The notes under the pieces were generated by a model. It was not told where the DNA came from, searched no databases, and saw only the letters and a list, made by a program, of their open reading frames with translations. The translations under genes were made by a program, and so were the position numbers. This document shows, piece after piece, positions 1 through 32,000 of a DNA stretch of 32,000 bases. The stretch's first letter is position 1. The number at the start of each line of letters is the position of its first letter. The stretch comes from an uncultured Erysipelotrichaceae bacterium (lineage in GTDB: Bacteria; Bacillota_I; Bacilli_A; Erysipelotrichales; Erysipelotrichaceae): the NCBI GenBank assembly GCA_942493105.1, contig OW818668.1, positions 960,001 through 992,000 on the forward strand. Direction: 5' to 3'.

Positions 1-2
1 AT

Positions 3-1385
3 TTGAATTCTGGACTCCAAAATCATAATTATTACCAAAAGGATACTTATGAGAAAATATTTCGTGATTTATGGAAACATCTAAAGAAAGAGCATCTTGC
101 GGTTTTTGATATTCAACAAATTGAAAACTCTGATCTATTCAAATATTCACCATATAAGTCATTAACAACAGATCAATATTTTACAGTAGACCTAATTCTG
201 GATGATTTAGCAAGAAACTTTGATCAGAAAACCACAACAATTGTCAATGGTGGAGCTGGAACTGGGAAGACAGTTTTAGCAGTTTATCTCATTAAGTTGT
301 TAAAAACTTATGATAATGTGTCACAGATCTTTGATGATGAGTTTGAAGAAGATTATGTTAAAAACATTGTTGAAATTCTTAGACAGAAACAAAACCTCAA
401 AATTGCACTTGTCGTACCGATGACATCACTTAGGAAGACACTGAAGAAAGTGTTTAGGGGTGTAAAGGGCTTATCGGCCAGTATGGTTATTGGACCAAAT
501 GATGTGTCTAGAGACGATTATGATATTTTGATCGTTGATGAAGCTCATCGACTAAGAAGAAGACTTAATATTACAAATTACGCAGCTTTCGATAAAATCA
601 ATGCTGAATTAGGGTTTGGAAACGAAGGAACAGAACTAGATTGGATTATGGCTAAAAGTAAACACCAGATTTTGTTTTATGATTCAGCTCAAACAATTCG
701 ACCAGCAGATATTAGGGAAAGTCAGTTTAGTAATTTGTATAACCAAAATGATCTGTTTAAACAGTACGATCTGACTTCTCAGATGAGAAGTATGGGTGGG
801 CAAGATTATATTAATTACGTTAAGCAAATGTTTGCTTGTAACCCTAATCTGCAGAGAATTGTATTTGAAAATTATGAATTCAGAATCTTTGATAATGTAA
901 AAGATATGTATGACGAAATCAAAAAGAAAGATAGCGAAGTTGGATTATCTAGAATGGTTGCTGGATATGGTTGGGAATGGATTTCAAAAGGTAAATCATT
1001 AGAGTCAATTGTGAACAATGATCTATTCGATATCAGAATTCAAGGTCAGAAGTTTATTTGGAATACCACCAATAAAGACTGGGTTAACTCAAAAAATGCA
1101 TTAAATGAAATTGGGTGTATTCATACTACTCAGGGATATGATTTGAACTATGTTGGTATTATCATAGGAAATGAACTTACTTTTGATCCAATAGCGAATC
1201 AAATGGTGATAGATAAAGAACACTACTATGATCGAAATGGATTGACTAACATCGAAAACTATCAAGAATTGAAAGATTACATACTAAATATCTATTCAAC
1301 TCTATTCCTTCGCGGAATAAAGGGGACATATGTTTATGTTTGTCACAAAGATTTGAGGGAGTATTTAAGGAAATTCCTTGGATAA
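3..1385 (+). CDS. DUF2075-type P-loop NTPase (Schlafen-group-III/helicase-like); 5' end runs off the window
   Basis: ORF is open to the window edge. Walker A NGGAGTGKT and Walker B ILIVDEAHRL. Later motifs FYDSAQTIRP, HTTQGYDLNYVGIIIG and RGIKGTYVYV are typical of DUF2075 proteins (recognised by eye, no HMM run). Confidence 0.8.
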   Translation: MNSGLQNHNYYQKDTYEKIFRDLWKHLKKEHLAVFDIQQIENSDLFKYSPYKSLTTDQYFTVDLILDDLARNFDQKTTTIVNGGAGTGKTVLAVYLIKLLKTYDNVSQIFDDEFEEDYVKNIVEILRQKQNLKIALVVPMTSLRKTLKKVFRGVKGLSASMVIGPNDVSRDDYDILIVDEAHRLRRRLNITNYAAFDKINAELGFGNEGTELDWIMAKSKHQILFYDSAQTIRPADIRESQFSNLYNQNDLFKQYDLTSQMRSMGGQDYINYVKQMFACNPNLQRIVFENYEFRIFDNVKDMYDEIKKKDSEVGLSRMVAGYGWEWISKGKSLESIVNNDLFDIRIQGQKFIWNTTNKDWVNSKNALNEIGCIHTTQGYDLNYVGIIIGNELTFDPIANQMVIDKEHYYDRNGLTNIENYQELKDYILNIYSTLFLRGIKGTYVYVCHKDLREYLRKFLG

Positions 1386-1793
1386 ATGTTTGAAAGGTTA
1401 AATATGGAAACAATCAAAGTAGTGGCTGCCTTAATTAAGGATGCAGATAAATATCTCATTGGATTAAGGTCAACTGGTAAGTACAAAGGATTTTGGGAAT
1501 TCCCTGGGGGAAAAATTGAGGAGAATGAAGAACTCGAAGATGCATTAATGCGTGAGATTTATGAAGAGTTTGAAATCAATATAAGTATAGAAAAACTTCT
1601 TTTCAAAATCGAATACACTTATCCAGAGTTTATTCTTGAGATGTATTGTTTCTTGACTACCTCTTTAGACAAAGAATTTGTATTAAATGACCATAGTGAA
1701 ACAATGTGGTTTGACCCTAAAAACGATATCGAGATCAATTGGTTACCAGCGGATCTCAAAATTGTTGAATTATTGAAATGTGCTAATTTTTAG
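1386..1793 (+). CDS. NUDIX hydrolase, MutT/NudG-like (d)NTP pyrophosphohydrolase family
   Basis: Nudix box GGKIEENEELEDALMREIYEEFEI (GX5EX7REUXEEXGU). The ATG immediately follows the DUF2075 stop codon (1383-1385). An alternative start is the Met at 1404. Confidence 0.85.
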   Translation: MFERLNMETIKVVAALIKDADKYLIGLRSTGKYKGFWEFPGGKIEENEELEDALMREIYEEFEINISIEKLLFKIEYTYPEFILEMYCFLTTSLDKEFVLNDHSETMWFDPKNDIEINWLPADLKIVELLKCANF

Positions 1794-1980
1794 TGTTTCC
1801 AATATTAGTTGTTAATTCTGAATACAAATTCTGAGGAATTTCGTTTTCGAATTTCAAAATAATCGTAATAGGTCGGTTGCTTTTTTTATCATAATCAACC
1901 GTATTTGCTTTTCCCAAATATATAGGGTTCTGAAGTTCCATCAATTTTCTTGAACTTGCGGACAAAAATATGTAGTACAT
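1783..1980 (-). pseudogene. Out-of-frame 3' segment carrying the missing C-terminal end of the DUF3427 domain (not an independent gene)
   Basis: This frame reads ...NPIYLGKANTVDYDKKSNRPITIILKFENEIPQNLYSEL. That continues the ...GTSEPYIF end of the 909-aa ORF across the TATATATTT tract at ~1913-1927. Confidence 0.6.
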
Positions 1981-4624
1981 AGCCGTTATCTAAATTGAAT
2001 AAAATGTTTTTCCCTACTTTCGATTCTTGAGTTGTGTTATTTGGAGTCTGCCATTGAAGAGTGTTTTGGTTTAAAATTTTATCTTTATAGTTGATTGCTT
2101 CTCTAATGTCAGCATCTTTATTTAGGTCTATGAATAATAAATAGTTTTTCTCGTGTCTTAATAACCCTTGACCTCTAAAGGATGAGAACTTTTTCTCCAA
2201 ATTACAGAGTGGTGCTGTATCTGCCATTGTGTATGTTTCGTAAAGTTTGAAGAAAGGCACTACATACTCGAACTCGCCGAACTCACGTTGATATCTAAAA
2301 AGACCATATTTTATGACATCTTCAAAATACATTTTATTATAATCTGTGGTTACTTCACTCCATTGGTTTGACATTGAGACCATATTATTGTCAAGTACTA
2401 TAGGAGCTATGTATTTTCTGTACTTATCATCATCAAGAAATTTCCCCAATAGATTATTAATTGAGTGAGTTATTGAATTAATTGTAATCCCATTATACTT
2501 TGAAGAAATTTCAAGACTGATTTTCTCAAGTGATACAGTTCTATTTCGAAAGACCATCTCAAGAATAGTAAATTCTAAAGGTCTTCTTAGTGGTAAATTC
2601 GCTGAAAATTGTCTAATTAATTCTATGAAAAGAGGAGACCAATCGTTTTGATTCAATTTATCGCTTTCCATTCGAATCAAGAATTCAAGATAGCTCTTAG
2701 AGTATTTAATGAATCTAACAGGATCAGGACTTCCTTCATATAGCTCGTATTCCATTAAGAAGTATGGAATATTTTGTTTATTCATAGACTTGAAGCCGAA
2801 ATAGTTGTCTTTAAGGTATCTTAGTGATCTAAAATTCTCGTTTTGTAATTGGGAAATGATCTCATTTTTAGATATCTCATCCATTTGCACAAATGAATCT
2901 CCAGGAACCTCTCTGAACCCTTCTTTTACAGAGATCATTAGACTTTCTTTATCATAAAAGCGCTGTCCCTTAAGAGCAATAGCCATCATGAAGCTTTTTT
3001 TATAATTTCCAATAAAGTCGATGACCGTAACAAATTCTTTATCTGGTGTTTTTCTTAAACCACGTCCTAATTGTTGAATAAATATTATCGGAGAATTAGT
3101 TGGTCGTAGCATAAGTACCATATTGACTGATGGTATATCTATGCCCTCATTAAATACATCCCGCGTGAAAATAACTTCGACTGTTCCAACCTCATCTGAT
3201 TCCAATTCTTTTACATACTTTTCACGTGCTGGTACACTATCTGCGCCAGATAGAAAGACGCTTCTTATTCCTCGTTGATTAAAGGCGCTCATCATAAATT
3301 CAGCATGCTCAACACTTGCACAAAAACCCAAACATTTTAGTTTGTTACCTGTATGACCATACAATTTAATCTGTTTAACAATATAATCAACTCGGCTTTG
3401 AATGCTTAGTCTTCTTGTCAATTCGTCAATATCATTGTCGTCTAAATCAGAAAGTTTAATTCCATCAGCTTCTCGTATACCGAAATAATGAAACGGACAA
3501 ACTAATTCTTCCTCAATGGCTTCATATAGGCGAATTTCAAGAGCTATGTTATTTCTAAAAAAACTAAACAAACCATATCCATCAGTTCTTTCTGGTGTGG
3601 CAGTCATTCCCAGTATAAATTTGGGTTTAAAATATTCAATTACTTTTTGATATCCAGGAGCAAGAGCATGGTGTGTTTCATCAATCACCATATAATCAAA
3701 TTCTTGAGGACTAAAATCAAGATAATGTGTATACATGCTTTGAATTGTTGAAAACAAATATTTCGCATTTGTGTCCTTCTTAGTACCGCTTAATATTCCG
3801 CATTCAATTCCTGCACCTAAGACTCTTTTGTATGATTCAACAGCTTTATTAAGAATGTCCTCTCTATGAACCAAGAAGAGCACTCTATTTGGTTTAAATT
3901 GATGGATGTCAAAGGCAGACATATATGTTTTTCCGGTAGCTGTTGCAGCAATTACTAAACCACGATCTTCTCCTCGAGTTCTTAATTTGTGAAGATTAGC
4001 AATTGCTCTACTCTGCATTGAATTGGGTCTAACTGTTTCCTCAATAAACAGGAATTTCTCTTCTTGTTTATGTGCTTCCTTTAAAGTATTTATGAATGCT
4101 TCATATTGATCAAGGAATGCATTATCAATTGTCCTAGTCTTATTCCATAAATCGTTAAACTGACTATAAACATCGACAACAAATGGATGATCTTTTTTTG
4201 ATATTACCTTGACATTCCACTCGACGTTTTTTAGAAGGGCTTTCTCAGTAATATTGGATGAACCAATATAAAGAGTAATGTTTTCATCACTTTCGAAAAT
4301 ATATGCTTTTGTATGGAATCCACCAAATTCCTTCTGTAAATAGATCTTGGTTTCTATATTTGTAAATTCTTGAAGTTTTCGTAATGCCGCTGGGTCAGTA
4401 AAATTTAGGTAATCAGATGTAAGCACCTTTCCATATATATTTCTATCTTGGACATTCCGAATTTCACGTAGTAAAAGCTGTAAACCGCCAAAATTTATAA
4501 AAGCAACGCTGAAAATAAAACTTGAACAATTTTTAAGGCTAAAACAAATTTCGTCATACATACTAGAAATATCATTGTTTGAAATTAGTTCGATCCCGCT
4601 ATTGCTTAATGTAGGCTTTCCCAA
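1895..4624 (-). CDS. PLD-family nuclease / DExH superfamily-2 helicase / DUF3427 fusion protein; C-terminus apparently interrupted by a frameshift
   Basis: N-terminal single HKD-type motif HTKAYIF...GSSNIT. Helicase motifs AATATGKT (I), VIDETHHA (II), MTATPER (III) and QQLGRGLR (VI). The C-terminal region has the DUF3427-like pattern (LQWQTPNN...HIFVRKFKK...EPYIF) and ends prematurely at 1895. Confidence 0.85.
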   Translation of the reverse strand: MGKPTLSNSGIELISNNDISSMYDEICFSLKNCSSFIFSVAFINFGGLQLLLREIRNVQDRNIYGKVLTSDYLNFTDPAALRKLQEFTNIETKIYLQKEFGGFHTKAYIFESDENITLYIGSSNITEKALLKNVEWNVKVISKKDHPFVVDVYSQFNDLWNKTRTIDNAFLDQYEAFINTLKEAHKQEEKFLFIEETVRPNSMQSRAIANLHKLRTRGEDRGLVIAATATGKTYMSAFDIHQFKPNRVLFLVHREDILNKAVESYKRVLGAGIECGILSGTKKDTNAKYLFSTIQSMYTHYLDFSPQEFDYMVIDETHHALAPGYQKVIEYFKPKFILGMTATPERTDGYGLFSFFRNNIALEIRLYEAIEEELVCPFHYFGIREADGIKLSDLDDNDIDELTRRLSIQSRVDYIVKQIKLYGHTGNKLKCLGFCASVEHAEFMMSAFNQRGIRSVFLSGADSVPAREKYVKELESDEVGTVEVIFTRDVFNEGIDIPSVNMVLMLRPTNSPIIFIQQLGRGLRKTPDKEFVTVIDFIGNYKKSFMMAIALKGQRFYDKESLMISVKEGFREVPGDSFVQMDEISKNEIISQLQNENFRSLRYLKDNYFGFKSMNKQNIPYFLMEYELYEGSPDPVRFIKYSKSYLEFLIRMESDKLNQNDWSPLFIELIRQFSANLPLRRPLEFTILEMVFRNRTVSLEKISLEISSKYNGITINSITHSINNLLGKFLDDDKYRKYIAPIVLDNNMVSMSNQWSEVTTDYNKMYFEDVIKYGLFRYQREFGEFEYVVPFFKLYETYTMADTAPLCNLEKKFSSFRGQGLLRHEKNYLLFIDLNKDADIREAINYKDKILNQNTLQWQTPNNTTQESKVGKNILFNLDNGYVLHIFVRKFKKIDGTSEPYIFGKSKYG

Positions 4625-4857
4625 TTTGATTTCCTCGTAGTTTAATTATAACTTAATTGATCACATCATAATAAACAAATATATTATAGATCCTATTTTA
4701 AATCCTTTGGGAGTGTTAAGAATCATGCGTAAATTGATTTAGCTTTCTACGTGATCTTGAGTTTAAAAAGTTGACTTAATGTGTTTTCTGCTTTCGTGAA
4801 TCCTATGTGGATCCAGTTCAAAAATTTATGATACCAATCGATGAATAAACTGCAAAC

Positions 4858-5095
4858 GAAGTATTAGGACGAGGCTTCTTTTGGGAACTGCTCATATATT
4901 TTGGTTTGATGTTTCAGTTGTTTATGGAGACATCCAATCTAGTTGGTGGTGTACAGGTTTTCAGGATTGGCTGAGGGAAGTCGTAGAAGCAGGTCAAACT
5001 AAGATTGTCCTCTAATGCTTTGATCGCTTTAAGATAATGAGCTCGGTATTTGTTTTTGAAGGTCTCGAGATGAGATAAAGTAATTTCATTCGTTT
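4858..5095 (-). pseudogene. IS256-family (Mutator-type) transposase remnant, C-terminal part only, with in-frame stops
   Basis: The minus-strand translation is ...LSHLETFKNKYRAHYLKAIKALEDNLSLTCFYDFPQPILKTCTPPTRLDVSINN*NIKPKYMSSSQKKPRPN. It follows the IS256 Tnp pattern F..KY...YPK...SLE.N....FYDFP..I.K.IYTTN.IE..N...KR..K...FP.E. No intact ORF and no inverted repeats were identified. Confidence 0.6.
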
Positions 5096-5272
5096 CAGAT
5101 TGACAGATATCTTTGAGAACATCTCATCGATATTTCAACTTTGAAAAGTGCGCTCATTAATTCTATGTTAAAATTAGACATGGAAAATGCTATTTAAAAA
5201 GAAAATATGTGCAATATGTGCATAATAAACGATAAATAGTTTAAGACAAATGCATAATTTGTCTATTAAATA

Positions 5273-5301
5273 TTGACTTTACTAAGAACAAAATGTAATT
5301 T
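5273..5301 (+). promoter_or_regulatory. Possible sigma-A promoter of the four-gene operon
   Basis: TTGACT at 5273-5278, a 17-nt spacer ending in TG, then TAATTT at 5296-5301. The -10 element is weak. A small hairpin AGAAC/GTTCT (5308-5321) abuts the RBS GGGAGG. Confidence 0.3.
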
Positions 5302-5332
5302 AAGATTAGAACAATAGTTCTTGGGAGGAAAT

Positions 5333-5719
5333 ATGGGGTCAAGTGGTAGAGGCGAATTTGGAAATTATAAAGTAGATCGAAAAAGTGGTGGAGTCGGTAG
5401 TGGAAATAATGACACAACTATTGATATACAGTGTCCTGAATCAATTGAGAACATCCTACTTGAAGATATCAGTACTTGTGAATACTTCAAAACACTAAAT
5501 GGGTTGCCTTATGTAGGTCAAGATGTTTATATCAATTCTTTAATCATTGATGGAAGAATTGCTGTGGTCGATACAGCATCAACAAAAGTCATTGGGAATG
5601 TTCCGACTCGATATAATTACTTAATTGAGTGTATTTCTTCTATAAACTACATTGGTACAATTGAGATATCAGGTTTAATACCAATCCCGCATATAGTCGT
5701 AGAAATTCATGCAAAATAA
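5333..5719 (+). CDS. Small hypothetical protein with a Gly/Ser-rich disordered N-terminus (MGSSGRGEFGNY...GGVGSGNN) and a beta-rich C-terminal half; no recognisable family
   Basis: First gene of the operon. The strong RBS GGGAGG lies 4 nt upstream of the ATG at 5333; the track's TTG at 5321 is an alternative start, and both give Gly at position 2. Its stop overlaps the start of the next gene by 11 nt. Confidence 0.65.
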   Translation: MGSSGRGEFGNYKVDRKSGGVGSGNNDTTIDIQCPESIENILLEDISTCEYFKTLNGLPYVGQDVYINSLIIDGRIAVVDTASTKVIGNVPTRYNYLIECISSINYIGTIEISGLIPIPHIVVEIHAK

Positions 5720-7031
5720 AAAATGTCTTATAATTGGAGACGTTTTTATAGATGTTCATCTTGATGACATACAAGATGAATCTCCTATTATCCGACTTGG
5801 GGGGATTTTCCATGCTATACGGGCATTTTCAGCTATGGAGGAAAATTTTGGACATCTATATTTTGCACCAAGTTACTTAGTAGATGATATTGAACATTTC
5901 TCGAAGGAACTATCATCACAATATTCGAAATCAATTGGGGAGGTAATTAACTCACCGAATTTGATGTTAGTAAGTGACTCAAAGGAAGCTTCTTTACAGG
6001 GTTATCTCGATTTGCTAAAGTCGAAGAAAGAGATTAGTTATTCAGATAAAATTGAATTGAATATCCAAGAGTATTGCCCTACAGACGTTCTACTGTTTCC
6101 GGGGAAATATGATGTTAAAAGAATTCTTCAGTTGTTGGCAAAGCAAGATTGTAAAATACATATCGATATCCAGTATGATTTTGATCTTGATGATTTTTTT
6201 GAAGGACAAGAAATCGAAACTGTTTTTGTTTCCACATCGTCAAAGCATATACAGAGAATTGAAAATAAATCAACAATGGAGCTTATAGAAAAACTTTCCC
6301 ACTATTCCATAAAAACATTAGTTATAAAAGAAAATCGTGGAGGATCATTGATTTATGATTATGAAACTCAAAAAATATATAATATACCCGCATTTATCTC
6401 ATCGACAATACACTCAGTTGGTGTAGGAGATGTTTATAATGTAGTATATTTATGTATGTCGAAAGTGTATTCAACAATAAATGCTTCAAAATGTGCATCT
6501 TATGCGGCTTCTTTATACGCTCAGACATATGACTACATTGGTTTTAAGAATAGAATGAAATTCCTTTTGGGGAATGTAGATAAGATCTCAAGTCTAAATG
6601 GAGTTCGAGTATCTTGGGACTCAAGACCGACTATTAATGTTTATATTGCTGCGCCAGATTTCCCAACAGTTGATACAAGAATTATTGATGAAGTCCAATC
6701 TTCTTTAAAGTATCACAATTTTAGCCCACGATTACCAATAAGGGAGAATGGATTGTATCTTGACAGTATGTCAAAAAAGGAAGAGTTGACACTTTTCTAC
6801 AAGGATATTGAGCTACTAAGCAGATGCGATTTGTTAATTGCAATTATTCTGATTAATGATCCTGGAACATATGTTGAGCTTGGTATTTTTAAACAAATGG
6901 GGAAACCTACAATCGTTTATGATCCTTTTGGAATATGTCAAAACATGTTTGCAAAGAACACAGCCGACTATTTTTGTACAAATCTTTCTGAGGTTGTAGA
7001 TGCAACATTTGTTGCCATGAGAGGAACATGA
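5709..7031 (+). CDS. Fusion protein: N-terminal PfkB/ribokinase-family kinase domain + C-terminal nucleoside 2-deoxyribosyltransferase-like (NDT/PF05014-like) domain
   Basis: PfkB signatures: IIGDVFIDVHL...RLGGIFHAIRAFSAM at the N-terminus and IHSVGVGDVYNVVYL (DTxGAGDxF-type). The NDT-like half has VYIAAPDFP and INDPGTYVELGIFKQMGKPTIVYDP (D.GT..E.G....GKP motif with Asp and Glu retained). Confidence 0.75.
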   Translation: MQNKKCLIIGDVFIDVHLDDIQDESPIIRLGGIFHAIRAFSAMEENFGHLYFAPSYLVDDIEHFSKELSSQYSKSIGEVINSPNLMLVSDSKEASLQGYLDLLKSKKEISYSDKIELNIQEYCPTDVLLFPGKYDVKRILQLLAKQDCKIHIDIQYDFDLDDFFEGQEIETVFVSTSSKHIQRIENKSTMELIEKLSHYSIKTLVIKENRGGSLIYDYETQKIYNIPAFISSTIHSVGVGDVYNVVYLCMSKVYSTINASKCASYAASLYAQTYDYIGFKNRMKFLLGNVDKISSLNGVRVSWDSRPTINVYIAAPDFPTVDTRIIDEVQSSLKYHNFSPRLPIRENGLYLDSMSKKEELTLFYKDIELLSRCDLLIAIILINDPGTYVELGIFKQMGKPTIVYDPFGICQNMFAKNTADYFCTNLSEVVDATFVAMRGT

Positions 7032-7032
7032 A

Positions 7033-7659
7033 ATGAAGTATGATGCATTAATCTTGGCTTCTGGTGGGATGGATTCTACAGTCCTTTTGTATCAATTGAG
7101 AAATGAAATGAAAAATCCAATTATTTTATTCCTTGATTATGGACAACACTGTAGAGATACTGAGTATAATACCCTAAAATTAGTTATTCCTGAAGAGTTT
7201 AAAGAGAACATTAGGCTAGTTAATATTAAAGATATCTACAGAGAATCTAGCTCAGTTATGATTCACGAAACTGATTTGTGGAAAAATGATGTAAAAGCTG
7301 ATGACATGTATCTTCCATATAGGAATCTGCTATTTCTTTCTATAGGATCCGCATATGCTCAATCTTTAGGAATAAAAAATGTATATTCTGCTTTTATAAA
7401 TAGCAATCATGCTAAAGAAATTGATTGTTCTGTGGAGTTTTTTTCGCGTCTTGAGGAATTGCTTTCAGAATACGGCTCAGTGAAAATAATAACACCATTT
7501 CGCGAACTTACAAAGACAGATGTTGCTAGATTAGGACTCGAACTTAATGCTCCTATTTCGTTAACATATTCGTGTCAAATTAATTCCAAAAATCCATGTG
7601 GAGCATGTCCAAACTGCGTTGATAGGCTACAGGCAATAAAAAACCTGATTCAAGATTGA
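7033..7659 (+). CDS. QueC-like PP-loop ATPase (7-cyano-7-deazaguanine synthase family), orphan copy
   Basis: N-terminal PP-loop ILASGGMDSTV. C-terminal Zn-cysteine cluster SCQINSKNPCGACPNCVDRL as in QueC. The ~208-aa length fits the family. It starts 1 nt after the upstream stop. Confidence 0.8.
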   Translation: MKYDALILASGGMDSTVLLYQLRNEMKNPIILFLDYGQHCRDTEYNTLKLVIPEEFKENIRLVNIKDIYRESSSVMIHETDLWKNDVKADDMYLPYRNLLFLSIGSAYAQSLGIKNVYSAFINSNHAKEIDCSVEFFSRLEELLSEYGSVKIITPFRELTKTDVARLGLELNAPISLTYSCQINSKNPCGACPNCVDRLQAIKNLIQD

Positions 7660-7670
7660 AGGATGATTTT

Positions 7671-8315
7671 ATGGATGCAATCAAATATCGAAGCGAGATT
7701 GACAAATTAGTTCGGTTTATTGGGATGCAGAATTTTTGTTTTGAGCAATTTGATGATAGATGCGTATATGAACATATGAGCGCTGTCATTGTAGATTCGA
7801 TATTACAAGCAGGAATGAATTACGATAGAATTGTTCTTCCTAGAGTTCGGATGCTAATAGAGAAATATGATGATTTCAGAACTACTGAGGATTTTTTGGT
7901 ACTTATTCAAGCAAAACCACTAGGCCAATTAATTAGTTGGCGTAATGAAAAGAAACTAGAAAGAATAAGAAAATTGACTTGGTACTTCTATGAACGTAGG
8001 ATAAATAAAATCTCTGATCTTCAGGAATGGTTTCGGACTGAAGAAAACATAATGAATCTTAGATTAATTAATGGTATTGGTCCAAAAACTGTCGACTACA
8101 TGAAAAAGCTTGTTGGAATAGATACATTTGCTGTTGATCGACATTTGTTTAAATTTCTGGAATTGTCCGGAGTGTGTACAACTGACTATGTGGAAGCAAC
8201 TATAATATATGAAAACGCTTCACTAGAGCTACATATTGATAAATGGACACTTGACAAAGCTATATGGGACCTAATGTCGGCCAATGGATTATTGCACTTA
8301 AGGTTAATCATTTAA
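7671..8315 (+). CDS. HhH-GPD superfamily DNA glycosylase-like protein (EndoIII/OGG2-like)
   Basis: Helix-hairpin-helix LINGIGPKTVDYMKKLVGIDTFAVDRHLF parallels Nth LPGVGRKTANVV...IAVDTHIF. The Lys and the Asp ~17 residues later are retained. The ATG at 7671 has the RBS AAGGA; the track's TTG at 7656 overlaps the queC-like stop by 4 nt and is an alternative start. Confidence 0.65.
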   Translation: MDAIKYRSEIDKLVRFIGMQNFCFEQFDDRCVYEHMSAVIVDSILQAGMNYDRIVLPRVRMLIEKYDDFRTTEDFLVLIQAKPLGQLISWRNEKKLERIRKLTWYFYERRINKISDLQEWFRTEENIMNLRLINGIGPKTVDYMKKLVGIDTFAVDRHLFKFLELSGVCTTDYVEATIIYENASLELHIDKWTLDKAIWDLMSANGLLHLRLII

Positions 8316-8957
8316 TGATTGAGGCATCCAATATATGCTTCACCGACGAATTATGAAGTAGGTAACAATACTGTATATTTCAATGAAACAAATTACTTTT
8401 AAAAATGGACATCCCTGGTATATTATGACAAACCCGAATTCGCTGAGCGCTTTATTACAAACCTATTGCAATAGGGTGAATGATTCAATGGATTTATGTA
8501 TTAATCAAAATTCTTCCTAATAGCGTACCTTTAGGTGATTCTATAATCCTGGTATTTTGTTCAAAATGTTTCATGTGTTTCTATTGTAAAGTTAAAAAAT
8601 CTTGATCACTAAGTATCTAATAGACGAAATCATGATTTGGAGTATTTTGAGATAGTAACAGTACTTCGGTAAAATGTCATGTTGGTATACCTTCACCAGA
8701 ATTTTAGCAATACTCTGACTATACAAAATGTTAATGGCAGATAAAGTATAGAAGGTAATTGCGGATTTTTGAGAGGTTTGAAGGCTGGTTTAAACGAGGG
8801 AAAGAAGAAACCTAATCGCATCTTCCTCTTTACCATGATTTCATTCAATAAATGCGAATATTTGAATTATCATTTCATAGTCAATACACTTTAAACCATT
8901 AGAAAACTGGCTGATTTAGAGGGTTCATGTACTTTGGTGAGGTTATGAGATATAAAA

Positions 8958-8988
8958 ATATCTTCTTGCATATTTATGAAGAAGATAT
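8958..8988 (-). terminator. Hairpin downstream of the GntR/EIIB unit (weak intrinsic terminator)
   Basis: ATATCTTCTT (8958-8967) pairs with AAGAAGATAT (8979-8988). On the minus strand the stem is followed by TTTTAT. Confidence 0.35.
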
Positions 8989-9112
8989 ATTGAGAACTTT
9001 TCAATATTTTATGCTGTAATTTCCGGCATTTTCATTTTGTATGGTCCGAGATTTCTAAAATCAATTAATCTACAATTAAAAATATATTGTGTTGAAATTT
9101 TTGACCTTCAAC

Positions 9113-9829
9113 TTAATTATCATCTATATTTCTAGAAATGGATATAGCCATTCGATCTGTTCTATAGTAATTGATGGAAATAAAAATGGGATCATGTTTT
9201 CGTGTAAAAAATGTCATTGTAGATTTGATCAGAGGAAAACCAACGGAAACATCTAGGTTATTTGCTATGGCAGCATCAGCATTTAAAGCAATCAATTCTT
9301 GCTTTCCATATGCTAAGTTGATATTCTTCGATTTAAGGTGTTCAACAATGGAACCCTCAGCAATCTCTTTTGTGATTGATCCGCATATTTTGGTTACCCA
9401 ATATGATTCTTCATACAACACTTCTAAATTATTAACATATCTAATGCGATTGATCACCCATACCTCATCTTCATCGCTTATACCTAAATAGTTTTGAGTA
9501 ATCAATGGGCATTTTCGTTTTTCAATAGACAAAACTTTACTGCTGGGCACATTACCAAGCATTTTGGTGCTTTCAGTAAAACTGACAACTTTTCCCACCC
9601 TTTTTTCAAGCATCCTTGTTTTAACAAAGGTCCCTTTGCCTCTTTCTCGAGTTAAGTAACCTTTTTCTTCCAGATACTTCAAAGCATGTCTTATTGTTAC
9701 TCGAGAGACACCAAATATGTCAGCTAACTCATCTTCTGAAGGGATTTTTGATCCAGCAGGATACTCTTCGAATTGAATCTTCTCATATATCTTATCGGAC
9801 ACAAATTGATACTTTAGTTCGTTTGCCAT
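9113..9829 (-). CDS. GntR-family transcriptional regulator, HutC subfamily (wHTH + UTRA effector domain)
   Basis: N-terminal LPSEDELADIFGVSRVTIRHALKYLEEKGYL, typical of GntR wHTH domains. The ~238-aa length and C-terminal pattern are typical of UTRA. Confidence 0.85.
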   Translation of the reverse strand: MANELKYQFVSDKIYEKIQFEEYPAGSKIPSEDELADIFGVSRVTIRHALKYLEEKGYLTRERGKGTFVKTRMLEKRVGKVVSFTESTKMLGNVPSSKVLSIEKRKCPLITQNYLGISDEDEVWVINRIRYVNNLEVLYEESYWVTKICGSITKEIAEGSIVEHLKSKNINLAYGKQELIALNADAAIANNLDVSVGFPLIKSTMTFFTRKHDPIFISINYYRTDRMAISISRNIDDN

Positions 9830-9844
9830 AACACACCCCTACCT

Positions 9845-10129
9845 TTAGTCCACTTTATATTTGCTAATGTAATCTTCTAATGCTGCCTTCACTTCACTGA
9901 CTGACATATATCGTTTTATCTCATAAACAGGAATATTGCGAGTGGTTCTAAACTCATCTGCTAAATCACTTGATGTAAATATAACATCACATTTTATGCT
10001 TCTAGCAGTTGTTAAATCCGTGTTTTCAGCTTCAAAATCATAACCCAATTCTCTTAATGCTTTATCTATACTGATTTTTAGCAATAATGATGATCCAACA
10101 CCAAATCCACAGACAGCAACTATTTTCAT
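9845..10129 (-). CDS. PTS EIIB component, ascorbate/galactitol (L-Asc) family
   Basis: MKIVAVCGFGVGSS carries the active-site Cys loop. The ~94-aa size fits the family. Confidence 0.8.
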   Translation of the reverse strand: MKIVAVCGFGVGSSLLLKISIDKALRELGYDFEAENTDLTTARSIKCDVIFTSSDLADEFRTTRNIPVYEIKRYMSVSEVKAALEDYISKYKVD

Positions 10130-10333
10130 GTTTTAACCTCTTTCCACTGCAACTTTAATTATACAACATAAATGACTGTTTTCAAGCATATGTACTATAT
10201 ATGTTCTATCAAAATATTCATAAAGCCTATTAAATATGGTTATATCCCGCTTAAACTGTATATATGTATTATAATAATTTCATTATTGTATTGTATTTGT
10301 ATCTATTATATGTTTATATTATTCTAAGATGAG

Positions 10334-10780
10334 GTGAGCACTGTGTTAATTGAATTACTCAAAAACAATATACAACACGTTAATCAAGTCAATAGTTGGA
10401 AAGAAGCCATACTCCTTTCTGCGAACCCTCTTTTACAAAATAATTCAATAACCAGCACCTATACAGACGCAATGATCGATATGTGTGAGAAGTTTAAAGG
10501 ATACATTGTCCTAAATGATTATTTTGCCATGCCACATGCTACATCAACCTTTGGTGTCAATAAACTATCCATAAGTTTATTGATCTTAAAAGAATCTGTC
10601 GATTTTTTCGGAAAACCAGTTCACTTGGTTTTAACATTAGCCCCAATCGACAATCATTCGCACCTTCAATTACTCCAAGAAGTAGCTCTTTACTTTAGTG
10701 AAGTTGATGTCATTCTTGAAATTGCTAAAACAACAAGCACAGAAGATGTGTTCGAAATACTCAAAAGGAAAGGAAGGTGA
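10334..10780 (+). CDS. PTS EIIA component (EIIA type 2, ascorbate/mannitol-fructose class)
   Basis: 148 aa, contains FAMPHA (phosphorylatable His context), and sits next to the EIIC gene. The GTG at 10343 after AGGTGA may be the true start. Confidence 0.7.
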   Translation: MSTVLIELLKNNIQHVNQVNSWKEAILLSANPLLQNNSITSTYTDAMIDMCEKFKGYIVLNDYFAMPHATSTFGVNKLSISLLILKESVDFFGKPVHLVLTLAPIDNHSHLQLLQEVALYFSEVDVILEIAKTTSTEDVFEILKRKGR

Positions 10781-10841
10781 CTAAAAGATCATTCGAACCA
10801 TGTTGAGTGTTTGATGTCCAAAAAACAAAAAGGAGAAAAAA

Positions 10842-12116
10842 ATGCTTGTAATATGGAATTTAGTCATAAATAATATTTTTAGAAATCCTCCGGTTTTAAT
10901 CGGTTGTATCGCCGCGCTTGGTCTCATACTACAAAAGAAGAAAGTTGAAGATATATTTAAAGGGGCAGTATTGGCGGCAGCAGGTTTGTATATGCTGACC
11001 GAAGGTGTCAATTTCTTATCAAGTTCAATTACTGCGATCAACGTTGTATTTAGACAAATTGCGGGTACAACTGTACCGGCTGGTTTAGATGCAGCATCGT
11101 TTATTGTTGAATTTGGATCAGAAACTGGTCTTGCTATGTTCTTTGGATTAATTTTGCATCTGTTCATTGCGCGGTTTACGCCTATCAAAACAGTATTCTT
11201 AACTGGGCACTTCTTGTGGTGGTTCCCATTAACCTTTACTGCTGCAGGTGTTGAAGGGGGATTAGTTGGTGTTCCATTAATTGTTTTTGCTGCTATTTGT
11301 TCAGCGATTTATTGGTCTGTTGCACCTTGGATCTTGAAGAAATTCGTTTGGGATGTTACAAATGATAAAACTTGGATTCTTGGTCATCCAACAGGTATCT
11401 TGAGCCTTATTGCAGGTAATGTTTCTAGACTCGTTGGAGACAAAAAGAAATCGACCGAAGACTTAGTTCTTCCTAAGAGACTGTCTTTCTTAAAAGAAAT
11501 CTCAGTCATTGGTTTCTTAGTTATTTTCTTACTTTATCTCGTGGTTGACTTCTCATTTGGGGGAAAGATTGCCGTATATGCTGCCACACCAATTTTTGCT
11601 TATGCCATTAATATGGGCTTAAGATTTGGTGTTGGATTACTTATTTTGCTACAAGGGGTTAGAATGCTCATTAATCAGATCGTTCCTGCCTTTGAAGGAA
11701 TCTCAACGAAGTTGATTCCTAATGCTATTCCTGCCTATGATTGTCCTTTGTTGTTCCCATACAAGCCAAATGCTTTGATTATTGGATTCTTGACCGCTAT
11801 GGTTGTATCTGTACCTTTGATGTTCTACTTCAATTCAATCAACTTGTTTGGAATAATGGTTGTCCCACTGGTAATCACATGTTTCTTTGAATGTGGAACT
11901 GCAGCCATCATCGCAGATGCTCAGGGTGGTCTAAGAGGCGCAATTATTGGAACAGCTGTCGCTGCTATTGCAATGGTATTGTTGGTTGGTTATTCTTCTG
12001 CTTTCTTTGAACACACGATTCAAAACAGAATGTTGGTGGTCTCCGGAAATGACTATTCGCTCTATGGACCATTAGCGGGTTTTCTAGCTAGACTTATTTC
12101 TACTTTTATAGGGTAG
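10842..12116 (+). CDS. PTS EIIC permease, UlaA/SgaT (ascorbate) family
   Basis: 424-aa polytopic membrane protein. RBS AAGGAG is upstream. It clusters with L-Asc-type EIIA and EIIB genes. Confidence 0.8.
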   Translation: MLVIWNLVINNIFRNPPVLIGCIAALGLILQKKKVEDIFKGAVLAAAGLYMLTEGVNFLSSSITAINVVFRQIAGTTVPAGLDAASFIVEFGSETGLAMFFGLILHLFIARFTPIKTVFLTGHFLWWFPLTFTAAGVEGGLVGVPLIVFAAICSAIYWSVAPWILKKFVWDVTNDKTWILGHPTGILSLIAGNVSRLVGDKKKSTEDLVLPKRLSFLKEISVIGFLVIFLLYLVVDFSFGGKIAVYAATPIFAYAINMGLRFGVGLLILLQGVRMLINQIVPAFEGISTKLIPNAIPAYDCPLLFPYKPNALIIGFLTAMVVSVPLMFYFNSINLFGIMVVPLVITCFFECGTAAIIADAQGGLRGAIIGTAVAAIAMVLLVGYSSAFFEHTIQNRMLVVSGNDYSLYGPLAGFLARLISTFIG

Positions 12117-12169
12117 TGTAGTATTGTTATCTTACTGGTTGTCCGGAAGTATTCCAAAGGAGAAAAAGT

Positions 12170-12409
12170 ATGAGTGAGCAAAGCACACAAGTAGAGGTTA
12201 AAAGTAAACTTCCTAAAATGGGTCTCTTTGTTTCAATATTTTCTTTATTCATAAGCTTCTATGGCTTGTTGGCTTTATTATCTATTGTTCTCTGCTTAGT
12301 TGCTTATACAAATTATCATACAGATAAAAATGCTCGGTTTTACTCACTTCTTGGTATAGTTCTAGGAACTGCTAGTTTATTGTATTCTTACTTAATTATG
12401 GTAAATTAA
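12170..12409 (+). CDS. Small membrane protein (two predicted TM helices), function unknown
   Basis: 79 aa with hydrophobic stretches LFVSIFSLFISFYGLLALLSIVLCLVAY and LLGIVLGTASLLYSYLIMV. RBS AAGGAG is upstream and a terminator follows. Confidence 0.55.
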   Translation: MSEQSTQVEVKSKLPKMGLFVSIFSLFISFYGLLALLSIVLCLVAYTNYHTDKNARFYSLLGIVLGTASLLYSYLIMVN

Positions 12410-12444
12410 ATTCTAGTTAAGTAATGTTTTGTAATTAAAACATT

Positions 12445-12491
12445 AAGACACAAAACCCCAATTATTTCATAGGAGTTTTGTGTCTTTTATT
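12445..12491 (+). terminator. Rho-independent terminator after the PTS genes
   Basis: The 12-bp stem AAGACACAAAAC (12445-12456) / GTTTTGTGTCTT (12475-12486) is followed by TTAT. A second small hairpin, AATGTTTT/AAAACATT, lies just upstream at 12423-12444. Confidence 0.7.
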
Positions 12492-12697
12492 GAATTATCT
12501 ATTCAGAATTGTTACAAGTTTATCCATTGATCTTTTAATATATCTGGATATAACTTTAATGTCATGTTGATAGTAGAATGTTCGATTTGTTTTGGGACAA
12601 GTTTAGTTTTGTAGAGCTGTACTATTAAAATTGAATGAATAGTAAGTAAAACCCATTTCTGTAGACTTATTTTCCTAAAAGTGTATCATAGGGTCAT

Positions 12698-13990
12698 ATG
12701 AACACACACGACACACAAACCATAAAGCACTGGCAAAAAATCACTTCAGATTTTGAACAAACCATGAATCATTGGGAAAGTGAACTTTTCAAAATCCCTG
12801 AACTTGGTTTCAAAGAAATCAAAACTCGTGAAAAGATTCTTTCCTACGCAAAAACCTTTGGATTAGAACTTGATCAAGATTTCGGAATCAATGGCTTTAC
12901 GTTAAAAAGTGGTCATGGTCATCCCCATATTGGGATCCTTGCTGAGATGGATGCTCTGGTTGTCCCTAATCATCCAACCGCAACCAACATTGATCACGCA
13001 GCTCACAGTTGCGGTCATCATCTTCAAAGTGTCATCATGTTGAGTGCTTTGGGTTTATTTCATCAAAATCGTGATCCAAAACGTTCTGGAACCATTACTT
13101 TGTTTTGTATCGCTGCTGAAGAATACATCGATCTGGATTATCGCAAGACTTTAAAAGATGAAGGCAAGATCACCTTGTATTCCGGTAAACAGAATCTGCT
13201 TTTAGAAAATGCTTTTAAAGATGTTGATCTCATTTTATCTGCTCATACGATGGGTCCAACCGAAAAACCGATGATCGAATTGAATTCTAAACTCAGTGGT
13301 TTTATCTATAAAAAGATTCACTTCAAAGGTTTAAGTTCCCATGCTGCTGTGGCGCCTCATTTGGGTGTCAATGCTTTAAATGCGATGAACCTTACTCAAA
13401 ATGCGATCGCATTCTTACGTGAAAGCTTTGAAGAAAAAGATATGGTCAGAGTTCATCTGATGAGTAGCTTAGGGGGTCAATCCGTCAATACGGTTCCTTC
13501 ACATACGATCTTGGAAGGGTATGTCAGATCAATCAATCCTGTGTCACTTCAACTCATCAATGAACGCATTACTAATGCTGCTCATCACAGCGCCTTAGCA
13601 CTTGGCGCCAGTGCTGAAATCGAAGATACCCCAGGCTATTTACCTTTGATTCAAGATGAACTTGTTAACGAAGTCCTAAGGCCTTATGCGGTAGCTTTGG
13701 TAGGGGAGGATGGTCTTTTAGATCATCAGTCTAGTTTTGCTTCAGGGGATATGGGAGATCTATCTATGTTTGTCCCAACCATACAATTTGGATTCTCAGG
13801 TTGTAGCGGAAGGATTCATGGGGATGACTTTAAAATGGCCAACAGTCAAGAAGCCTTGGTCAATCCAGTGGTCTTATGTTTAAGTGTCTTTGAGGATCTG
13901 CTTCATGATCCAACCAAAGTCACAAAGATCACCCAACACTTCAAACCCAAGATGACCCTAGAAGATTTCAAAAAACTCCATAAACTATAA
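12698..13990 (+). CDS. M20D-family amidohydrolase / metallopeptidase (AbgB/hippurate-hydrolase-like)
   Basis: Metal-binding context AAHSCGHHLQ (HxCGHD-type). The ~430-aa length and the EMDAL and GGQSVNTVP patterns fit the M20 family. Confidence 0.7.
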   Translation: MNTHDTQTIKHWQKITSDFEQTMNHWESELFKIPELGFKEIKTREKILSYAKTFGLELDQDFGINGFTLKSGHGHPHIGILAEMDALVVPNHPTATNIDHAAHSCGHHLQSVIMLSALGLFHQNRDPKRSGTITLFCIAAEEYIDLDYRKTLKDEGKITLYSGKQNLLLENAFKDVDLILSAHTMGPTEKPMIELNSKLSGFIYKKIHFKGLSSHAAVAPHLGVNALNAMNLTQNAIAFLRESFEEKDMVRVHLMSSLGGQSVNTVPSHTILEGYVRSINPVSLQLINERITNAAHHSALALGASAEIEDTPGYLPLIQDELVNEVLRPYAVALVGEDGLLDHQSSFASGDMGDLSMFVPTIQFGFSGCSGRIHGDDFKMANSQEALVNPVVLCLSVFEDLLHDPTKVTKITQHFKPKMTLEDFKKLHKL

Positions 13991-13993
13991 ACT

Positions 13994-14020
13994 AGAGCTC
14001 ACAATGATATTGTGAGCTCT
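13994..14020 (+). terminator. Hairpin terminator after the M20D gene
   Basis: Perfect 12-bp stem AGAGCTCACAAT / ATTGTGAGCTCT with the 3-nt loop GAT. The U-tract (TATCTT) is weak. Confidence 0.55.
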
Positions 14021-14047
14021 TATCTTGTGGTTACAATTATGTGAAAA

Positions 14048-14061
14048 TGAAAACGCTATCA
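14048..14061. promoter_or_regulatory. cre-like (CcpA) site
   Basis: TGAAAACGCTATCA fits the consensus TGWAANCGNTNWCA at every constrained position. It lies just upstream of the -35 element. Confidence 0.5.
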
Positions 14062-14068
14062 GTTTTTA

Positions 14069-14097
14069 TTGACATTTTTTTATTTATTTGATAAAGT
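14069..14097 (+). promoter_or_regulatory. Sigma-A promoter of the LacI/nucleoside-salvage operon
   Basis: TTGACA (14069-14074), a 17-nt spacer ending in TGa, then TAAAGT (14092-14097). This is an extended -10 configuration. Confidence 0.55.
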
Positions 14098-14108
14098 AAA
14101 AATATCTT

Positions 14109-14124
14109 AGTAAAACGCTTTACT
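14109..14124. promoter_or_regulatory. LacI-family operator, copy 1
   Basis: AGTAAAACGCTTTACT is a 16-bp near-palindrome centred on CG. It is identical to copy 2 and sits just downstream of the -10 element. Confidence 0.6.
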
Positions 14125-14162
14125 TAATCTGAATTAACCTCTATTTTCTTCTTAATCGCTTT

Positions 14163-14178
14163 AGTAAAACGCTTTACT
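14163..14178. promoter_or_regulatory. LacI-family operator, copy 2
   Basis: Identical 16-mer AGTAAAACGCTTTACT, 54 bp from copy 1 and 18 bp upstream of the lacI-family start codon. Confidence 0.6.
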
Positions 14179-14195
14179 AAACCCTAGGGGGCTCA

Positions 14196-15233
14196 ATGAA
14201 ACCAACAATCAAGGATGTTGCTAAGAAATCAGGTTTCTCGATCACATCCGTTTCTCAAGTACTAAACAACAAACCCAATGCGATCCCTGTTCAAAGCAAG
14301 GCTAAAATCATTGAAGCCGCCAAGGAATTGAACTATCGTCCCAATCGCTTGGCTGTCAGTCTGGTCACAAAGTCAACAAAAGTCTTAGGTTTGGTTATTC
14401 CGGATAACAGTAACTTATTCTTCTCAGAGCTTTCAAAATCCATCGAAGTTGCTGCTCGTAAAAAAGGCTACAGTATCATTTACGGCAATACCAATAACGA
14501 ATCCTTCAGAGATATCGAATACTTACGCTTATTTGTCGACCTTCAAGTCGATGGGATCATTGTTACCAAGGCATCCAGTTTAAACGTCGAAGAAGATGTT
14601 GAAAACTTAAGTTTCTTAGAACACGTCAGAAAGCCTTATGTGATCGTTGATAGACCGACTCAAGGCATCGAAAGTAATCTTGTCTATGTCGATAACGTTA
14701 TCGGCGGAGAATTGGCAACCCAACATTTGTTGGATCTAGGACATACAAAGATCGGTTGTTTTACGGGTCCTCACAGCTTAGTCAACAGTGAACTGCGCTT
14801 GGAAGGTTATAAAAAAGCCATCCAAAAATCAGGACTAGATTTTGATCAGAGTTTGATATTTGAAGGGAATTTCTCTATGGGTCTGGAAAGTGCCGCCATG
14901 GATCACTTTCTAAAAGAAAAAGTTAGTGCTGTTTTCTGTTTCAACGACATCATGGCATTTGGACTCTATCGTGAAGCAGCACATAGAGGCATCAACATCC
15001 CCAACGATCTATCCATCGTTGGTTACGATAATGTCCAATTGGCAGACATCGTCTATCCTGGTTTGACCACCATTCATCAACCCATCGACGCGATCGGTGA
15101 AGAAGCCATCAAGATGTTGGTCAACGTCATCGAAGACGCAAAAAACGACACTAAAAACATCCAAACCAAAACATTGGAACCCAGTCTTATCCTTAGAGGT
15201 TCTACTCGTCATCTTGAAAGGAAATCGTCATGA
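14196..15233 (+). CDS. LacI-family transcriptional regulator
   Basis: N-terminal HTH MKPTIKDVAKKSGFSITSVSQVLNN. The rest is a periplasmic-binding-protein-like sugar-binding core. Confidence 0.9.
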   Translation: MKPTIKDVAKKSGFSITSVSQVLNNKPNAIPVQSKAKIIEAAKELNYRPNRLAVSLVTKSTKVLGLVIPDNSNLFFSELSKSIEVAARKKGYSIIYGNTNNESFRDIEYLRLFVDLQVDGIIVTKASSLNVEEDVENLSFLEHVRKPYVIVDRPTQGIESNLVYVDNVIGGELATQHLLDLGHTKIGCFTGPHSLVNSELRLEGYKKAIQKSGLDFDQSLIFEGNFSMGLESAAMDHFLKEKVSAVFCFNDIMAFGLYREAAHRGINIPNDLSIVGYDNVQLADIVYPGLTTIHQPIDAIGEEAIKMLVNVIEDAKNDTKNIQTKTLEPSLILRGSTRHLERKSS

Positions 15234-16126
15234 ACATCTTAAATTTCGGATCACTGAATATCGATAAGGTCTATATGGTTGATCATATCGTTGAAAAAGG
15301 CGAAACCATCTTGACCCATAACTATGAAGTCTTCATGGGTGGTAAAGGTCTTAATCAATCCATTGCCCTACAAAGAGCGGGACTACAAGTCGTTCATGCG
15401 GGACTCATTGGTTATGACGGACAACTGCTGGTCAACTTCTTAAAAGAGAACGATGTTCAATGTGATCTGATCCACGAAGTTGATGATGTCTGTGGTCATG
15501 CGATCATCCAAATCAATCCTAAGGGACAAAATGCCATCTTGGTTCATGGTGGTTCCAATCAAAGAATACAACCTGAATATATCGATTGGGTCTTAAATCA
15601 AGACCACCAGTGTGAATGGATGATCGTTCAAAACGAAACTTCAAACTTAGATTATCTGCTCAAAGCCGCTAAGAAAAAAGGACTCAAGATCATCATGAAT
15701 CCTTCACCCATCACCGATTCCTTACTCAAGTGTTCCCTTGAAAACGTTGACTTATTCATCATCAATGAAATCGAAGGCAAAGCCTTAAGCGGCCAAAGTG
15801 AAGCTTCAGAAATCCTAAAGGCTTTATCTCATAAATTCCCGCACGCAACCATTGTGTTGACCTTGGGTGAAGAAGGATCTCTGTTTAAAGCTAAAGAAAG
15901 TGTTATCACTCAAAAAGCCTTCATCGTCAACGCAGTTGACACAACAGCTGCCGGCGATACCTTCAGCGGTTACTTCTTGGCCAGTTATCTTCAAGGTCAA
16001 AGCGTTCAAGAAAGTCTCAAGATCGCCAGTGCTGCTTCTGCCATCTCAGTCACTTTAAAAGGAGCCTCGAATTCGATCCCTTGCTTAGACGATGTGAAAA
16101 AGTGGATCAAAGCTCAGCATGTCTAG
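15230..16126 (+). CDS. rbsK: Ribokinase
   Basis: GGKGLNQSIA (GGKGANQ motif) and DTTAAGDTFSGYF. An ATGA overlap links it to the regulator gene. Confidence 0.85.
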   Translation: MNILNFGSLNIDKVYMVDHIVEKGETILTHNYEVFMGGKGLNQSIALQRAGLQVVHAGLIGYDGQLLVNFLKENDVQCDLIHEVDDVCGHAIIQINPKGQNAILVHGGSNQRIQPEYIDWVLNQDHQCEWMIVQNETSNLDYLLKAAKKKGLKIIMNPSPITDSLLKCSLENVDLFIINEIEGKALSGQSEASEILKALSHKFPHATIVLTLGEEGSLFKAKESVITQKAFIVNAVDTTAAGDTFSGYFLASYLQGQSVQESLKIASAASAISVTLKGASNSIPCLDDVKKWIKAQHV

Positions 16127-16739
16127 AAAAGAAGTTCACACATGGATCGTCAAATTCCTTAAAGTCACTTTAGGAATTGCGATCGCTGCCTTAGGGATCA
16201 CATTGACCTACAAGAGCGGACTTGGCAGCAGTGCCATGTCGACGGTCTCTCAAGGGGTCAGTCGTGTACTTCACATCCAAGTAGGGACAGCGAATATAGG
16301 TTTGAATGGACTCTTCTTTGGGATAGCCTTGATCGGTCAAAGAAATAAGATCGGGATAGGGACTCCAATGATCGTGTTTGGTTTAGGTTTATTCATCAAT
16401 CTCTTCGTTTCACTATTAAGTTCAGTTCAGTTTAATGCCTTCATGAATATCGTGATCAATGGCTTGGGGATCATCCTCAACGCAGGCGGTATCGCCATCA
16501 TGGTCATCGTAAACTTCGGCATTGGACCTTTAGAACTCATCACTGAAATGATTACGAAGAAAACGAAATGGTCTTATCGAAAATCAAAACTTGCCTTTGA
16601 TGCAATGATGCTGATTCTCGGGATCTCACTGGGAGGTGATTACGGAATAGGAACCCTCATGAACGTCTTAATGTTTGGATTTATTATGCAATTAGTCTTC
16701 GACGTGCATAAAAAACAAAGAAATCATCACCAAATGTAA
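16119..16739 (+). CDS. Polytopic membrane protein (YczE/YitT-like), possible transporter or accessory permease
   Basis: 206 aa with ~5-6 hydrophobic helices, embedded in the salvage operon with an 8-nt overlap on rbsK. The family assignment is tentative. Confidence 0.5.
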   Translation: MSRKEVHTWIVKFLKVTLGIAIAALGITLTYKSGLGSSAMSTVSQGVSRVLHIQVGTANIGLNGLFFGIALIGQRNKIGIGTPMIVFGLGLFINLFVSLLSSVQFNAFMNIVINGLGIILNAGGIAIMVIVNFGIGPLELITEMITKKTKWSYRKSKLAFDAMMLILGISLGGDYGIGTLMNVLMFGFIMQLVFDVHKKQRNHHQM

Positions 16740-16748
16740 TGGAGGAAA

Positions 16749-17852
16749 ATGATGAAAAAGCTATTATTAGTATTGGTTGCATTGATTATGACCACTGTAT
16801 CCTTGACTTCATGCGCTAAAAAAGCTGAACCTAAAGCTTTGAGAGTCGTCGTCGTCATCAATACGAACCTAGGCGATAAAGCCTTCTCTGATTTAGTCTG
16901 GGGCGGCGTTCAAAAAGCTGCTTCTGAATTCGACTTGGAAGTCAAAGCAGTTGAATTGGGCGGCGATCCGACCAAACAAGAACCTACTTTAACAGAATTG
17001 TGCGAATCCAAAGAATGGGATCTAATCGTTGCCGGTACTTTCAACTTATTGGAAGCCACCAAAAAAGCAGCTGAAAAATATCCTAATCAAAAATTCTTGG
17101 TTTATGATGCAGCTGTTGATTTCGCTGGCGGCAAATTCAAAAATGTCGTATCCGTTCTTTCAAAACAAAATGAAGGCTCTTACTTAGCTGGTGCATTGGC
17201 TGCTTTGTTGACCCAATCCACAACCGATCCTCTCGTTAATGCTGAGAAGATCATCGGCTTCGTAGGCGGCGGTGAAAATGCTGCCATCAATGACTTCTTG
17301 ATTGGCTACATCGAAGGCGCAAAAGCTGTCGATCCTGCTACCAAGATCTTGTTCTCATACGTTGGTAACTTCACTGATTCTGCTAAAGCTAAAGAATTGA
17401 CTTTGGCTCAATATCAGCAAGGTGCTGACATTGTCTTCGCCGTTGCCAGTTCCGCTGGTTTCGGAGTTTATGATGCTGCTAAAACAGCTGACAAATATGC
17501 CATTGGTGTTGACCAAGACAAAGCTTTACAGTTCAAAGCAGTCGGCGACATCACTCAAGCTAAACATATTCCTACATCCGTCGTTAAGAATCTTGATGTC
17601 TTGATTTATGACAAACTGTCTCAATTCGTTAAGGGAACCATGCCTTGGGGAACACACGAAGCAGTTGGTCTAAAAGGTAACGGCATGGCTTTAGCCAACA
17701 ACGAATATACAAAACTCGTTGTATCTGCTGATATCTTGGCTCAAGTTGAAGCTCTAAAAGCGAAGATCGTTGCTGGAACGACAGTTGTTCCTACAGCCAT
17801 CGGTTTAACCACAGAACAGATTCAAGTCTACAAAGACAAAGCTGGTCAATAA
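16749..17852 (+). CDS. BMP-family (PnrA/Med-like) ABC transporter substrate-binding lipoprotein, nucleoside-binding type
   Basis: Signal peptide with the lipobox LTSC. The BMP-like core includes GFVGGGENAAINDF and the FAVASSAGFGV pattern. Confidence 0.85.
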   Translation: MMKKLLLVLVALIMTTVSLTSCAKKAEPKALRVVVVINTNLGDKAFSDLVWGGVQKAASEFDLEVKAVELGGDPTKQEPTLTELCESKEWDLIVAGTFNLLEATKKAAEKYPNQKFLVYDAAVDFAGGKFKNVVSVLSKQNEGSYLAGALAALLTQSTTDPLVNAEKIIGFVGGGENAAINDFLIGYIEGAKAVDPATKILFSYVGNFTDSAKAKELTLAQYQQGADIVFAVASSAGFGVYDAAKTADKYAIGVDQDKALQFKAVGDITQAKHIPTSVVKNLDVLIYDKLSQFVKGTMPWGTHEAVGLKGNGMALANNEYTKLVVSADILAQVEALKAKIVAGTTVVPTAIGLTTEQIQVYKDKAGQ

Positions 17853-17864
17853 GTTATTATCCGC

Positions 17865-17902
17865 GATACAGAGGCCTCTATGGCCTCTGTATCCATTATT
17901 TT
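17865..17902 (+). terminator. Intra-operon hairpin/attenuator after the binding-protein gene
   Basis: The perfect 12-bp GC-rich stem GATACAGAGGCC (17865-17876) / GGCCTCTGTATC (17882-17893) is followed by CATTATTTT. Confidence 0.65.
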
Positions 17903-17925
17903 AATTAGAAAACGGGGTCAGATTC

Positions 17926-19497
17926 ATGAGCGAAAACATTATGGCAGAAGAATACATCTTGTCGATGGAAAACATTACTAAGATCTACAGTAATGGTTTT
18001 ATCGCCAACAAGAATGTCAATTTCAAAGTCAAAAAAGGTGAGATCCATGCCTTGATCGGTGAAAACGGAGCAGGCAAAAGCACATTGATGAAAGTGCTTT
18101 TTGGACAAGAACAACCTGATTCTGGCGAGATATTCTACAAAGGTAAGAAAACAAACATCACCAATCCTTTGGTGGCTTTACATATGGGAATCGGGATGGT
18201 CCATCAACACTTTATGTTGGTTCCATCACTGACTGTCGCAGAGAATATGGTCTTAGGGGTAGAACCAGGTAAATATGGCATGTTTAGCTATAAAGAAGCG
18301 GTCAAACTCACCAACGAGATCTCAAAGAAATACAACCTTCCGATCGATGCTGAAGCTAAAATCATGGATCTTCCGGTTGGATTTAAACAACGTGTAGAAA
18401 TATTAAAGATCCTGTTAAGAGGCGTGGATGTGTTGATTCTTGATGAACCAACCGCAGTCTTGACTCCTCAAGAAACAGACGAACTTTTCAAACAACTTAA
18501 AGTCCTTAAAGAAAAAGGCTATACGATCATCTTCATCTCGCATAAACTTCATGAGATCAAAAAGTTATGTGATAACTTAACGGTCCTAAGAAATGGAAGA
18601 GTGACCGGAACAGCTAAAGTCAGTGATCTTTCTGAACAAGAAATTTCGAAAATGATGGTTGGTCGAGATGTCTTCTTGACCATCGATAAAGACGTGGCTC
18701 AACCTAAAGAAACCGTATTATCTGTCAAGAATCTTTCTTGGGTCGATAAACATGGTAAACGAGTCGTCAACAATCTTTCATTCAGTGTACGCGCCGGTGA
18801 AATATTAGGCATCGCCGGTGTTGAAGGTAATGGTCAACGTGAATTGACCAATCTGATTGCCAGACTTGAAGAAAACCAAATCGGTGAAATCTTACTCTAT
18901 GGTAAGAGCATCGCTAAACAATCCATTCGTGAAATTCGTGAACAAAAAATCTCGCATATATCTGAAGATCGAATGACTTTTGGGACTGTATACGAAGCCA
19001 CCATCGAAGAAAACATCATCTCTGATCGTTTCTATAAAAAAGAGTTCAATAAGAACTATCTCTTAGATGCTAAAAAAATAAAAAAACACGTGAATGAATT
19101 GATCAAAGAATACAATGTCAAAACGGATAGCAAAGATTTACCGATTCGAACTTTATCTGGCGGTAACATGCAGAAAGTCGTTGTGGCCCGGGAATTCTCT
19201 TCGAATCCCAAATTGGTCATTGCGAATCAACCAACCCGCGGCATCGACGTTGGAGCCAGTGAATTCATCCGAAAGAAACTGGTATCACTTCGTGATCAAG
19301 GTGCAGCTGTTTTACTGGTATCAGCCGACTTAAACGAAGTCATTGAAGTCAGCGACAGCATCGTCGTCATGTGTGATGGCAGTATCGTTGCTTATTTGAA
19401 AGATGCTAAAAAAGTAACTGAGGAACAACTCGGTGAATACATGCTGGGCATCAAGAAACAAAGCGATGAAGAAATAAGAGAGGTCGTTCATGATTAA
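17926..19497 (+). CDS. ABC transporter ATP-binding protein with two fused ATPase domains (sugar/nucleoside CUT2 type)
   Basis: Walker A GENGAGKST, signature LSGGNMQKV, Walker B LILDEPT. The 523-aa length fits a duplicated cassette. Confidence 0.9.
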   Translation: MSENIMAEEYILSMENITKIYSNGFIANKNVNFKVKKGEIHALIGENGAGKSTLMKVLFGQEQPDSGEIFYKGKKTNITNPLVALHMGIGMVHQHFMLVPSLTVAENMVLGVEPGKYGMFSYKEAVKLTNEISKKYNLPIDAEAKIMDLPVGFKQRVEILKILLRGVDVLILDEPTAVLTPQETDELFKQLKVLKEKGYTIIFISHKLHEIKKLCDNLTVLRNGRVTGTAKVSDLSEQEISKMMVGRDVFLTIDKDVAQPKETVLSVKNLSWVDKHGKRVVNNLSFSVRAGEILGIAGVEGNGQRELTNLIARLEENQIGEILLYGKSIAKQSIREIREQKISHISEDRMTFGTVYEATIEENIISDRFYKKEFNKNYLLDAKKIKKHVNELIKEYNVKTDSKDLPIRTLSGGNMQKVVVAREFSSNPKLVIANQPTRGIDVGASEFIRKKLVSLRDQGAAVLLVSADLNEVIEVSDSIVVMCDGSIVAYLKDAKKVTEEQLGEYMLGIKKQSDEEIREVVHD

Positions 19498-20560
19498 CAA
19501 GATTGAAAATCAATTCAAGTTCATACGAATTGCCATATCCATATCCATCGCCCTATTATTGGCCTTCCTGATCATTTCTTTTGTCAGTAAAGATCCATTA
19601 TTTGCGATGTATAACTTGATCGTAGGACCTTTTGAAAACATCAGAAGAGTAGGCAATATCGTCGAGATCATGATCCCGCTTCTGTTTACAGGGGTTGGAG
19701 TCAGTATCATGTATTCGGCTGGGCAGATCAATATGGCTTCTGAAGGTGCCTTCTTCTTAGGTGGTGTTGCGGCGGCTTATGTATCGGTTACCTTCCTATT
19801 GCCTTATGGGATCCATCCTGTGATGGCAATGGTAGCTGGGGGTTTGATTGGTGGATTGATCGGGTTGATCCCAGCGATCTTGTTTGTCAGATTCAAAGCA
19901 TTGCCTGTCGTATCTTCACTTATGCTCAACTACATCAGTTATTTCTTAGGGATGTATGTCATTCACTATATTATCTTTGATCCAGAAACAGGTTATCTCA
20001 GTTCATTTGCGTATAAAGAAACTGCACTTTTACCCAAAATGTTTTCTGTAACACGAATCCATTGGGGTTTAGTCATTGGTTTGATTGTGGTTGTCTTAGG
20101 TTATCTCTTCCTTAAGAAAAGTAAATGGGGTTATGCCATTCGTATGATCGGGATGAATCCTAACTTTGCTCAATATTCTGGTATCAATGTTGGTTTCTAT
20201 ATCTTATTGTGTCAGCTGATTGGCGGAGCCATTGCCGGGATCGGTGGAGCTGTTGAACAATTGGGTATGTACAGTCGTTTCCAATACCAAAAACTATCAG
20301 GTCATGGATTTGATGGAGTCTTGGTTGCGATCTTAGCCAACTATAATCCTAAGTTTGTTCCACTAGCTGCTTTCTTTATTGCGTATGTTCGAGTCGGTGC
20401 TGATGTCATGGCACGTAATTCGGATGTCCCAATTGAAATCGTATCGATCATTCAAGCTGTCATCATTGTCTTTGTGGCTTCTGAAAGATTCTTAGCCGGA
20501 TGGAAACACAGAAAAATCGTTAAAGCATCGCAAGCTCGCTTTGCAGTTGAGGAGGCCTAA
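19490..20560 (+). CDS. ABC transporter permease (CUT2/BMP-associated)
   Basis: 356-aa polytopic membrane protein with an 8-nt overlap on the ATPase gene. Confidence 0.85.
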   Translation: MINKIENQFKFIRIAISISIALLLAFLIISFVSKDPLFAMYNLIVGPFENIRRVGNIVEIMIPLLFTGVGVSIMYSAGQINMASEGAFFLGGVAAAYVSVTFLLPYGIHPVMAMVAGGLIGGLIGLIPAILFVRFKALPVVSSLMLNYISYFLGMYVIHYIIFDPETGYLSSFAYKETALLPKMFSVTRIHWGLVIGLIVVVLGYLFLKKSKWGYAIRMIGMNPNFAQYSGINVGFYILLCQLIGGAIAGIGGAVEQLGMYSRFQYQKLSGHGFDGVLVAILANYNPKFVPLAAFFIAYVRVGADVMARNSDVPIEIVSIIQAVIIVFVASERFLAGWKHRKIVKASQARFAVEEA

Positions 20561-20561
20561 T

Positions 20562-21515
20562 ATGGATGTCATTTTCAAGAGCATCTTCTCAACGGTCTTC
20601 TTCTATACGATCTTGCGTGTTGCGACCCCTTTGATTTTTGTTTCGATGGCTGCTTTGATCGTTAGAAAAGGTGGCATCATGTGTATTGCCTTTGAAGGCA
20701 TGATGTTGTTTGCAGCTTTAGGTGGTGTCATTGGTAGTGCATTGACTCAGAATCTATTTGTAGGATTAATCTTAGGTACTCTATTTGGAGTTACCATCGC
20801 GATGATCTTCGCCTATTTCGTACTTGTCTTACAATCCAACAATGTCTTGACTGGTCTTGCCTTGAATATCTTAGGTAGTGGTGGTACGGTCTTCATGTTG
20901 TTTGCCCTGACAGGTGAAAAAGGGACATCGTCTTCACTTAGAAGTCTGCAGGTTCCTTCATGGAATATCCCCATCATAAAAGATATTCCGATCTTAGGAG
21001 AAATCATATCAGGTCATAACCTCTTTACCTATCTTGCTTTCTTGACCGTCATCTTAGTGTATATCTTGGTCTATAAGACAAGATTAGGTTTAAGGATACG
21101 TTCCGTCGGTGAAAATCCGCAAGCTGCAGAATCGGTTGGGATCAAGGTCGTAAGGACCAAAGTCATCTCATTGTTGATCGGTGGTGTGATTGCATCCTTA
21201 GGCGGAATGTATATGTCGATGGGTTACTTGCCTTTCTTTACCCGAGACATGATGAGTGGACGCGGTTTTATCGGGATCGCTGCTCAAAATCTAGGAGGCG
21301 GAATCCCGTTAAATACCATGTTGTCGGCAATGTTGTTTGGCTCTGCCGAAGCCATATCGAATGTCTTCCAGTCTTTGCGTTTGCCTTCAGAATTCGTACA
21401 AATGCTGCCTTATATCGTTACGATCGTTGGCTTGATCTCCATCGGTGGTGTTAAAAAGGAAAGCAAGAGTAAAATCAAGAAAATTAAAGAAATAAAGGAG
21501 AGTACCCATGAATAA
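20562..21515 (+). CDS. ABC transporter permease, second subunit
   Basis: Polytopic membrane protein. The ATG at 20562 follows the RBS GAGGAGG; the track's upstream start at 20541 lies inside the previous gene. Confidence 0.85.
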   Translation: MDVIFKSIFSTVFFYTILRVATPLIFVSMAALIVRKGGIMCIAFEGMMLFAALGGVIGSALTQNLFVGLILGTLFGVTIAMIFAYFVLVLQSNNVLTGLALNILGSGGTVFMLFALTGEKGTSSSLRSLQVPSWNIPIIKDIPILGEIISGHNLFTYLAFLTVILVYILVYKTRLGLRIRSVGENPQAAESVGIKVVRTKVISLLIGGVIASLGGMYMSMGYLPFFTRDMMSGRGFIGIAAQNLGGGIPLNTMLSAMLFGSAEAISNVFQSLRLPSEFVQMLPYIVTIVGLISIGGVKKESKSKIKKIKEIKESTHE

Positions 21516-22473
21516 GACCCCTATTATCATCGATTGTGACCCTGGGCATGATGATGCCATCGCTTTACTGATCGCTTTAGCCAGCGATAAATTTGACCTC
21601 AGAGGCATTACGACCGTCGCTGGAAATCAAACCTTAGCCAAGACGACAGCCAATGCACTGAAGGTTTTGGAATTATGCAAAAGAACTGAAATCAAAGTCG
21701 TCCCAGGAAGAAAAAACCCATTCATGAAAGAAGTCATCGTTGCCAATGATGTGCACGGTGAAAGTGGAATGGACGGCCCAGTTTTACCGATCCCAACTAC
21801 CAAACCTTATCCAATGTTCGCAGCTGAATTCATCGCTGACGAAGTTGAAAAATGCCCAACAAAAATGACTTTAGTTGCAGTGGGTCCTTTCACCAACATC
21901 GCAACCTTCTTATTGGCCTATCCGCATCTACACAGTAAGATCGAAAAGATCCATGTCATGGGTGGTGGTATCTATGAAGGCAATCGTACTTATTTGGCTG
22001 AATTCAATGTCTGGAATGATCCGGAAGCCGCCAAAGTCGTTACTAATTCTAAAATACCTGTCCATTTCTTTGGATTGGATGTTACCCATCGCGCTGTTAT
22101 CTTAAAAGAAGAATTTGAAATATTCAGAAATGAAAAAGGTCCTATCTTCCAATTCGTCGCAGACCTCTTAGATTTCTTTGCGATCTGCTATATTGGAGAA
22201 CGCGGATTACCAGGCTGTCCAATGCATGATTCTTGTGCAGTCGCCAGTTTGATCGATCTCTCACTGTTTGTTGGAGAAGAAGCCTTCATCGATATTGAAC
22301 TCGATGGTAAATCAAGAGGCGGATGTGTGGTTGACTTAAGACCAGTCGGACGACGTGTGGATGCCAACAACGGATTCTTCTACTACGATGTAGATCGTCC
22401 TCGTTTCTTACAACTGATCATTGATTCTTGTCGCAAATTAGAAAGTGACATTAAAGCAAAGGAGCAAGCATGA
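21508..22473 (+). CDS. Nucleoside hydrolase (IUNH/Rih family), paralog 1
   Basis: N-terminal signature IIDCDPGHDDAIAL (DxDxxxDD). The 321-aa length fits the family. Confidence 0.9.
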   Translation: MNKTPIIIDCDPGHDDAIALLIALASDKFDLRGITTVAGNQTLAKTTANALKVLELCKRTEIKVVPGRKNPFMKEVIVANDVHGESGMDGPVLPIPTTKPYPMFAAEFIADEVEKCPTKMTLVAVGPFTNIATFLLAYPHLHSKIEKIHVMGGGIYEGNRTYLAEFNVWNDPEAAKVVTNSKIPVHFFGLDVTHRAVILKEEFEIFRNEKGPIFQFVADLLDFFAICYIGERGLPGCPMHDSCAVASLIDLSLFVGEEAFIDIELDGKSRGGCVVDLRPVGRRVDANNGFFYYDVDRPRFLQLIIDSCRKLESDIKAKEQA

Positions 22474-23393
22474 AAAGAGAAATATTAATCGACTGTGATC
22501 CTGGGATAGATGATACCATCGCTCTAAAGATGGCTTTCCAAGATCCTTCAGTAGAAGTCATTGGATTAACGACCGTCTTTGGGAATGCCTCTGTAGAGAT
22601 CACAACCCACAATGCTTTGACTCTTAATGATTACTTTAAGTTCAACGTACCTGTTTATAAAGGGGCAGCTCTTCCTTTATTTCATGCGCGTAAATATCAA
22701 AGTATCGTTCATGGACCCAATGGAATGGGCAATGTAGATTTCCCAGAACCAACATCCAAAGTAAGTCCTAAATATGCTTGGGATGCCATCTATGATGAAG
22801 CTAAAAAAAGAGGCAAAACATTAACAGTCTTGACCTTAGGTCCTTTGACAAATGTTGCAATCGCCATCTTAAGATATGAAGACTTAAAAGATTACGTCAA
22901 AGAAATCATCATCATGGGTGGATCTGCCACCAAAGGCAATGCGAAGCCTTTTGGGGAGTCTAACGTTGTTAATGATCCTTATGCAATGCAAGTTATTTTG
23001 AACTCACAGATCCCTGTTACAATGGTTGGTTTGAATGCCACTGAAACAACCCGTATGACTGAAGAAGAACACAAAAAAATCTTCGCAGATGCATCAAAAA
23101 TCGATCCGTTGATCGTTAGAATGCTAACGCATTATAAAGGCATACAAGGCATGTATGGAGACAATGGTATGGTCATACATGATGCAGCTACCATGGCAGT
23201 TGTCTTACATCCAGAATGGGCCACAAGCAAGCTGTATCATGTGGATGTTGAAACCACCCAGAATTCAATGTATGGCAGAACCATCGTCGATATCCGTAAA
23301 CATTCAAAACTGGTTAAAAATTGCACCGTCGTTGAAACCATCGATCGTGCTCCTTATCTTAAGTTACTCGAAAAAACACTAAAGGAAAACTAA
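22470..23393 (+). CDS. Nucleoside hydrolase (IUNH/Rih family), paralog 2
   Basis: LIDCDPGIDDTIAL signature. An ATGA overlap links it to paralog 1. Confidence 0.9.
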   Translation: MKREILIDCDPGIDDTIALKMAFQDPSVEVIGLTTVFGNASVEITTHNALTLNDYFKFNVPVYKGAALPLFHARKYQSIVHGPNGMGNVDFPEPTSKVSPKYAWDAIYDEAKKRGKTLTVLTLGPLTNVAIAILRYEDLKDYVKEIIIMGGSATKGNAKPFGESNVVNDPYAMQVILNSQIPVTMVGLNATETTRMTEEEHKKIFADASKIDPLIVRMLTHYKGIQGMYGDNGMVIHDAATMAVVLHPEWATSKLYHVDVETTQNSMYGRTIVDIRKHSKLVKNCTVVETIDRAPYLKLLEKTLKEN

Positions 23394-24130
23394 TGGAAAC
23401 AAACGAACCTAAAAGAATGCATCATATTAATGTTTTGCCAGGTGAAGTCGGTCGTTATGTTATTTTGCCTGGTGATCCTTTTAGAACAGATTTGATCGCT
23501 TCGTTTTTTGAAGATGCGAAGCTTATCGCCCATCAGCGTGAACATAAGACGTGGGTTGGAACTTTGAATGGCGTAAAAGTTGCCGTAACATCAACCGGTA
23601 TGGGTTGTCCTTCAGCTGCCATCGCCGTTGAAGAATTGATCAAAGCCGGAGCTGATACTTTCATCAGATTAGGCACTGCAGGACGAGTCAATGAAGCCTC
23701 TAAATCAACAGAATTAGATGGTGTCATTTGTAACGCAGCTGTGCGTGATGAAGGAACGACGATTCATTATGTCCCAATAGAATATCCAGCCGTAGCCAAT
23801 CGTCATATCGTTGATGCCTTAGCTAAATCCGCCAAAGCCCATGGTAAAAATTACCTGGAAGGCATTGCTCAAACCAAAGACTCTTATTATGGTCAACATG
23901 AACCTCAAAACATGCCTGTCGAACATCGTTTAAAAGAACGCTGGCAAGCTTGGGAAAGATCCAACGTCATCTGTTCAGAAATGGAAACTGCTGCGATCTT
24001 TGTTATTTCAAGCATTAGAGGGGCTAGAGCTGCTTCCATCATGTCCTTTAAAAACATGGAAGAAACCATTCAAATCGTCTGTGATGCCATAAAAATCATC
24101 ATTGAACAAGACCAAAAAGAAGTGAAGTAA
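23393..24130 (+). CDS. Nucleoside phosphorylase, PNP/UDP family 1 (uridine-phosphorylase-like)
   Basis: ILPGDPFR, VTSTGMGCPSAAIAVEEL and SEMETAA motifs. It has a 1-nt TAATG overlap with the upstream gene. Confidence 0.8.
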   Translation: METNEPKRMHHINVLPGEVGRYVILPGDPFRTDLIASFFEDAKLIAHQREHKTWVGTLNGVKVAVTSTGMGCPSAAIAVEELIKAGADTFIRLGTAGRVNEASKSTELDGVICNAAVRDEGTTIHYVPIEYPAVANRHIVDALAKSAKAHGKNYLEGIAQTKDSYYGQHEPQNMPVEHRLKERWQAWERSNVICSEMETAAIFVISSIRGARAASIMSFKNMEETIQIVCDAIKIIIEQDQKEVK

Positions 24131-24152
24131 AGTCAACATAGTGCTTTCACCC

Positions 24153-24265
24153 ATGGTGCCACATGATTGCCTTCAAGACTCCCTCCAACAGTTTTGATTA
24201 AACCCTTAACCTGTTTTCTTCATCTTGAAGGCTTCCATTTCCCACAAATCAAAATGTGGCACCAT
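24153..24265. repeat. Long imperfect inverted repeat / nested hairpin
   Basis: The outer arm ATGGTGCCACAT (24153-24164) pairs with ATGTGGCACCAT (24254-24265). The inner arm GCCTTCAAGA (24169-24178) pairs with TCTTGAAGGC (24223-24232). Both outer arms are followed by GATT. Confidence 0.6.
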
Positions 24266-24320
24266 GATTTATTTTAAGAAAAAGGAGTCTGTTTTGTACT
24301 GACCCCCTAAAAGTGGATAG

Positions 24321-24914
24321 TTAAAAAAAGACAACCTCGTTATACTGAATAGTATAAGGAGGTTTTTTAATGTGTTTACTAAGACCCATTTCACCTTTAT
24401 TTTGTCGATCAGACAACTCACAATATGCTTTTGCCTTAAATGGGATAAGGTGGTATTCATCCAGGATGGATATGCCATCAACAATGTTCTTACCTTCAAG
24501 TAGAAAATTGTAGTAGTCATCGCTTAAGAGAATTGCAGATAAACTCGAAATATCATCTGCGATATGAAGTGGTAACAAGTGACCCCTATGACCAATATCA
24601 AAATTTAGGGATGACCTTGAAAACAACTCGATCATATAAGGATATTGAGTATTTTCAGGATTTTCGAATCTATAGAAATGTGCTTTTTCTTGACCAAATG
24701 TTGTTTTGTATTGCCCCTTCTTTATGAATTCCCAAAATTTCTTCCCAAATTCTTCACTGATGTGTTCAACAATCAACACCATGTCAATATCTTTTGTTGC
24801 TCTAAAGTCACCGCCTGCTTTCTCAAAAAGAATAGTGCATGCAGTGCCTCCAATGACTACATAACAATGCTCGAAACCAAAGAAATGTTCTCTAAATAGT
24901 TCAAGCCCCCTCAT
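24321..24914 (-). CDS. Nucleotidyltransferase-fold protein, AbiEii/AbiGii-toxin-like; possibly C-terminally truncated
   Basis: VVIGGTACTILFEKAGGDFRATKDIDMVL matches the GGTA...R.T.DID NTase signature. A 4-nt overlap links it to the upstream wHTH gene. The final ~12 codons are encoded by the terminator hairpin. Confidence 0.5.
   Translation of the reverse strand: MRGLELFREHFFGFEHCYVVIGGTACTILFEKAGGDFRATKDIDMVLIVEHISEEFGKKFWEFIKKGQYKTTFGQEKAHFYRFENPENTQYPYMIELFSRSSLNFDIGHRGHLLPLHIADDISSLSAILLSDDYYNFLLEGKNIVDGISILDEYHLIPFKAKAYCELSDRQNKGEMGLSKHIKKPPYTIQYNEVVFF
24323..24368. terminator. Bidirectional rho-independent terminator
   Basis: The stem AACCTC-g-TTATACT (24333-24346) / AGTATAA-g-GAGGTT (24351-24364) has the loop GAAT. 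An A7 run lies on the left and a T6 run on the right. It overlaps the last codons of the minus-strand NTase ORF. Confidence 0.7.
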
Positions 24915-25879
24915 TGTTTCCTTTCCAACAGTGATTGTATTTCTATGTCAATTCTTGGATCATCTAAATTTTTGAGTTCTGCATAAATTGATCCGATATC
25001 TACGCTTTGGTTTTTAGAAAACAGCTTAGGATCATAAGTCCAAATTTCAAAAGTAATTCTTGTTTTGATATGAGTGTCATATGCATCGTCTTTTTCACTA
25101 AATAGGATTCTTTTGTCTATCTTTTTGGCTGATTTCTTACTTATCGCATACGTTATGTTTTGTGGATTATTCAACATGGATAACTCAGAAAGAGCAGATT
25201 CATTTGAAACAAAGTAATCTATACCAACAGGTAGTGTCTTCAAAGAGATTGTCTTTTGAATTGGACTGACTAAAAACTCTTTTCCGATTTGCCAATAGGA
25301 TTCTTTCTCTACTCTCGTATAGTGCTTCCTTGTCGCATTTCCTTGAACCTTAATCAGGTTTAGAATGATGAGACTATCTATGGCGCGATAAATTGTGATC
25401 TTTGCCAGATCCAATTTCTTGGTTAGATCATTTACATCGATTTTTTCAGTTTCTTGATAGAAGATTGCCAAATAAACACATTGAGTAGATGGTGTAAAAG
25501 TTTTGATCGTTGGTTTGTTAAGAGCGACTTTTTCACTAAAGTTTAGATAAATAAAAGGCAGATATATCTGCATATATGGCACAACGAATGCAATTCTTTT
25601 CTCAACAAGGCCTCTTCTTTGATAAGGTCTGAGTTCATTAAACAATAGGATAAATTTACTGTCGAAATTTTCACTTAGACTTGTTAAGTGCTTAAGGATT
25701 TTTTCTGTCAGAATTTGTTTTCCATGATATTCCATAAAGAGACAATTGTGCCCATGCAAAACACCTTCATAAAACTCATATTCATTTCTGATCAGTAATG
25801 GGATTTTGTTGAATCCTTCGAATTTTATCAAGCTGATATCTTCACCAAACACATCTTTCAAATACTGTTCAACGCGCAC
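24911..25879 (-). CDS. Winged-helix DNA-binding protein, putative AbiEi-like antitoxin/regulator partner
   Basis: Internal wHTH-like segment LDLAKITIYRAIDSLIILNLIKVQG. GTG start with the RBS AGGTGG. Gene order (regulator first, NTase second, overlapping) matches type IV TA AbiE loci. The family call is tentative. Confidence 0.45.
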   Translation of the reverse strand: MRVEQYLKDVFGEDISLIKFEGFNKIPLLIRNEYEFYEGVLHGHNCLFMEYHGKQILTEKILKHLTSLSENFDSKFILLFNELRPYQRRGLVEKRIAFVVPYMQIYLPFIYLNFSEKVALNKPTIKTFTPSTQCVYLAIFYQETEKIDVNDLTKKLDLAKITIYRAIDSLIILNLIKVQGNATRKHYTRVEKESYWQIGKEFLVSPIQKTISLKTLPVGIDYFVSNESALSELSMLNNPQNITYAISKKSAKKIDKRILFSEKDDAYDTHIKTRITFEIWTYDPKLFSKNQSVDIGSIYAELKNLDDPRIDIEIQSLLERKQ

Positions 25880-25914
25880 TTTAACACCACCTTTATCATT
25901 TGTAATTGAATAAT

Positions 25915-25929
25915 ATCATTTGAAATGAT
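25915..25929. promoter_or_regulatory. Perfect 15-bp palindrome upstream of the wHTH/NTase pair (candidate autoregulatory operator)
   Basis: ATCATTTGAAATGAT lies 36 bp upstream of the GTG start. A half-site repeat TATCATTTG also occurs at 25894-25902, and AAATGAT recurs at ~25943. Confidence 0.45.
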
Positions 25930-26027
25930 ACAATACAACATTAAATGATTTAATTATTGATAAACATGCAAAAGAAAACTAAATACATTGGTTTAATCGT
26001 GAAAGACAAACAACTTATTTGCATATA

Positions 26028-26062
26028 AAACCCCACTTCAGGTTAAGTTTGAAATGGGGTTT
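26028..26062 (-). terminator. Hairpin terminator downstream of the NIF3-like gene
   Basis: AAACCCCACTTCA (26028-26040) pairs with TGAAATGGGGTTT (26050-26062), giving 13 bp with one mismatch. Confidence 0.55.
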
Positions 26063-26117
26063 GTATCGTTTTCTGTTTAATTGGTTGTATGACTTGCCAA
26101 AGTTATTTCAGACCTCT

Positions 26118-26918
26118 TTAGTTAAAAGTATGATACTGATAACCTTCATCAAGATAAGTAATATCAATATCTTTAAAGTTTAGTTTGAGATATTCCACCA
26201 TATGCATCATGCCTGGTATTTCCGCAATTGGATGATGCGTCAAAATTAATGGGATATCTTTATCAACACAATATTGGCCATGGATCCAATTGGTGATCCC
26301 ATCATCAGTCACCACCAAACAATCTGCTTCTTCCTTCAACATATTGAACACATCTGTAATGGCACCTGTCCCAATCCCAATGGATCTGATGATCTTATTT
26401 GGATCACCTAATACAGTCACACTGTCTTGGCCATAAGGTTTGATTCCTGTTGCTATTTTTTTGGCAATTTCCGCAACCGTTGTCGGTTCAAAACGCGCAT
26501 ATTTATAGAATGAATTGACAGGTCTAGGATCAAACTTTAAGCCCATCGCATCGCCCCAAGAGTCGGGAATTCCATACGTAGGCATTCTATCCCAAACATC
26601 ATGACAACGCGCAACACAGATGCCGTGTGTGGCTAATAGAGCCATCTTCTGACGTCTTGCTTCCAATAGTTTTTGATGAGGAGAAGTACTTTCTTCATAG
26701 AAACAATTCTCATGGGTCACGATAAAATTGATGCCTTGAAGTGCAGCTTGTTTAATGACATTCATGGTAACGATCCAACAGACCCCAACTTTTTTAACTT
26801 CCTGTGATGGATCTCCAAATAAGACAATATCTCTTGTCTTATCAAAATTGACCCAAGGTCCTTGGTGATGCAGATGATCGATGATAACCTGTGCTTTCAT
26901 GGTGCTCCTTATGATCAT
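26118..26918 (-). CDS. NIF3-family (GTP cyclohydrolase 1 type 2 homolog / dinuclear metal centre) protein
   Basis: VKKVGVCWIVTMNVIKQAALQGINFIVTHE at the N-terminus and LILTHHPIAE near the C-terminus follow the NIF3 pattern. The ~266-aa length fits the family. Confidence 0.6.
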   Translation of the reverse strand: MIIRSTMKAQVIIDHLHHQGPWVNFDKTRDIVLFGDPSQEVKKVGVCWIVTMNVIKQAALQGINFIVTHENCFYEESTSPHQKLLEARRQKMALLATHGICVARCHDVWDRMPTYGIPDSWGDAMGLKFDPRPVNSFYKYARFEPTTVAEIAKKIATGIKPYGQDSVTVLGDPNKIIRSIGIGTGAITDVFNMLKEEADCLVVTDDGITNWIHGQYCVDKDIPLILTHHPIAEIPGMMHMVEYLKLNFKDIDITYLDEGYQYHTFN

Positions 26919-27086
26919 AATGATAAATTTTCATCATGATGTATATACAAGATATTATATAATGTTTTATAATGTTAAACAATGGGTCATTGTAAAGCGA
27001 CTCAAAGTTTTATCAATCAGCTCAAGAATTTATCTCATGATCAATAATGAGTGTTGAAATATACTTAAAGGATAGGAACCTAAACG

Positions 27087-27914
27087 ATGAAAAATGTAAA
27101 AGTAATCTTCTTTGATATCGATGGAACATTGATCGAACCCAACATCAATATGCACCAACCCCATGAATCAACCCTCAAAGCTTTTGATGCTTTGAAGAAA
27201 AAAGGGATTTTTGTGGTGGCTGCATCAGGTCGTACCCCTGTTTCAGTCGGACACGTCACAGATTATCCGTTTGATGGATTTGCATCTGCCAACGGTTCAC
27301 TCGTTTATGCTCAAGGAAAATTGATCTATTCGGGGGGCTTGTCCAAAAAAGAAGTACGTGTTTTATGGGATTACCTCGTTGACCATAAAGTTGGATTCAT
27401 GCTTCAGGGCGATAACATCTACTTCTATCACGATGAATCAGATTTTGCAATCGGCAACAGTTTGCGCAACATCAGAACTAGAGGTAAAGGAGCCCAAGCC
27501 ATCAAAGGCAAAGGTGATTTAGAAGATGGGCAAATCTTTAAAGCAACCGTATTTTTTGAATCTGCCCAACAAAAAGAAAAAACACACAACGATTTAAAGG
27601 ATCGATACAATCTCATGTATTTCACGCATGTCGGAAAAGATCCAGAGACGATTCTTTCAGCCGGAGAAATATCTGCCCTTAACGACAACAAAGGCAGCGG
27701 GATCAAACACCTCTTGGACTACTGGAACATCAAACCTGAAGAAGCCATGGCTTTTGGGGACAACTCCAACGACATTGAGATGTTTGAAGTAGTTGATGGT
27801 TATGCCATGGAAGAAGCAGTCCAAGCCCTAAAAGATAAGTCTGTGGAAGTCATTGGATCGGTCAATTCAGATACGATCTATCAATTGTTAAAAAGAAAAG
27901 GCATTATCGATTAG
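27087..27914 (+). CDS. Cof-type HAD-IIB phosphatase, paralog A
   Basis: HAD motif I FFDIDGTL, motif IV GDNSNDIEMF, and a cap insertion of IIB type. Confidence 0.85.
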   Translation: MKNVKVIFFDIDGTLIEPNINMHQPHESTLKAFDALKKKGIFVVAASGRTPVSVGHVTDYPFDGFASANGSLVYAQGKLIYSGGLSKKEVRVLWDYLVDHKVGFMLQGDNIYFYHDESDFAIGNSLRNIRTRGKGAQAIKGKGDLEDGQIFKATVFFESAQQKEKTHNDLKDRYNLMYFTHVGKDPETILSAGEISALNDNKGSGIKHLLDYWNIKPEEAMAFGDNSNDIEMFEVVDGYAMEEAVQALKDKSVEVIGSVNSDTIYQLLKRKGIID

Positions 27915-27973
27915 CTTCATAAAAGAATTTGGTGAACCAAAACATGTCTTATAAAAATAAGGAACTCAGAGTG

Positions 27974-28801
27974 ATGAAAAATATAAAAGCAGTTTTCTTT
28001 GATGTTGATGGAACATTGGTTGATCAGATGAACAAGATGCAAGGGCCTCATGAATCCACTCTGAAAGCCTTTGATGCCTTAAAGAAAAAAGGGATTCTTG
28101 TGGTTGCAGCTTCTGGACGCACTCCGGTTTCAGTCGGACATGTCACAGATTATCCGTTTGATGGGTTTGTATCAGCAAATGGGTCCTTGATTTATGTTCA
28201 AGGTAAAAAAACATATACTGGGGGGCTAACACCAAAAGAAGTTCGTTTTCTATGGGATTACTTTGTTGAAAACAAGATTGGTTTTATGATGCAAGGGGAT
28301 GGTATCAATATTTACCATGATGAACAAGATTTTGGGATAAAATCCAGTCTTGCTCGTATGAGAAATGTCAAAAGCAATACACAAGTTGTATTTGGGAATG
28401 GTGATGTTGAAGAGGGAACGGTTTTTAAATTCGTCGTATTTTATCCTTCAATTGGTCTTAGAGAAAAAGCTGAACGTGATTTTAAAGGTAAGTTCTACAA
28501 CATGCATTATACTCAGTTCGGTGAGAACCCTGGCATTATCCATTTGTCTGGTGAAATAACAAGTTTAAAGGATACTAAAGGCAGCGGAATAAAGCATTTC
28601 TTAGATTACTTGGATATTAAATCTGAAGAAGCCATGGCCTTTGGGGACAACTCCAACGACATTGAGATGTTTGAAGTGGTCGATGGCTATGCGATGGAAG
28701 AAGCTGTTCAGGCGCTTAAAGATAAGGCCGTGGAAGTCATAGGACCTGTTAATTCAGATACGATCTATCAATTACTTAAAAGAAAAGGCATCATCGATTA
28801 A
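27974..28801 (+). CDS. Cof-type HAD-IIB phosphatase, paralog B
   Basis: FFDVDGTL and GDNSNDIEMF motifs. The ATG at 27974 (MKNIKAVFF...) aligns with the paralog A start and follows AAGGAA; the track's TTG at 27929 is less likely. Confidence 0.85.
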   Translation: MKNIKAVFFDVDGTLVDQMNKMQGPHESTLKAFDALKKKGILVVAASGRTPVSVGHVTDYPFDGFVSANGSLIYVQGKKTYTGGLTPKEVRFLWDYFVENKIGFMMQGDGINIYHDEQDFGIKSSLARMRNVKSNTQVVFGNGDVEEGTVFKFVVFYPSIGLREKAERDFKGKFYNMHYTQFGENPGIIHLSGEITSLKDTKGSGIKHFLDYLDIKSEEAMAFGDNSNDIEMFEVVDGYAMEEAVQALKDKAVEVIGPVNSDTIYQLLKRKGIID

Positions 28802-28910
28802 ACATCATAATGAATGTGGGTGTCATTGTGTTCATAAACATCATATAATAAGGATATGAACTTTAACTTTGTCAATACGATATTGATACTTAGTGTCCTA
28901 GGGGGTTTAT

Positions 28911-30887
28911 ATGATTGCCGATAGAAAAAGATTGCTTCTGATGTTTTTTATCTTGGCCAATGCTAAAGGTGAAGTCAGGGCCAAAGATATCGCAGAATCG
29001 ATTGGGGTCAGTATCCGTACTGTTAAGAAAGATATGGAAGATTTTGACTTGTTTGCGAAAGCAAGCGGAAGCAGGATCGTTTCTAAACGCGGTCTAGGTT
29101 ATATCTTAGAAGTCACAGATCCAGCCCTTTTTAATCCAGTCAAGGAACAACTCGATATCCGATTTGGAAACATCGATTACTCTAAAATCGAATATGTATC
29201 TCGTTCACGAGACATCATCAGACGTCTGTTTTCAGAAGAAGATTACATCAAGATCGATGATATCGCCACTGAACTCTATTTGACCCGTAGTTCAATCAAA
29301 AATGATCTGATTGAAGTTCGTGAAATATTGGATTCTTATAAATTGAAGTTACATTCAAAACCACGCTTTGGGGTTAAAATCGTCGGCGATGAAATGTTTC
29401 AACGTTTGTGTATGATCGAACTGTATGAAGTTCATTACGATCGTGCCATGACTATTTTTCAATACAATCGTTATTTAACATTCTTTGAGGTTGCGGATCA
29501 AGAACGCGCAGATATTCGTCGTAATTTCTTAAAAACCATGCGTGAATCAAAGTGCTGTGTCCTAGATACCTTGACGCAGCGTGTTGCCTTATATCTCATC
29601 TTGTTACGCAAGCGGTATAAGTTGGGTTATAGATTATCATTTACTGAAGGACAAGCAAACTACTTAAGAGGATTCACAGAATATGAGATCGCAAAGAAAA
29701 TTCTAAAGAATCTTGAAGTCTTTGGTGGTTTTAACGTAGATGACAATGAAGTGTTGGCTTTAGAATTCATCATATTGATTTGGAGCGATCTTACACCTCA
29801 AGACAACATCAAAGAACGTTTCCCTAAAGAGTATGAACAAGCTCTAGAAATTTGTGTCACAGCCAAAAAGAGAATCAATGATCGATGGAACATCGACTTT
29901 TCAAAAATATCAGATTTTGATGAGATCATGATCCCAGCTTTGATCCCCATTATCTTTCAGATCCTTTTCCAGTGCAGTCAATATCGCATCATGGGTTCTT
30001 TCTCTAATACCAATTCCATTCATACATCTCCCTTAAGTATCGCCATGGCCAATTCGACCGCAAGGTCGATTGAAGAAGCGTGTAACTGTAAATTATCTGA
30101 CCATTGCATCAACATGCTGGCCATTCGCTTCTATGCGATCCTTGATCGTATCCAATATCAATATAAACCCAGAAAACTGATCGTCTGCAGTCGCAATGGT
30201 AAACAAGCCTCTAGTGTTATTCGTGAGCGTCTTTTAAGAACGTTTAATCCAAAGCATTTCTCAGGTATCGACATCGCTGAATTCTACGAAGTCAGAGGAT
30301 TGAATCAAGCTGAATATGATGCGATGATCTTAAATCTTCCGGAATATACGTATCGCTATGATATGCCTTATATTCCTGTCGCAAACACGCTGAATAATCA
30401 AGAAATCAAACAAATCTATGAGAAAGTCATGTTGAATGGCTATGAACTGTTTCCTTTGTTTAAAAATCTGAATTTTCAGCCCAACTTTGTCTTTAAAGAT
30501 TTTAAATATGAATCTCAAGAAGCTTTCATTCATCTTTTAAGTTTCAAGGTTGGAAAAAATAGTGACTCGATCAAACGGCTTGAGTTATATCTAAGCAACT
30601 TGACTGATATATATGTCCACAATCGAATTGGTATCCTCATCATCAGTACGGTGATGACTGACCGCAATATCTTTGAAATCTATCAATTATCAAAAGTCGG
30701 ATATTGGGGAAAAAAGGAAGTCAAGACCATTGTCTTTCTTTCAATCAACTTCAATCAAAATATGCAGCTCTTAAAATTCATCGAAAATCTGACCCATGAG
30801 TTGATTATTGAGCCCAATCATGTAGAAACTCTGATCAAATCCGAAAATCTAGAAGATATGGTTCAAATCGTTAAGATGAGCATCTGA
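28911..30887 (+). CDS. PRD-domain PTS-responsive transcriptional regulator (MtlR/LicR/ManR-like: HTH + Mga-like + PRDs + EIIB/EIIA-like tail)
   Basis: N-terminal HTH VRAKDIAESIGVSIRTVKKDMEDF. The 658-aa length and the position upstream of a mannose-family PTS operon fit this class. No AAA+ sigma-54 module is evident. Confidence 0.7.
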   Translation: MIADRKRLLLMFFILANAKGEVRAKDIAESIGVSIRTVKKDMEDFDLFAKASGSRIVSKRGLGYILEVTDPALFNPVKEQLDIRFGNIDYSKIEYVSRSRDIIRRLFSEEDYIKIDDIATELYLTRSSIKNDLIEVREILDSYKLKLHSKPRFGVKIVGDEMFQRLCMIELYEVHYDRAMTIFQYNRYLTFFEVADQERADIRRNFLKTMRESKCCVLDTLTQRVALYLILLRKRYKLGYRLSFTEGQANYLRGFTEYEIAKKILKNLEVFGGFNVDDNEVLALEFIILIWSDLTPQDNIKERFPKEYEQALEICVTAKKRINDRWNIDFSKISDFDEIMIPALIPIIFQILFQCSQYRIMGSFSNTNSIHTSPLSIAMANSTARSIEEACNCKLSDHCINMLAIRFYAILDRIQYQYKPRKLIVCSRNGKQASSVIRERLLRTFNPKHFSGIDIAEFYEVRGLNQAEYDAMILNLPEYTYRYDMPYIPVANTLNNQEIKQIYEKVMLNGYELFPLFKNLNFQPNFVFKDFKYESQEAFIHLLSFKVGKNSDSIKRLELYLSNLTDIYVHNRIGILIISTVMTDRNIFEIYQLSKVGYWGKKEVKTIVFLSINFNQNMQLLKFIENLTHELIIEPNHVETLIKSENLEDMVQIVKMSI

Positions 30888-30899
30888 TTTTATGTAGTG

Positions 30900-31030
30900 T
30901 AAAGTGCACTTGCTAAAGTGCACACATTAGGCAATGCACTTATATCATTGAAATAATGAGCATAGAATGGCAACTTGAAAGCGCTTATAATACCCTTATG
31001 AAGAAGTGCGCACTTCATCACAATTTTTAG
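30900..31030 (+). promoter_or_regulatory. Regulatory leader of the mannose-family PTS operon
   Basis: Direct repeats TAAAGTGCAC at 30900-30909 and 30914-30923. Perfect TATAAT at 30986-30991 with a poor -35. The 14-bp palindrome GAAGTGCGCACTTC (31003-31016) extends to 30999-31020 and is followed by CAATTTTT. Confidence 0.5.
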
Positions 31031-31042
31031 AAAGGGGATCCT

Positions 31043-31462
31043 TTGAGAAGAGTACTGATCGCCTCACACGGCCGTTTTGCCAGCGGGATAAAAAGTTCAC
31101 TTGATATCCTTCTGGGTAATTCCGACCATGTCTCAGCCATCGACGCTTATCTAGATGATTCCGATCTCATGACTGAAGTGAAAAAGTACTTAGCTTCAGT
31201 TTCAGACGAAGATCAGGTCATTATGCTCAGCGATCTCTATGGTGGCAGTGTTAATCAGGTTTTGTTTCAGTTATTGGGCCGTCCCAAAACGATCTTGATT
31301 TCAGGAATCAATCTAGCATTGGTCCTAGAAATTGCGGTCATTAAAGATTCCGAATTAACTGATTCGGAACTGGAAAACTTAATTGAGAATAGTCGTCAAG
31401 CCTTAGTGGTCGTCAAAAATGAAGTGACTGACCAGCCTGAGAGCACTGACTTCTTCAATTAA
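31043..31462 (+). CDS. PTS EIIA component, mannose/fructose/sorbose family
   Basis: VLIASHGRFASGIKSSLDILLG (phospho-His context). 139 aa. TTG start after the RBS AAAGGGGA. Confidence 0.8.
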   Translation: MRRVLIASHGRFASGIKSSLDILLGNSDHVSAIDAYLDDSDLMTEVKKYLASVSDEDQVIMLSDLYGGSVNQVLFQLLGRPKTILISGINLALVLEIAVIKDSELTDSELENLIENSRQALVVVKNEVTDQPESTDFFN

Positions 31463-31478
31463 GCATGGAGAGAAAGAA

Positions 31479-31970
31479 ATGATTAAATTTTTCAGAATCG
31501 ATGAACGTCTGATCCACGGACAGATCGTCATCAAATGGTCAAGACACCTCAGCATCGATCATATCGTCGTTGCGAACAATGCAGCTGCTGCCAGCACACT
31601 GATCCAAAGATCATTGTTGATGGCTGCACCTTCAACGATCAAAACAGCGATCAAAACGATAGATGATGCGGTAACCTTGCTGAACGATCCAAGAGCAAAA
31701 GATTTTGTTGTGTTGGTTTTGGTCAATTCTCCAGAAGATGCGGTCGAACTGGTCAACAGAGTTCCGGGCATTCCTTTTGTCAACATTGGGAATTATGGAC
31801 GCATTGCTCCTGAAAAGCCAGGCATGAAACGTAAGACCTTTGCCAACAACATTTATGCAGATGAAATCGAAGTTACCTGTTTCAAAACTTTGATGTCAAA
31901 AGGGTTAAAGGTTCAATATCAAGTAACGCCTGAGGATGAACCTAAAGATTTAAGCAGTATTATTAAATAA
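31479..31970 (+). CDS. PTS EIIB component, mannose/sorbose family
   Basis: FRIDERLIHGQIVIKW (RIDxRLIHGQ active-site His motif). 163 aa. Confidence 0.85.
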   Translation: MIKFFRIDERLIHGQIVIKWSRHLSIDHIVVANNAAAASTLIQRSLLMAAPSTIKTAIKTIDDAVTLLNDPRAKDFVVLVLVNSPEDAVELVNRVPGIPFVNIGNYGRIAPEKPGMKRKTFANNIYADEIEVTCFKTLMSKGLKVQYQVTPEDEPKDLSSIIK

Positions 31971-31989
31971 ACACGAAAGGGAAATACTA

Positions 31990-32000
31990 TGGTTCAAAGT
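31990..32000 (+). CDS. Start of the next ORF (expected PTS EIIC, mannose family); only 11 nt are in the window
   Basis: ATG at 31990 after the RBS-like GAAAGGGA. The call rests on operon context only. Confidence 0.3.

Follow-up and report, generated by a model that had tools for sequence, protein, structure and literature searches.

A mobile four-gene cassette with a Cap9-like QueC-family protein and a kinase-NDT fusion: a candidate N-terminal nucleobase-conjugation system

Results and Discussion

A four-gene mobile operon

The 32,000-nucleotide stretch analysed here (contig OW818668.1 of an uncultured Erysipelotrichaceae bacterium, positions 960,001 to 992,000; hereafter the window) carries a mobile operon of four genes, encoding a small protein, a fusion of a PfkB-type kinase with a nucleoside 2-deoxyribosyltransferase (NDT), a QueC-like protein and a predicted DNA glycosylase. 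From homology and motifs, we see an even chance that this cassette is a mobile, probably anti-phage module and the third QueC-type N-terminal nucleobase-conjugation system. A small protein predicted to bind DNA ends would probably receive a 7-deazaguanine-type base at its glycine end, and a nucleotide would then be built on this base. Such chemistry is so far known from only two other anti-phage systems, in neither case with these partner enzymes. The features of the cassette are as follows.

5322..5327, + strand: Shine-Dalgarno GGGAGG of the small gene, 5 nt before ATG 5333, read from the sequence
5333..5719, + strand: small protein gene, 128 aa, proposed conjugation substrate
5333..5368, + strand: codons of the conserved N-terminal motif M-G-S-S-G-R-G-E-F-G-N-Y, with Gly2 the proposed acceptor after Met removal
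5709..6620, + strand: PfkB/ribokinase-fold kinase domain of the fusion, about residues 1-300
6624..7031, + strand: NDT domain of the fusion, about residues 306-440
7033..7659, + strand: predicted QueC-family ATP-dependent ligase, 208 aa, Cap9-like
7671..8315, + strand: Ogg2/Cap11-like HhH DNA glycosylase/AP-lyase-type protein, 214 aa

A sequence-only reading had described four same-strand ORFs packed tightly as one operon, and the ORFs, stops and overlaps are present as it gave them. The small gene and the fusion overlap by 11 nt (5709-5719, ATGcaaaaTAA), a single base separates the TGA of the fusion (7029-7031) from ATG 7033 of the QueC-like gene, which is preceded by GAGGAA, and the QueC-like gene stops at TGA 7657-7659. 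Two starts were revised while their ORFs stood. The small gene had been begun at TTG 5321, 12 nt off; we place the start at ATG 5333, because GGGAGG lies 5 nt upstream, homologues start with MGS, and the database contains an identical protein of 128 aa. For the glycosylase, a TTGA overlap at 7656-7659 and ATG 7671 had both been offered, and the latter (214 aa) is most likely, because AAGGA precedes it and the gene calls in two related loci (90% and 65% identical; 214 and 215 aa) start 12 nt past the QueC stop. The segments 4625-5320 and 8316-9112 hold no credible ORF, in agreement with that reading. An IS256-type transposase remnant reported upstream was not recovered, as its best minus-strand frame had no Pfam match and no tblastn match against plasmids.

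The four genes do co-occur in other genomes. Of 69 related loci, which come from about ten phyla, 57 carry the small, fusion, QueC-like and glycosylase genes on one strand and in an unchanged order; the median junction gaps are -8, -11 and -4 nt, and this recurrence is far beyond chance. Cassette-bearing groups include Bacillota, Bacteroidota, Planctomycetota, Acidobacteriota, Chloroflexota, Actinomycetes, TM6, Treponema and Pseudomonadota, and the enterobacterial and alphaproteobacterial cassettes carry the same four genes. The small gene lies upstream of the fusion in 68 of the 69 loci. In six, all from Bacillales, the kinase-NDT and QueC-like genes are joined into a single ORF, and such fused proteins are found in databases from Bacillus cereus and Lysinibacillus.

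The QueC-like protein resembles Cap9

The domain calls made earlier from motifs were upheld by Pfam, by AlphaFold models with Foldseek and by profile searches against the PDB. The QueC-like protein scores 124 bits against PF06508 and 92 bits against the PADLOC CBASS 'QueC' model, and it stays under the cut-offs of TIGR00364 (103 bits, cut-off 150.3), of NF008317 and of the QatC model NF041925 (21.6 bits, cut-off 280). Its family profile matched Cap9 best among PDB entries (9nto, 9e-17), followed by QueC (2pg3, 6e-14). Invariant positions in the N-terminal half are S10-G-G-x-D14-S15-T16, Y36-x-Q38-(x)5-E44 and R97-N98; in the rest of the protein they are E129-I-D131-C132, P155-F-(x)4-K161 and C181-Q-(x)6-C189-xx-C192-xx-C195-x-D197. 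The Cap9 signature reported by Libby et al. 2026 (PMC13329287) is Y/FxQ(x)5E, RN, DCxxxF, PF(x)4K and C[E/Q](x)6CxxCxxCxD, while canonical QueC has YxQxHxxE and C(x)8C; the spacing in the cassette protein is of the Cap9 type, not the canonical one. Family members share at least 51% identity with one another and at most 31% with annotated queC products, and a second QueC homologue occurs in the same Proteus record as a cassette. Together with the score under TIGR00364, these features place the gene outside canonical QueC, in agreement with the sequence-only reading.

The residue corresponding to Cap9 D117, which hydrogen-bonds the conjugated base (NDG) (10.1101/2025.04.06.647259), is kept as D131. 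In contrast, the canonical base-stacking Tyr (in YPDC; Y115 of Cap9) is replaced throughout the family by Glu (E129), and therefore the acid activated by this enzyme may not be CDG. A link of the enzyme to 7-deazapurines is suggested solely by homology.

The small protein presents an invariant N-terminal glycine

The small protein consists of an N-terminal MGSSGRGEFGNY motif, a disordered Gly/Ser linker (~residues 13-33) and a HIRAN-like alpha/beta domain (~35-128). In its AF2 model, residues 14-30 have pLDDT below 50 and residues 35-128 above 90. Foldseek matched lp_0118 (3k2y) and the HIRAN domains of HLTF and Rad5 with probability 1.0, TM 0.53-0.65 and E about 3e-3, as well as viral HIRAN proteins. 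The protein has no Pfam, PADLOC, PHROG or PDB sequence match; the modelled likeness to HIRAN is structural only and is not accompanied by a match at the sequence level. HIRAN domains bind DNA 3' ends and act at stalled forks and DNA ends.

The protein stands alone throughout its family (92-202 aa; 313 clusters at 50% identity), with the N-terminal consensus M-G-S-[ST]-G-x-G-x-F-x-D-Y. Of 240 database members that bear the motif, 222 have it at residue 1. M1 and G2 do not vary, and S3, G5, G7 and Y12 are at least 90% conserved (G2 100%, S/T3 100%, G5 99%, G7 93%, F/L9 98%, Y12 98%). QatB starts with MGTS and the type IV CBASS CD-NTase with MGGS, and Gly2 on a disordered tail is the target of the QueC-family enzyme (PMC13279940); a G2D change abolishes defence in these conjugation systems (PMC13279940; 10.1101/2025.04.06.647259). 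Such Gly2-bearing tails are the proven or proposed substrates of QatC and Cap9. Attachment of a deazapurine to the small protein had been one of three hypotheses put forward from the sequence, and it gains specific support from the invariant M-G-S-x-G at the extreme N terminus of a disordered tail, because this motif and tail resemble the Cap9 and QatC substrates. Against a strict requirement for Gly2, about 5% of the homologues have Glu, Asp or Cys at the second position (M-E-S, M-D-S or M-C-S), and a complete operon includes one such protein.

Partner enzymes

The AF2 model of the fusion (pLDDT 92.7, pTM 0.91) confidently predicts a PfkB kinase joined to an NDT domain whose catalytic Tyr and Glu are intact. 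For the kinase domain, PfkB matches in NCBIfam and the PDB were weak, whereas Foldseek returned ribokinase, ketohexokinase and nucleoside kinase (E about 1e-13, TMt 0.6-0.7); G31-G32, K207-E208, G211-G212 and H235-S-V-G-V-G-D241 are invariant across the family. The NDT domain matches PF05014 (1.2e-11, 45.2 bits, cut-off 28.8) and 6evs in the PDB (1.4e-8). Its invariants are Y312, A314, P316-D317-F318, D384, G386-T387, E390 and G392, including the Tyr and Glu that we take to correspond to the catalytic pair of NDT enzymes. These enzymes exchange bases through a covalent (deoxy)ribosyl-Glu intermediate, and thus the domain may be a functional counterpart of the TGT-like Cap10.

The last gene encodes a predicted Ogg2/Cap11-like glycosylase-lyase. 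It has no Pfam or PHROG match; the family profile matched 8-oxoG glycosylase/AP lyases in the PDB (9o00, 3e-7; 3fhf, 1.6e-6; 3fhg; 3knt) and, more weakly, EndoIII. The invariants G135-x-G137-x-K139 and D156-R-H158 align with the HhH Lys and the catalytic Asp, and the PADLOC CBASS 'OGG' model matches 23 of 45 family members (best 4e-8). Eleven of the 69 loci, ten of them from Bacillales, lack this gene. A MutT-like NUDIX gene (PADLOC PDC-S07) lies directly upstream in eight of these eleven loci and in B. cereus pC1L1, and nearby in only two of the 57 glycosylase-bearing loci; this exchange suggests a nucleotide-level substrate, at least in the NUDIX variant. In seven or eight loci, a bona fide dGTPase (NF002205, 453.6 bits, cut-off 439) adjoins the cassette. 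Glycosylase, NUDIX and dGTPase are all predicted guanine-deoxynucleotide enzymes and candidate erasers.

Genomic context

The left neighbours in the window were identified by Pfam and PADLOC as they had been described, namely a PLD-ResIII-helicase-DUF3427 protein (PADLOC mREase_IV, 512 bits) and a pair of a DUF2075/SLFN-g3 helicase and a NUDIX protein (PADLOC PDC-S07). The region is also AT-rich as noted, with a GC content of 0.31-0.35 over 1-10.5 kb against 0.40-0.43 over 13-24 kb. The proposed defence-island setting is seen in relatives as well. A 90%-identical cassette lies between Ltp/replication genes and a block of TIR (PDC-S35), DrmD-like and type III R-M genes, and a 65%-identical one follows prophage tail genes. 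Flanks differ from locus to locus, with an abundance of defence genes, prophage genes and integrases; those in other loci include REase I, BrxH, ThsB, PifA, HEC-01, Mrr, an NsnB-like ATPase with PIN, and integrases. Megaplasmids also carry the cassette. As anticipated for a novel system, PADLOC v2 has no model for the cassette, nor for the fusion or the small protein, and therefore a defence role is suggested by association only. Full-text literature searches returned no named system for the four-gene set. The cassette encodes no nuclease, pore, NADase or other obvious effector, and neither queD, queE nor folE lies near it in any locus.

Proposed mechanism and alternatives

In the mechanism that we propose, Met is removed and the QueC-like ligase, judging from homology and motif, would use ATP to activate a carboxylated 7-deazaguanine-type base, most likely host-made CDG, and amide-link it to Gly2 of the small protein, presented on a flexible tail of ~30 residues. 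From the logic of the domains, N9 of the tethered base would stay free, the NDT domain would place (deoxy)ribose on it, and the fused PfkB kinase would phosphorylate the sugar, giving a protein-tethered 7-deaza-(d)G nucleotide. The fold of the HIRAN-like C-terminal domain suggests that it would carry the adduct to DNA 3' ends, and the gene exchange suggests that the glycosylase-lyase, or the MutT-like NUDIX in Bacillales, would remove or limit it. In type IV CBASS, NDG likewise leaves N9 free for later ribose addition (Wassarman et al. 2025, 10.1101/2025.04.06.647259). The second of the earlier hypotheses, base activation, base swap and phosphorylation, is best seen as the next step of the first, acting on the protein-bound base.

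Two alternatives seem unlikely, and equally so. The first is small-molecule metabolism, in which the product of the QueC-like protein and the kinase-NDT fusion, whether newly made or salvaged, would be a free (deoxy)nucleoside or nucleotide of a 7-deazapurine or purine, for example a signal, a toxic analogue or a salvage product, with the small protein and glycosylase accessory or regulatory. All the catalytic domains have nucleoside- or nucleotide-metabolism folds, NDT enzymes normally act on free nucleosides, the neighbouring dGTPase and NUDIX are also nucleotide enzymes, and Glu129 in place of Tyr suggests a changed small-molecule pocket. The only published comment on the PfkB-NDT/QueC pair reads it as purine salvage (Libby et al. 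2026), and this counts against a tethered base. However, such metabolism accounts neither for the invariant N-terminal MGSxG on the disordered tail of a co-transcribed stand-alone protein nor for a DNA glycosylase/lyase with a conserved Schiff-base Lys. The surroundings contain no transporter, que or regulatory genes, the patchily distributed, mobile cassette is found in defence islands and prophages and not in metabolic operons, and the QueC-like protein coexists with another QueC homologue.

The second is that the enzymes act on DNA instead of a protein-bound nucleotide, either in a Dpd-like manner, with DNA modified and the glycosylase-lyase cutting unmodified or modified foreign DNA, or with base exchange inserting the deazaguanylated small protein into DNA, or cross-linking it there, at sites to which its HIRAN-like domain leads it. 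The DNA 3'-end binding of HIRAN domains and the bifunctional Lys and Asp of the glycosylase, typical of DNA-acting enzymes, would fit. Dpd systems set a precedent, as they can put 7-deazaguanines into DNA. The authors of the type IV CBASS study also consider integration into nucleic acid chains (10.1101/2025.04.06.647259). Nevertheless, the window and the conserved flanks contain no TGT/DpdA-type DNA transglycosylase, the sugar kinase would be left without a role, and the MutT-like NUDIX that replaces the glycosylase points to a substrate at the nucleotide level, at least in that variant. Moreover, we know of no precedent for base exchange by NDT-family enzymes in polymeric DNA.

Still less likely is that the module serves its prophage, ICE or plasmid in some way other than host anti-phage defence (counter-defence, DNA-end protection, replication priming or damage tolerance): the cassette does lie beside prophage tail genes, phage replication and Ltp genes, integrases and IS elements and on megaplasmids, and HIRAN domains do act at forks and DNA ends, but the fusion has no homologue among 50,697 phage genome records and many loci are in chromosomes, flanked on either side by classical defence genes. 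In addition, both characterised QueC-type conjugation systems are defence systems (PMC13279940; 10.1101/2025.04.06.647259).

Comparison with known systems

The candidate erasers of the conjugation system proposed here recall the GO system, in which MutT acts as an 8-oxo-dGTPase and OGG/MutM excises 8-oxoG from DNA. Modified guanine is kept out of DNA by these two types of enzyme, and the optional enzyme of the cassette is of one type or the other, either the OGG-type glycosylase or the MutT-type NUDIX. The cassette substrate would be a C7-substituted 7-deazaguanine rather than 8-oxoG, so that the likeness is an analogy only. With canonical QueC (preQ0 synthase), the QueC-like protein has in common the PP-loop SGGxDS, the zinc Cys cluster and the overall fold; it differs in motif spacing and in Glu for the Tyr of YPDC, and no queD/E/F genes are nearby.

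The cassette had been called undescribed, which holds for the set of four and as regards a named system, but not for the QueC/PfkB-NDT pair. Libby et al. 2026 (PMC13329287) reported a PF06508 'cluster 4' in which 89% of the members neighbour a PfkB-NDT gene (PF00294-PF05014 in 237 of 266 members, 234 within the operon); they read it as purine salvage, and it is almost certainly the same gene pair. The small MGS protein and the glycosylase, both of which lack a Pfam model, are unmentioned there and no protein substrate is proposed. The printed cluster 4 motifs, CH(x)5CxxCxGCxK and YGQ(x)6E, do not match the CQ(x)6CGxCPNCV[DE]R and YGQ(x)5E of the cassettes examined.

QatABCD is likewise a four-gene defence-island operon with a QueC-family enzyme and a partner of unknown function that has an extreme N-terminal MG[ST] and a disordered tail of 30-90 residues. 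In contrast, QatC has ~400 aa, extension domains and remodelled base-binding residues, against 208 aa for the QueC-like protein; QatB is helical rather than HIRAN-like; and the cassette has neither the QatA ATPase nor the QatD TatD nuclease.

Type IV CBASS (Cap9/Cap10/Cap11; Wassarman et al. 2025) differs in several respects. The cassette has no CD-NTase and no Cap effector, and its proposed substrate is a 128-aa HIRAN-like protein. In place of a TGT, the cassette has an NDT domain, joined to a PfkB kinase, as its base-exchange enzyme, and the stacking Tyr of its QueC-like protein is a Glu. The glycosylase, present in about one third of type IV CBASS operons, is nearly always in the cassette, with NUDIX instead in Bacillales. 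Both nevertheless combine a short QueC-family ligase (~200 aa) of Cap9-type spacing, a partner protein with an M-G-[GS]-S start on a flexible tail, an operon-encoded enzyme of the base-exchange type and, in type IV CBASS as a frequent extra gene, an OGG-like glycosylase.

Gene organization of the cassette and its surroundings

The sequence-only reading had placed four same-strand ORFs at 5321-8315, and all four were found on the plus strand, encoding a small protein, a fusion of a PfkB kinase with a nucleoside 2-deoxyribosyltransferase (NDT), a QueC-like protein, and a glycosylase, with the junctions between them reading in the sequence as they had been described. The start of the first gene at 5321 did not hold, since the ATG at 5333 has a GGGAGG 5 nt upstream, gives the MGS start seen in homologues, and yields a 128-aa protein for which a 100%-identical entry is recorded in a public genome. 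The glycosylase most likely starts at ATG 7671, given the AAGGA upstream of it and the gene calls at the loci of 90% and 65% identity (214 and 215 aa, respectively, both 12 nt past the QueC stop). The features of the window are as follows.

3-1385, plus strand: DUF2075/SLFN-g3 helicase, forming a PADLOC PDC-S07 pair with the NUDIX gene
1386-1793, plus strand: NUDIX gene (PADLOC PDC-S07, 8.6e-41), its ATG at 1386 abutting the helicase stop that ends at 1385
1895-4624, minus strand: PLD, ResIII-helicase, DUF3427 protein of 909 aa (PADLOC type IV methyl-directed REase model, 512 bits)
5709-5719, plus strand: junction of the small gene and the fusion gene, ATGcaaaaTAA, stop and start overlapping
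7029-7033, plus strand: junction of the fusion and QueC-like genes, TGA at 7029-7031, one base, then ATG at 7033, with GAGGAA upstream of the ATG
7657-7659, plus strand: TGA ending the QueC-like gene
24321-24914, minus strand: ORF of 197 aa, no PADLOC match
24911-25879, minus strand: ORF of 322 aa, no PADLOC match and no Pfam match

The left neighbours had been named as a PLD-helicase-DUF3427 protein and a DUF2075/NUDIX pair, and both Pfam and PADLOC confirmed this. The PLD-ResIII-helicase-DUF3427 gene, with the NUDIX pair on one side and the cassette on the other, is probably a separate defence gene. The window NUDIX was rejected as a component of the cassette because it abuts the helicase and an opposite-strand gene separates it from the cassette.

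The cassette region is indeed more AT-rich than the genes to its right, with a GC content of 0.31-0.35 over 1-10.5 kb of the window versus 0.40-0.43 at 13-24 kb. On either side, the cassette is bordered by AT-rich, ORF-free DNA (~700 bp at 4625-5320 and ~800 bp at 8316-9112), and the earlier view that these flanks hold no credible ORF stands. An IS256-type transposase remnant, which had also been proposed upstream, was not confirmed by any tool; within 4625-5320, the most transposase-like minus-strand frame had no Pfam match and no tblastn match in 72,556 plasmids. By eye, a minus-strand frame at ~4800-5060 bears a vague likeness to an IS256 C-terminus. An Rfam scan of 4500-9300 for a known RNA or riboswitch in the leader or trailer was empty, flanking direct or inverted repeats that could mark an insertion gave short chance-level matches only, and the window holds no tRNA. 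The terminator scan returned one weak terminator-like site (9011-9029), and the promoter scan returned 36 promoter-like matches (shuffle mean 24.7, sd 5.1), none of which could be assigned to the operon. A second low-GC patch (0.32-0.36) lies at ~24-26.5 kb of the window, and the minus-strand ORFs at 24321-24914 and 24911-25879 overlap each other.

Conservation and variants of the cassette

Scanning the fusion-protein alignment against one genome per GTDB species yielded 69 loci from Bacillota, Bacteroidota, Planctomycetota, Acidobacteriota, Chloroflexota, Actinomycetes, TM6, Treponema, and a few Pseudomonadota. The complete set of four genes, in one conserved order and orientation, was found in 57 of the 69, the glycosylase is absent from 11, and a contig end cuts one; across loci, the gaps between successive genes have medians of -8, -11, and -4 nt. 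The same four genes, including a small protein that starts with MGSTGSGSF, occur in Proteus mirabilis and on a Neotabrizicola plasmid, and a single ORF of ~655 aa encodes both the kinase-NDT and the QueC-like protein in six Bacillales loci as well as on megaplasmids of B. cereus and B. mycoides. Beyond the cassette borders, there is almost no conservation among the loci.

Ten of the 11 glycosylase-less loci are from Bacillales, the eleventh (L054) being a Bacteroidaceae MAG. A MutT-like NUDIX gene precedes the small gene by ~80 nt on the same strand in eight of these 11 loci and on plasmid pC1L1, while a nearby NUDIX of that kind was found in only 2 of the 57 glycosylase-bearing loci. The protein belongs to PADLOC PDC-S07 (best 1e-49); in NCBIfam, it comes closest to (d)NTP pyrophosphatases and MutT. 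As the loci are phylogenetically clustered, this contrast is suggestive and falls short of statistical proof. The window NUDIX shares only 32% identity over 62 residues with the Bacillales cassette NUDIX, which further argues against its membership in the cassette. The window NUDIX and the upstream NUDIX of the glycosylase-less Bacillales fall into the common PADLOC family PDC-S07, here as part of a different gene pair.

In seven to eight loci, the cassette is adjoined, mostly on its own strand, by a dGTP triphosphohydrolase (NF002205, 453.6 bits versus a cut-off of 439; PADLOC dGTPase, 3e-93). The bearing loci are L005, L007, L021, L023, L027, L031, L042, and L058 (e.g., L007:3560-4978), and in L007, L021, and L027, the dGTPase is followed by a 240-aa nucleotidyltransferase with a PolyA_pol head. 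The dGTPase may have an accessory role, such as supplying the NDT with deoxyguanosine, or it may simply be a co-located defence gene. The optional partners of the cassette (OGG-like, MutT-like, and dGTPase) are all enzymes of guanine deoxynucleotides.

Genomic context and mobility

Among 120 immediate neighbours of the cassette at 65 non-redundant loci, searched with PADLOC models at E up to 1e-5, the recurrent matches were PDC-S07 (nine), dGTPase (seven), and ZorD-like (two). Single cases comprised type I REase, HmaA/DrmD/DrmA-type helicases, BrxH, ThsB, PifA, HEC-01A, PDC-S08, WYL, and type IV REase, and Pfam identified Mrr, KAP NTPase, DUF2357, integrases, and HTH regulators besides. In five Bacteroidota loci (L028, L032, L043, L045, and L065; e.g., L028:4807-6622), an AAA_15/AAA_21 ATPase, NsnB-like in PADLOC (2e-36), and a PIN_3 protein lie directly upstream on the cassette strand.

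The closest relatives of the window cassette, by identity of the fusion protein, are on a metagenome contig (90%; L073:1-8947) and in an Erysipelotrichaceae MAG (65%; L075:868-9446). The former is flanked on one side by phage replication, ParB-methylase, and Ltp genes and on the other by a TIR protein (PDC-S35), a DrmD-like SNF2 protein, and a type III methylase and REase block, and the latter directly follows prophage tape-measure and tail genes. From these two positions, next to phage replication and tail genes, the cassette may travel as a prophage accessory module; no homologue of the fusion protein was found in 50,697 phage records. In Lachnospiraceae, the cassette sits in an island that follows fusA-tuf and carries an integrase at its other end, and in Proteus, it follows rpoD together with an integrase fragment and IS elements; the Proteus cassette had no match at the DNA level in 5,426 E. 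coli genomes. The fusion protein also occurs on megaplasmids. Given these variable flanks, the megaplasmids, and the prophage and defence neighbours, the cassette is a mobile unit that settles in defence islands and prophage accessory regions.

The QueC-like protein

The QueC-like protein (208 aa) matches PF06508 with 124 bits, and its scores fall below the cut-offs for canonical QueC (103.1 versus 150.3 bits for TIGR00364; 41.2 versus 378 bits for NF008317). For canonical QueC, Libby et al. (2026, PMC13329287) give the catalytic motifs YxQxHxxE, YPDC, and C(x)8CxxCxxC. The cassette family instead has YGQ(x)5E, E129-I-D-C, and C(x)7CxxCxxC, while SGGxDS and RN are retained. Cap9, the QueC-like protein of type IV CBASS, has a minimal QueC fold of ~190-210 aa with the pattern Y/FxQ(x)5E, RN, DCxxxF, PF(x)4K, and C[E](x)6CxxCxxCxD (Libby et al. 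2026, PMC13329287). The invariant motifs of the cassette family (YxQ(x)5E, RN, DCxxxF, PF(x)4K, and CQ(x)6CxxCxxCxD) agree with this pattern in every spacing, the one departure being a Q in place of E after the first Cys. Against the PDB, the family profile matched Cap9 best (9nto, 9e-17), ahead of the QueC structures, and the PADLOC CBASS QueC model gave 92 bits.

In Cap9, D117 forms a hydrogen bond to the conjugated base and Y115 stacks on it (Wassarman et al. 2025, 10.1101/2025.04.06.647259). The equivalent of D117 is kept as D131; at the position of the stacking Tyr, the one that YPDC contains, the cassette family always has Glu (E129), so the activated acid may differ from 7-carboxy-7-deazaguanine (CDG). 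Judged on its motifs, the cassette appears to encode a Cap9-type ligase in all respects save this Tyr. The genes queD, queE, queF, and folE were absent among the scanned genes of the window and from the 25 commonest Pfam families of the 120 immediate neighbours at 65 non-redundant loci.

The small protein

The small protein (128 aa) had no sequence match in Pfam, NCBIfam, PADLOC, PHROG, or PDB. A single-sequence search gave only three relatives, so a profile search was needed to recover the family, and this returned 566 relatives at 90% clustering, or 313 clusters at 50% identity, 252 of them with E up to 1e-10. The relatives are 92-202 aa long, are all annotated as "hypothetical proteins," and were never seen as fusions. 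Their N-terminus reads M-G-S-[ST]-G-x-G-x-[FL]-x-D-Y, and in the 240 motif-bearing members, G2 is present in 100%, G5 in 99%, G7 in 93%, and Y12 in 98%, with the motif beginning at residue 1 in 222.

M1 and G2 are invariant across 55 small-protein sequences from the loci, and of 272 database members, at least 241 have Gly as residue 2 (the 241 that align to the motif, plus most of 18 unassigned). A minority begin with M-E-S, M-D-S, or M-C-S, where residue 2 is Glu, Asp, or Cys (13 of 272). One of these, L077:1636-2037, has a genuine ATG GAA start within a complete four-gene operon; the other 12 include P0308, P0311, P0314, P0340, P0348, P0359, P0369, and P0374 among the database members. Such starts would be unexpected if Gly2 were the obligatory acceptor.

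An AlphaFold model (pLDDT 80.7), built with 46 sequences from the database homologues, has a disordered stretch at residues 14-30 (<50) and a compact domain at residues 35-128 (>90). By Foldseek, this domain has a HIRAN fold, matching the HIRAN domains of bacterial lp_0118 (3k2y), DNA-bound human HLTF, and Rad5 with a probability of 1.0 (TM 0.53-0.65, ~100 aligned columns), as well as viral proteins annotated as HIRAN. At the sequence level, neither Pfam (E up to 0.1) nor the PDB gave a match, and the predicted likeness to HIRAN is therefore structural only. The protein has the feature looked for in the partner of a Cap9-type ligase, namely, an operon-encoded protein whose flexible N-terminal tail starts with a conserved Met-Gly. 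For a family of over 300 clusters of small proteins annotated as "hypothetical," this offers the first lead to a function.

The fusion protein and the glycosylase

The AlphaFold model of the fusion protein (440 aa; pLDDT 92.7, pTM 0.91) shows a ribokinase/PfkB fold over residues ~1-300 (Foldseek E about 1e-13, TMt 0.6-0.7), with invariant G31-G32 and H235-S-V-G-V-G-D241, the latter including G238-V-G-D241. Fold together with the GG and GxGD motifs places this domain among the PfkB/ribokinases; the window protein itself gave no PF00294 match (E up to 0.1), but some homologues have one in their precomputed annotation. Residues 306-440 form an NDT domain (PF05014, 45.2 bits versus a gathering cut-off of 28.8; PDB 6evs, 1.4e-8), in which all of 24 sequences keep Y312 and D384-x-G-T-x-x-E390. 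We take Y312 and E390 to be the catalytic Tyr/Glu pair of NDT enzymes, so that both the profile score and the expected Tyr and Glu identify the domain.

The glycosylase (214 aa) had no match in Pfam, HhH-GPD included. Its family profile matched the Ogg2-type 8-oxoguanine glycosylase/AP lyases 9o00, 3fhf, 3fhg, and 3knt at 3e-7 to 1.6e-5, with 9o00 the best (3e-7) and EndoIII matching less well. The HhH Lys (K139) and the downstream catalytic Asp (D156) align with the Ogg2 structures and are invariant in the family, and 23 of 45 family members matched the PADLOC CBASS "OGG" (Cap11) model. Profile similarity and catalytic residues together assign the protein to the Ogg2/Cap11 type.

Proposed mechanism

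In type IV CBASS, Cap9 uses ATP to activate CDG and joins it through an amide bond to Gly2 of the CD-NTase, whose N-terminus, once modified, is bound by the TGT-like Cap10; negative regulation has been proposed as the role of the OGG-like Cap11 (10.1101/2025.04.06.647259). In QatABCD, QatB has an MGTS start and a disordered tail of 30-90 residues, and a G2D change abolishes defence (PMC13279940). The small protein of the cassette carries all of the listed substrate features, being the operon partner of a QueC-family enzyme with a long flexible N-terminus and, in the locus sequences, an invariant Gly2. These features suggest the following sequence: (i) the QueC-like enzyme would link a 7-deazaguanine-type acid to Gly2 of the small protein; (ii) the NDT domain would add (deoxy)ribose to N9 of the conjugated base; (iii) the PfkB domain would phosphorylate the sugar; (iv) the HIRAN-like domain would bring the adduct to DNA 3' ends; and (v) the glycosylase-lyase, or the NUDIX, would limit or reverse the reaction.

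Conjugation at Gly2 is probable, based on the motifs and the logic of homology. Sugar addition at N9 and phosphorylation, which follow from domain logic and the fusion pattern, are put forward tentatively and with some doubt. NDT enzymes exchange bases via a covalent sugar-Glu intermediate, which would make this domain a functional analogue of TGT. They normally act on free nucleosides, which counts against the second step; further points against the proposal are that the cassette has no effector-like domain and that no que genes are linked to it among the neighbours scanned. An anti-phage role is somewhat favoured by the association with defence genes.

A further, unlikely reading is that of a protein-borne nucleotide, in which the 7-deazaguanine linked to Gly2 of a HIRAN-like DNA-end binder, once (deoxy)ribosylated at N9 by the NDT domain and phosphorylated by the PfkB domain, would be put on DNA 3' ends. 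The tethered 7-deaza-dG nucleotide would be joined or incorporated there, for example via a polymerase, and polymerases accept bulky C7 substituents on 7-deaza-dGTP. The result would be a replication-blocking DNA-protein adduct on invading DNA, from which the OGG-like glycosylase, or the MutT-like NUDIX in Bacillales, would protect or reset the host, on the model of 8-oxoguanine handling by OGG and MutT. If true, this would represent a new class of posttranslational modification (protein N-terminus to nucleotide) and a new principle of immune effector.

Comparison with known systems

The sequence-only reading had interpreted the operon as a QueC-like plus glycosylase cassette belonging to no named system and had predicted that no defence-system call would span it. 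Both points are supported. PADLOC-DB v2.0.0 has no match for the fusion or small protein, the CBASS QueC and OGG accessory models being the only ones to match, and full-text literature searches turned up no named system having these genes. On membership tests, the cassette was rejected as canonical queuosine synthesis, Dpd, QatABCD, or type IV CBASS. The CD-NTase, Cap effector, and TGT-like Cap10 of type IV CBASS are absent from the cassette and its conserved flanks. For QatABCD, NF041925 gave 21.6 bits versus 280 and PADLOC QatC gave E = 0.006; that system has a QatC of ~400 aa, a KAP ATPase (QatA), and a TatD protein (QatD), whereas the operon contains neither QatA nor QatD.

The only publication found to touch on the cassette is that of Libby et al. 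(2026, PMC13329287), in which a PfkB-NDT neighbour is recorded for 237 of the 266 members of PF06508 "cluster 4," 234 of them in the operon, and the cluster is read as purine salvage. The cluster-4 motifs CH(x)5CxxCxGCxK and YGQ(x)6E do not match the CQ(x)6CGxCPNCV[DE]R and YGQ(x)5E of the cassette, as compared in our alignment of QueC-like proteins (A4) and at L070:7320-7940 and L072:8311-8949. In about 20% of cluster-4 members, the operon includes a nitroreductase (Table S2, PMC13329287), which is not among the recurrent flanking families of the loci examined here. That study is silent on both the glycosylase and the small protein, for which Pfam has no models, and two of the four conserved cassette genes were thus overlooked by a Pfam-based neighbourhood analysis.

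Protein deazaguanylation of the QueC type was discovered in 2025 in type IV CBASS (10.1101/2025.04.06.647259) and extended to QatABCD in 2026 (PMC13279940). The same type of ligase and N-terminal Gly substrate are here paired with enzymes that add a sugar to purine N9 and phosphorylate it, and with either of the classical enzyme types that sanitise modified guanine, so that the fate of the conjugated base becomes directly testable within one cassette. The high interest of the cassette lies in this handle: it is a compact, four-gene, widespread natural experiment on the fate of the base, on its N9, and on the role of the OGG-like protein. With an NDT-kinase instead of a TGT and a HIRAN-like predicted substrate, both in contrast to type IV CBASS, the cassette is best classed as a predicted third architecture of QueC-family N-terminal nucleobase conjugation.

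What the first reader, a model, noticed from the sequence alone, without database searches (positions are those of the whole stretch)
5709..7031. Unusual fusion of a PfkB/ribokinase-fold kinase with a nucleoside 2-deoxyribosyltransferase-like domain
Seen: residues ~1-290 carry both PfkB signatures (LGGIFHAIRA and SVGVGDVY). Residues ~305-440 carry the NDT-family signatures (VYIAAPDFP and DPGTYVELGIFKQMGKPTIVYDP), with the acidic residues corresponding to the NDT catalytic Asp and Glu retained. Established: NDT/PF05014-fold enzymes exchange or remove bases on (deoxy)nucleosides or nucleotides (NDT, DNPH1/Rcl). PfkB kinases phosphorylate sugars and nucleosides. NDT-like and related Rossmannoid domains recur as nucleotide-processing effectors in conflict systems. 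Inference: one polypeptide could couple base exchange or removal with phosphorylation. That could load an unusual base, such as a deazapurine made by the adjacent QueC-like enzyme, onto (deoxy)ribose and phosphorylate it. Alternatively it could deplete a nucleotide pool.
Basis: partly seen in the sequence, partly recalled or inferred. Interest (0 to 1): 0.7.

Follow-up and report, generated by a model that had tools for sequence, protein, structure and literature searches.

The report
Kinase–deoxyribosyltransferase in a QueC defence cassette
The kinase–deoxyribosyltransferase fusion is real and is one of three core genes (usually with a fourth) of a mobile, phage-defence-like cassette that probably tags a small protein's N-terminus with a 7-deazaguanine base and may then build that base into a nucleotide, which bears on an open question about type IV CBASS and Qat immunity.

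Summary
ORF 5709-7031 encodes a 440-aa protein. Its N-terminal domain has a ribokinase/PfkB fold (Foldseek probability 1.0), with the GG motif and the GxGD Asp241 kept. Its C-terminal domain matches PF05014 (nucleoside 2-deoxyribosyltransferase, NDT) above Pfam's cut-off, with Tyr312, Asp366, Asp384 and Glu390 kept.

It is not a lone oddity. It is gene 2 of a tightly overlapping cassette found in the same order in at least 78 loci across many phyla, on plasmids, prophage ends and defence islands.
It encodes a 128-aa protein with a highly conserved MGSxGxGxFxDY N-terminus, a disordered Gly/Ser linker and a HIRAN-like domain.
- Gene 3 is a QueC-family enzyme whose best solved match is Cap9.
- Gene 4 is a Cap11/Ogg2-like glycosylase. 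In other loci it is replaced or joined by a NUDIX, MazG or dGTPase gene.

Best reading, by inference: the QueC-like enzyme conjugates 7-carboxy-7-deazaguanine to Gly2 of the small protein, as in type IV CBASS and QatABCD. The NDT domain stands in for the TGT-like Cap10 and adds deoxyribose at N9. The fused kinase then phosphorylates it.

One 2026 paper noted PfkB-NDT genes next to a QueC clade and called them purine salvage. I class this as a new variant of a known kind. Nothing here has been tested biochemically.

The parts
5323..5328 (+). Shine-Dalgarno GGGAGG, placed 4 nt before the ATG at 5333. It sets the true start of gene 1; the mechanical TTG start at 5321 lies inside it.
   Evidence: Sequence read directly. 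An identical 128-aa product is on record in NCBI (P0121). All homologues start at the aligned MGS.
5333..5719 (+). Gene 1: 128-aa small protein, the predicted substrate for N-terminal deazaguanylation. Residues 1-12 are MGSSGRGEFGNY (5333-5368). Residues 13-32 are a disordered Gly/Ser-rich linker. Residues 33-128 are a HIRAN-like beta-rich domain (5429-5716).
   Evidence: M1, G2, S3, G5 and Y12 are invariant in 40 aligned homologues. MGS is at the aligned start in 68 of 68 genome loci. AlphaFold2 gives pLDDT < 50 for residues 10-30 and > 90 for the domain. The top 17 Foldseek PDB hits are all HIRAN domains. There is no Pfam or NCBIfam family.
5709..6593 (+). Gene 2, N-terminal PfkB/ribokinase-fold kinase domain (residues about 1-295). 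G10xxxxD15, G31-G32, K207-E-N-R-G-G212 and H235-S-V-G-V-G-D241 are invariant.
   Evidence: Foldseek E about 1e-13, probability 1.0, to ribokinase, ketohexokinase and nucleoside kinase. hhalign places D241 on the GAGD Asp of the window's own ribokinase. Invariant columns are listed.
6621..7031 (+). Gene 2, C-terminal NDT-fold domain (residues about 305-440). Y312, D366, D384 and E390 (codon 6876-6878) are invariant, as is N412.
   Evidence: PF05014 at 45.2 bits against a cut-off of 28.8. The alignment to NDT 6evs pairs YIAAPDF with YLASPFF, KDIELL with NDLEHI and DPGTYVELG with DTGTAWELG.
7033..7659 (+). Gene 3: 208-aa QueC-family ATP-dependent ligase, Cap9-like. It has the PP-loop SGGMDS, YGQHCxxTE, YLPYRN, HAKEIDC and the C-terminal CQx6CxxCxxCxD zinc motif.
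   Evidence: PF06508 E = 6.8e-36. PADLOC CBASS-IV QueC model E = 1.1e-26. Best PDB match is Cap9 9nto_B at 1.7e-16, against QueC at 5.6e-14. It is below the TIGR00364 equivalog cut-off.
7656..8315 (+). Gene 4: 219-aa HhH-GPD glycosylase, Ogg2/Cap11-like. The hairpin GIGPK(144)T and AVD(161)RH are kept.
   Evidence: The profile hits archaeal-type 8-oxoG glycosylase/AP lyases: 9o00 at 6.4e-07, plus 3fhf and 3knt. The PADLOC CBASS 'OGG' model is matched by 12 of 20 members, best 4e-08. K144 and D161 are invariant.

Best explanation
The 440-aa protein is a bifunctional enzyme: a PfkB-fold kinase fused to an NDT-fold N-deoxyribosyltransferase. It works inside a mobile cassette that resembles known phage-defence systems built around QueC-family enzymes.

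Proposed order of events:
1. The QueC-like enzyme (gene 3) adenylates 7-carboxy-7-deazaguanine. It joins it by an amide bond to the free amine of Gly2 of the small HIRAN-like protein (gene 1), as Cap9 does to CdnD. N9 of the base stays free.
2. The NDT domain takes the place of the TGT-like Cap10. Through its Glu390 nucleophile it moves a 2-deoxyribosyl group from a deoxynucleoside, probably deoxyguanosine, onto N9 of the tethered base.
3. The fused kinase phosphorylates the new sugar. The result is a protein-tethered 7-deaza-dGMP-like nucleotide.
4. That nucleotide, perhaps after further phosphorylation, is delivered to DNA ends by the HIRAN-like domain and interferes with phage DNA.
5. The variable fourth gene (OGG-like glycosylase, MutT-like NUDIX, MazG or dGTPase) either erases the product or controls the deoxyguanosine supply.

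What is shown: the architecture, the conserved residues, the synteny and the mobile or defence context. What is inferred: steps 1 to 5. Confidence falls along the list, roughly 0.6 for step 1, 0.4 for steps 2-3 and 0.2 for step 4.
For: Architecture and catalytic residues. The pTM of 0.92 for the whole two-domain model suggests a fixed inter-domain arrangement.

Cassette conservation:
- Small gene, PfkB-NDT, QueC-like and OGG-like lie in the same order and strand in 58 of 69 genome loci from many phyla. The same holds on plasmids and on 9 IMG/VR contigs.
- The genes overlap or abut: 5719/5709, 7031/7033, 7659/7656.
- PfkB-NDT and QueC are fused in Bacillaceae.

Small protein:
- MGSxGxGxFxDY is highly conserved at residue 1, followed by a linker of variable length and a HIRAN-like fold.
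- This matches the published requirements for a deazaguanylation substrate: an M(G/S)G(G/S)GG or MGTS N-terminus on a disordered tail, with G2D lethal to defence.

QueC-like protein: closest solved relative is Cap9. It keeps the nucleobase-binding Asp (D131) and the Arg-Asn pair (R97-N98) that QatC has lost.

Accessory genes all act on deoxyguanine-type substrates: OGG-like (58/69 loci), NUDIX directly upstream in 8 of the 11 OGG-less loci, MazG-like in another, and a dGTPase or HD gene on the same strand within about 2 kb in 9 loci, as well as inside the operon of the distant Moraxella variant.

Context:
- A type IV restriction enzyme and a helicase-NUDIX pair lie next door in the window.
- AbiLi, NsnB/AriA-like ATPases, the dGTPase defence gene, a TIR protein and integrases are neighbours in other loci.
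- The cassette sits at a prophage tail end in the 65%-identical relative.
- The window's island has low GC.
Against: - There is no biochemical or genetic test of any step, and defence itself is inferred only from context. PADLOC has no model for gene 1 or gene 2.
- The canonical L. leichmannii NDT-2 does not accept 7-deazapurine bases, because N7 is read by its C-terminal carboxylate. This family has a variable C-terminus, so its base pocket must differ, and I could not examine it.
- The PfkB NxxE motif is not evident; S175-T-S-S occupies that region. Kinase activity and its substrate are therefore unproven.
- About 9% of small-protein clusters start M-E-[ST] rather than M-G-[ST]. That does not fit a strict Gly2 requirement.
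- The HIRAN-like domain is supported by fold only (Foldseek E about 3e-03; Pfam HIRAN seen once at E = 0.14). The classic 3'-OH-binding residues were not mapped.
- No obvious toxin or effector is encoded.
Confidence: 0.4

Rival explanations
1. Hydrolytic effector under tail control. The NDT domain, with or without the kinase, is the toxic effector. It acts as an N-glycosidase that destroys nucleosides or nucleotides, as DNPH1, MilB or TIR-like enzymes do. The deazaguanylated tail of the small protein sits in its base pocket as an inhibitor or sensor, as NDG-CdnD sits in Cap10, until infection releases it.
For: Cap10 holds NDG-modified CdnD in an inactive 2:2 complex. NDT-fold hydrolases exist, and MilB CMP N-glycosidase appears among weak PDB hits. 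The cassette has no other obvious effector. It occurs in a defence-island context.
Against: This does not explain why a kinase with an intact catalytic Asp is always fused. It also does not explain why the accessory gene is a DNA glycosylase, NUDIX, MazG or dGTPase. The nearest solved relatives by sequence are transferases, not hydrolases.
Confidence: 0.2
2. Free-base route. The QueC-like enzyme makes a free 7-deazaguanine (ADG or preQ0) from CDG. The NDT domain loads it onto deoxyribose and the kinase makes the dNMP. The result feeds modified or poisonous nucleotides into DNA, for self-marking or to harm phage.
For: The QueC-like protein keeps most canonical QueC motifs and aligns end to end with QueC structures. 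The NDT-plus-kinase logic is the same as in the best explanation. OGG, NUDIX and dGTPase fit handling of a modified dG nucleotide.
Against: It leaves the always-present gene-1 protein and its conserved N-terminal tail unexplained. The QueC-like protein is below the QueC equivalog cut-off, and its best solved match is Cap9. Canonical NDT rejects 7-deazapurines.
Confidence: 0.15
3. Direct transglycosylation on nucleic acid. The NDT domain exchanges a base in DNA, for instance at a 3' end held by the HIRAN-like domain, for the protein-tethered deazaguanine. This crosslinks the small protein to phage DNA. The kinase acts on a DNA or sugar hydroxyl, and the OGG-like enzyme removes the crosslink.
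For: The HIRAN fold is a DNA 3'-end binder in HLTF (PDB titles). The fourth gene is an HhH-GPD DNA glycosylase with intact Lys and Asp. Cap10 is proposed to transfer NDG-CdnD onto an unknown target.
Against: From my own knowledge, known NDT-fold enzymes act on free nucleosides or nucleotides, not polymers. The variants with NUDIX, MazG or dGTPase in place of OGG point to a soluble nucleotide intermediate.
Confidence: 0.12
4. Ordinary purine or deazapurine salvage. This is the reading of Libby et al. 2026 for PfkB-NDT genes next to QueC 'Cluster 4': a housekeeping nucleoside-recycling enzyme pair.
For: It is the published annotation-level interpretation. Both domains belong to families used in salvage.
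Against: The distribution is rare and patchy: 69 loci found among representatives of 185,579 species, scattered over many phyla. The cassette sits on plasmids, prophage ends and defence islands, with different neighbours even among close relatives. It is always linked to a tail-bearing HIRAN-like protein and usually to a DNA glycosylase. The window's island has low GC.
Confidence: 0.03

Closest known systems
Type IV CBASS accessory module (Cap9 QueC-like, Cap10 TGT-like, Cap11 OGG-like) acting on the CD-NTase CdnD
   Same: It has a QueC-family ligase whose best solved match is Cap9. It has an OGG-like HhH-GPD gene matching the PADLOC CBASS 'OGG' model. The partner protein has a Met-Gly-Ser/Gly N-terminus on a disordered tail. 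It also includes a second enzyme from a base-exchanging (transglycosylase) family.
   Different: There is no CD-NTase, no cyclic-nucleotide effector and no TGT-fold protein in the cassette or its flanks. The tail-bearing protein is a 128-aa HIRAN-like protein. The transglycosylase is an NDT-fold domain fused to a PfkB kinase.
QatABCD (QatC QueC-like enzyme with QatB substrate)
   Same: A QueC-family enzyme is paired with a small partner protein that has a conserved MG(T/S) N-terminus and a long disordered tail.
   Different: QatC models match only weakly (E = 0.006 and 8.5e-05, below cut-off). There are no QatA ATPase or QatD TatD genes. QatB is helical, whereas gene 1 is a beta-rich HIRAN-like fold. 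This QueC-like protein keeps the base-binding Asp that QatC has replaced.
QueC 'Cluster 4' with PF00294-PF05014 neighbour (Libby et al. 2026, PMC13329287)
   Same: The paper reports a QueC paralogue next to a PfkB-NDT fusion in about 89% of neighbourhoods. The distant Moraxella plasmid variant (L071) carries exactly their CH(x)5CxxCxGCxK motif.
   Different: The window's QueC-like protein has CQ(x)6CxxCxxCxD instead, so it is a different QueC clade. The paper reads the pair as purine salvage. In its text and in its neighbourhood rows for Cluster 4 retrieved here, it lists HTH, nitroreductase and LysR neighbours and makes no mention of the small tail-bearing protein or of OGG, NUDIX or dGTPase partners.
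Type II nucleoside 2-deoxyribosyltransferase (L. leichmannii NDT-2; PF05014)
   Same: The fold family is shared. The residues that align with the covalent nucleophile Glu98, with Asp92 next to the sugar, with base-contacting Asp72 and with the N-terminal Tyr are all invariant.
   Different: It is fused to a kinase. The C-terminus varies in length, so it lacks the conserved C-terminal carboxylate that reads purine N7. The expected acceptor, a 7-substituted 7-deazaguanine, is one that NDT-2 rejects.
PfkB ribokinase / nucleoside kinases (PF00294)
   Same: It has the ribokinase fold, the N-terminal sugar-binding Asp position, the GG dipeptide and the GxGD catalytic Asp.
   Different: It is too diverged to reach the Pfam model itself. 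The NxxE motif is not evident. H35, R38 and the KENRGG block are family-specific. No NCBIfam equivalog applies; the best is tagatose kinase at 22 bits against a cut-off of 420.
HIRAN domain (HLTF, Rad5, Lp_0118)
   Same: The predicted fold of residues 33-128 matches only HIRAN domains among its top 17 PDB hits, with probability 1.0 and target-normalised TM 0.52-0.65 for the stand-alone HIRAN domains.
   Different: There is no significant sequence-profile match. DNA-end binding was not tested. A modified N-terminal tail on a HIRAN domain is found in no paper of the library searched here.

Membership tests
PfkB / ribokinase-like kinases (PF00294) | Ribokinase-like alpha/beta fold with lid | tested here: met
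   The AlphaFold2 model has pLDDT 93.6. Foldseek matches ribokinase, ketohexokinase and nucleoside kinase with E about 1e-13, probability 1.0 and 310-350 aligned columns.
PfkB / ribokinase-like kinases (PF00294) | Match to the Pfam model above the curated cut-off | tested here: not met
   The window protein has no PF00294 hit at E <= 0.1. Eleven of 34 homologues hit it at E <= 0.01.
PfkB / ribokinase-like kinases (PF00294) | GG dipeptide, N-terminal sugar-binding Asp, and GxGD with catalytic Asp | tested here: met
   G31, G32, D15 and G238-V-G-D241 are invariant in 34 sequences. D241 aligns with the GAGD Asp of the window's own ribokinase and of 2qcv. The D15 and GG equivalence was judged by eye.
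PfkB / ribokinase-like kinases (PF00294) | NxxE Mg/phosphate motif | tested here: inconclusive
   No NxxE is seen in the expected region. Invariant S175-T-S-S and K207-E-N-R-G-G lie there instead. No coordinates were available to check the geometry.
Nucleoside 2-deoxyribosyltransferase (PF05014) | Match to the Pfam model above the curated cut-off | tested here: met
   45.2 bits against a cut-off of 28.8, E = 1.2e-11, residues 311-404. All 34 of 34 homologues match.
Nucleoside 2-deoxyribosyltransferase (PF05014) | Catalytic Glu nucleophile and flanking Asp/Tyr residues | tested here: met
   E390, D384, D366 and Y312 are invariant. They align with ELG, DTGT, NDLEHI and YLASPFF of NDT 6evs. The residue roles come from LlNDT-2 structures.
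Nucleoside 2-deoxyribosyltransferase (PF05014) | Deoxyribosyl transfer between bases (enzyme activity) | not testable with these tools
   This needs an assay with purified protein.
Type IV CBASS | CD-NTase signalling enzyme plus Cap effector | tested here: not met
   None of the seven ORFs of 80 aa or more in window 1-8315 matches a CD-NTase or CBASS effector model in Pfam or PADLOC.
Type IV CBASS | Cap9 (QueC-like ligase) | tested here: met
   PADLOC QueC (CBASS) E = 1.1e-26. The best PDB hit is Cap9 9nto_B at 1.7e-16.
Type IV CBASS | Cap10 (TGT-fold transglycosylase) | tested here: not met
   There is no TGT-like ORF. The only transglycosylase-type domain is NDT-fold.
Type IV CBASS | Partner protein with M(G/S)G(G/S)GG-type N-terminus on a disordered tail | tested here: met
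   MGSSGRG... sits at residue 1 behind a strong SD. It is invariant in close homologues. About 87% of 150 distant cluster representatives have G2 and 9% have E2. The tail is disordered.
Type IV CBASS | Cap11 (OGG-like) | tested here: met
   PADLOC OGG E = 2.4e-04 for the window protein. Twelve of 20 family members match, best 4e-08.
QatABCD | QatA ATPase, QatB, QatC with extensions, QatD TatD nuclease | tested here: not met
   Only weak sub-threshold QatC similarity was found. The QueC-like protein is 208 aa, against about 400 aa for QatC. There are no ATPase or TatD genes in the cassette.
Canonical QueC (preQ0 synthase, TIGR00364) | Score above the equivalog cut-off | tested here: not met
   103.1 bits against a cut-off of 150.3.
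QueC 'Cluster 4' of Libby et al. 2026 | C-terminal CH(x)5CxxCxGCxK motif | tested here: not met
   The window protein has S-C-Q-INSKNP-C-GA-C-PN-C-V-D. The Moraxella variant L071 does carry the motif.
HIRAN domain (PF08797) | HIRAN fold | tested here: met
   The top 17 Foldseek PDB hits are all HIRAN domains, with probability 0.98-1.0 and E from 2.7e-03 to 6.4e-02.
HIRAN domain (PF08797) | Sequence-profile membership and 3'-OH-binding pocket residues | tested here: not met
   The Pfam HIRAN model is seen in 1 of 32 members at E = 0.14. There is no PDB sequence hit. Pocket residues were not mapped.
HhH-GPD glycosylases (Ogg2 / EndoIII type) | Helix-hairpin-helix with catalytic Lys, and downstream catalytic Asp | tested here: met
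   GIGPK144T and VD161RH are invariant. They align with the GxGxKEAS and IDRH motifs of the Ogg2 structures 9o00 and 3fhf. The catalytic roles of those positions are from my own knowledge.

The most novel reading that the evidence does not exclude
The cassette builds a nucleotide from the base outwards on a protein. A 7-deazaguanine is first amide-linked to the N-terminus of a HIRAN-like protein. The NDT domain then deoxyribosylates it and the fused kinase phosphorylates it, giving a protein-tethered 7-deaza-dG nucleotide. That nucleotide is attached to or incorporated at DNA 3' ends to block phage replication. OGG-like, NUDIX/MazG or dGTPase enzymes act as erasers or gatekeepers, in a mirror of the MutT/OGG logic for 8-oxoguanine. 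If so, it would also suggest what the TGT-like Cap10 does with NDG in type IV CBASS.
Probability: 0.2. Interest if true: 0.9.

Novelty: new variant of a known kind. Interest (0 to 1): 0.75.

Why it matters
Protein deazaguanylation was described only in 2025-2026, and its downstream chemistry is an acknowledged open question. Nobody knows what happens at the free N9 of the tethered base, what Cap10 transfers it to, or why an OGG-like gene rides along.

This cassette keeps the QueC-like ligase, the Gly-tailed substrate and the OGG-like gene. It swaps the enigmatic TGT-like protein for two enzymes with well-understood chemistry: deoxyribosyl transfer to a base, and phosphorylation of a sugar. It also swaps the CD-NTase for a small DNA-end-binder-like domain.

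That points to a concrete, testable pathway from base to nucleoside to nucleotide on a protein. The system is compact (three core genes, usually with a fourth), which suits mass spectrometry and reconstitution. It also corrects a published 'purine salvage' reading of PfkB-NDT genes next to QueC paralogues. Finally, it adds a previously unannotated protein family: 311 clusters at 50% identity, with no Pfam or NCBIfam model.

Tried and rejected
- PROSITE-style regexes for the two PfkB signatures, recalled from memory, matched neither the fusion nor the window's own bona fide ribokinase. The test was uninformative and I dropped it.
- hhalign of the family profile against the single ribokinase sequence aligned only the C-terminal 65 residues. 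The N-terminal motif equivalences (D15, GG) therefore rest on inspection plus the fold match.
- A single-sequence search for relatives of the small protein found only 3. A profile was needed to find more.
- Sequence-profile searches of the small protein against PDB and Pfam gave nothing significant. Only the predicted structure revealed the HIRAN-like fold.
The closest relatives are Erysipelotrichaceae-type.
- No tRNA, no Rfam family and no convincing flanking repeats mark the island borders.
- There is no match in deposited phage genomes.
- The first literature search for QueC plus HIRAN returned only word-start noise. The whole-word search returned nothing.
- I considered and rejected membership of type IV CBASS (no CD-NTase, no TGT), of QatABCD (no QatA or QatD, no QatB-like fold) and of housekeeping salvage (distribution and context).


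Full report
**1. The observation**

ORF 5709-7031 (+) is a 440-aa frame at exactly the stated coordinates, and the four quoted strings sit at residues 30-39, 235-243, 311-319 and 384-406.

The C-terminal assignment is solid. Pfam PF05014 matches residues 311-404 at 45.2 bits against a cut-off of 28.8, and all 34 aligned homologues match it. A family profile finds solved deoxyribosyltransferases, with 6evs at 2e-08.

The N-terminal assignment is weaker by sequence. The protein itself does not reach PF00294, and only 11 of 34 homologues do. By structure it is clear. A pLDDT 93.6, pTM 0.92 model matches ribokinases, ketohexokinases and an archaeal nucleoside kinase over 310-350 columns, at E about 1e-13 and probability 1.0.

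Conserved residues in 34 sequences of 40-90% identity:
- Kinase domain: G10xxxxD15, G31-G32, K207-E-N-R-G-G212 and H235-S-V-G-V-G-D241 are invariant.
- D241 aligns with the GAGD catalytic Asp of the window's own ordinary ribokinase (15230-16126) and of 2qcv.
- NDT domain: Y312, D366, D384, E390 and N412 are invariant. The first four align with the Tyr, the two Asp and the Glu of the ELG motif in a solved NDT.
- In L. leichmannii NDT-2 the corresponding Glu98 forms the covalent deoxyribosyl intermediate, Asp92 flanks the sugar and Asp72 contacts the base.
- The PfkB NxxE motif is not evident.

The fusion is therefore real, and both halves look catalytically competent.

**2. What surrounds it**

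The gene is the second of four tightly packed genes on the + strand.

*Gene 1.* The mechanical ORF begins at a TTG at 5321. A GGGAGG Shine-Dalgarno sequence at 5323-5328 precedes the ATG at 5333, and NCBI holds the identical 128-aa product. The protein starts MGSSGRGEFGNY.

*Conserved synteny.* A scan of one genome per species found 69 loci in Bacillota, Bacteroidota, Planctomycetota, Acidobacteriota, Actinomycetes, TM6, Chloroflexota and Proteobacteria.
- In 68 of them a homologue of the small protein lies immediately upstream of the PfkB-NDT gene. The QueC-like gene lies immediately downstream, or fused to it, in all 69.
- In 58 of them the fourth gene follows.
- The one locus without the small gene is cut by a contig end.
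- The same cassette is on Bacillus cereus-group megaplasmids, a 70-kb Neotabrizicola plasmid and a Cupriavidus plasmid. It is also on nine IMG/VR viral contigs. It is not in deposited phage genomes.
- In Bacillaceae the PfkB-NDT and QueC genes are fused into one protein of about 660 aa.

**3. The small protein**

Every genome-locus homologue begins MGS[STA]G.G.F..Y at the aligned position. M1, G2, S3, G5 and Y12 are invariant in a 40-sequence alignment.

A low-complexity Gly/Ser-rich linker of very variable length follows. After it comes a roughly 95-residue domain with conserved Cys34, Tyr51, Pro59, Arg75, G88xxP91TxxNY and Cys100.

AlphaFold2 predicts residues 10-30 as disordered and the domain at pLDDT above 90. 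The 17 best Foldseek matches in the PDB are all HIRAN domains (Lp_0118, HLTF, Rad5), with probability 0.98-1.0. Sequence profiles find nothing significant; Pfam HIRAN appears once at E = 0.14.

An exhaustive profile search of 1.84 billion cluster representatives finds only 311 clusters. Nearly all are stand-alone proteins of 110-140 aa, with profile position 1 at residue 1. The family has no Pfam, NCBIfam or PADLOC model.

**4. The QueC-like and OGG-like genes**

*Gene 3.*
- It is a clear PF06508 member.
- It scores 103 bits against a 150-bit equivalog cut-off for genuine QueC.
- It hits the PADLOC type IV CBASS QueC model at 1e-26.
- Its profile's best solved match is Cap9 (9nto_B, 1.7e-16), ahead of two QueC structures.
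- It keeps the PP-loop, the Arg-Asn loop and the Asp of the (Y)xDC nucleobase-binding motif (D131). The stacking Tyr position holds an invariant Glu.

*Gene 4.*
- It is an HhH-GPD glycosylase.
- Its profile hits archaeal-type 8-oxoguanine glycosylase/AP lyases, with 9o00 at 6e-07.
- It also hits the CBASS 'OGG' (Cap11) model, in 12 of 20 members.
- The hairpin Lys144 and the downstream Asp161 are invariant.

**5. What is known about such parts**

In type IV CBASS, Cap9 uses the QueC mechanism to amide-link 7-carboxy-7-deazaguanine to Gly2 of the CD-NTase. That protein's disordered N-terminus begins M(G/S)G(G/S)GG. The TGT-like Cap10 then holds this 'NDG' base in its transglycosylase pocket. 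A G2D change abolishes defence.

The target of transfer is unknown. [quoted passage not shown]

QatABCD works through a QatC-QatB pair with an MGTS tail, again with unknown downstream chemistry.

The only paper in the library that mentions this fusion is Libby et al. 2026. It reports PF00294-PF05014 genes next to a QueC 'Cluster 4' and calls them purine salvage. Nothing in the library pairs QueC with a HIRAN domain.

The window's QueC-like protein does not carry the Cluster 4 Cys motif. A distant variant on a Moraxella plasmid does. That variant has a small protein starting MSGSGGG, a 405-aa PfkB-NDT, a QueC-like gene and a dGTPase. At least two QueC clades therefore share this partnership.

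**6. The variable fourth gene**

Of the 11 genome loci without the OGG-like gene:
- Eight have a MutT-like NUDIX gene about 100 nt upstream on the same strand.
- One has a MazG-like pyrophosphohydrolase 1.5 kb downstream.
- Two show nothing in the sequence available.

An HD or dGTPase-type gene lies on the same strand within about 2 kb in nine loci. One example hits the PADLOC dGTPase model at 3.9e-67. In the Moraxella variant the dGTPase gene overlaps the QueC-like gene.

All of these enzymes classically handle guanine deoxynucleotides or damaged guanine. OGG removes a base from DNA, MutT-type NUDIX and MazG hydrolyse dNTPs, and dGTPase turns dGTP into deoxyguanosine. That description is established knowledge. 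Its application to this cassette is inference.

**7. Context**

- In the window the cassette lies in a 32-33% GC stretch beside 38-44% GC metabolic operons. It sits next to a PLD-helicase-DUF3427 type IV restriction enzyme and a DUF2075 helicase-NUDIX pair.
- The 65%-identical relative sits right after prophage tail genes.
- The 90%-identical relative lies between phage replication genes and a TIR protein plus an SNF2/methylase/ResIII set.
- Neighbours elsewhere include AbiLi, NsnB/AriA-like ATPases, PDC-M26A, integrases and PIN/HTH genes.

This is the signature of a horizontally mobile defence-type cassette, not of salvage metabolism.

**8. Most likely mechanism**

Shown:
- a three-gene core: tail-bearing HIRAN-like protein, PfkB-NDT and Cap9-like ligase;
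- a usual glycosylase or nucleotide-hydrolase partner;
- intact catalytic residues in every enzyme;
- a mobile or defence context.

Inferred, in falling order of confidence:
- (a) The QueC-like enzyme deazaguanylates Gly2 of the small protein.
- (b) The NDT domain, replacing Cap10, transfers 2-deoxyribose from a deoxynucleoside onto N9 of the tethered base, and the fused kinase phosphorylates the sugar.
- (c) The tethered nucleotide reaches DNA ends through the HIRAN-like domain and blocks phage DNA. The OGG-like, NUDIX/MazG or dGTPase enzyme erases it or controls supply.

Points against:
- There is no experiment.
- LlNDT-2 rejects 7-deazapurines.
- The NxxE motif is missing.
- About 9% of small-protein clusters begin M-E-[ST] rather than M-G-[ST].
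- HIRAN similarity is at fold level only.
- There is no obvious killing effector.

Rivals:
- an NDT hydrolase effector gated by the modified tail;
- direct base exchange on DNA;
- plain salvage.

**9. Verdict**

The fusion belongs to a distinct, previously unrecognised member of the QueC-family 'protein deazaguanylation' systems, so I class it as a new variant of a known kind.

It fails the membership tests for type IV CBASS (no CD-NTase, no TGT) and for QatABCD, but it plausibly works like them in its first step. Its value is that the second step is carried out by enzymes whose chemistry is well understood. That turns an open question about these systems into a short list of mass-spectrometry and reconstitution experiments.

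Noticed in passing
window 3-1385 (+), 1386-1793 (+), 1895-4624 (-): A partial DUF2075/Schlafen-group-3 helicase runs off the window start. It is followed directly by a MutT-like NUDIX gene (PADLOC candidate PDC-S07, 8.6e-41), then by a PLD + SF2 helicase + DUF3427 type IV restriction enzyme (mREase_IV, 5.4e-154). In L055 a 39%-identical restriction enzyme overlaps the same NUDIX type just upstream of the cassette. L032 also has this NUDIX type next to the cassette. L054 has MazG-like plus DUF2075 genes downstream. This could be a loose functional link or just defence-island company.
   Followed up: partly
small-protein family (P0259-P0405); window 5336-5338 is the Gly2 codon: Among 150 cluster representatives of the small protein, about 131 start M-G-[ST]. 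Fourteen start M-E-[ST] and one each M-D-S and M-C-S. A Glu at position 2 should block Met removal and does not fit the Gly2 rule seen in CdnD and QatB.
   Followed up: partly
L071 (Moraxella osloensis plasmid pNP7-2) 5071-8730: This is a distant variant of the cassette: a small protein starting MSGSGGG, a 405-aa PfkB-NDT, a QueC-like gene with the Libby 'Cluster 4' Cys motif, and an annotated anti-phage dGTPase overlapping the QueC-like gene. It is flanked by IS elements and a DNA methylase.
   Followed up: partly
L081 1-9446 and L082 12714-21156: The closest relatives of the window cassette sit in quite different places. One is directly after prophage tape-measure and tail genes. The other is beside a CAP12-PCTIR TIR protein and an SNF2 helicase / N6-N4 methyltransferase / ResIII set.
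   Followed up: no
window 1-11000 versus 11000-24000: GC content is 32-33% across the defence-type genes and the first sugar-utilisation genes, then rises to 38-44%. No tRNA gene or Rfam family marks a boundary.
   Followed up: partly
window 5077-5094 and 8382-8399: An 18-nt imperfect inverted repeat (83% complementary) brackets the cassette. It is probably chance in AT-rich DNA.
   Followed up: no
L054 8002-9417; L017 8116-8877: In two OGG-less loci the QueC-like gene, or the fusion, is followed by an unannotated gene (471 aa and 253 aa) with no Pfam match. These may be further alternative fourth components.
   Followed up: no
PMC13329287 supplementary Table S2: In the proteobacterial QueC 'Cluster 4', a nitroreductase-family gene (PF00881) is in the operon in about 20% of neighbourhoods. 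No such gene was noted among the recurrent flanking gene clusters that I annotated.
   Followed up: no

Follow-up and report, generated by a model that had tools for sequence, protein, structure and literature searches.

A QueC-like gene distinct from housekeeping queC lies in a conserved four-gene mobile cassette with features of a candidate anti-phage system

The QueC-like open reading frame at positions 7033–7659 comes third in a compact run of four genes, here called A, B, C, and D, which together make up an operon spanning 5333–8315 of the window, by which we mean the whole 32,000-nucleotide stretch of DNA that was analyzed. The four genes are as follows.

Gene A, 5333..5719, + strand: protein of 128 residues with the N terminus MGSSGRGEFGNY, the proposed acceptor of a modification.
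Gene B, 5709..7031, + strand: protein of 440 residues, a putative PfkB-like kinase domain (residues ≈1–290) followed by a nucleoside 2-deoxyribosyltransferase (NDT) domain (≈306–440).
Gene C, 7033..7659, + strand: QueC-like PP-loop ATPase of 208 residues with an ATG start, a proposed ATP-dependent ligase.
Gene D, 7671..8315, + strand: homologue of Ogg2/Cap11-like HhH-GPD glycosylases/AP-lyases, 214 residues.

We place the start of gene A at the ATG at 5333, which has the sequence GGGAGG 5 nt upstream, whereas the automatic ORF call began at a TTG at 5321. Gene B overlaps gene A by 11 nt and stops 1 nt before gene C, and the ATG of gene D at 7671 is preceded at 6 nt by AAGGA, with an alternative TTG at 7656 that would yield 219 residues. 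Promoter and terminator scans returned nothing above shuffled background; one terminator-like site lies at 9011–9029, ≈0.7 kb past gene D. The rest of the window encodes PTS components, GntR and LacI regulators, a ribokinase, a nucleoside ABC transporter, two IU-nucleoside hydrolases, a PNP, HAD phosphatases, and NIF3.

Protein C matches the Pfam QueC family (PF06508) over residues 5–204 with an E value of 6.8e-36 (124 bits). The PP-loop reads S10-G-G-M-D-S15 (SGGMDS), and the translation places the four cysteines of the zinc site at C181, C189, C192, and C195 (C-x7-C-x2-C-x2-C), all of which are invariant in an alignment of 29 relatives. The family also carries a signature, F121-INSNHAKEIDC-S133 together with S180-CQ-x6-CGxCPNC-x-x-R198, that sets it apart from YPDC-type QueC. 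Pfam and NCBIfam scans of every ORF of at least ≈60 residues identified no queD, queE, queF, folE, tgt, or dpdA in the 32-kb window. In an Rfam scan of the same window, no family reached its gathering threshold, so no preQ1 riboswitch is present there. These results bear out the first-pass annotation, which had described a complete QueC-like frame with a PP-loop and a four-Cys zinc site, no queuosine-pathway or dpdA gene within 32 kb, and no leader resembling a preQ1 riboswitch.

To compare protein C with canonical QueC, we used family models, solved structures, and individual active-site residues. Protein C scores 103.1 bits against TIGR00364, the NCBIfam equivalog model for QueC, which is below the cut-off of 150.3, and 41 bits against PRK11106, for which the cut-off is 378. 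Its best match among solved structures is Cap9 (9nto_B), ahead of both QueC structures, a ranking on which a single-sequence search and a 29-member family profile agree. The AF2 model of protein C (pLDDT 78) aligns in Foldseek with QueC and Cap9 alike (TM 0.63–0.72), so comparison of folds cannot discriminate the nearest relative.

The position of the substrate-stacking aromatic residue is occupied in protein C by Glu129, which is invariant across the family and aligns with Y115 of Cap9 and Y131 of E. coli QueC. Y131 is essential in the E. coli enzyme, and the Y131A variant is inactive (PMC13329287). The two motifs by which canonical QueC is defined are YPDC and YxQxHxxE (PMC13329287). The first of these reads E129-I-D-C in protein C, retaining the Asp-Cys pair, and the counterpart of the second, Y36-G-Q-H-x4-E44, departs from it in spacing. 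The residues D117 and R86, through which Cap9 contacts deazaguanine, have their equivalents in D131 and R97. With an invariant Glu in place of the stacking Tyr, the substrate is perhaps not CDG or is bound differently, and this altered pocket keeps alive the idea that the carboxylate used by protein C may differ from CDG.

Searching 1.84 billion representatives clustered at 50% identity for relatives of protein C, we found only 20 matches at E ≤ 1e-30, all belonging to one discrete family; under ≈112 bits, the matches pass into a continuum of YPDC-type QueC-like proteins. In Proteus mirabilis H63, a full cassette and a canonical queC reside on the same replicon, 2.5 Mb apart. PGAP names cassette members "7-cyano-7-deazaguanine synthase" but withholds the gene symbol queC, as seen in the megaplasmid copies. 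That name, together with the QueC-like fold, PP-loop, and zinc site, is what would speak for protein C being the ordinary preQ0 synthase of this genome, merely unlinked from queDEF. This explanation has to contend with a score under the equivalog cut-off, the loss of the essential Tyr of YPDC, fixed partners other than que genes in ≈85 loci, the discreteness of the 20-representative family, the withheld gene symbol, and the true queC that accompanies the cassette in P. mirabilis; we regard it as largely refuted and highly improbable.

Protein C is not a housekeeping QueC, and we count this non-equivalence as established. The first-pass annotation had read the gene as a Cap9/QatC-like paralogue put to a new use rather than the biosynthetic enzyme, a reading supported by the sub-cut-off TIGR00364 score, the best structural match to Cap9, Glu129, the fixed operon partners, and the coexistence with queC in P. 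mirabilis. Protein C does not cluster tightly with canonical QueC, the outcome against which that annotation had set its reading. The decisive evidence on the identity of protein C, which the annotation overlooked, comes from its operon partners.

Protein A consists of a short N-terminal segment, a disordered Gly-rich linker (residues ≈13–33), and a β domain (residues 34–128). The N terminus, aligned across 29 and across 68 homologues, has the consensus MGSxGxGxF..Y: M1 and G2 never vary in either alignment, S3, G5, G7, F9, and Y12 vary rarely or not at all, and the linker that follows differs in both length and sequence. An AF2 model built from the 68-sequence alignment has pLDDT values >90 for residues 34–128 and <50 for residues 12–30. 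The top Foldseek matches of this model are lp_0118 and the HIRAN domains of HLTF/Rad5 (probability 1.0; TM 0.5–0.63, with the disordered tail included in the query length). By sequence, the Pfam HIRAN family (PF08797) is matched weakly by 2 of the 68 members (best E value 0.0035) and ties with two chance-level families as the commonest match among them. The protein A of the window itself has no match to PF08797, and the family profile finds no meaningful match among PDB sequences. The structural comparison, with marginal support at the sequence level, suggests that residues 34–128 form a HIRAN-like domain. HIRAN domains bind DNA 3′-OH ends. A single-sequence search recovers three relatives of protein A, and a profile search recovers 318.

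The hallmarks of deazaguanylation substrates are an N-terminal Met-Gly, a long unstructured tail, and an operon shared with a QueC-family gene (PMC13279940). All three are present in protein A.

The C-terminal domain of protein B matches Pfam Nuc_deoxyrib_tr (PF05014) with an E value of 1.2e-11 (45.2 bits; cut-off 28.8), and a family profile matches the NDT structure 6evs over the entire domain (E value 2.2e-11). Invariant or near-invariant residues here, numbered as in the window protein, comprise Y312, A314-A315-P316-D317-F318, D366, and D384-x-G386-T387-x-x-E390-x-G392. They cover the NDT active-site positions, and Y312, D366, and E390 are invariant. Matches of the N-terminal domain to PfkB proteins are weak (NCBIfam kinases, E value 5.5e-5; PDB 2qcv, E value 2e-4, partial), and Pfam PF00294 is not matched at E ≤ 0.01. 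Residues G10..D15, G31-G32, and S236-x-G238-x-G240-D241 are invariant in this domain, and we take their G..D, GG, and GxGD motifs to be PfkB hallmarks. These motifs and the weak matches suggest that the domain is a PfkB-like kinase. Libby et al. report PF00294 in the partner gene of the QueC-like group that they call Cluster 4 (PMC13329287). Fusions of B to C occur as P0241 (655 residues) and on the Bacillus mycoides plasmid p509.

The NDT domain could also be read as a toxic effector, an N-glycosidase that depletes NAD+ or nucleotides, in which case A and C (with D) would be only a regulatory switch and no deoxyribose would be transferred to a protein-linked base. In retron defense, NDT-like domains have an established place as partners or effectors, and such effectors are reported to deplete NAD+ or nucleotides. 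The active-site Glu, Asp, and Tyr are conserved in protein B, and deazaguanylation is known to serve regulation in type IV CBASS, all of which would fit this role. The best matches of the domain are nevertheless true type II nucleoside deoxyribosyltransferases, as with 6evs over its full length, and simple depletion explains neither the fused, apparently intact PfkB domain nor the B–C fusions. We consider it quite unlikely that protein B acts as the effector.

Pfam has no match for protein D. A profile of its family does match Ogg2-type 8-oxoG glycosylases, including 9o00 (3.8e-7), 3fhf (1e-6), and 3fhg (E values ranging from 4e-7 to 3e-6). Throughout the family, the Lys of a G-x-G-x-K motif and the Asp of (a)vDRH are unchanged; they align with the GxGxK and DRH of archaeal Ogg structures, which presumably hold the catalytic Lys and Asp. 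The PADLOC OGG (Cap11) model is matched by 15 of 25 D members (best 4.1e-8), with the D of the window scoring 2.3e-4.

Next, we examined how the cassette is distributed. Protein C has 1881 database matches at E ≤ 1e-5, and the best 120 of the 1881 are 64–100% identical. A scan limited to one genome per species yielded 80 loci. The cassette appears in at least seven phyla: Bacillota, Bacteroidota, Spirochaetota, Pseudomonadota, Planctomycetota, Acidobacteriota, and TM6. In tblastn searches with the four window proteins, the order A-B-C(-D) is held in 84–85 of 87 loci, gene B lies directly upstream of gene C in 85 of 87, and the median intergenic gaps across loci are −4, −8, and −1 nt. Gene D, an accessory gene that one Bacillales subclade lacks, is not present in 14 loci, including 13 from Bacillales. 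A MutT-like NUDIX gene lies directly upstream of gene A in eight D-less loci and on the B. mycoides plasmid. Some of the hosts (TM6, Peloplasma, and Treponema) may lack CDG synthesis.

The cassette is carried on megaplasmids in strains of the Bacillus cereus group, Ralstonia, and Cupriavidus, and its flanks differ completely among genomes, with prophage tail genes, a DnaB-bearing element, and a transposase among them. Another island holds a copy with 96% identity, alongside a TIR protein, an SNF2 helicase, a methyltransferase, and a ResIII protein, and a retron is found ≈3 kb from the B. mycoides copy. The PADLOC matches among 145 immediate flanking ORFs comprise dGTPase (10), PDC-S07 NUDIX (9), PifA, GajB, ThsB, a CBASS cyclase, and restriction enzymes of types I, III, and IV. 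Within the window, the cassette adjoins a type IV restriction enzyme (PADLOC, 5.4e-154) and a helicase–NUDIX pair, and the GC content is 32–33% over 1–10 kb, which includes the cassette, versus 40–42% for the housekeeping genes at 13–24 kb. Repeats around the cassette are short matches at chance level, and neither a target-site duplication nor terminal inverted repeats were seen. The NUDIX, PIN-like, and DUF6441 genes that are conserved neighbors elsewhere were not found by tblastn in the two ORF-free stretches flanking the operon. A phage genome collection contains no member of the family, only canonical phage QueC at <35% identity, and complete E. coli genomes contain no match to an enterobacterial copy of the cassette. 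PADLOC v2.0.0 calls no system for the cassette, its models matching C and D singly.

Some of this evidence could also be accommodated by a small-molecule pathway for the synthesis or salvage of a modified purine 2′-deoxynucleotide by B and C, with protein A as only a DNA-binding accessory. The NDT domain would convert the base to a deoxynucleoside, the PfkB domain would convert this to the dNMP, and protein C would carry out an amidation or nitrile formation. The product might be an antiviral nucleotide analogue or a precursor for DNA modification, or the pathway might be plain "purine salvage," with D or the NUDIX protein shielding the host DNA or nucleotide pool. An NDT joined to a kinase does form a coherent route from base to dNMP, the B–C fusions suggest channeling, and the polar NSNHAKE pocket of protein C would suit a sugar-phosphate substrate. 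The alternation of an Ogg-like glycosylase with a MutT-like NUDIX protein resembles the two arms of guanine-lesion sanitation, dGTPase genes adjoin 10 loci, and purine salvage is what Libby et al. proposed (PMC13329287). What such a pathway leaves unexplained is the invariant Met-Gly-Ser-x-Gly-x-Gly start and hypervariable disordered tail of protein A, and plain salvage is a poor fit to a low-GC mobile cassette that sits in defense islands and coexists with ordinary salvage and que genes. On balance, we find the small-molecule pathway somewhat unlikely.

We instead favor the reading that A-B-C-D is one mobile anti-phage cassette that follows the logic of type IV CBASS (Cap9/Cap10/Cap11) and QatBC, although, unlike these systems, it does so without a CD-NTase, a TGT, or the Qat ATPase and nuclease; we assign this a probability of roughly 0.5. 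The hallmarks of protein A, the Cap9-like protein C, the Cap11-like protein D, and the Cap10-like base exchange on a pentose predicted for protein B together point to a third system of the deazaguanylation type. Beyond the gene content, synteny, conserved motifs, fold assignments, and defense-island context that we observe, we infer all of the individual reactions, which base is used, what triggers the cassette, and what its effector output is.

In the proposed mechanism, removal of the initiator Met would expose Gly2 of protein A at the tip of its flexible Gly-rich tail, and the tail would enter the active site of protein C. Protein C would adenylate the carboxylate of a substrate of the 7-carboxy-7-deazaguanine type, and the amine of Gly2 would attack the adenylate to form an amide between base and protein, which is the chemistry of Cap9. 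Protein B would stand in for the Cap10 transglycosylase, with its NDT domain adding 2′-deoxyribose to the free N9 and its PfkB domain phosphorylating the sugar (5′-phosphate) before or after ligation. Perhaps protein B acts first, so that protein C ligates a nucleotide rather than the free base, an order made plausible by the B–C fusions and the polar His/Lys/Glu pocket of protein C. The HIRAN-like domain of protein A would then direct the conjugate to DNA 3′ ends, and protein D, or the MutT-like NUDIX protein in D-less variants, would reverse or police the glycosidic or phosphate linkage.

The most specific form of this proposal is a long shot: the cassette might make a protein–nucleotide conjugate that is joined to, or incorporated at, HIRAN-recognized DNA 3′ ends and so caps phage DNA with protein. 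In such a conjugate, Gly2 of protein A would be amide-linked via C7 to a 7-deaza-2′-deoxyguanosine 5′-phosphate built by protein B, and D or the NUDIX protein would undo the linkage. If true, it would represent a new immune effector chemistry, base-linked protein–DNA conjugation, and would indicate the fate of the free N9 of the deazaguanine adduct, which was left open for type IV CBASS.

Searching the literature for cassettes that combine QueC with PfkB, QueC with a deoxyribosyltransferase, or HIRAN with QueC, we found only Libby et al. 2026 (PMC13329287). Proteins A and D, the defense context, and the deazaguanylation reading appear to be undescribed. Protein deazaguanylation was discovered in 2025 and is known from two systems, type IV CBASS and, by inference, Qat; in both, what follows base attachment is the missing step. 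The cassette pairs a candidate ligase and a glycine-tailed acceptor with enzyme chemistry that is easily read, namely predicted deoxyribosyl transfer, phosphorylation, N-glycosidic cleavage, and binding of DNA 3′ ends, and therefore offers a directly testable route to this missing downstream step. Our analysis also corrects the database label preQ0 synthase that cassette members carry, and it adds a candidate defense system beyond those called by PADLOC v2.0.0.

Canonical QueC, which is Cluster 1 of PF06508 and is represented by the B. subtilis (3bl5) and Pectobacterium (2pg3) structures, shares with protein C its fold (TM 0.66–0.72), the PP-loop, an RN motif, and the four-Cys zinc site. Identity is 21–22% over the Foldseek structural alignments and 27–35% for the phage or annotated QueC genes that tblastn matched, and the first spacing in the four-Cys site is x7 in protein C versus x8 in canonical QueC. 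The contexts differ as well, with ≈30% of canonical members linked to queD/queE, whereas protein C has no que neighbors and lies in a mobile cassette.

Cluster 4 of PF06508 is linked to a PfkB-PF05014 gene, for which Libby et al. 2026 guessed a role in purine salvage (PMC13329287). Like the C family, its members are ≈10 residues shorter than QueC, accompany a PfkB-PF05014 fusion (in ≈89% of operons), and include many from Proteobacteria. The paper mentions no Gly-tail protein, Ogg-like gene, or defense context, and the motifs that it prints are YGQ(x)6E and CH(x)5CxxCxGCxK, whereas those of the C family are YGQH(x)4E and CQ(x)6CGxCPNCxxR. The C family of the cassette is likely the same as Cluster 4, an identity that stays short of proof because the printed motifs do not match literally.

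QatB has an unstructured N terminus with an essential MGTS motif, and its gene lies next to that of QatC (PMC13279940). The QatBC pair (PMC13279940, PMC13376578, and PMC13639016) thus shares with the cassette a QueC-family enzyme and a small protein with an unstructured MG(T/S)S start. QatC is larger, with ≈400 residues, N- and C-terminal extensions, and a remodeled active site, compared with the 208 residues of protein C, which scores 21.6 bits against the QatC model NF041925 (cut-off 280). No counterpart of the QatA KAP ATPase or the QatD TatD nuclease lies next to gene C, and QatB is without known fold relatives, whereas protein A is HIRAN-like.

In type IV CBASS, Cap9 activates 7-carboxy-7-deazaguanine by adenylation and joins it to Gly2 of the CD-NTase, whose modified N-terminal peptide (in CdnD) is GGSGGSFGSGFDPR (bioRxiv 10.1101/2025.04.06.647259). 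The cassette contains no CD-NTase, and the tail is instead borne by the small HIRAN-like protein A; the TGT-fold Cap10 is replaced by the PfkB-kinase/NDT fusion, and no CBASS effector is recognizable. Cap9 has an adjacent CD-NTase in 67% of its members as well as a TGT-like Cap10, whereas the window has neither. Across loci, TGT is absent from the 25 commonest families of the 145 flanking ORFs, and cyclase models match one member each. Cap9, at ≈185 residues, is shorter than protein C (208 residues) and has its stacking Tyr (Y115) where protein C has Glu; its motif CE(x)6CxxCxxCxD is kept in protein C as CQ(x)6CxxCxxCxD (Cx7CxxCxxCxD). The systems nonetheless have in common (Wassarman et al.; PDB 9nto) a short QueC-family ATPase with a PP-loop and zinc site, a Met-Gly partner with a flexible Gly/Ser-rich tail, an operon enzyme that transfers an N-glycosyl group, a location in defense islands, and an optional Ogg-like glycosylase, which as Cap11 is found in about one in three type IV CBASS operons (bioRxiv 10.1101/2025.04.06.647259). 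At the level of the acceptor, the N terminus of protein A, MGSSGRGEFGNY, resembles both the G2-modified CdnD peptide M-GGSGGSFGSGF and the MGTS of QatB.

Base composition divides the window, with a GC content of 32-33% across positions 1-10000 as against 40-42% across 13000-24000. The low-GC block unites the cassette (the A-B-C(-D) operon), a helicase-NUDIX gene pair and a type IV restriction enzyme, and it looks horizontally acquired. The surrounding features are as follows, by window position and strand.

3-1385 (+): Schlafen-group-3-type helicase, with weak Nhi/AbiO matches
1386-1793 (+): NUDIX protein, PADLOC candidate PDC-S07 (8.6e-41)
1895-4624 (-): PLD-nuclease/SF2-helicase/DUF3427 protein, 909 aa, PADLOC match
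14196-24130 (+): housekeeping nucleoside-salvage cluster
24321-25879 (-): two adjacent ORFs, 197 and 322 aa, in a second low-GC patch (32-36%)

Because the helicase ORF begins at window base 3, its 5' end may be cut; the NUDIX gene lies directly 3' of it. The same NUDIX family also occurs immediately 5' of gene A, which encodes the HIRAN-like protein, in Bacillales cassettes without the Ogg-like glycosylase gene D. The 909-aa protein matches the PADLOC model for a type IV methyl-directed restriction enzyme at 5.4e-154, and its gene is oriented divergently to the cassette. The cassette, whose own substrates may be modified guanine nucleotides, thus has a modified-DNA-dependent nuclease as its neighbor here.

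The operon is bordered on both sides by stretches of ≈0.7-0.8 kb (4625-5332 and 8316-9112) that contain no ORF of at least 60 aa. Comparison of these stretches with genes bordering the cassette elsewhere revealed no similarity, and a search within them for convincing repeats, a promoter or a terminator found none.

Farther downstream, the salvage cluster comprises a LacI regulator, a PfkB ribokinase, a YitT membrane protein, a Bmp/PnrA-type ABC transporter, two IU-nucleoside hydrolases and PNP, a source of nucleosides and bases near the cassette. It shows no synteny with the cassette in other genomes. The ORF pair beyond it, between the PNP gene and NIF3, has no Pfam match in either member and may be another small acquired module.

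The cassette and its neighbors vary across lineages, as the following features of other genomes illustrate.

L088, 4666-6642: B-C fusion on Bacillus mycoides plasmid p509
L016, L026, L030, L034, L054, L058, L059, L070, L080 and L087: dGTPase-type neighbor
L035, L038, L039, L047 and L062, about 3775-4290: ≈155-170-aa protein starting MCIIIDTN, directly upstream of A
L072, L073, L077, L078, L082, L085 and L086 (mostly Rhodobacterales), about 3500-4140: DUF6441-type protein, directly upstream of A

In some lineages, the kinase/NDT protein B and the QueC-like protein C form a single ≈655-aa PfkB-NDT-QueC-like protein (the homologue P0241; L088). Plasmid p509 carries the order NUDIX, A, B-C fusion, with a retron HNH/AAA pair ≈3 kb away.

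Ten loci spread over distant phyla carry the dGTPase-type HD phosphohydrolase gene beside the cassette (PADLOC dGTPase, best 1.3e-150), in differing positions and orientations. This adjacency could be plain defence-island clustering or could reflect a functional link, for example deoxyguanosine supply.

In two sets of loci, lineage-specific genes sit directly upstream of A. The MCIIIDTN protein, which looks PIN-like, occurs in Bacteroidota hosts (Pedobacter, Mucilaginibacter, Dyadobacter and a Chitinophagales MAG). The DUF6441-type protein appears phage-structural from its sequence, which suggests a prophage or GTA setting for those mostly Rhodobacterales loci. The cassette copy at L090 (11390-19832) is 96% identical and is followed by a CAP12/PCTIR TIR-domain protein, a SNF2 helicase, an N6/N4 methyltransferase and a ResIII protein, a defence island different from that of the window.
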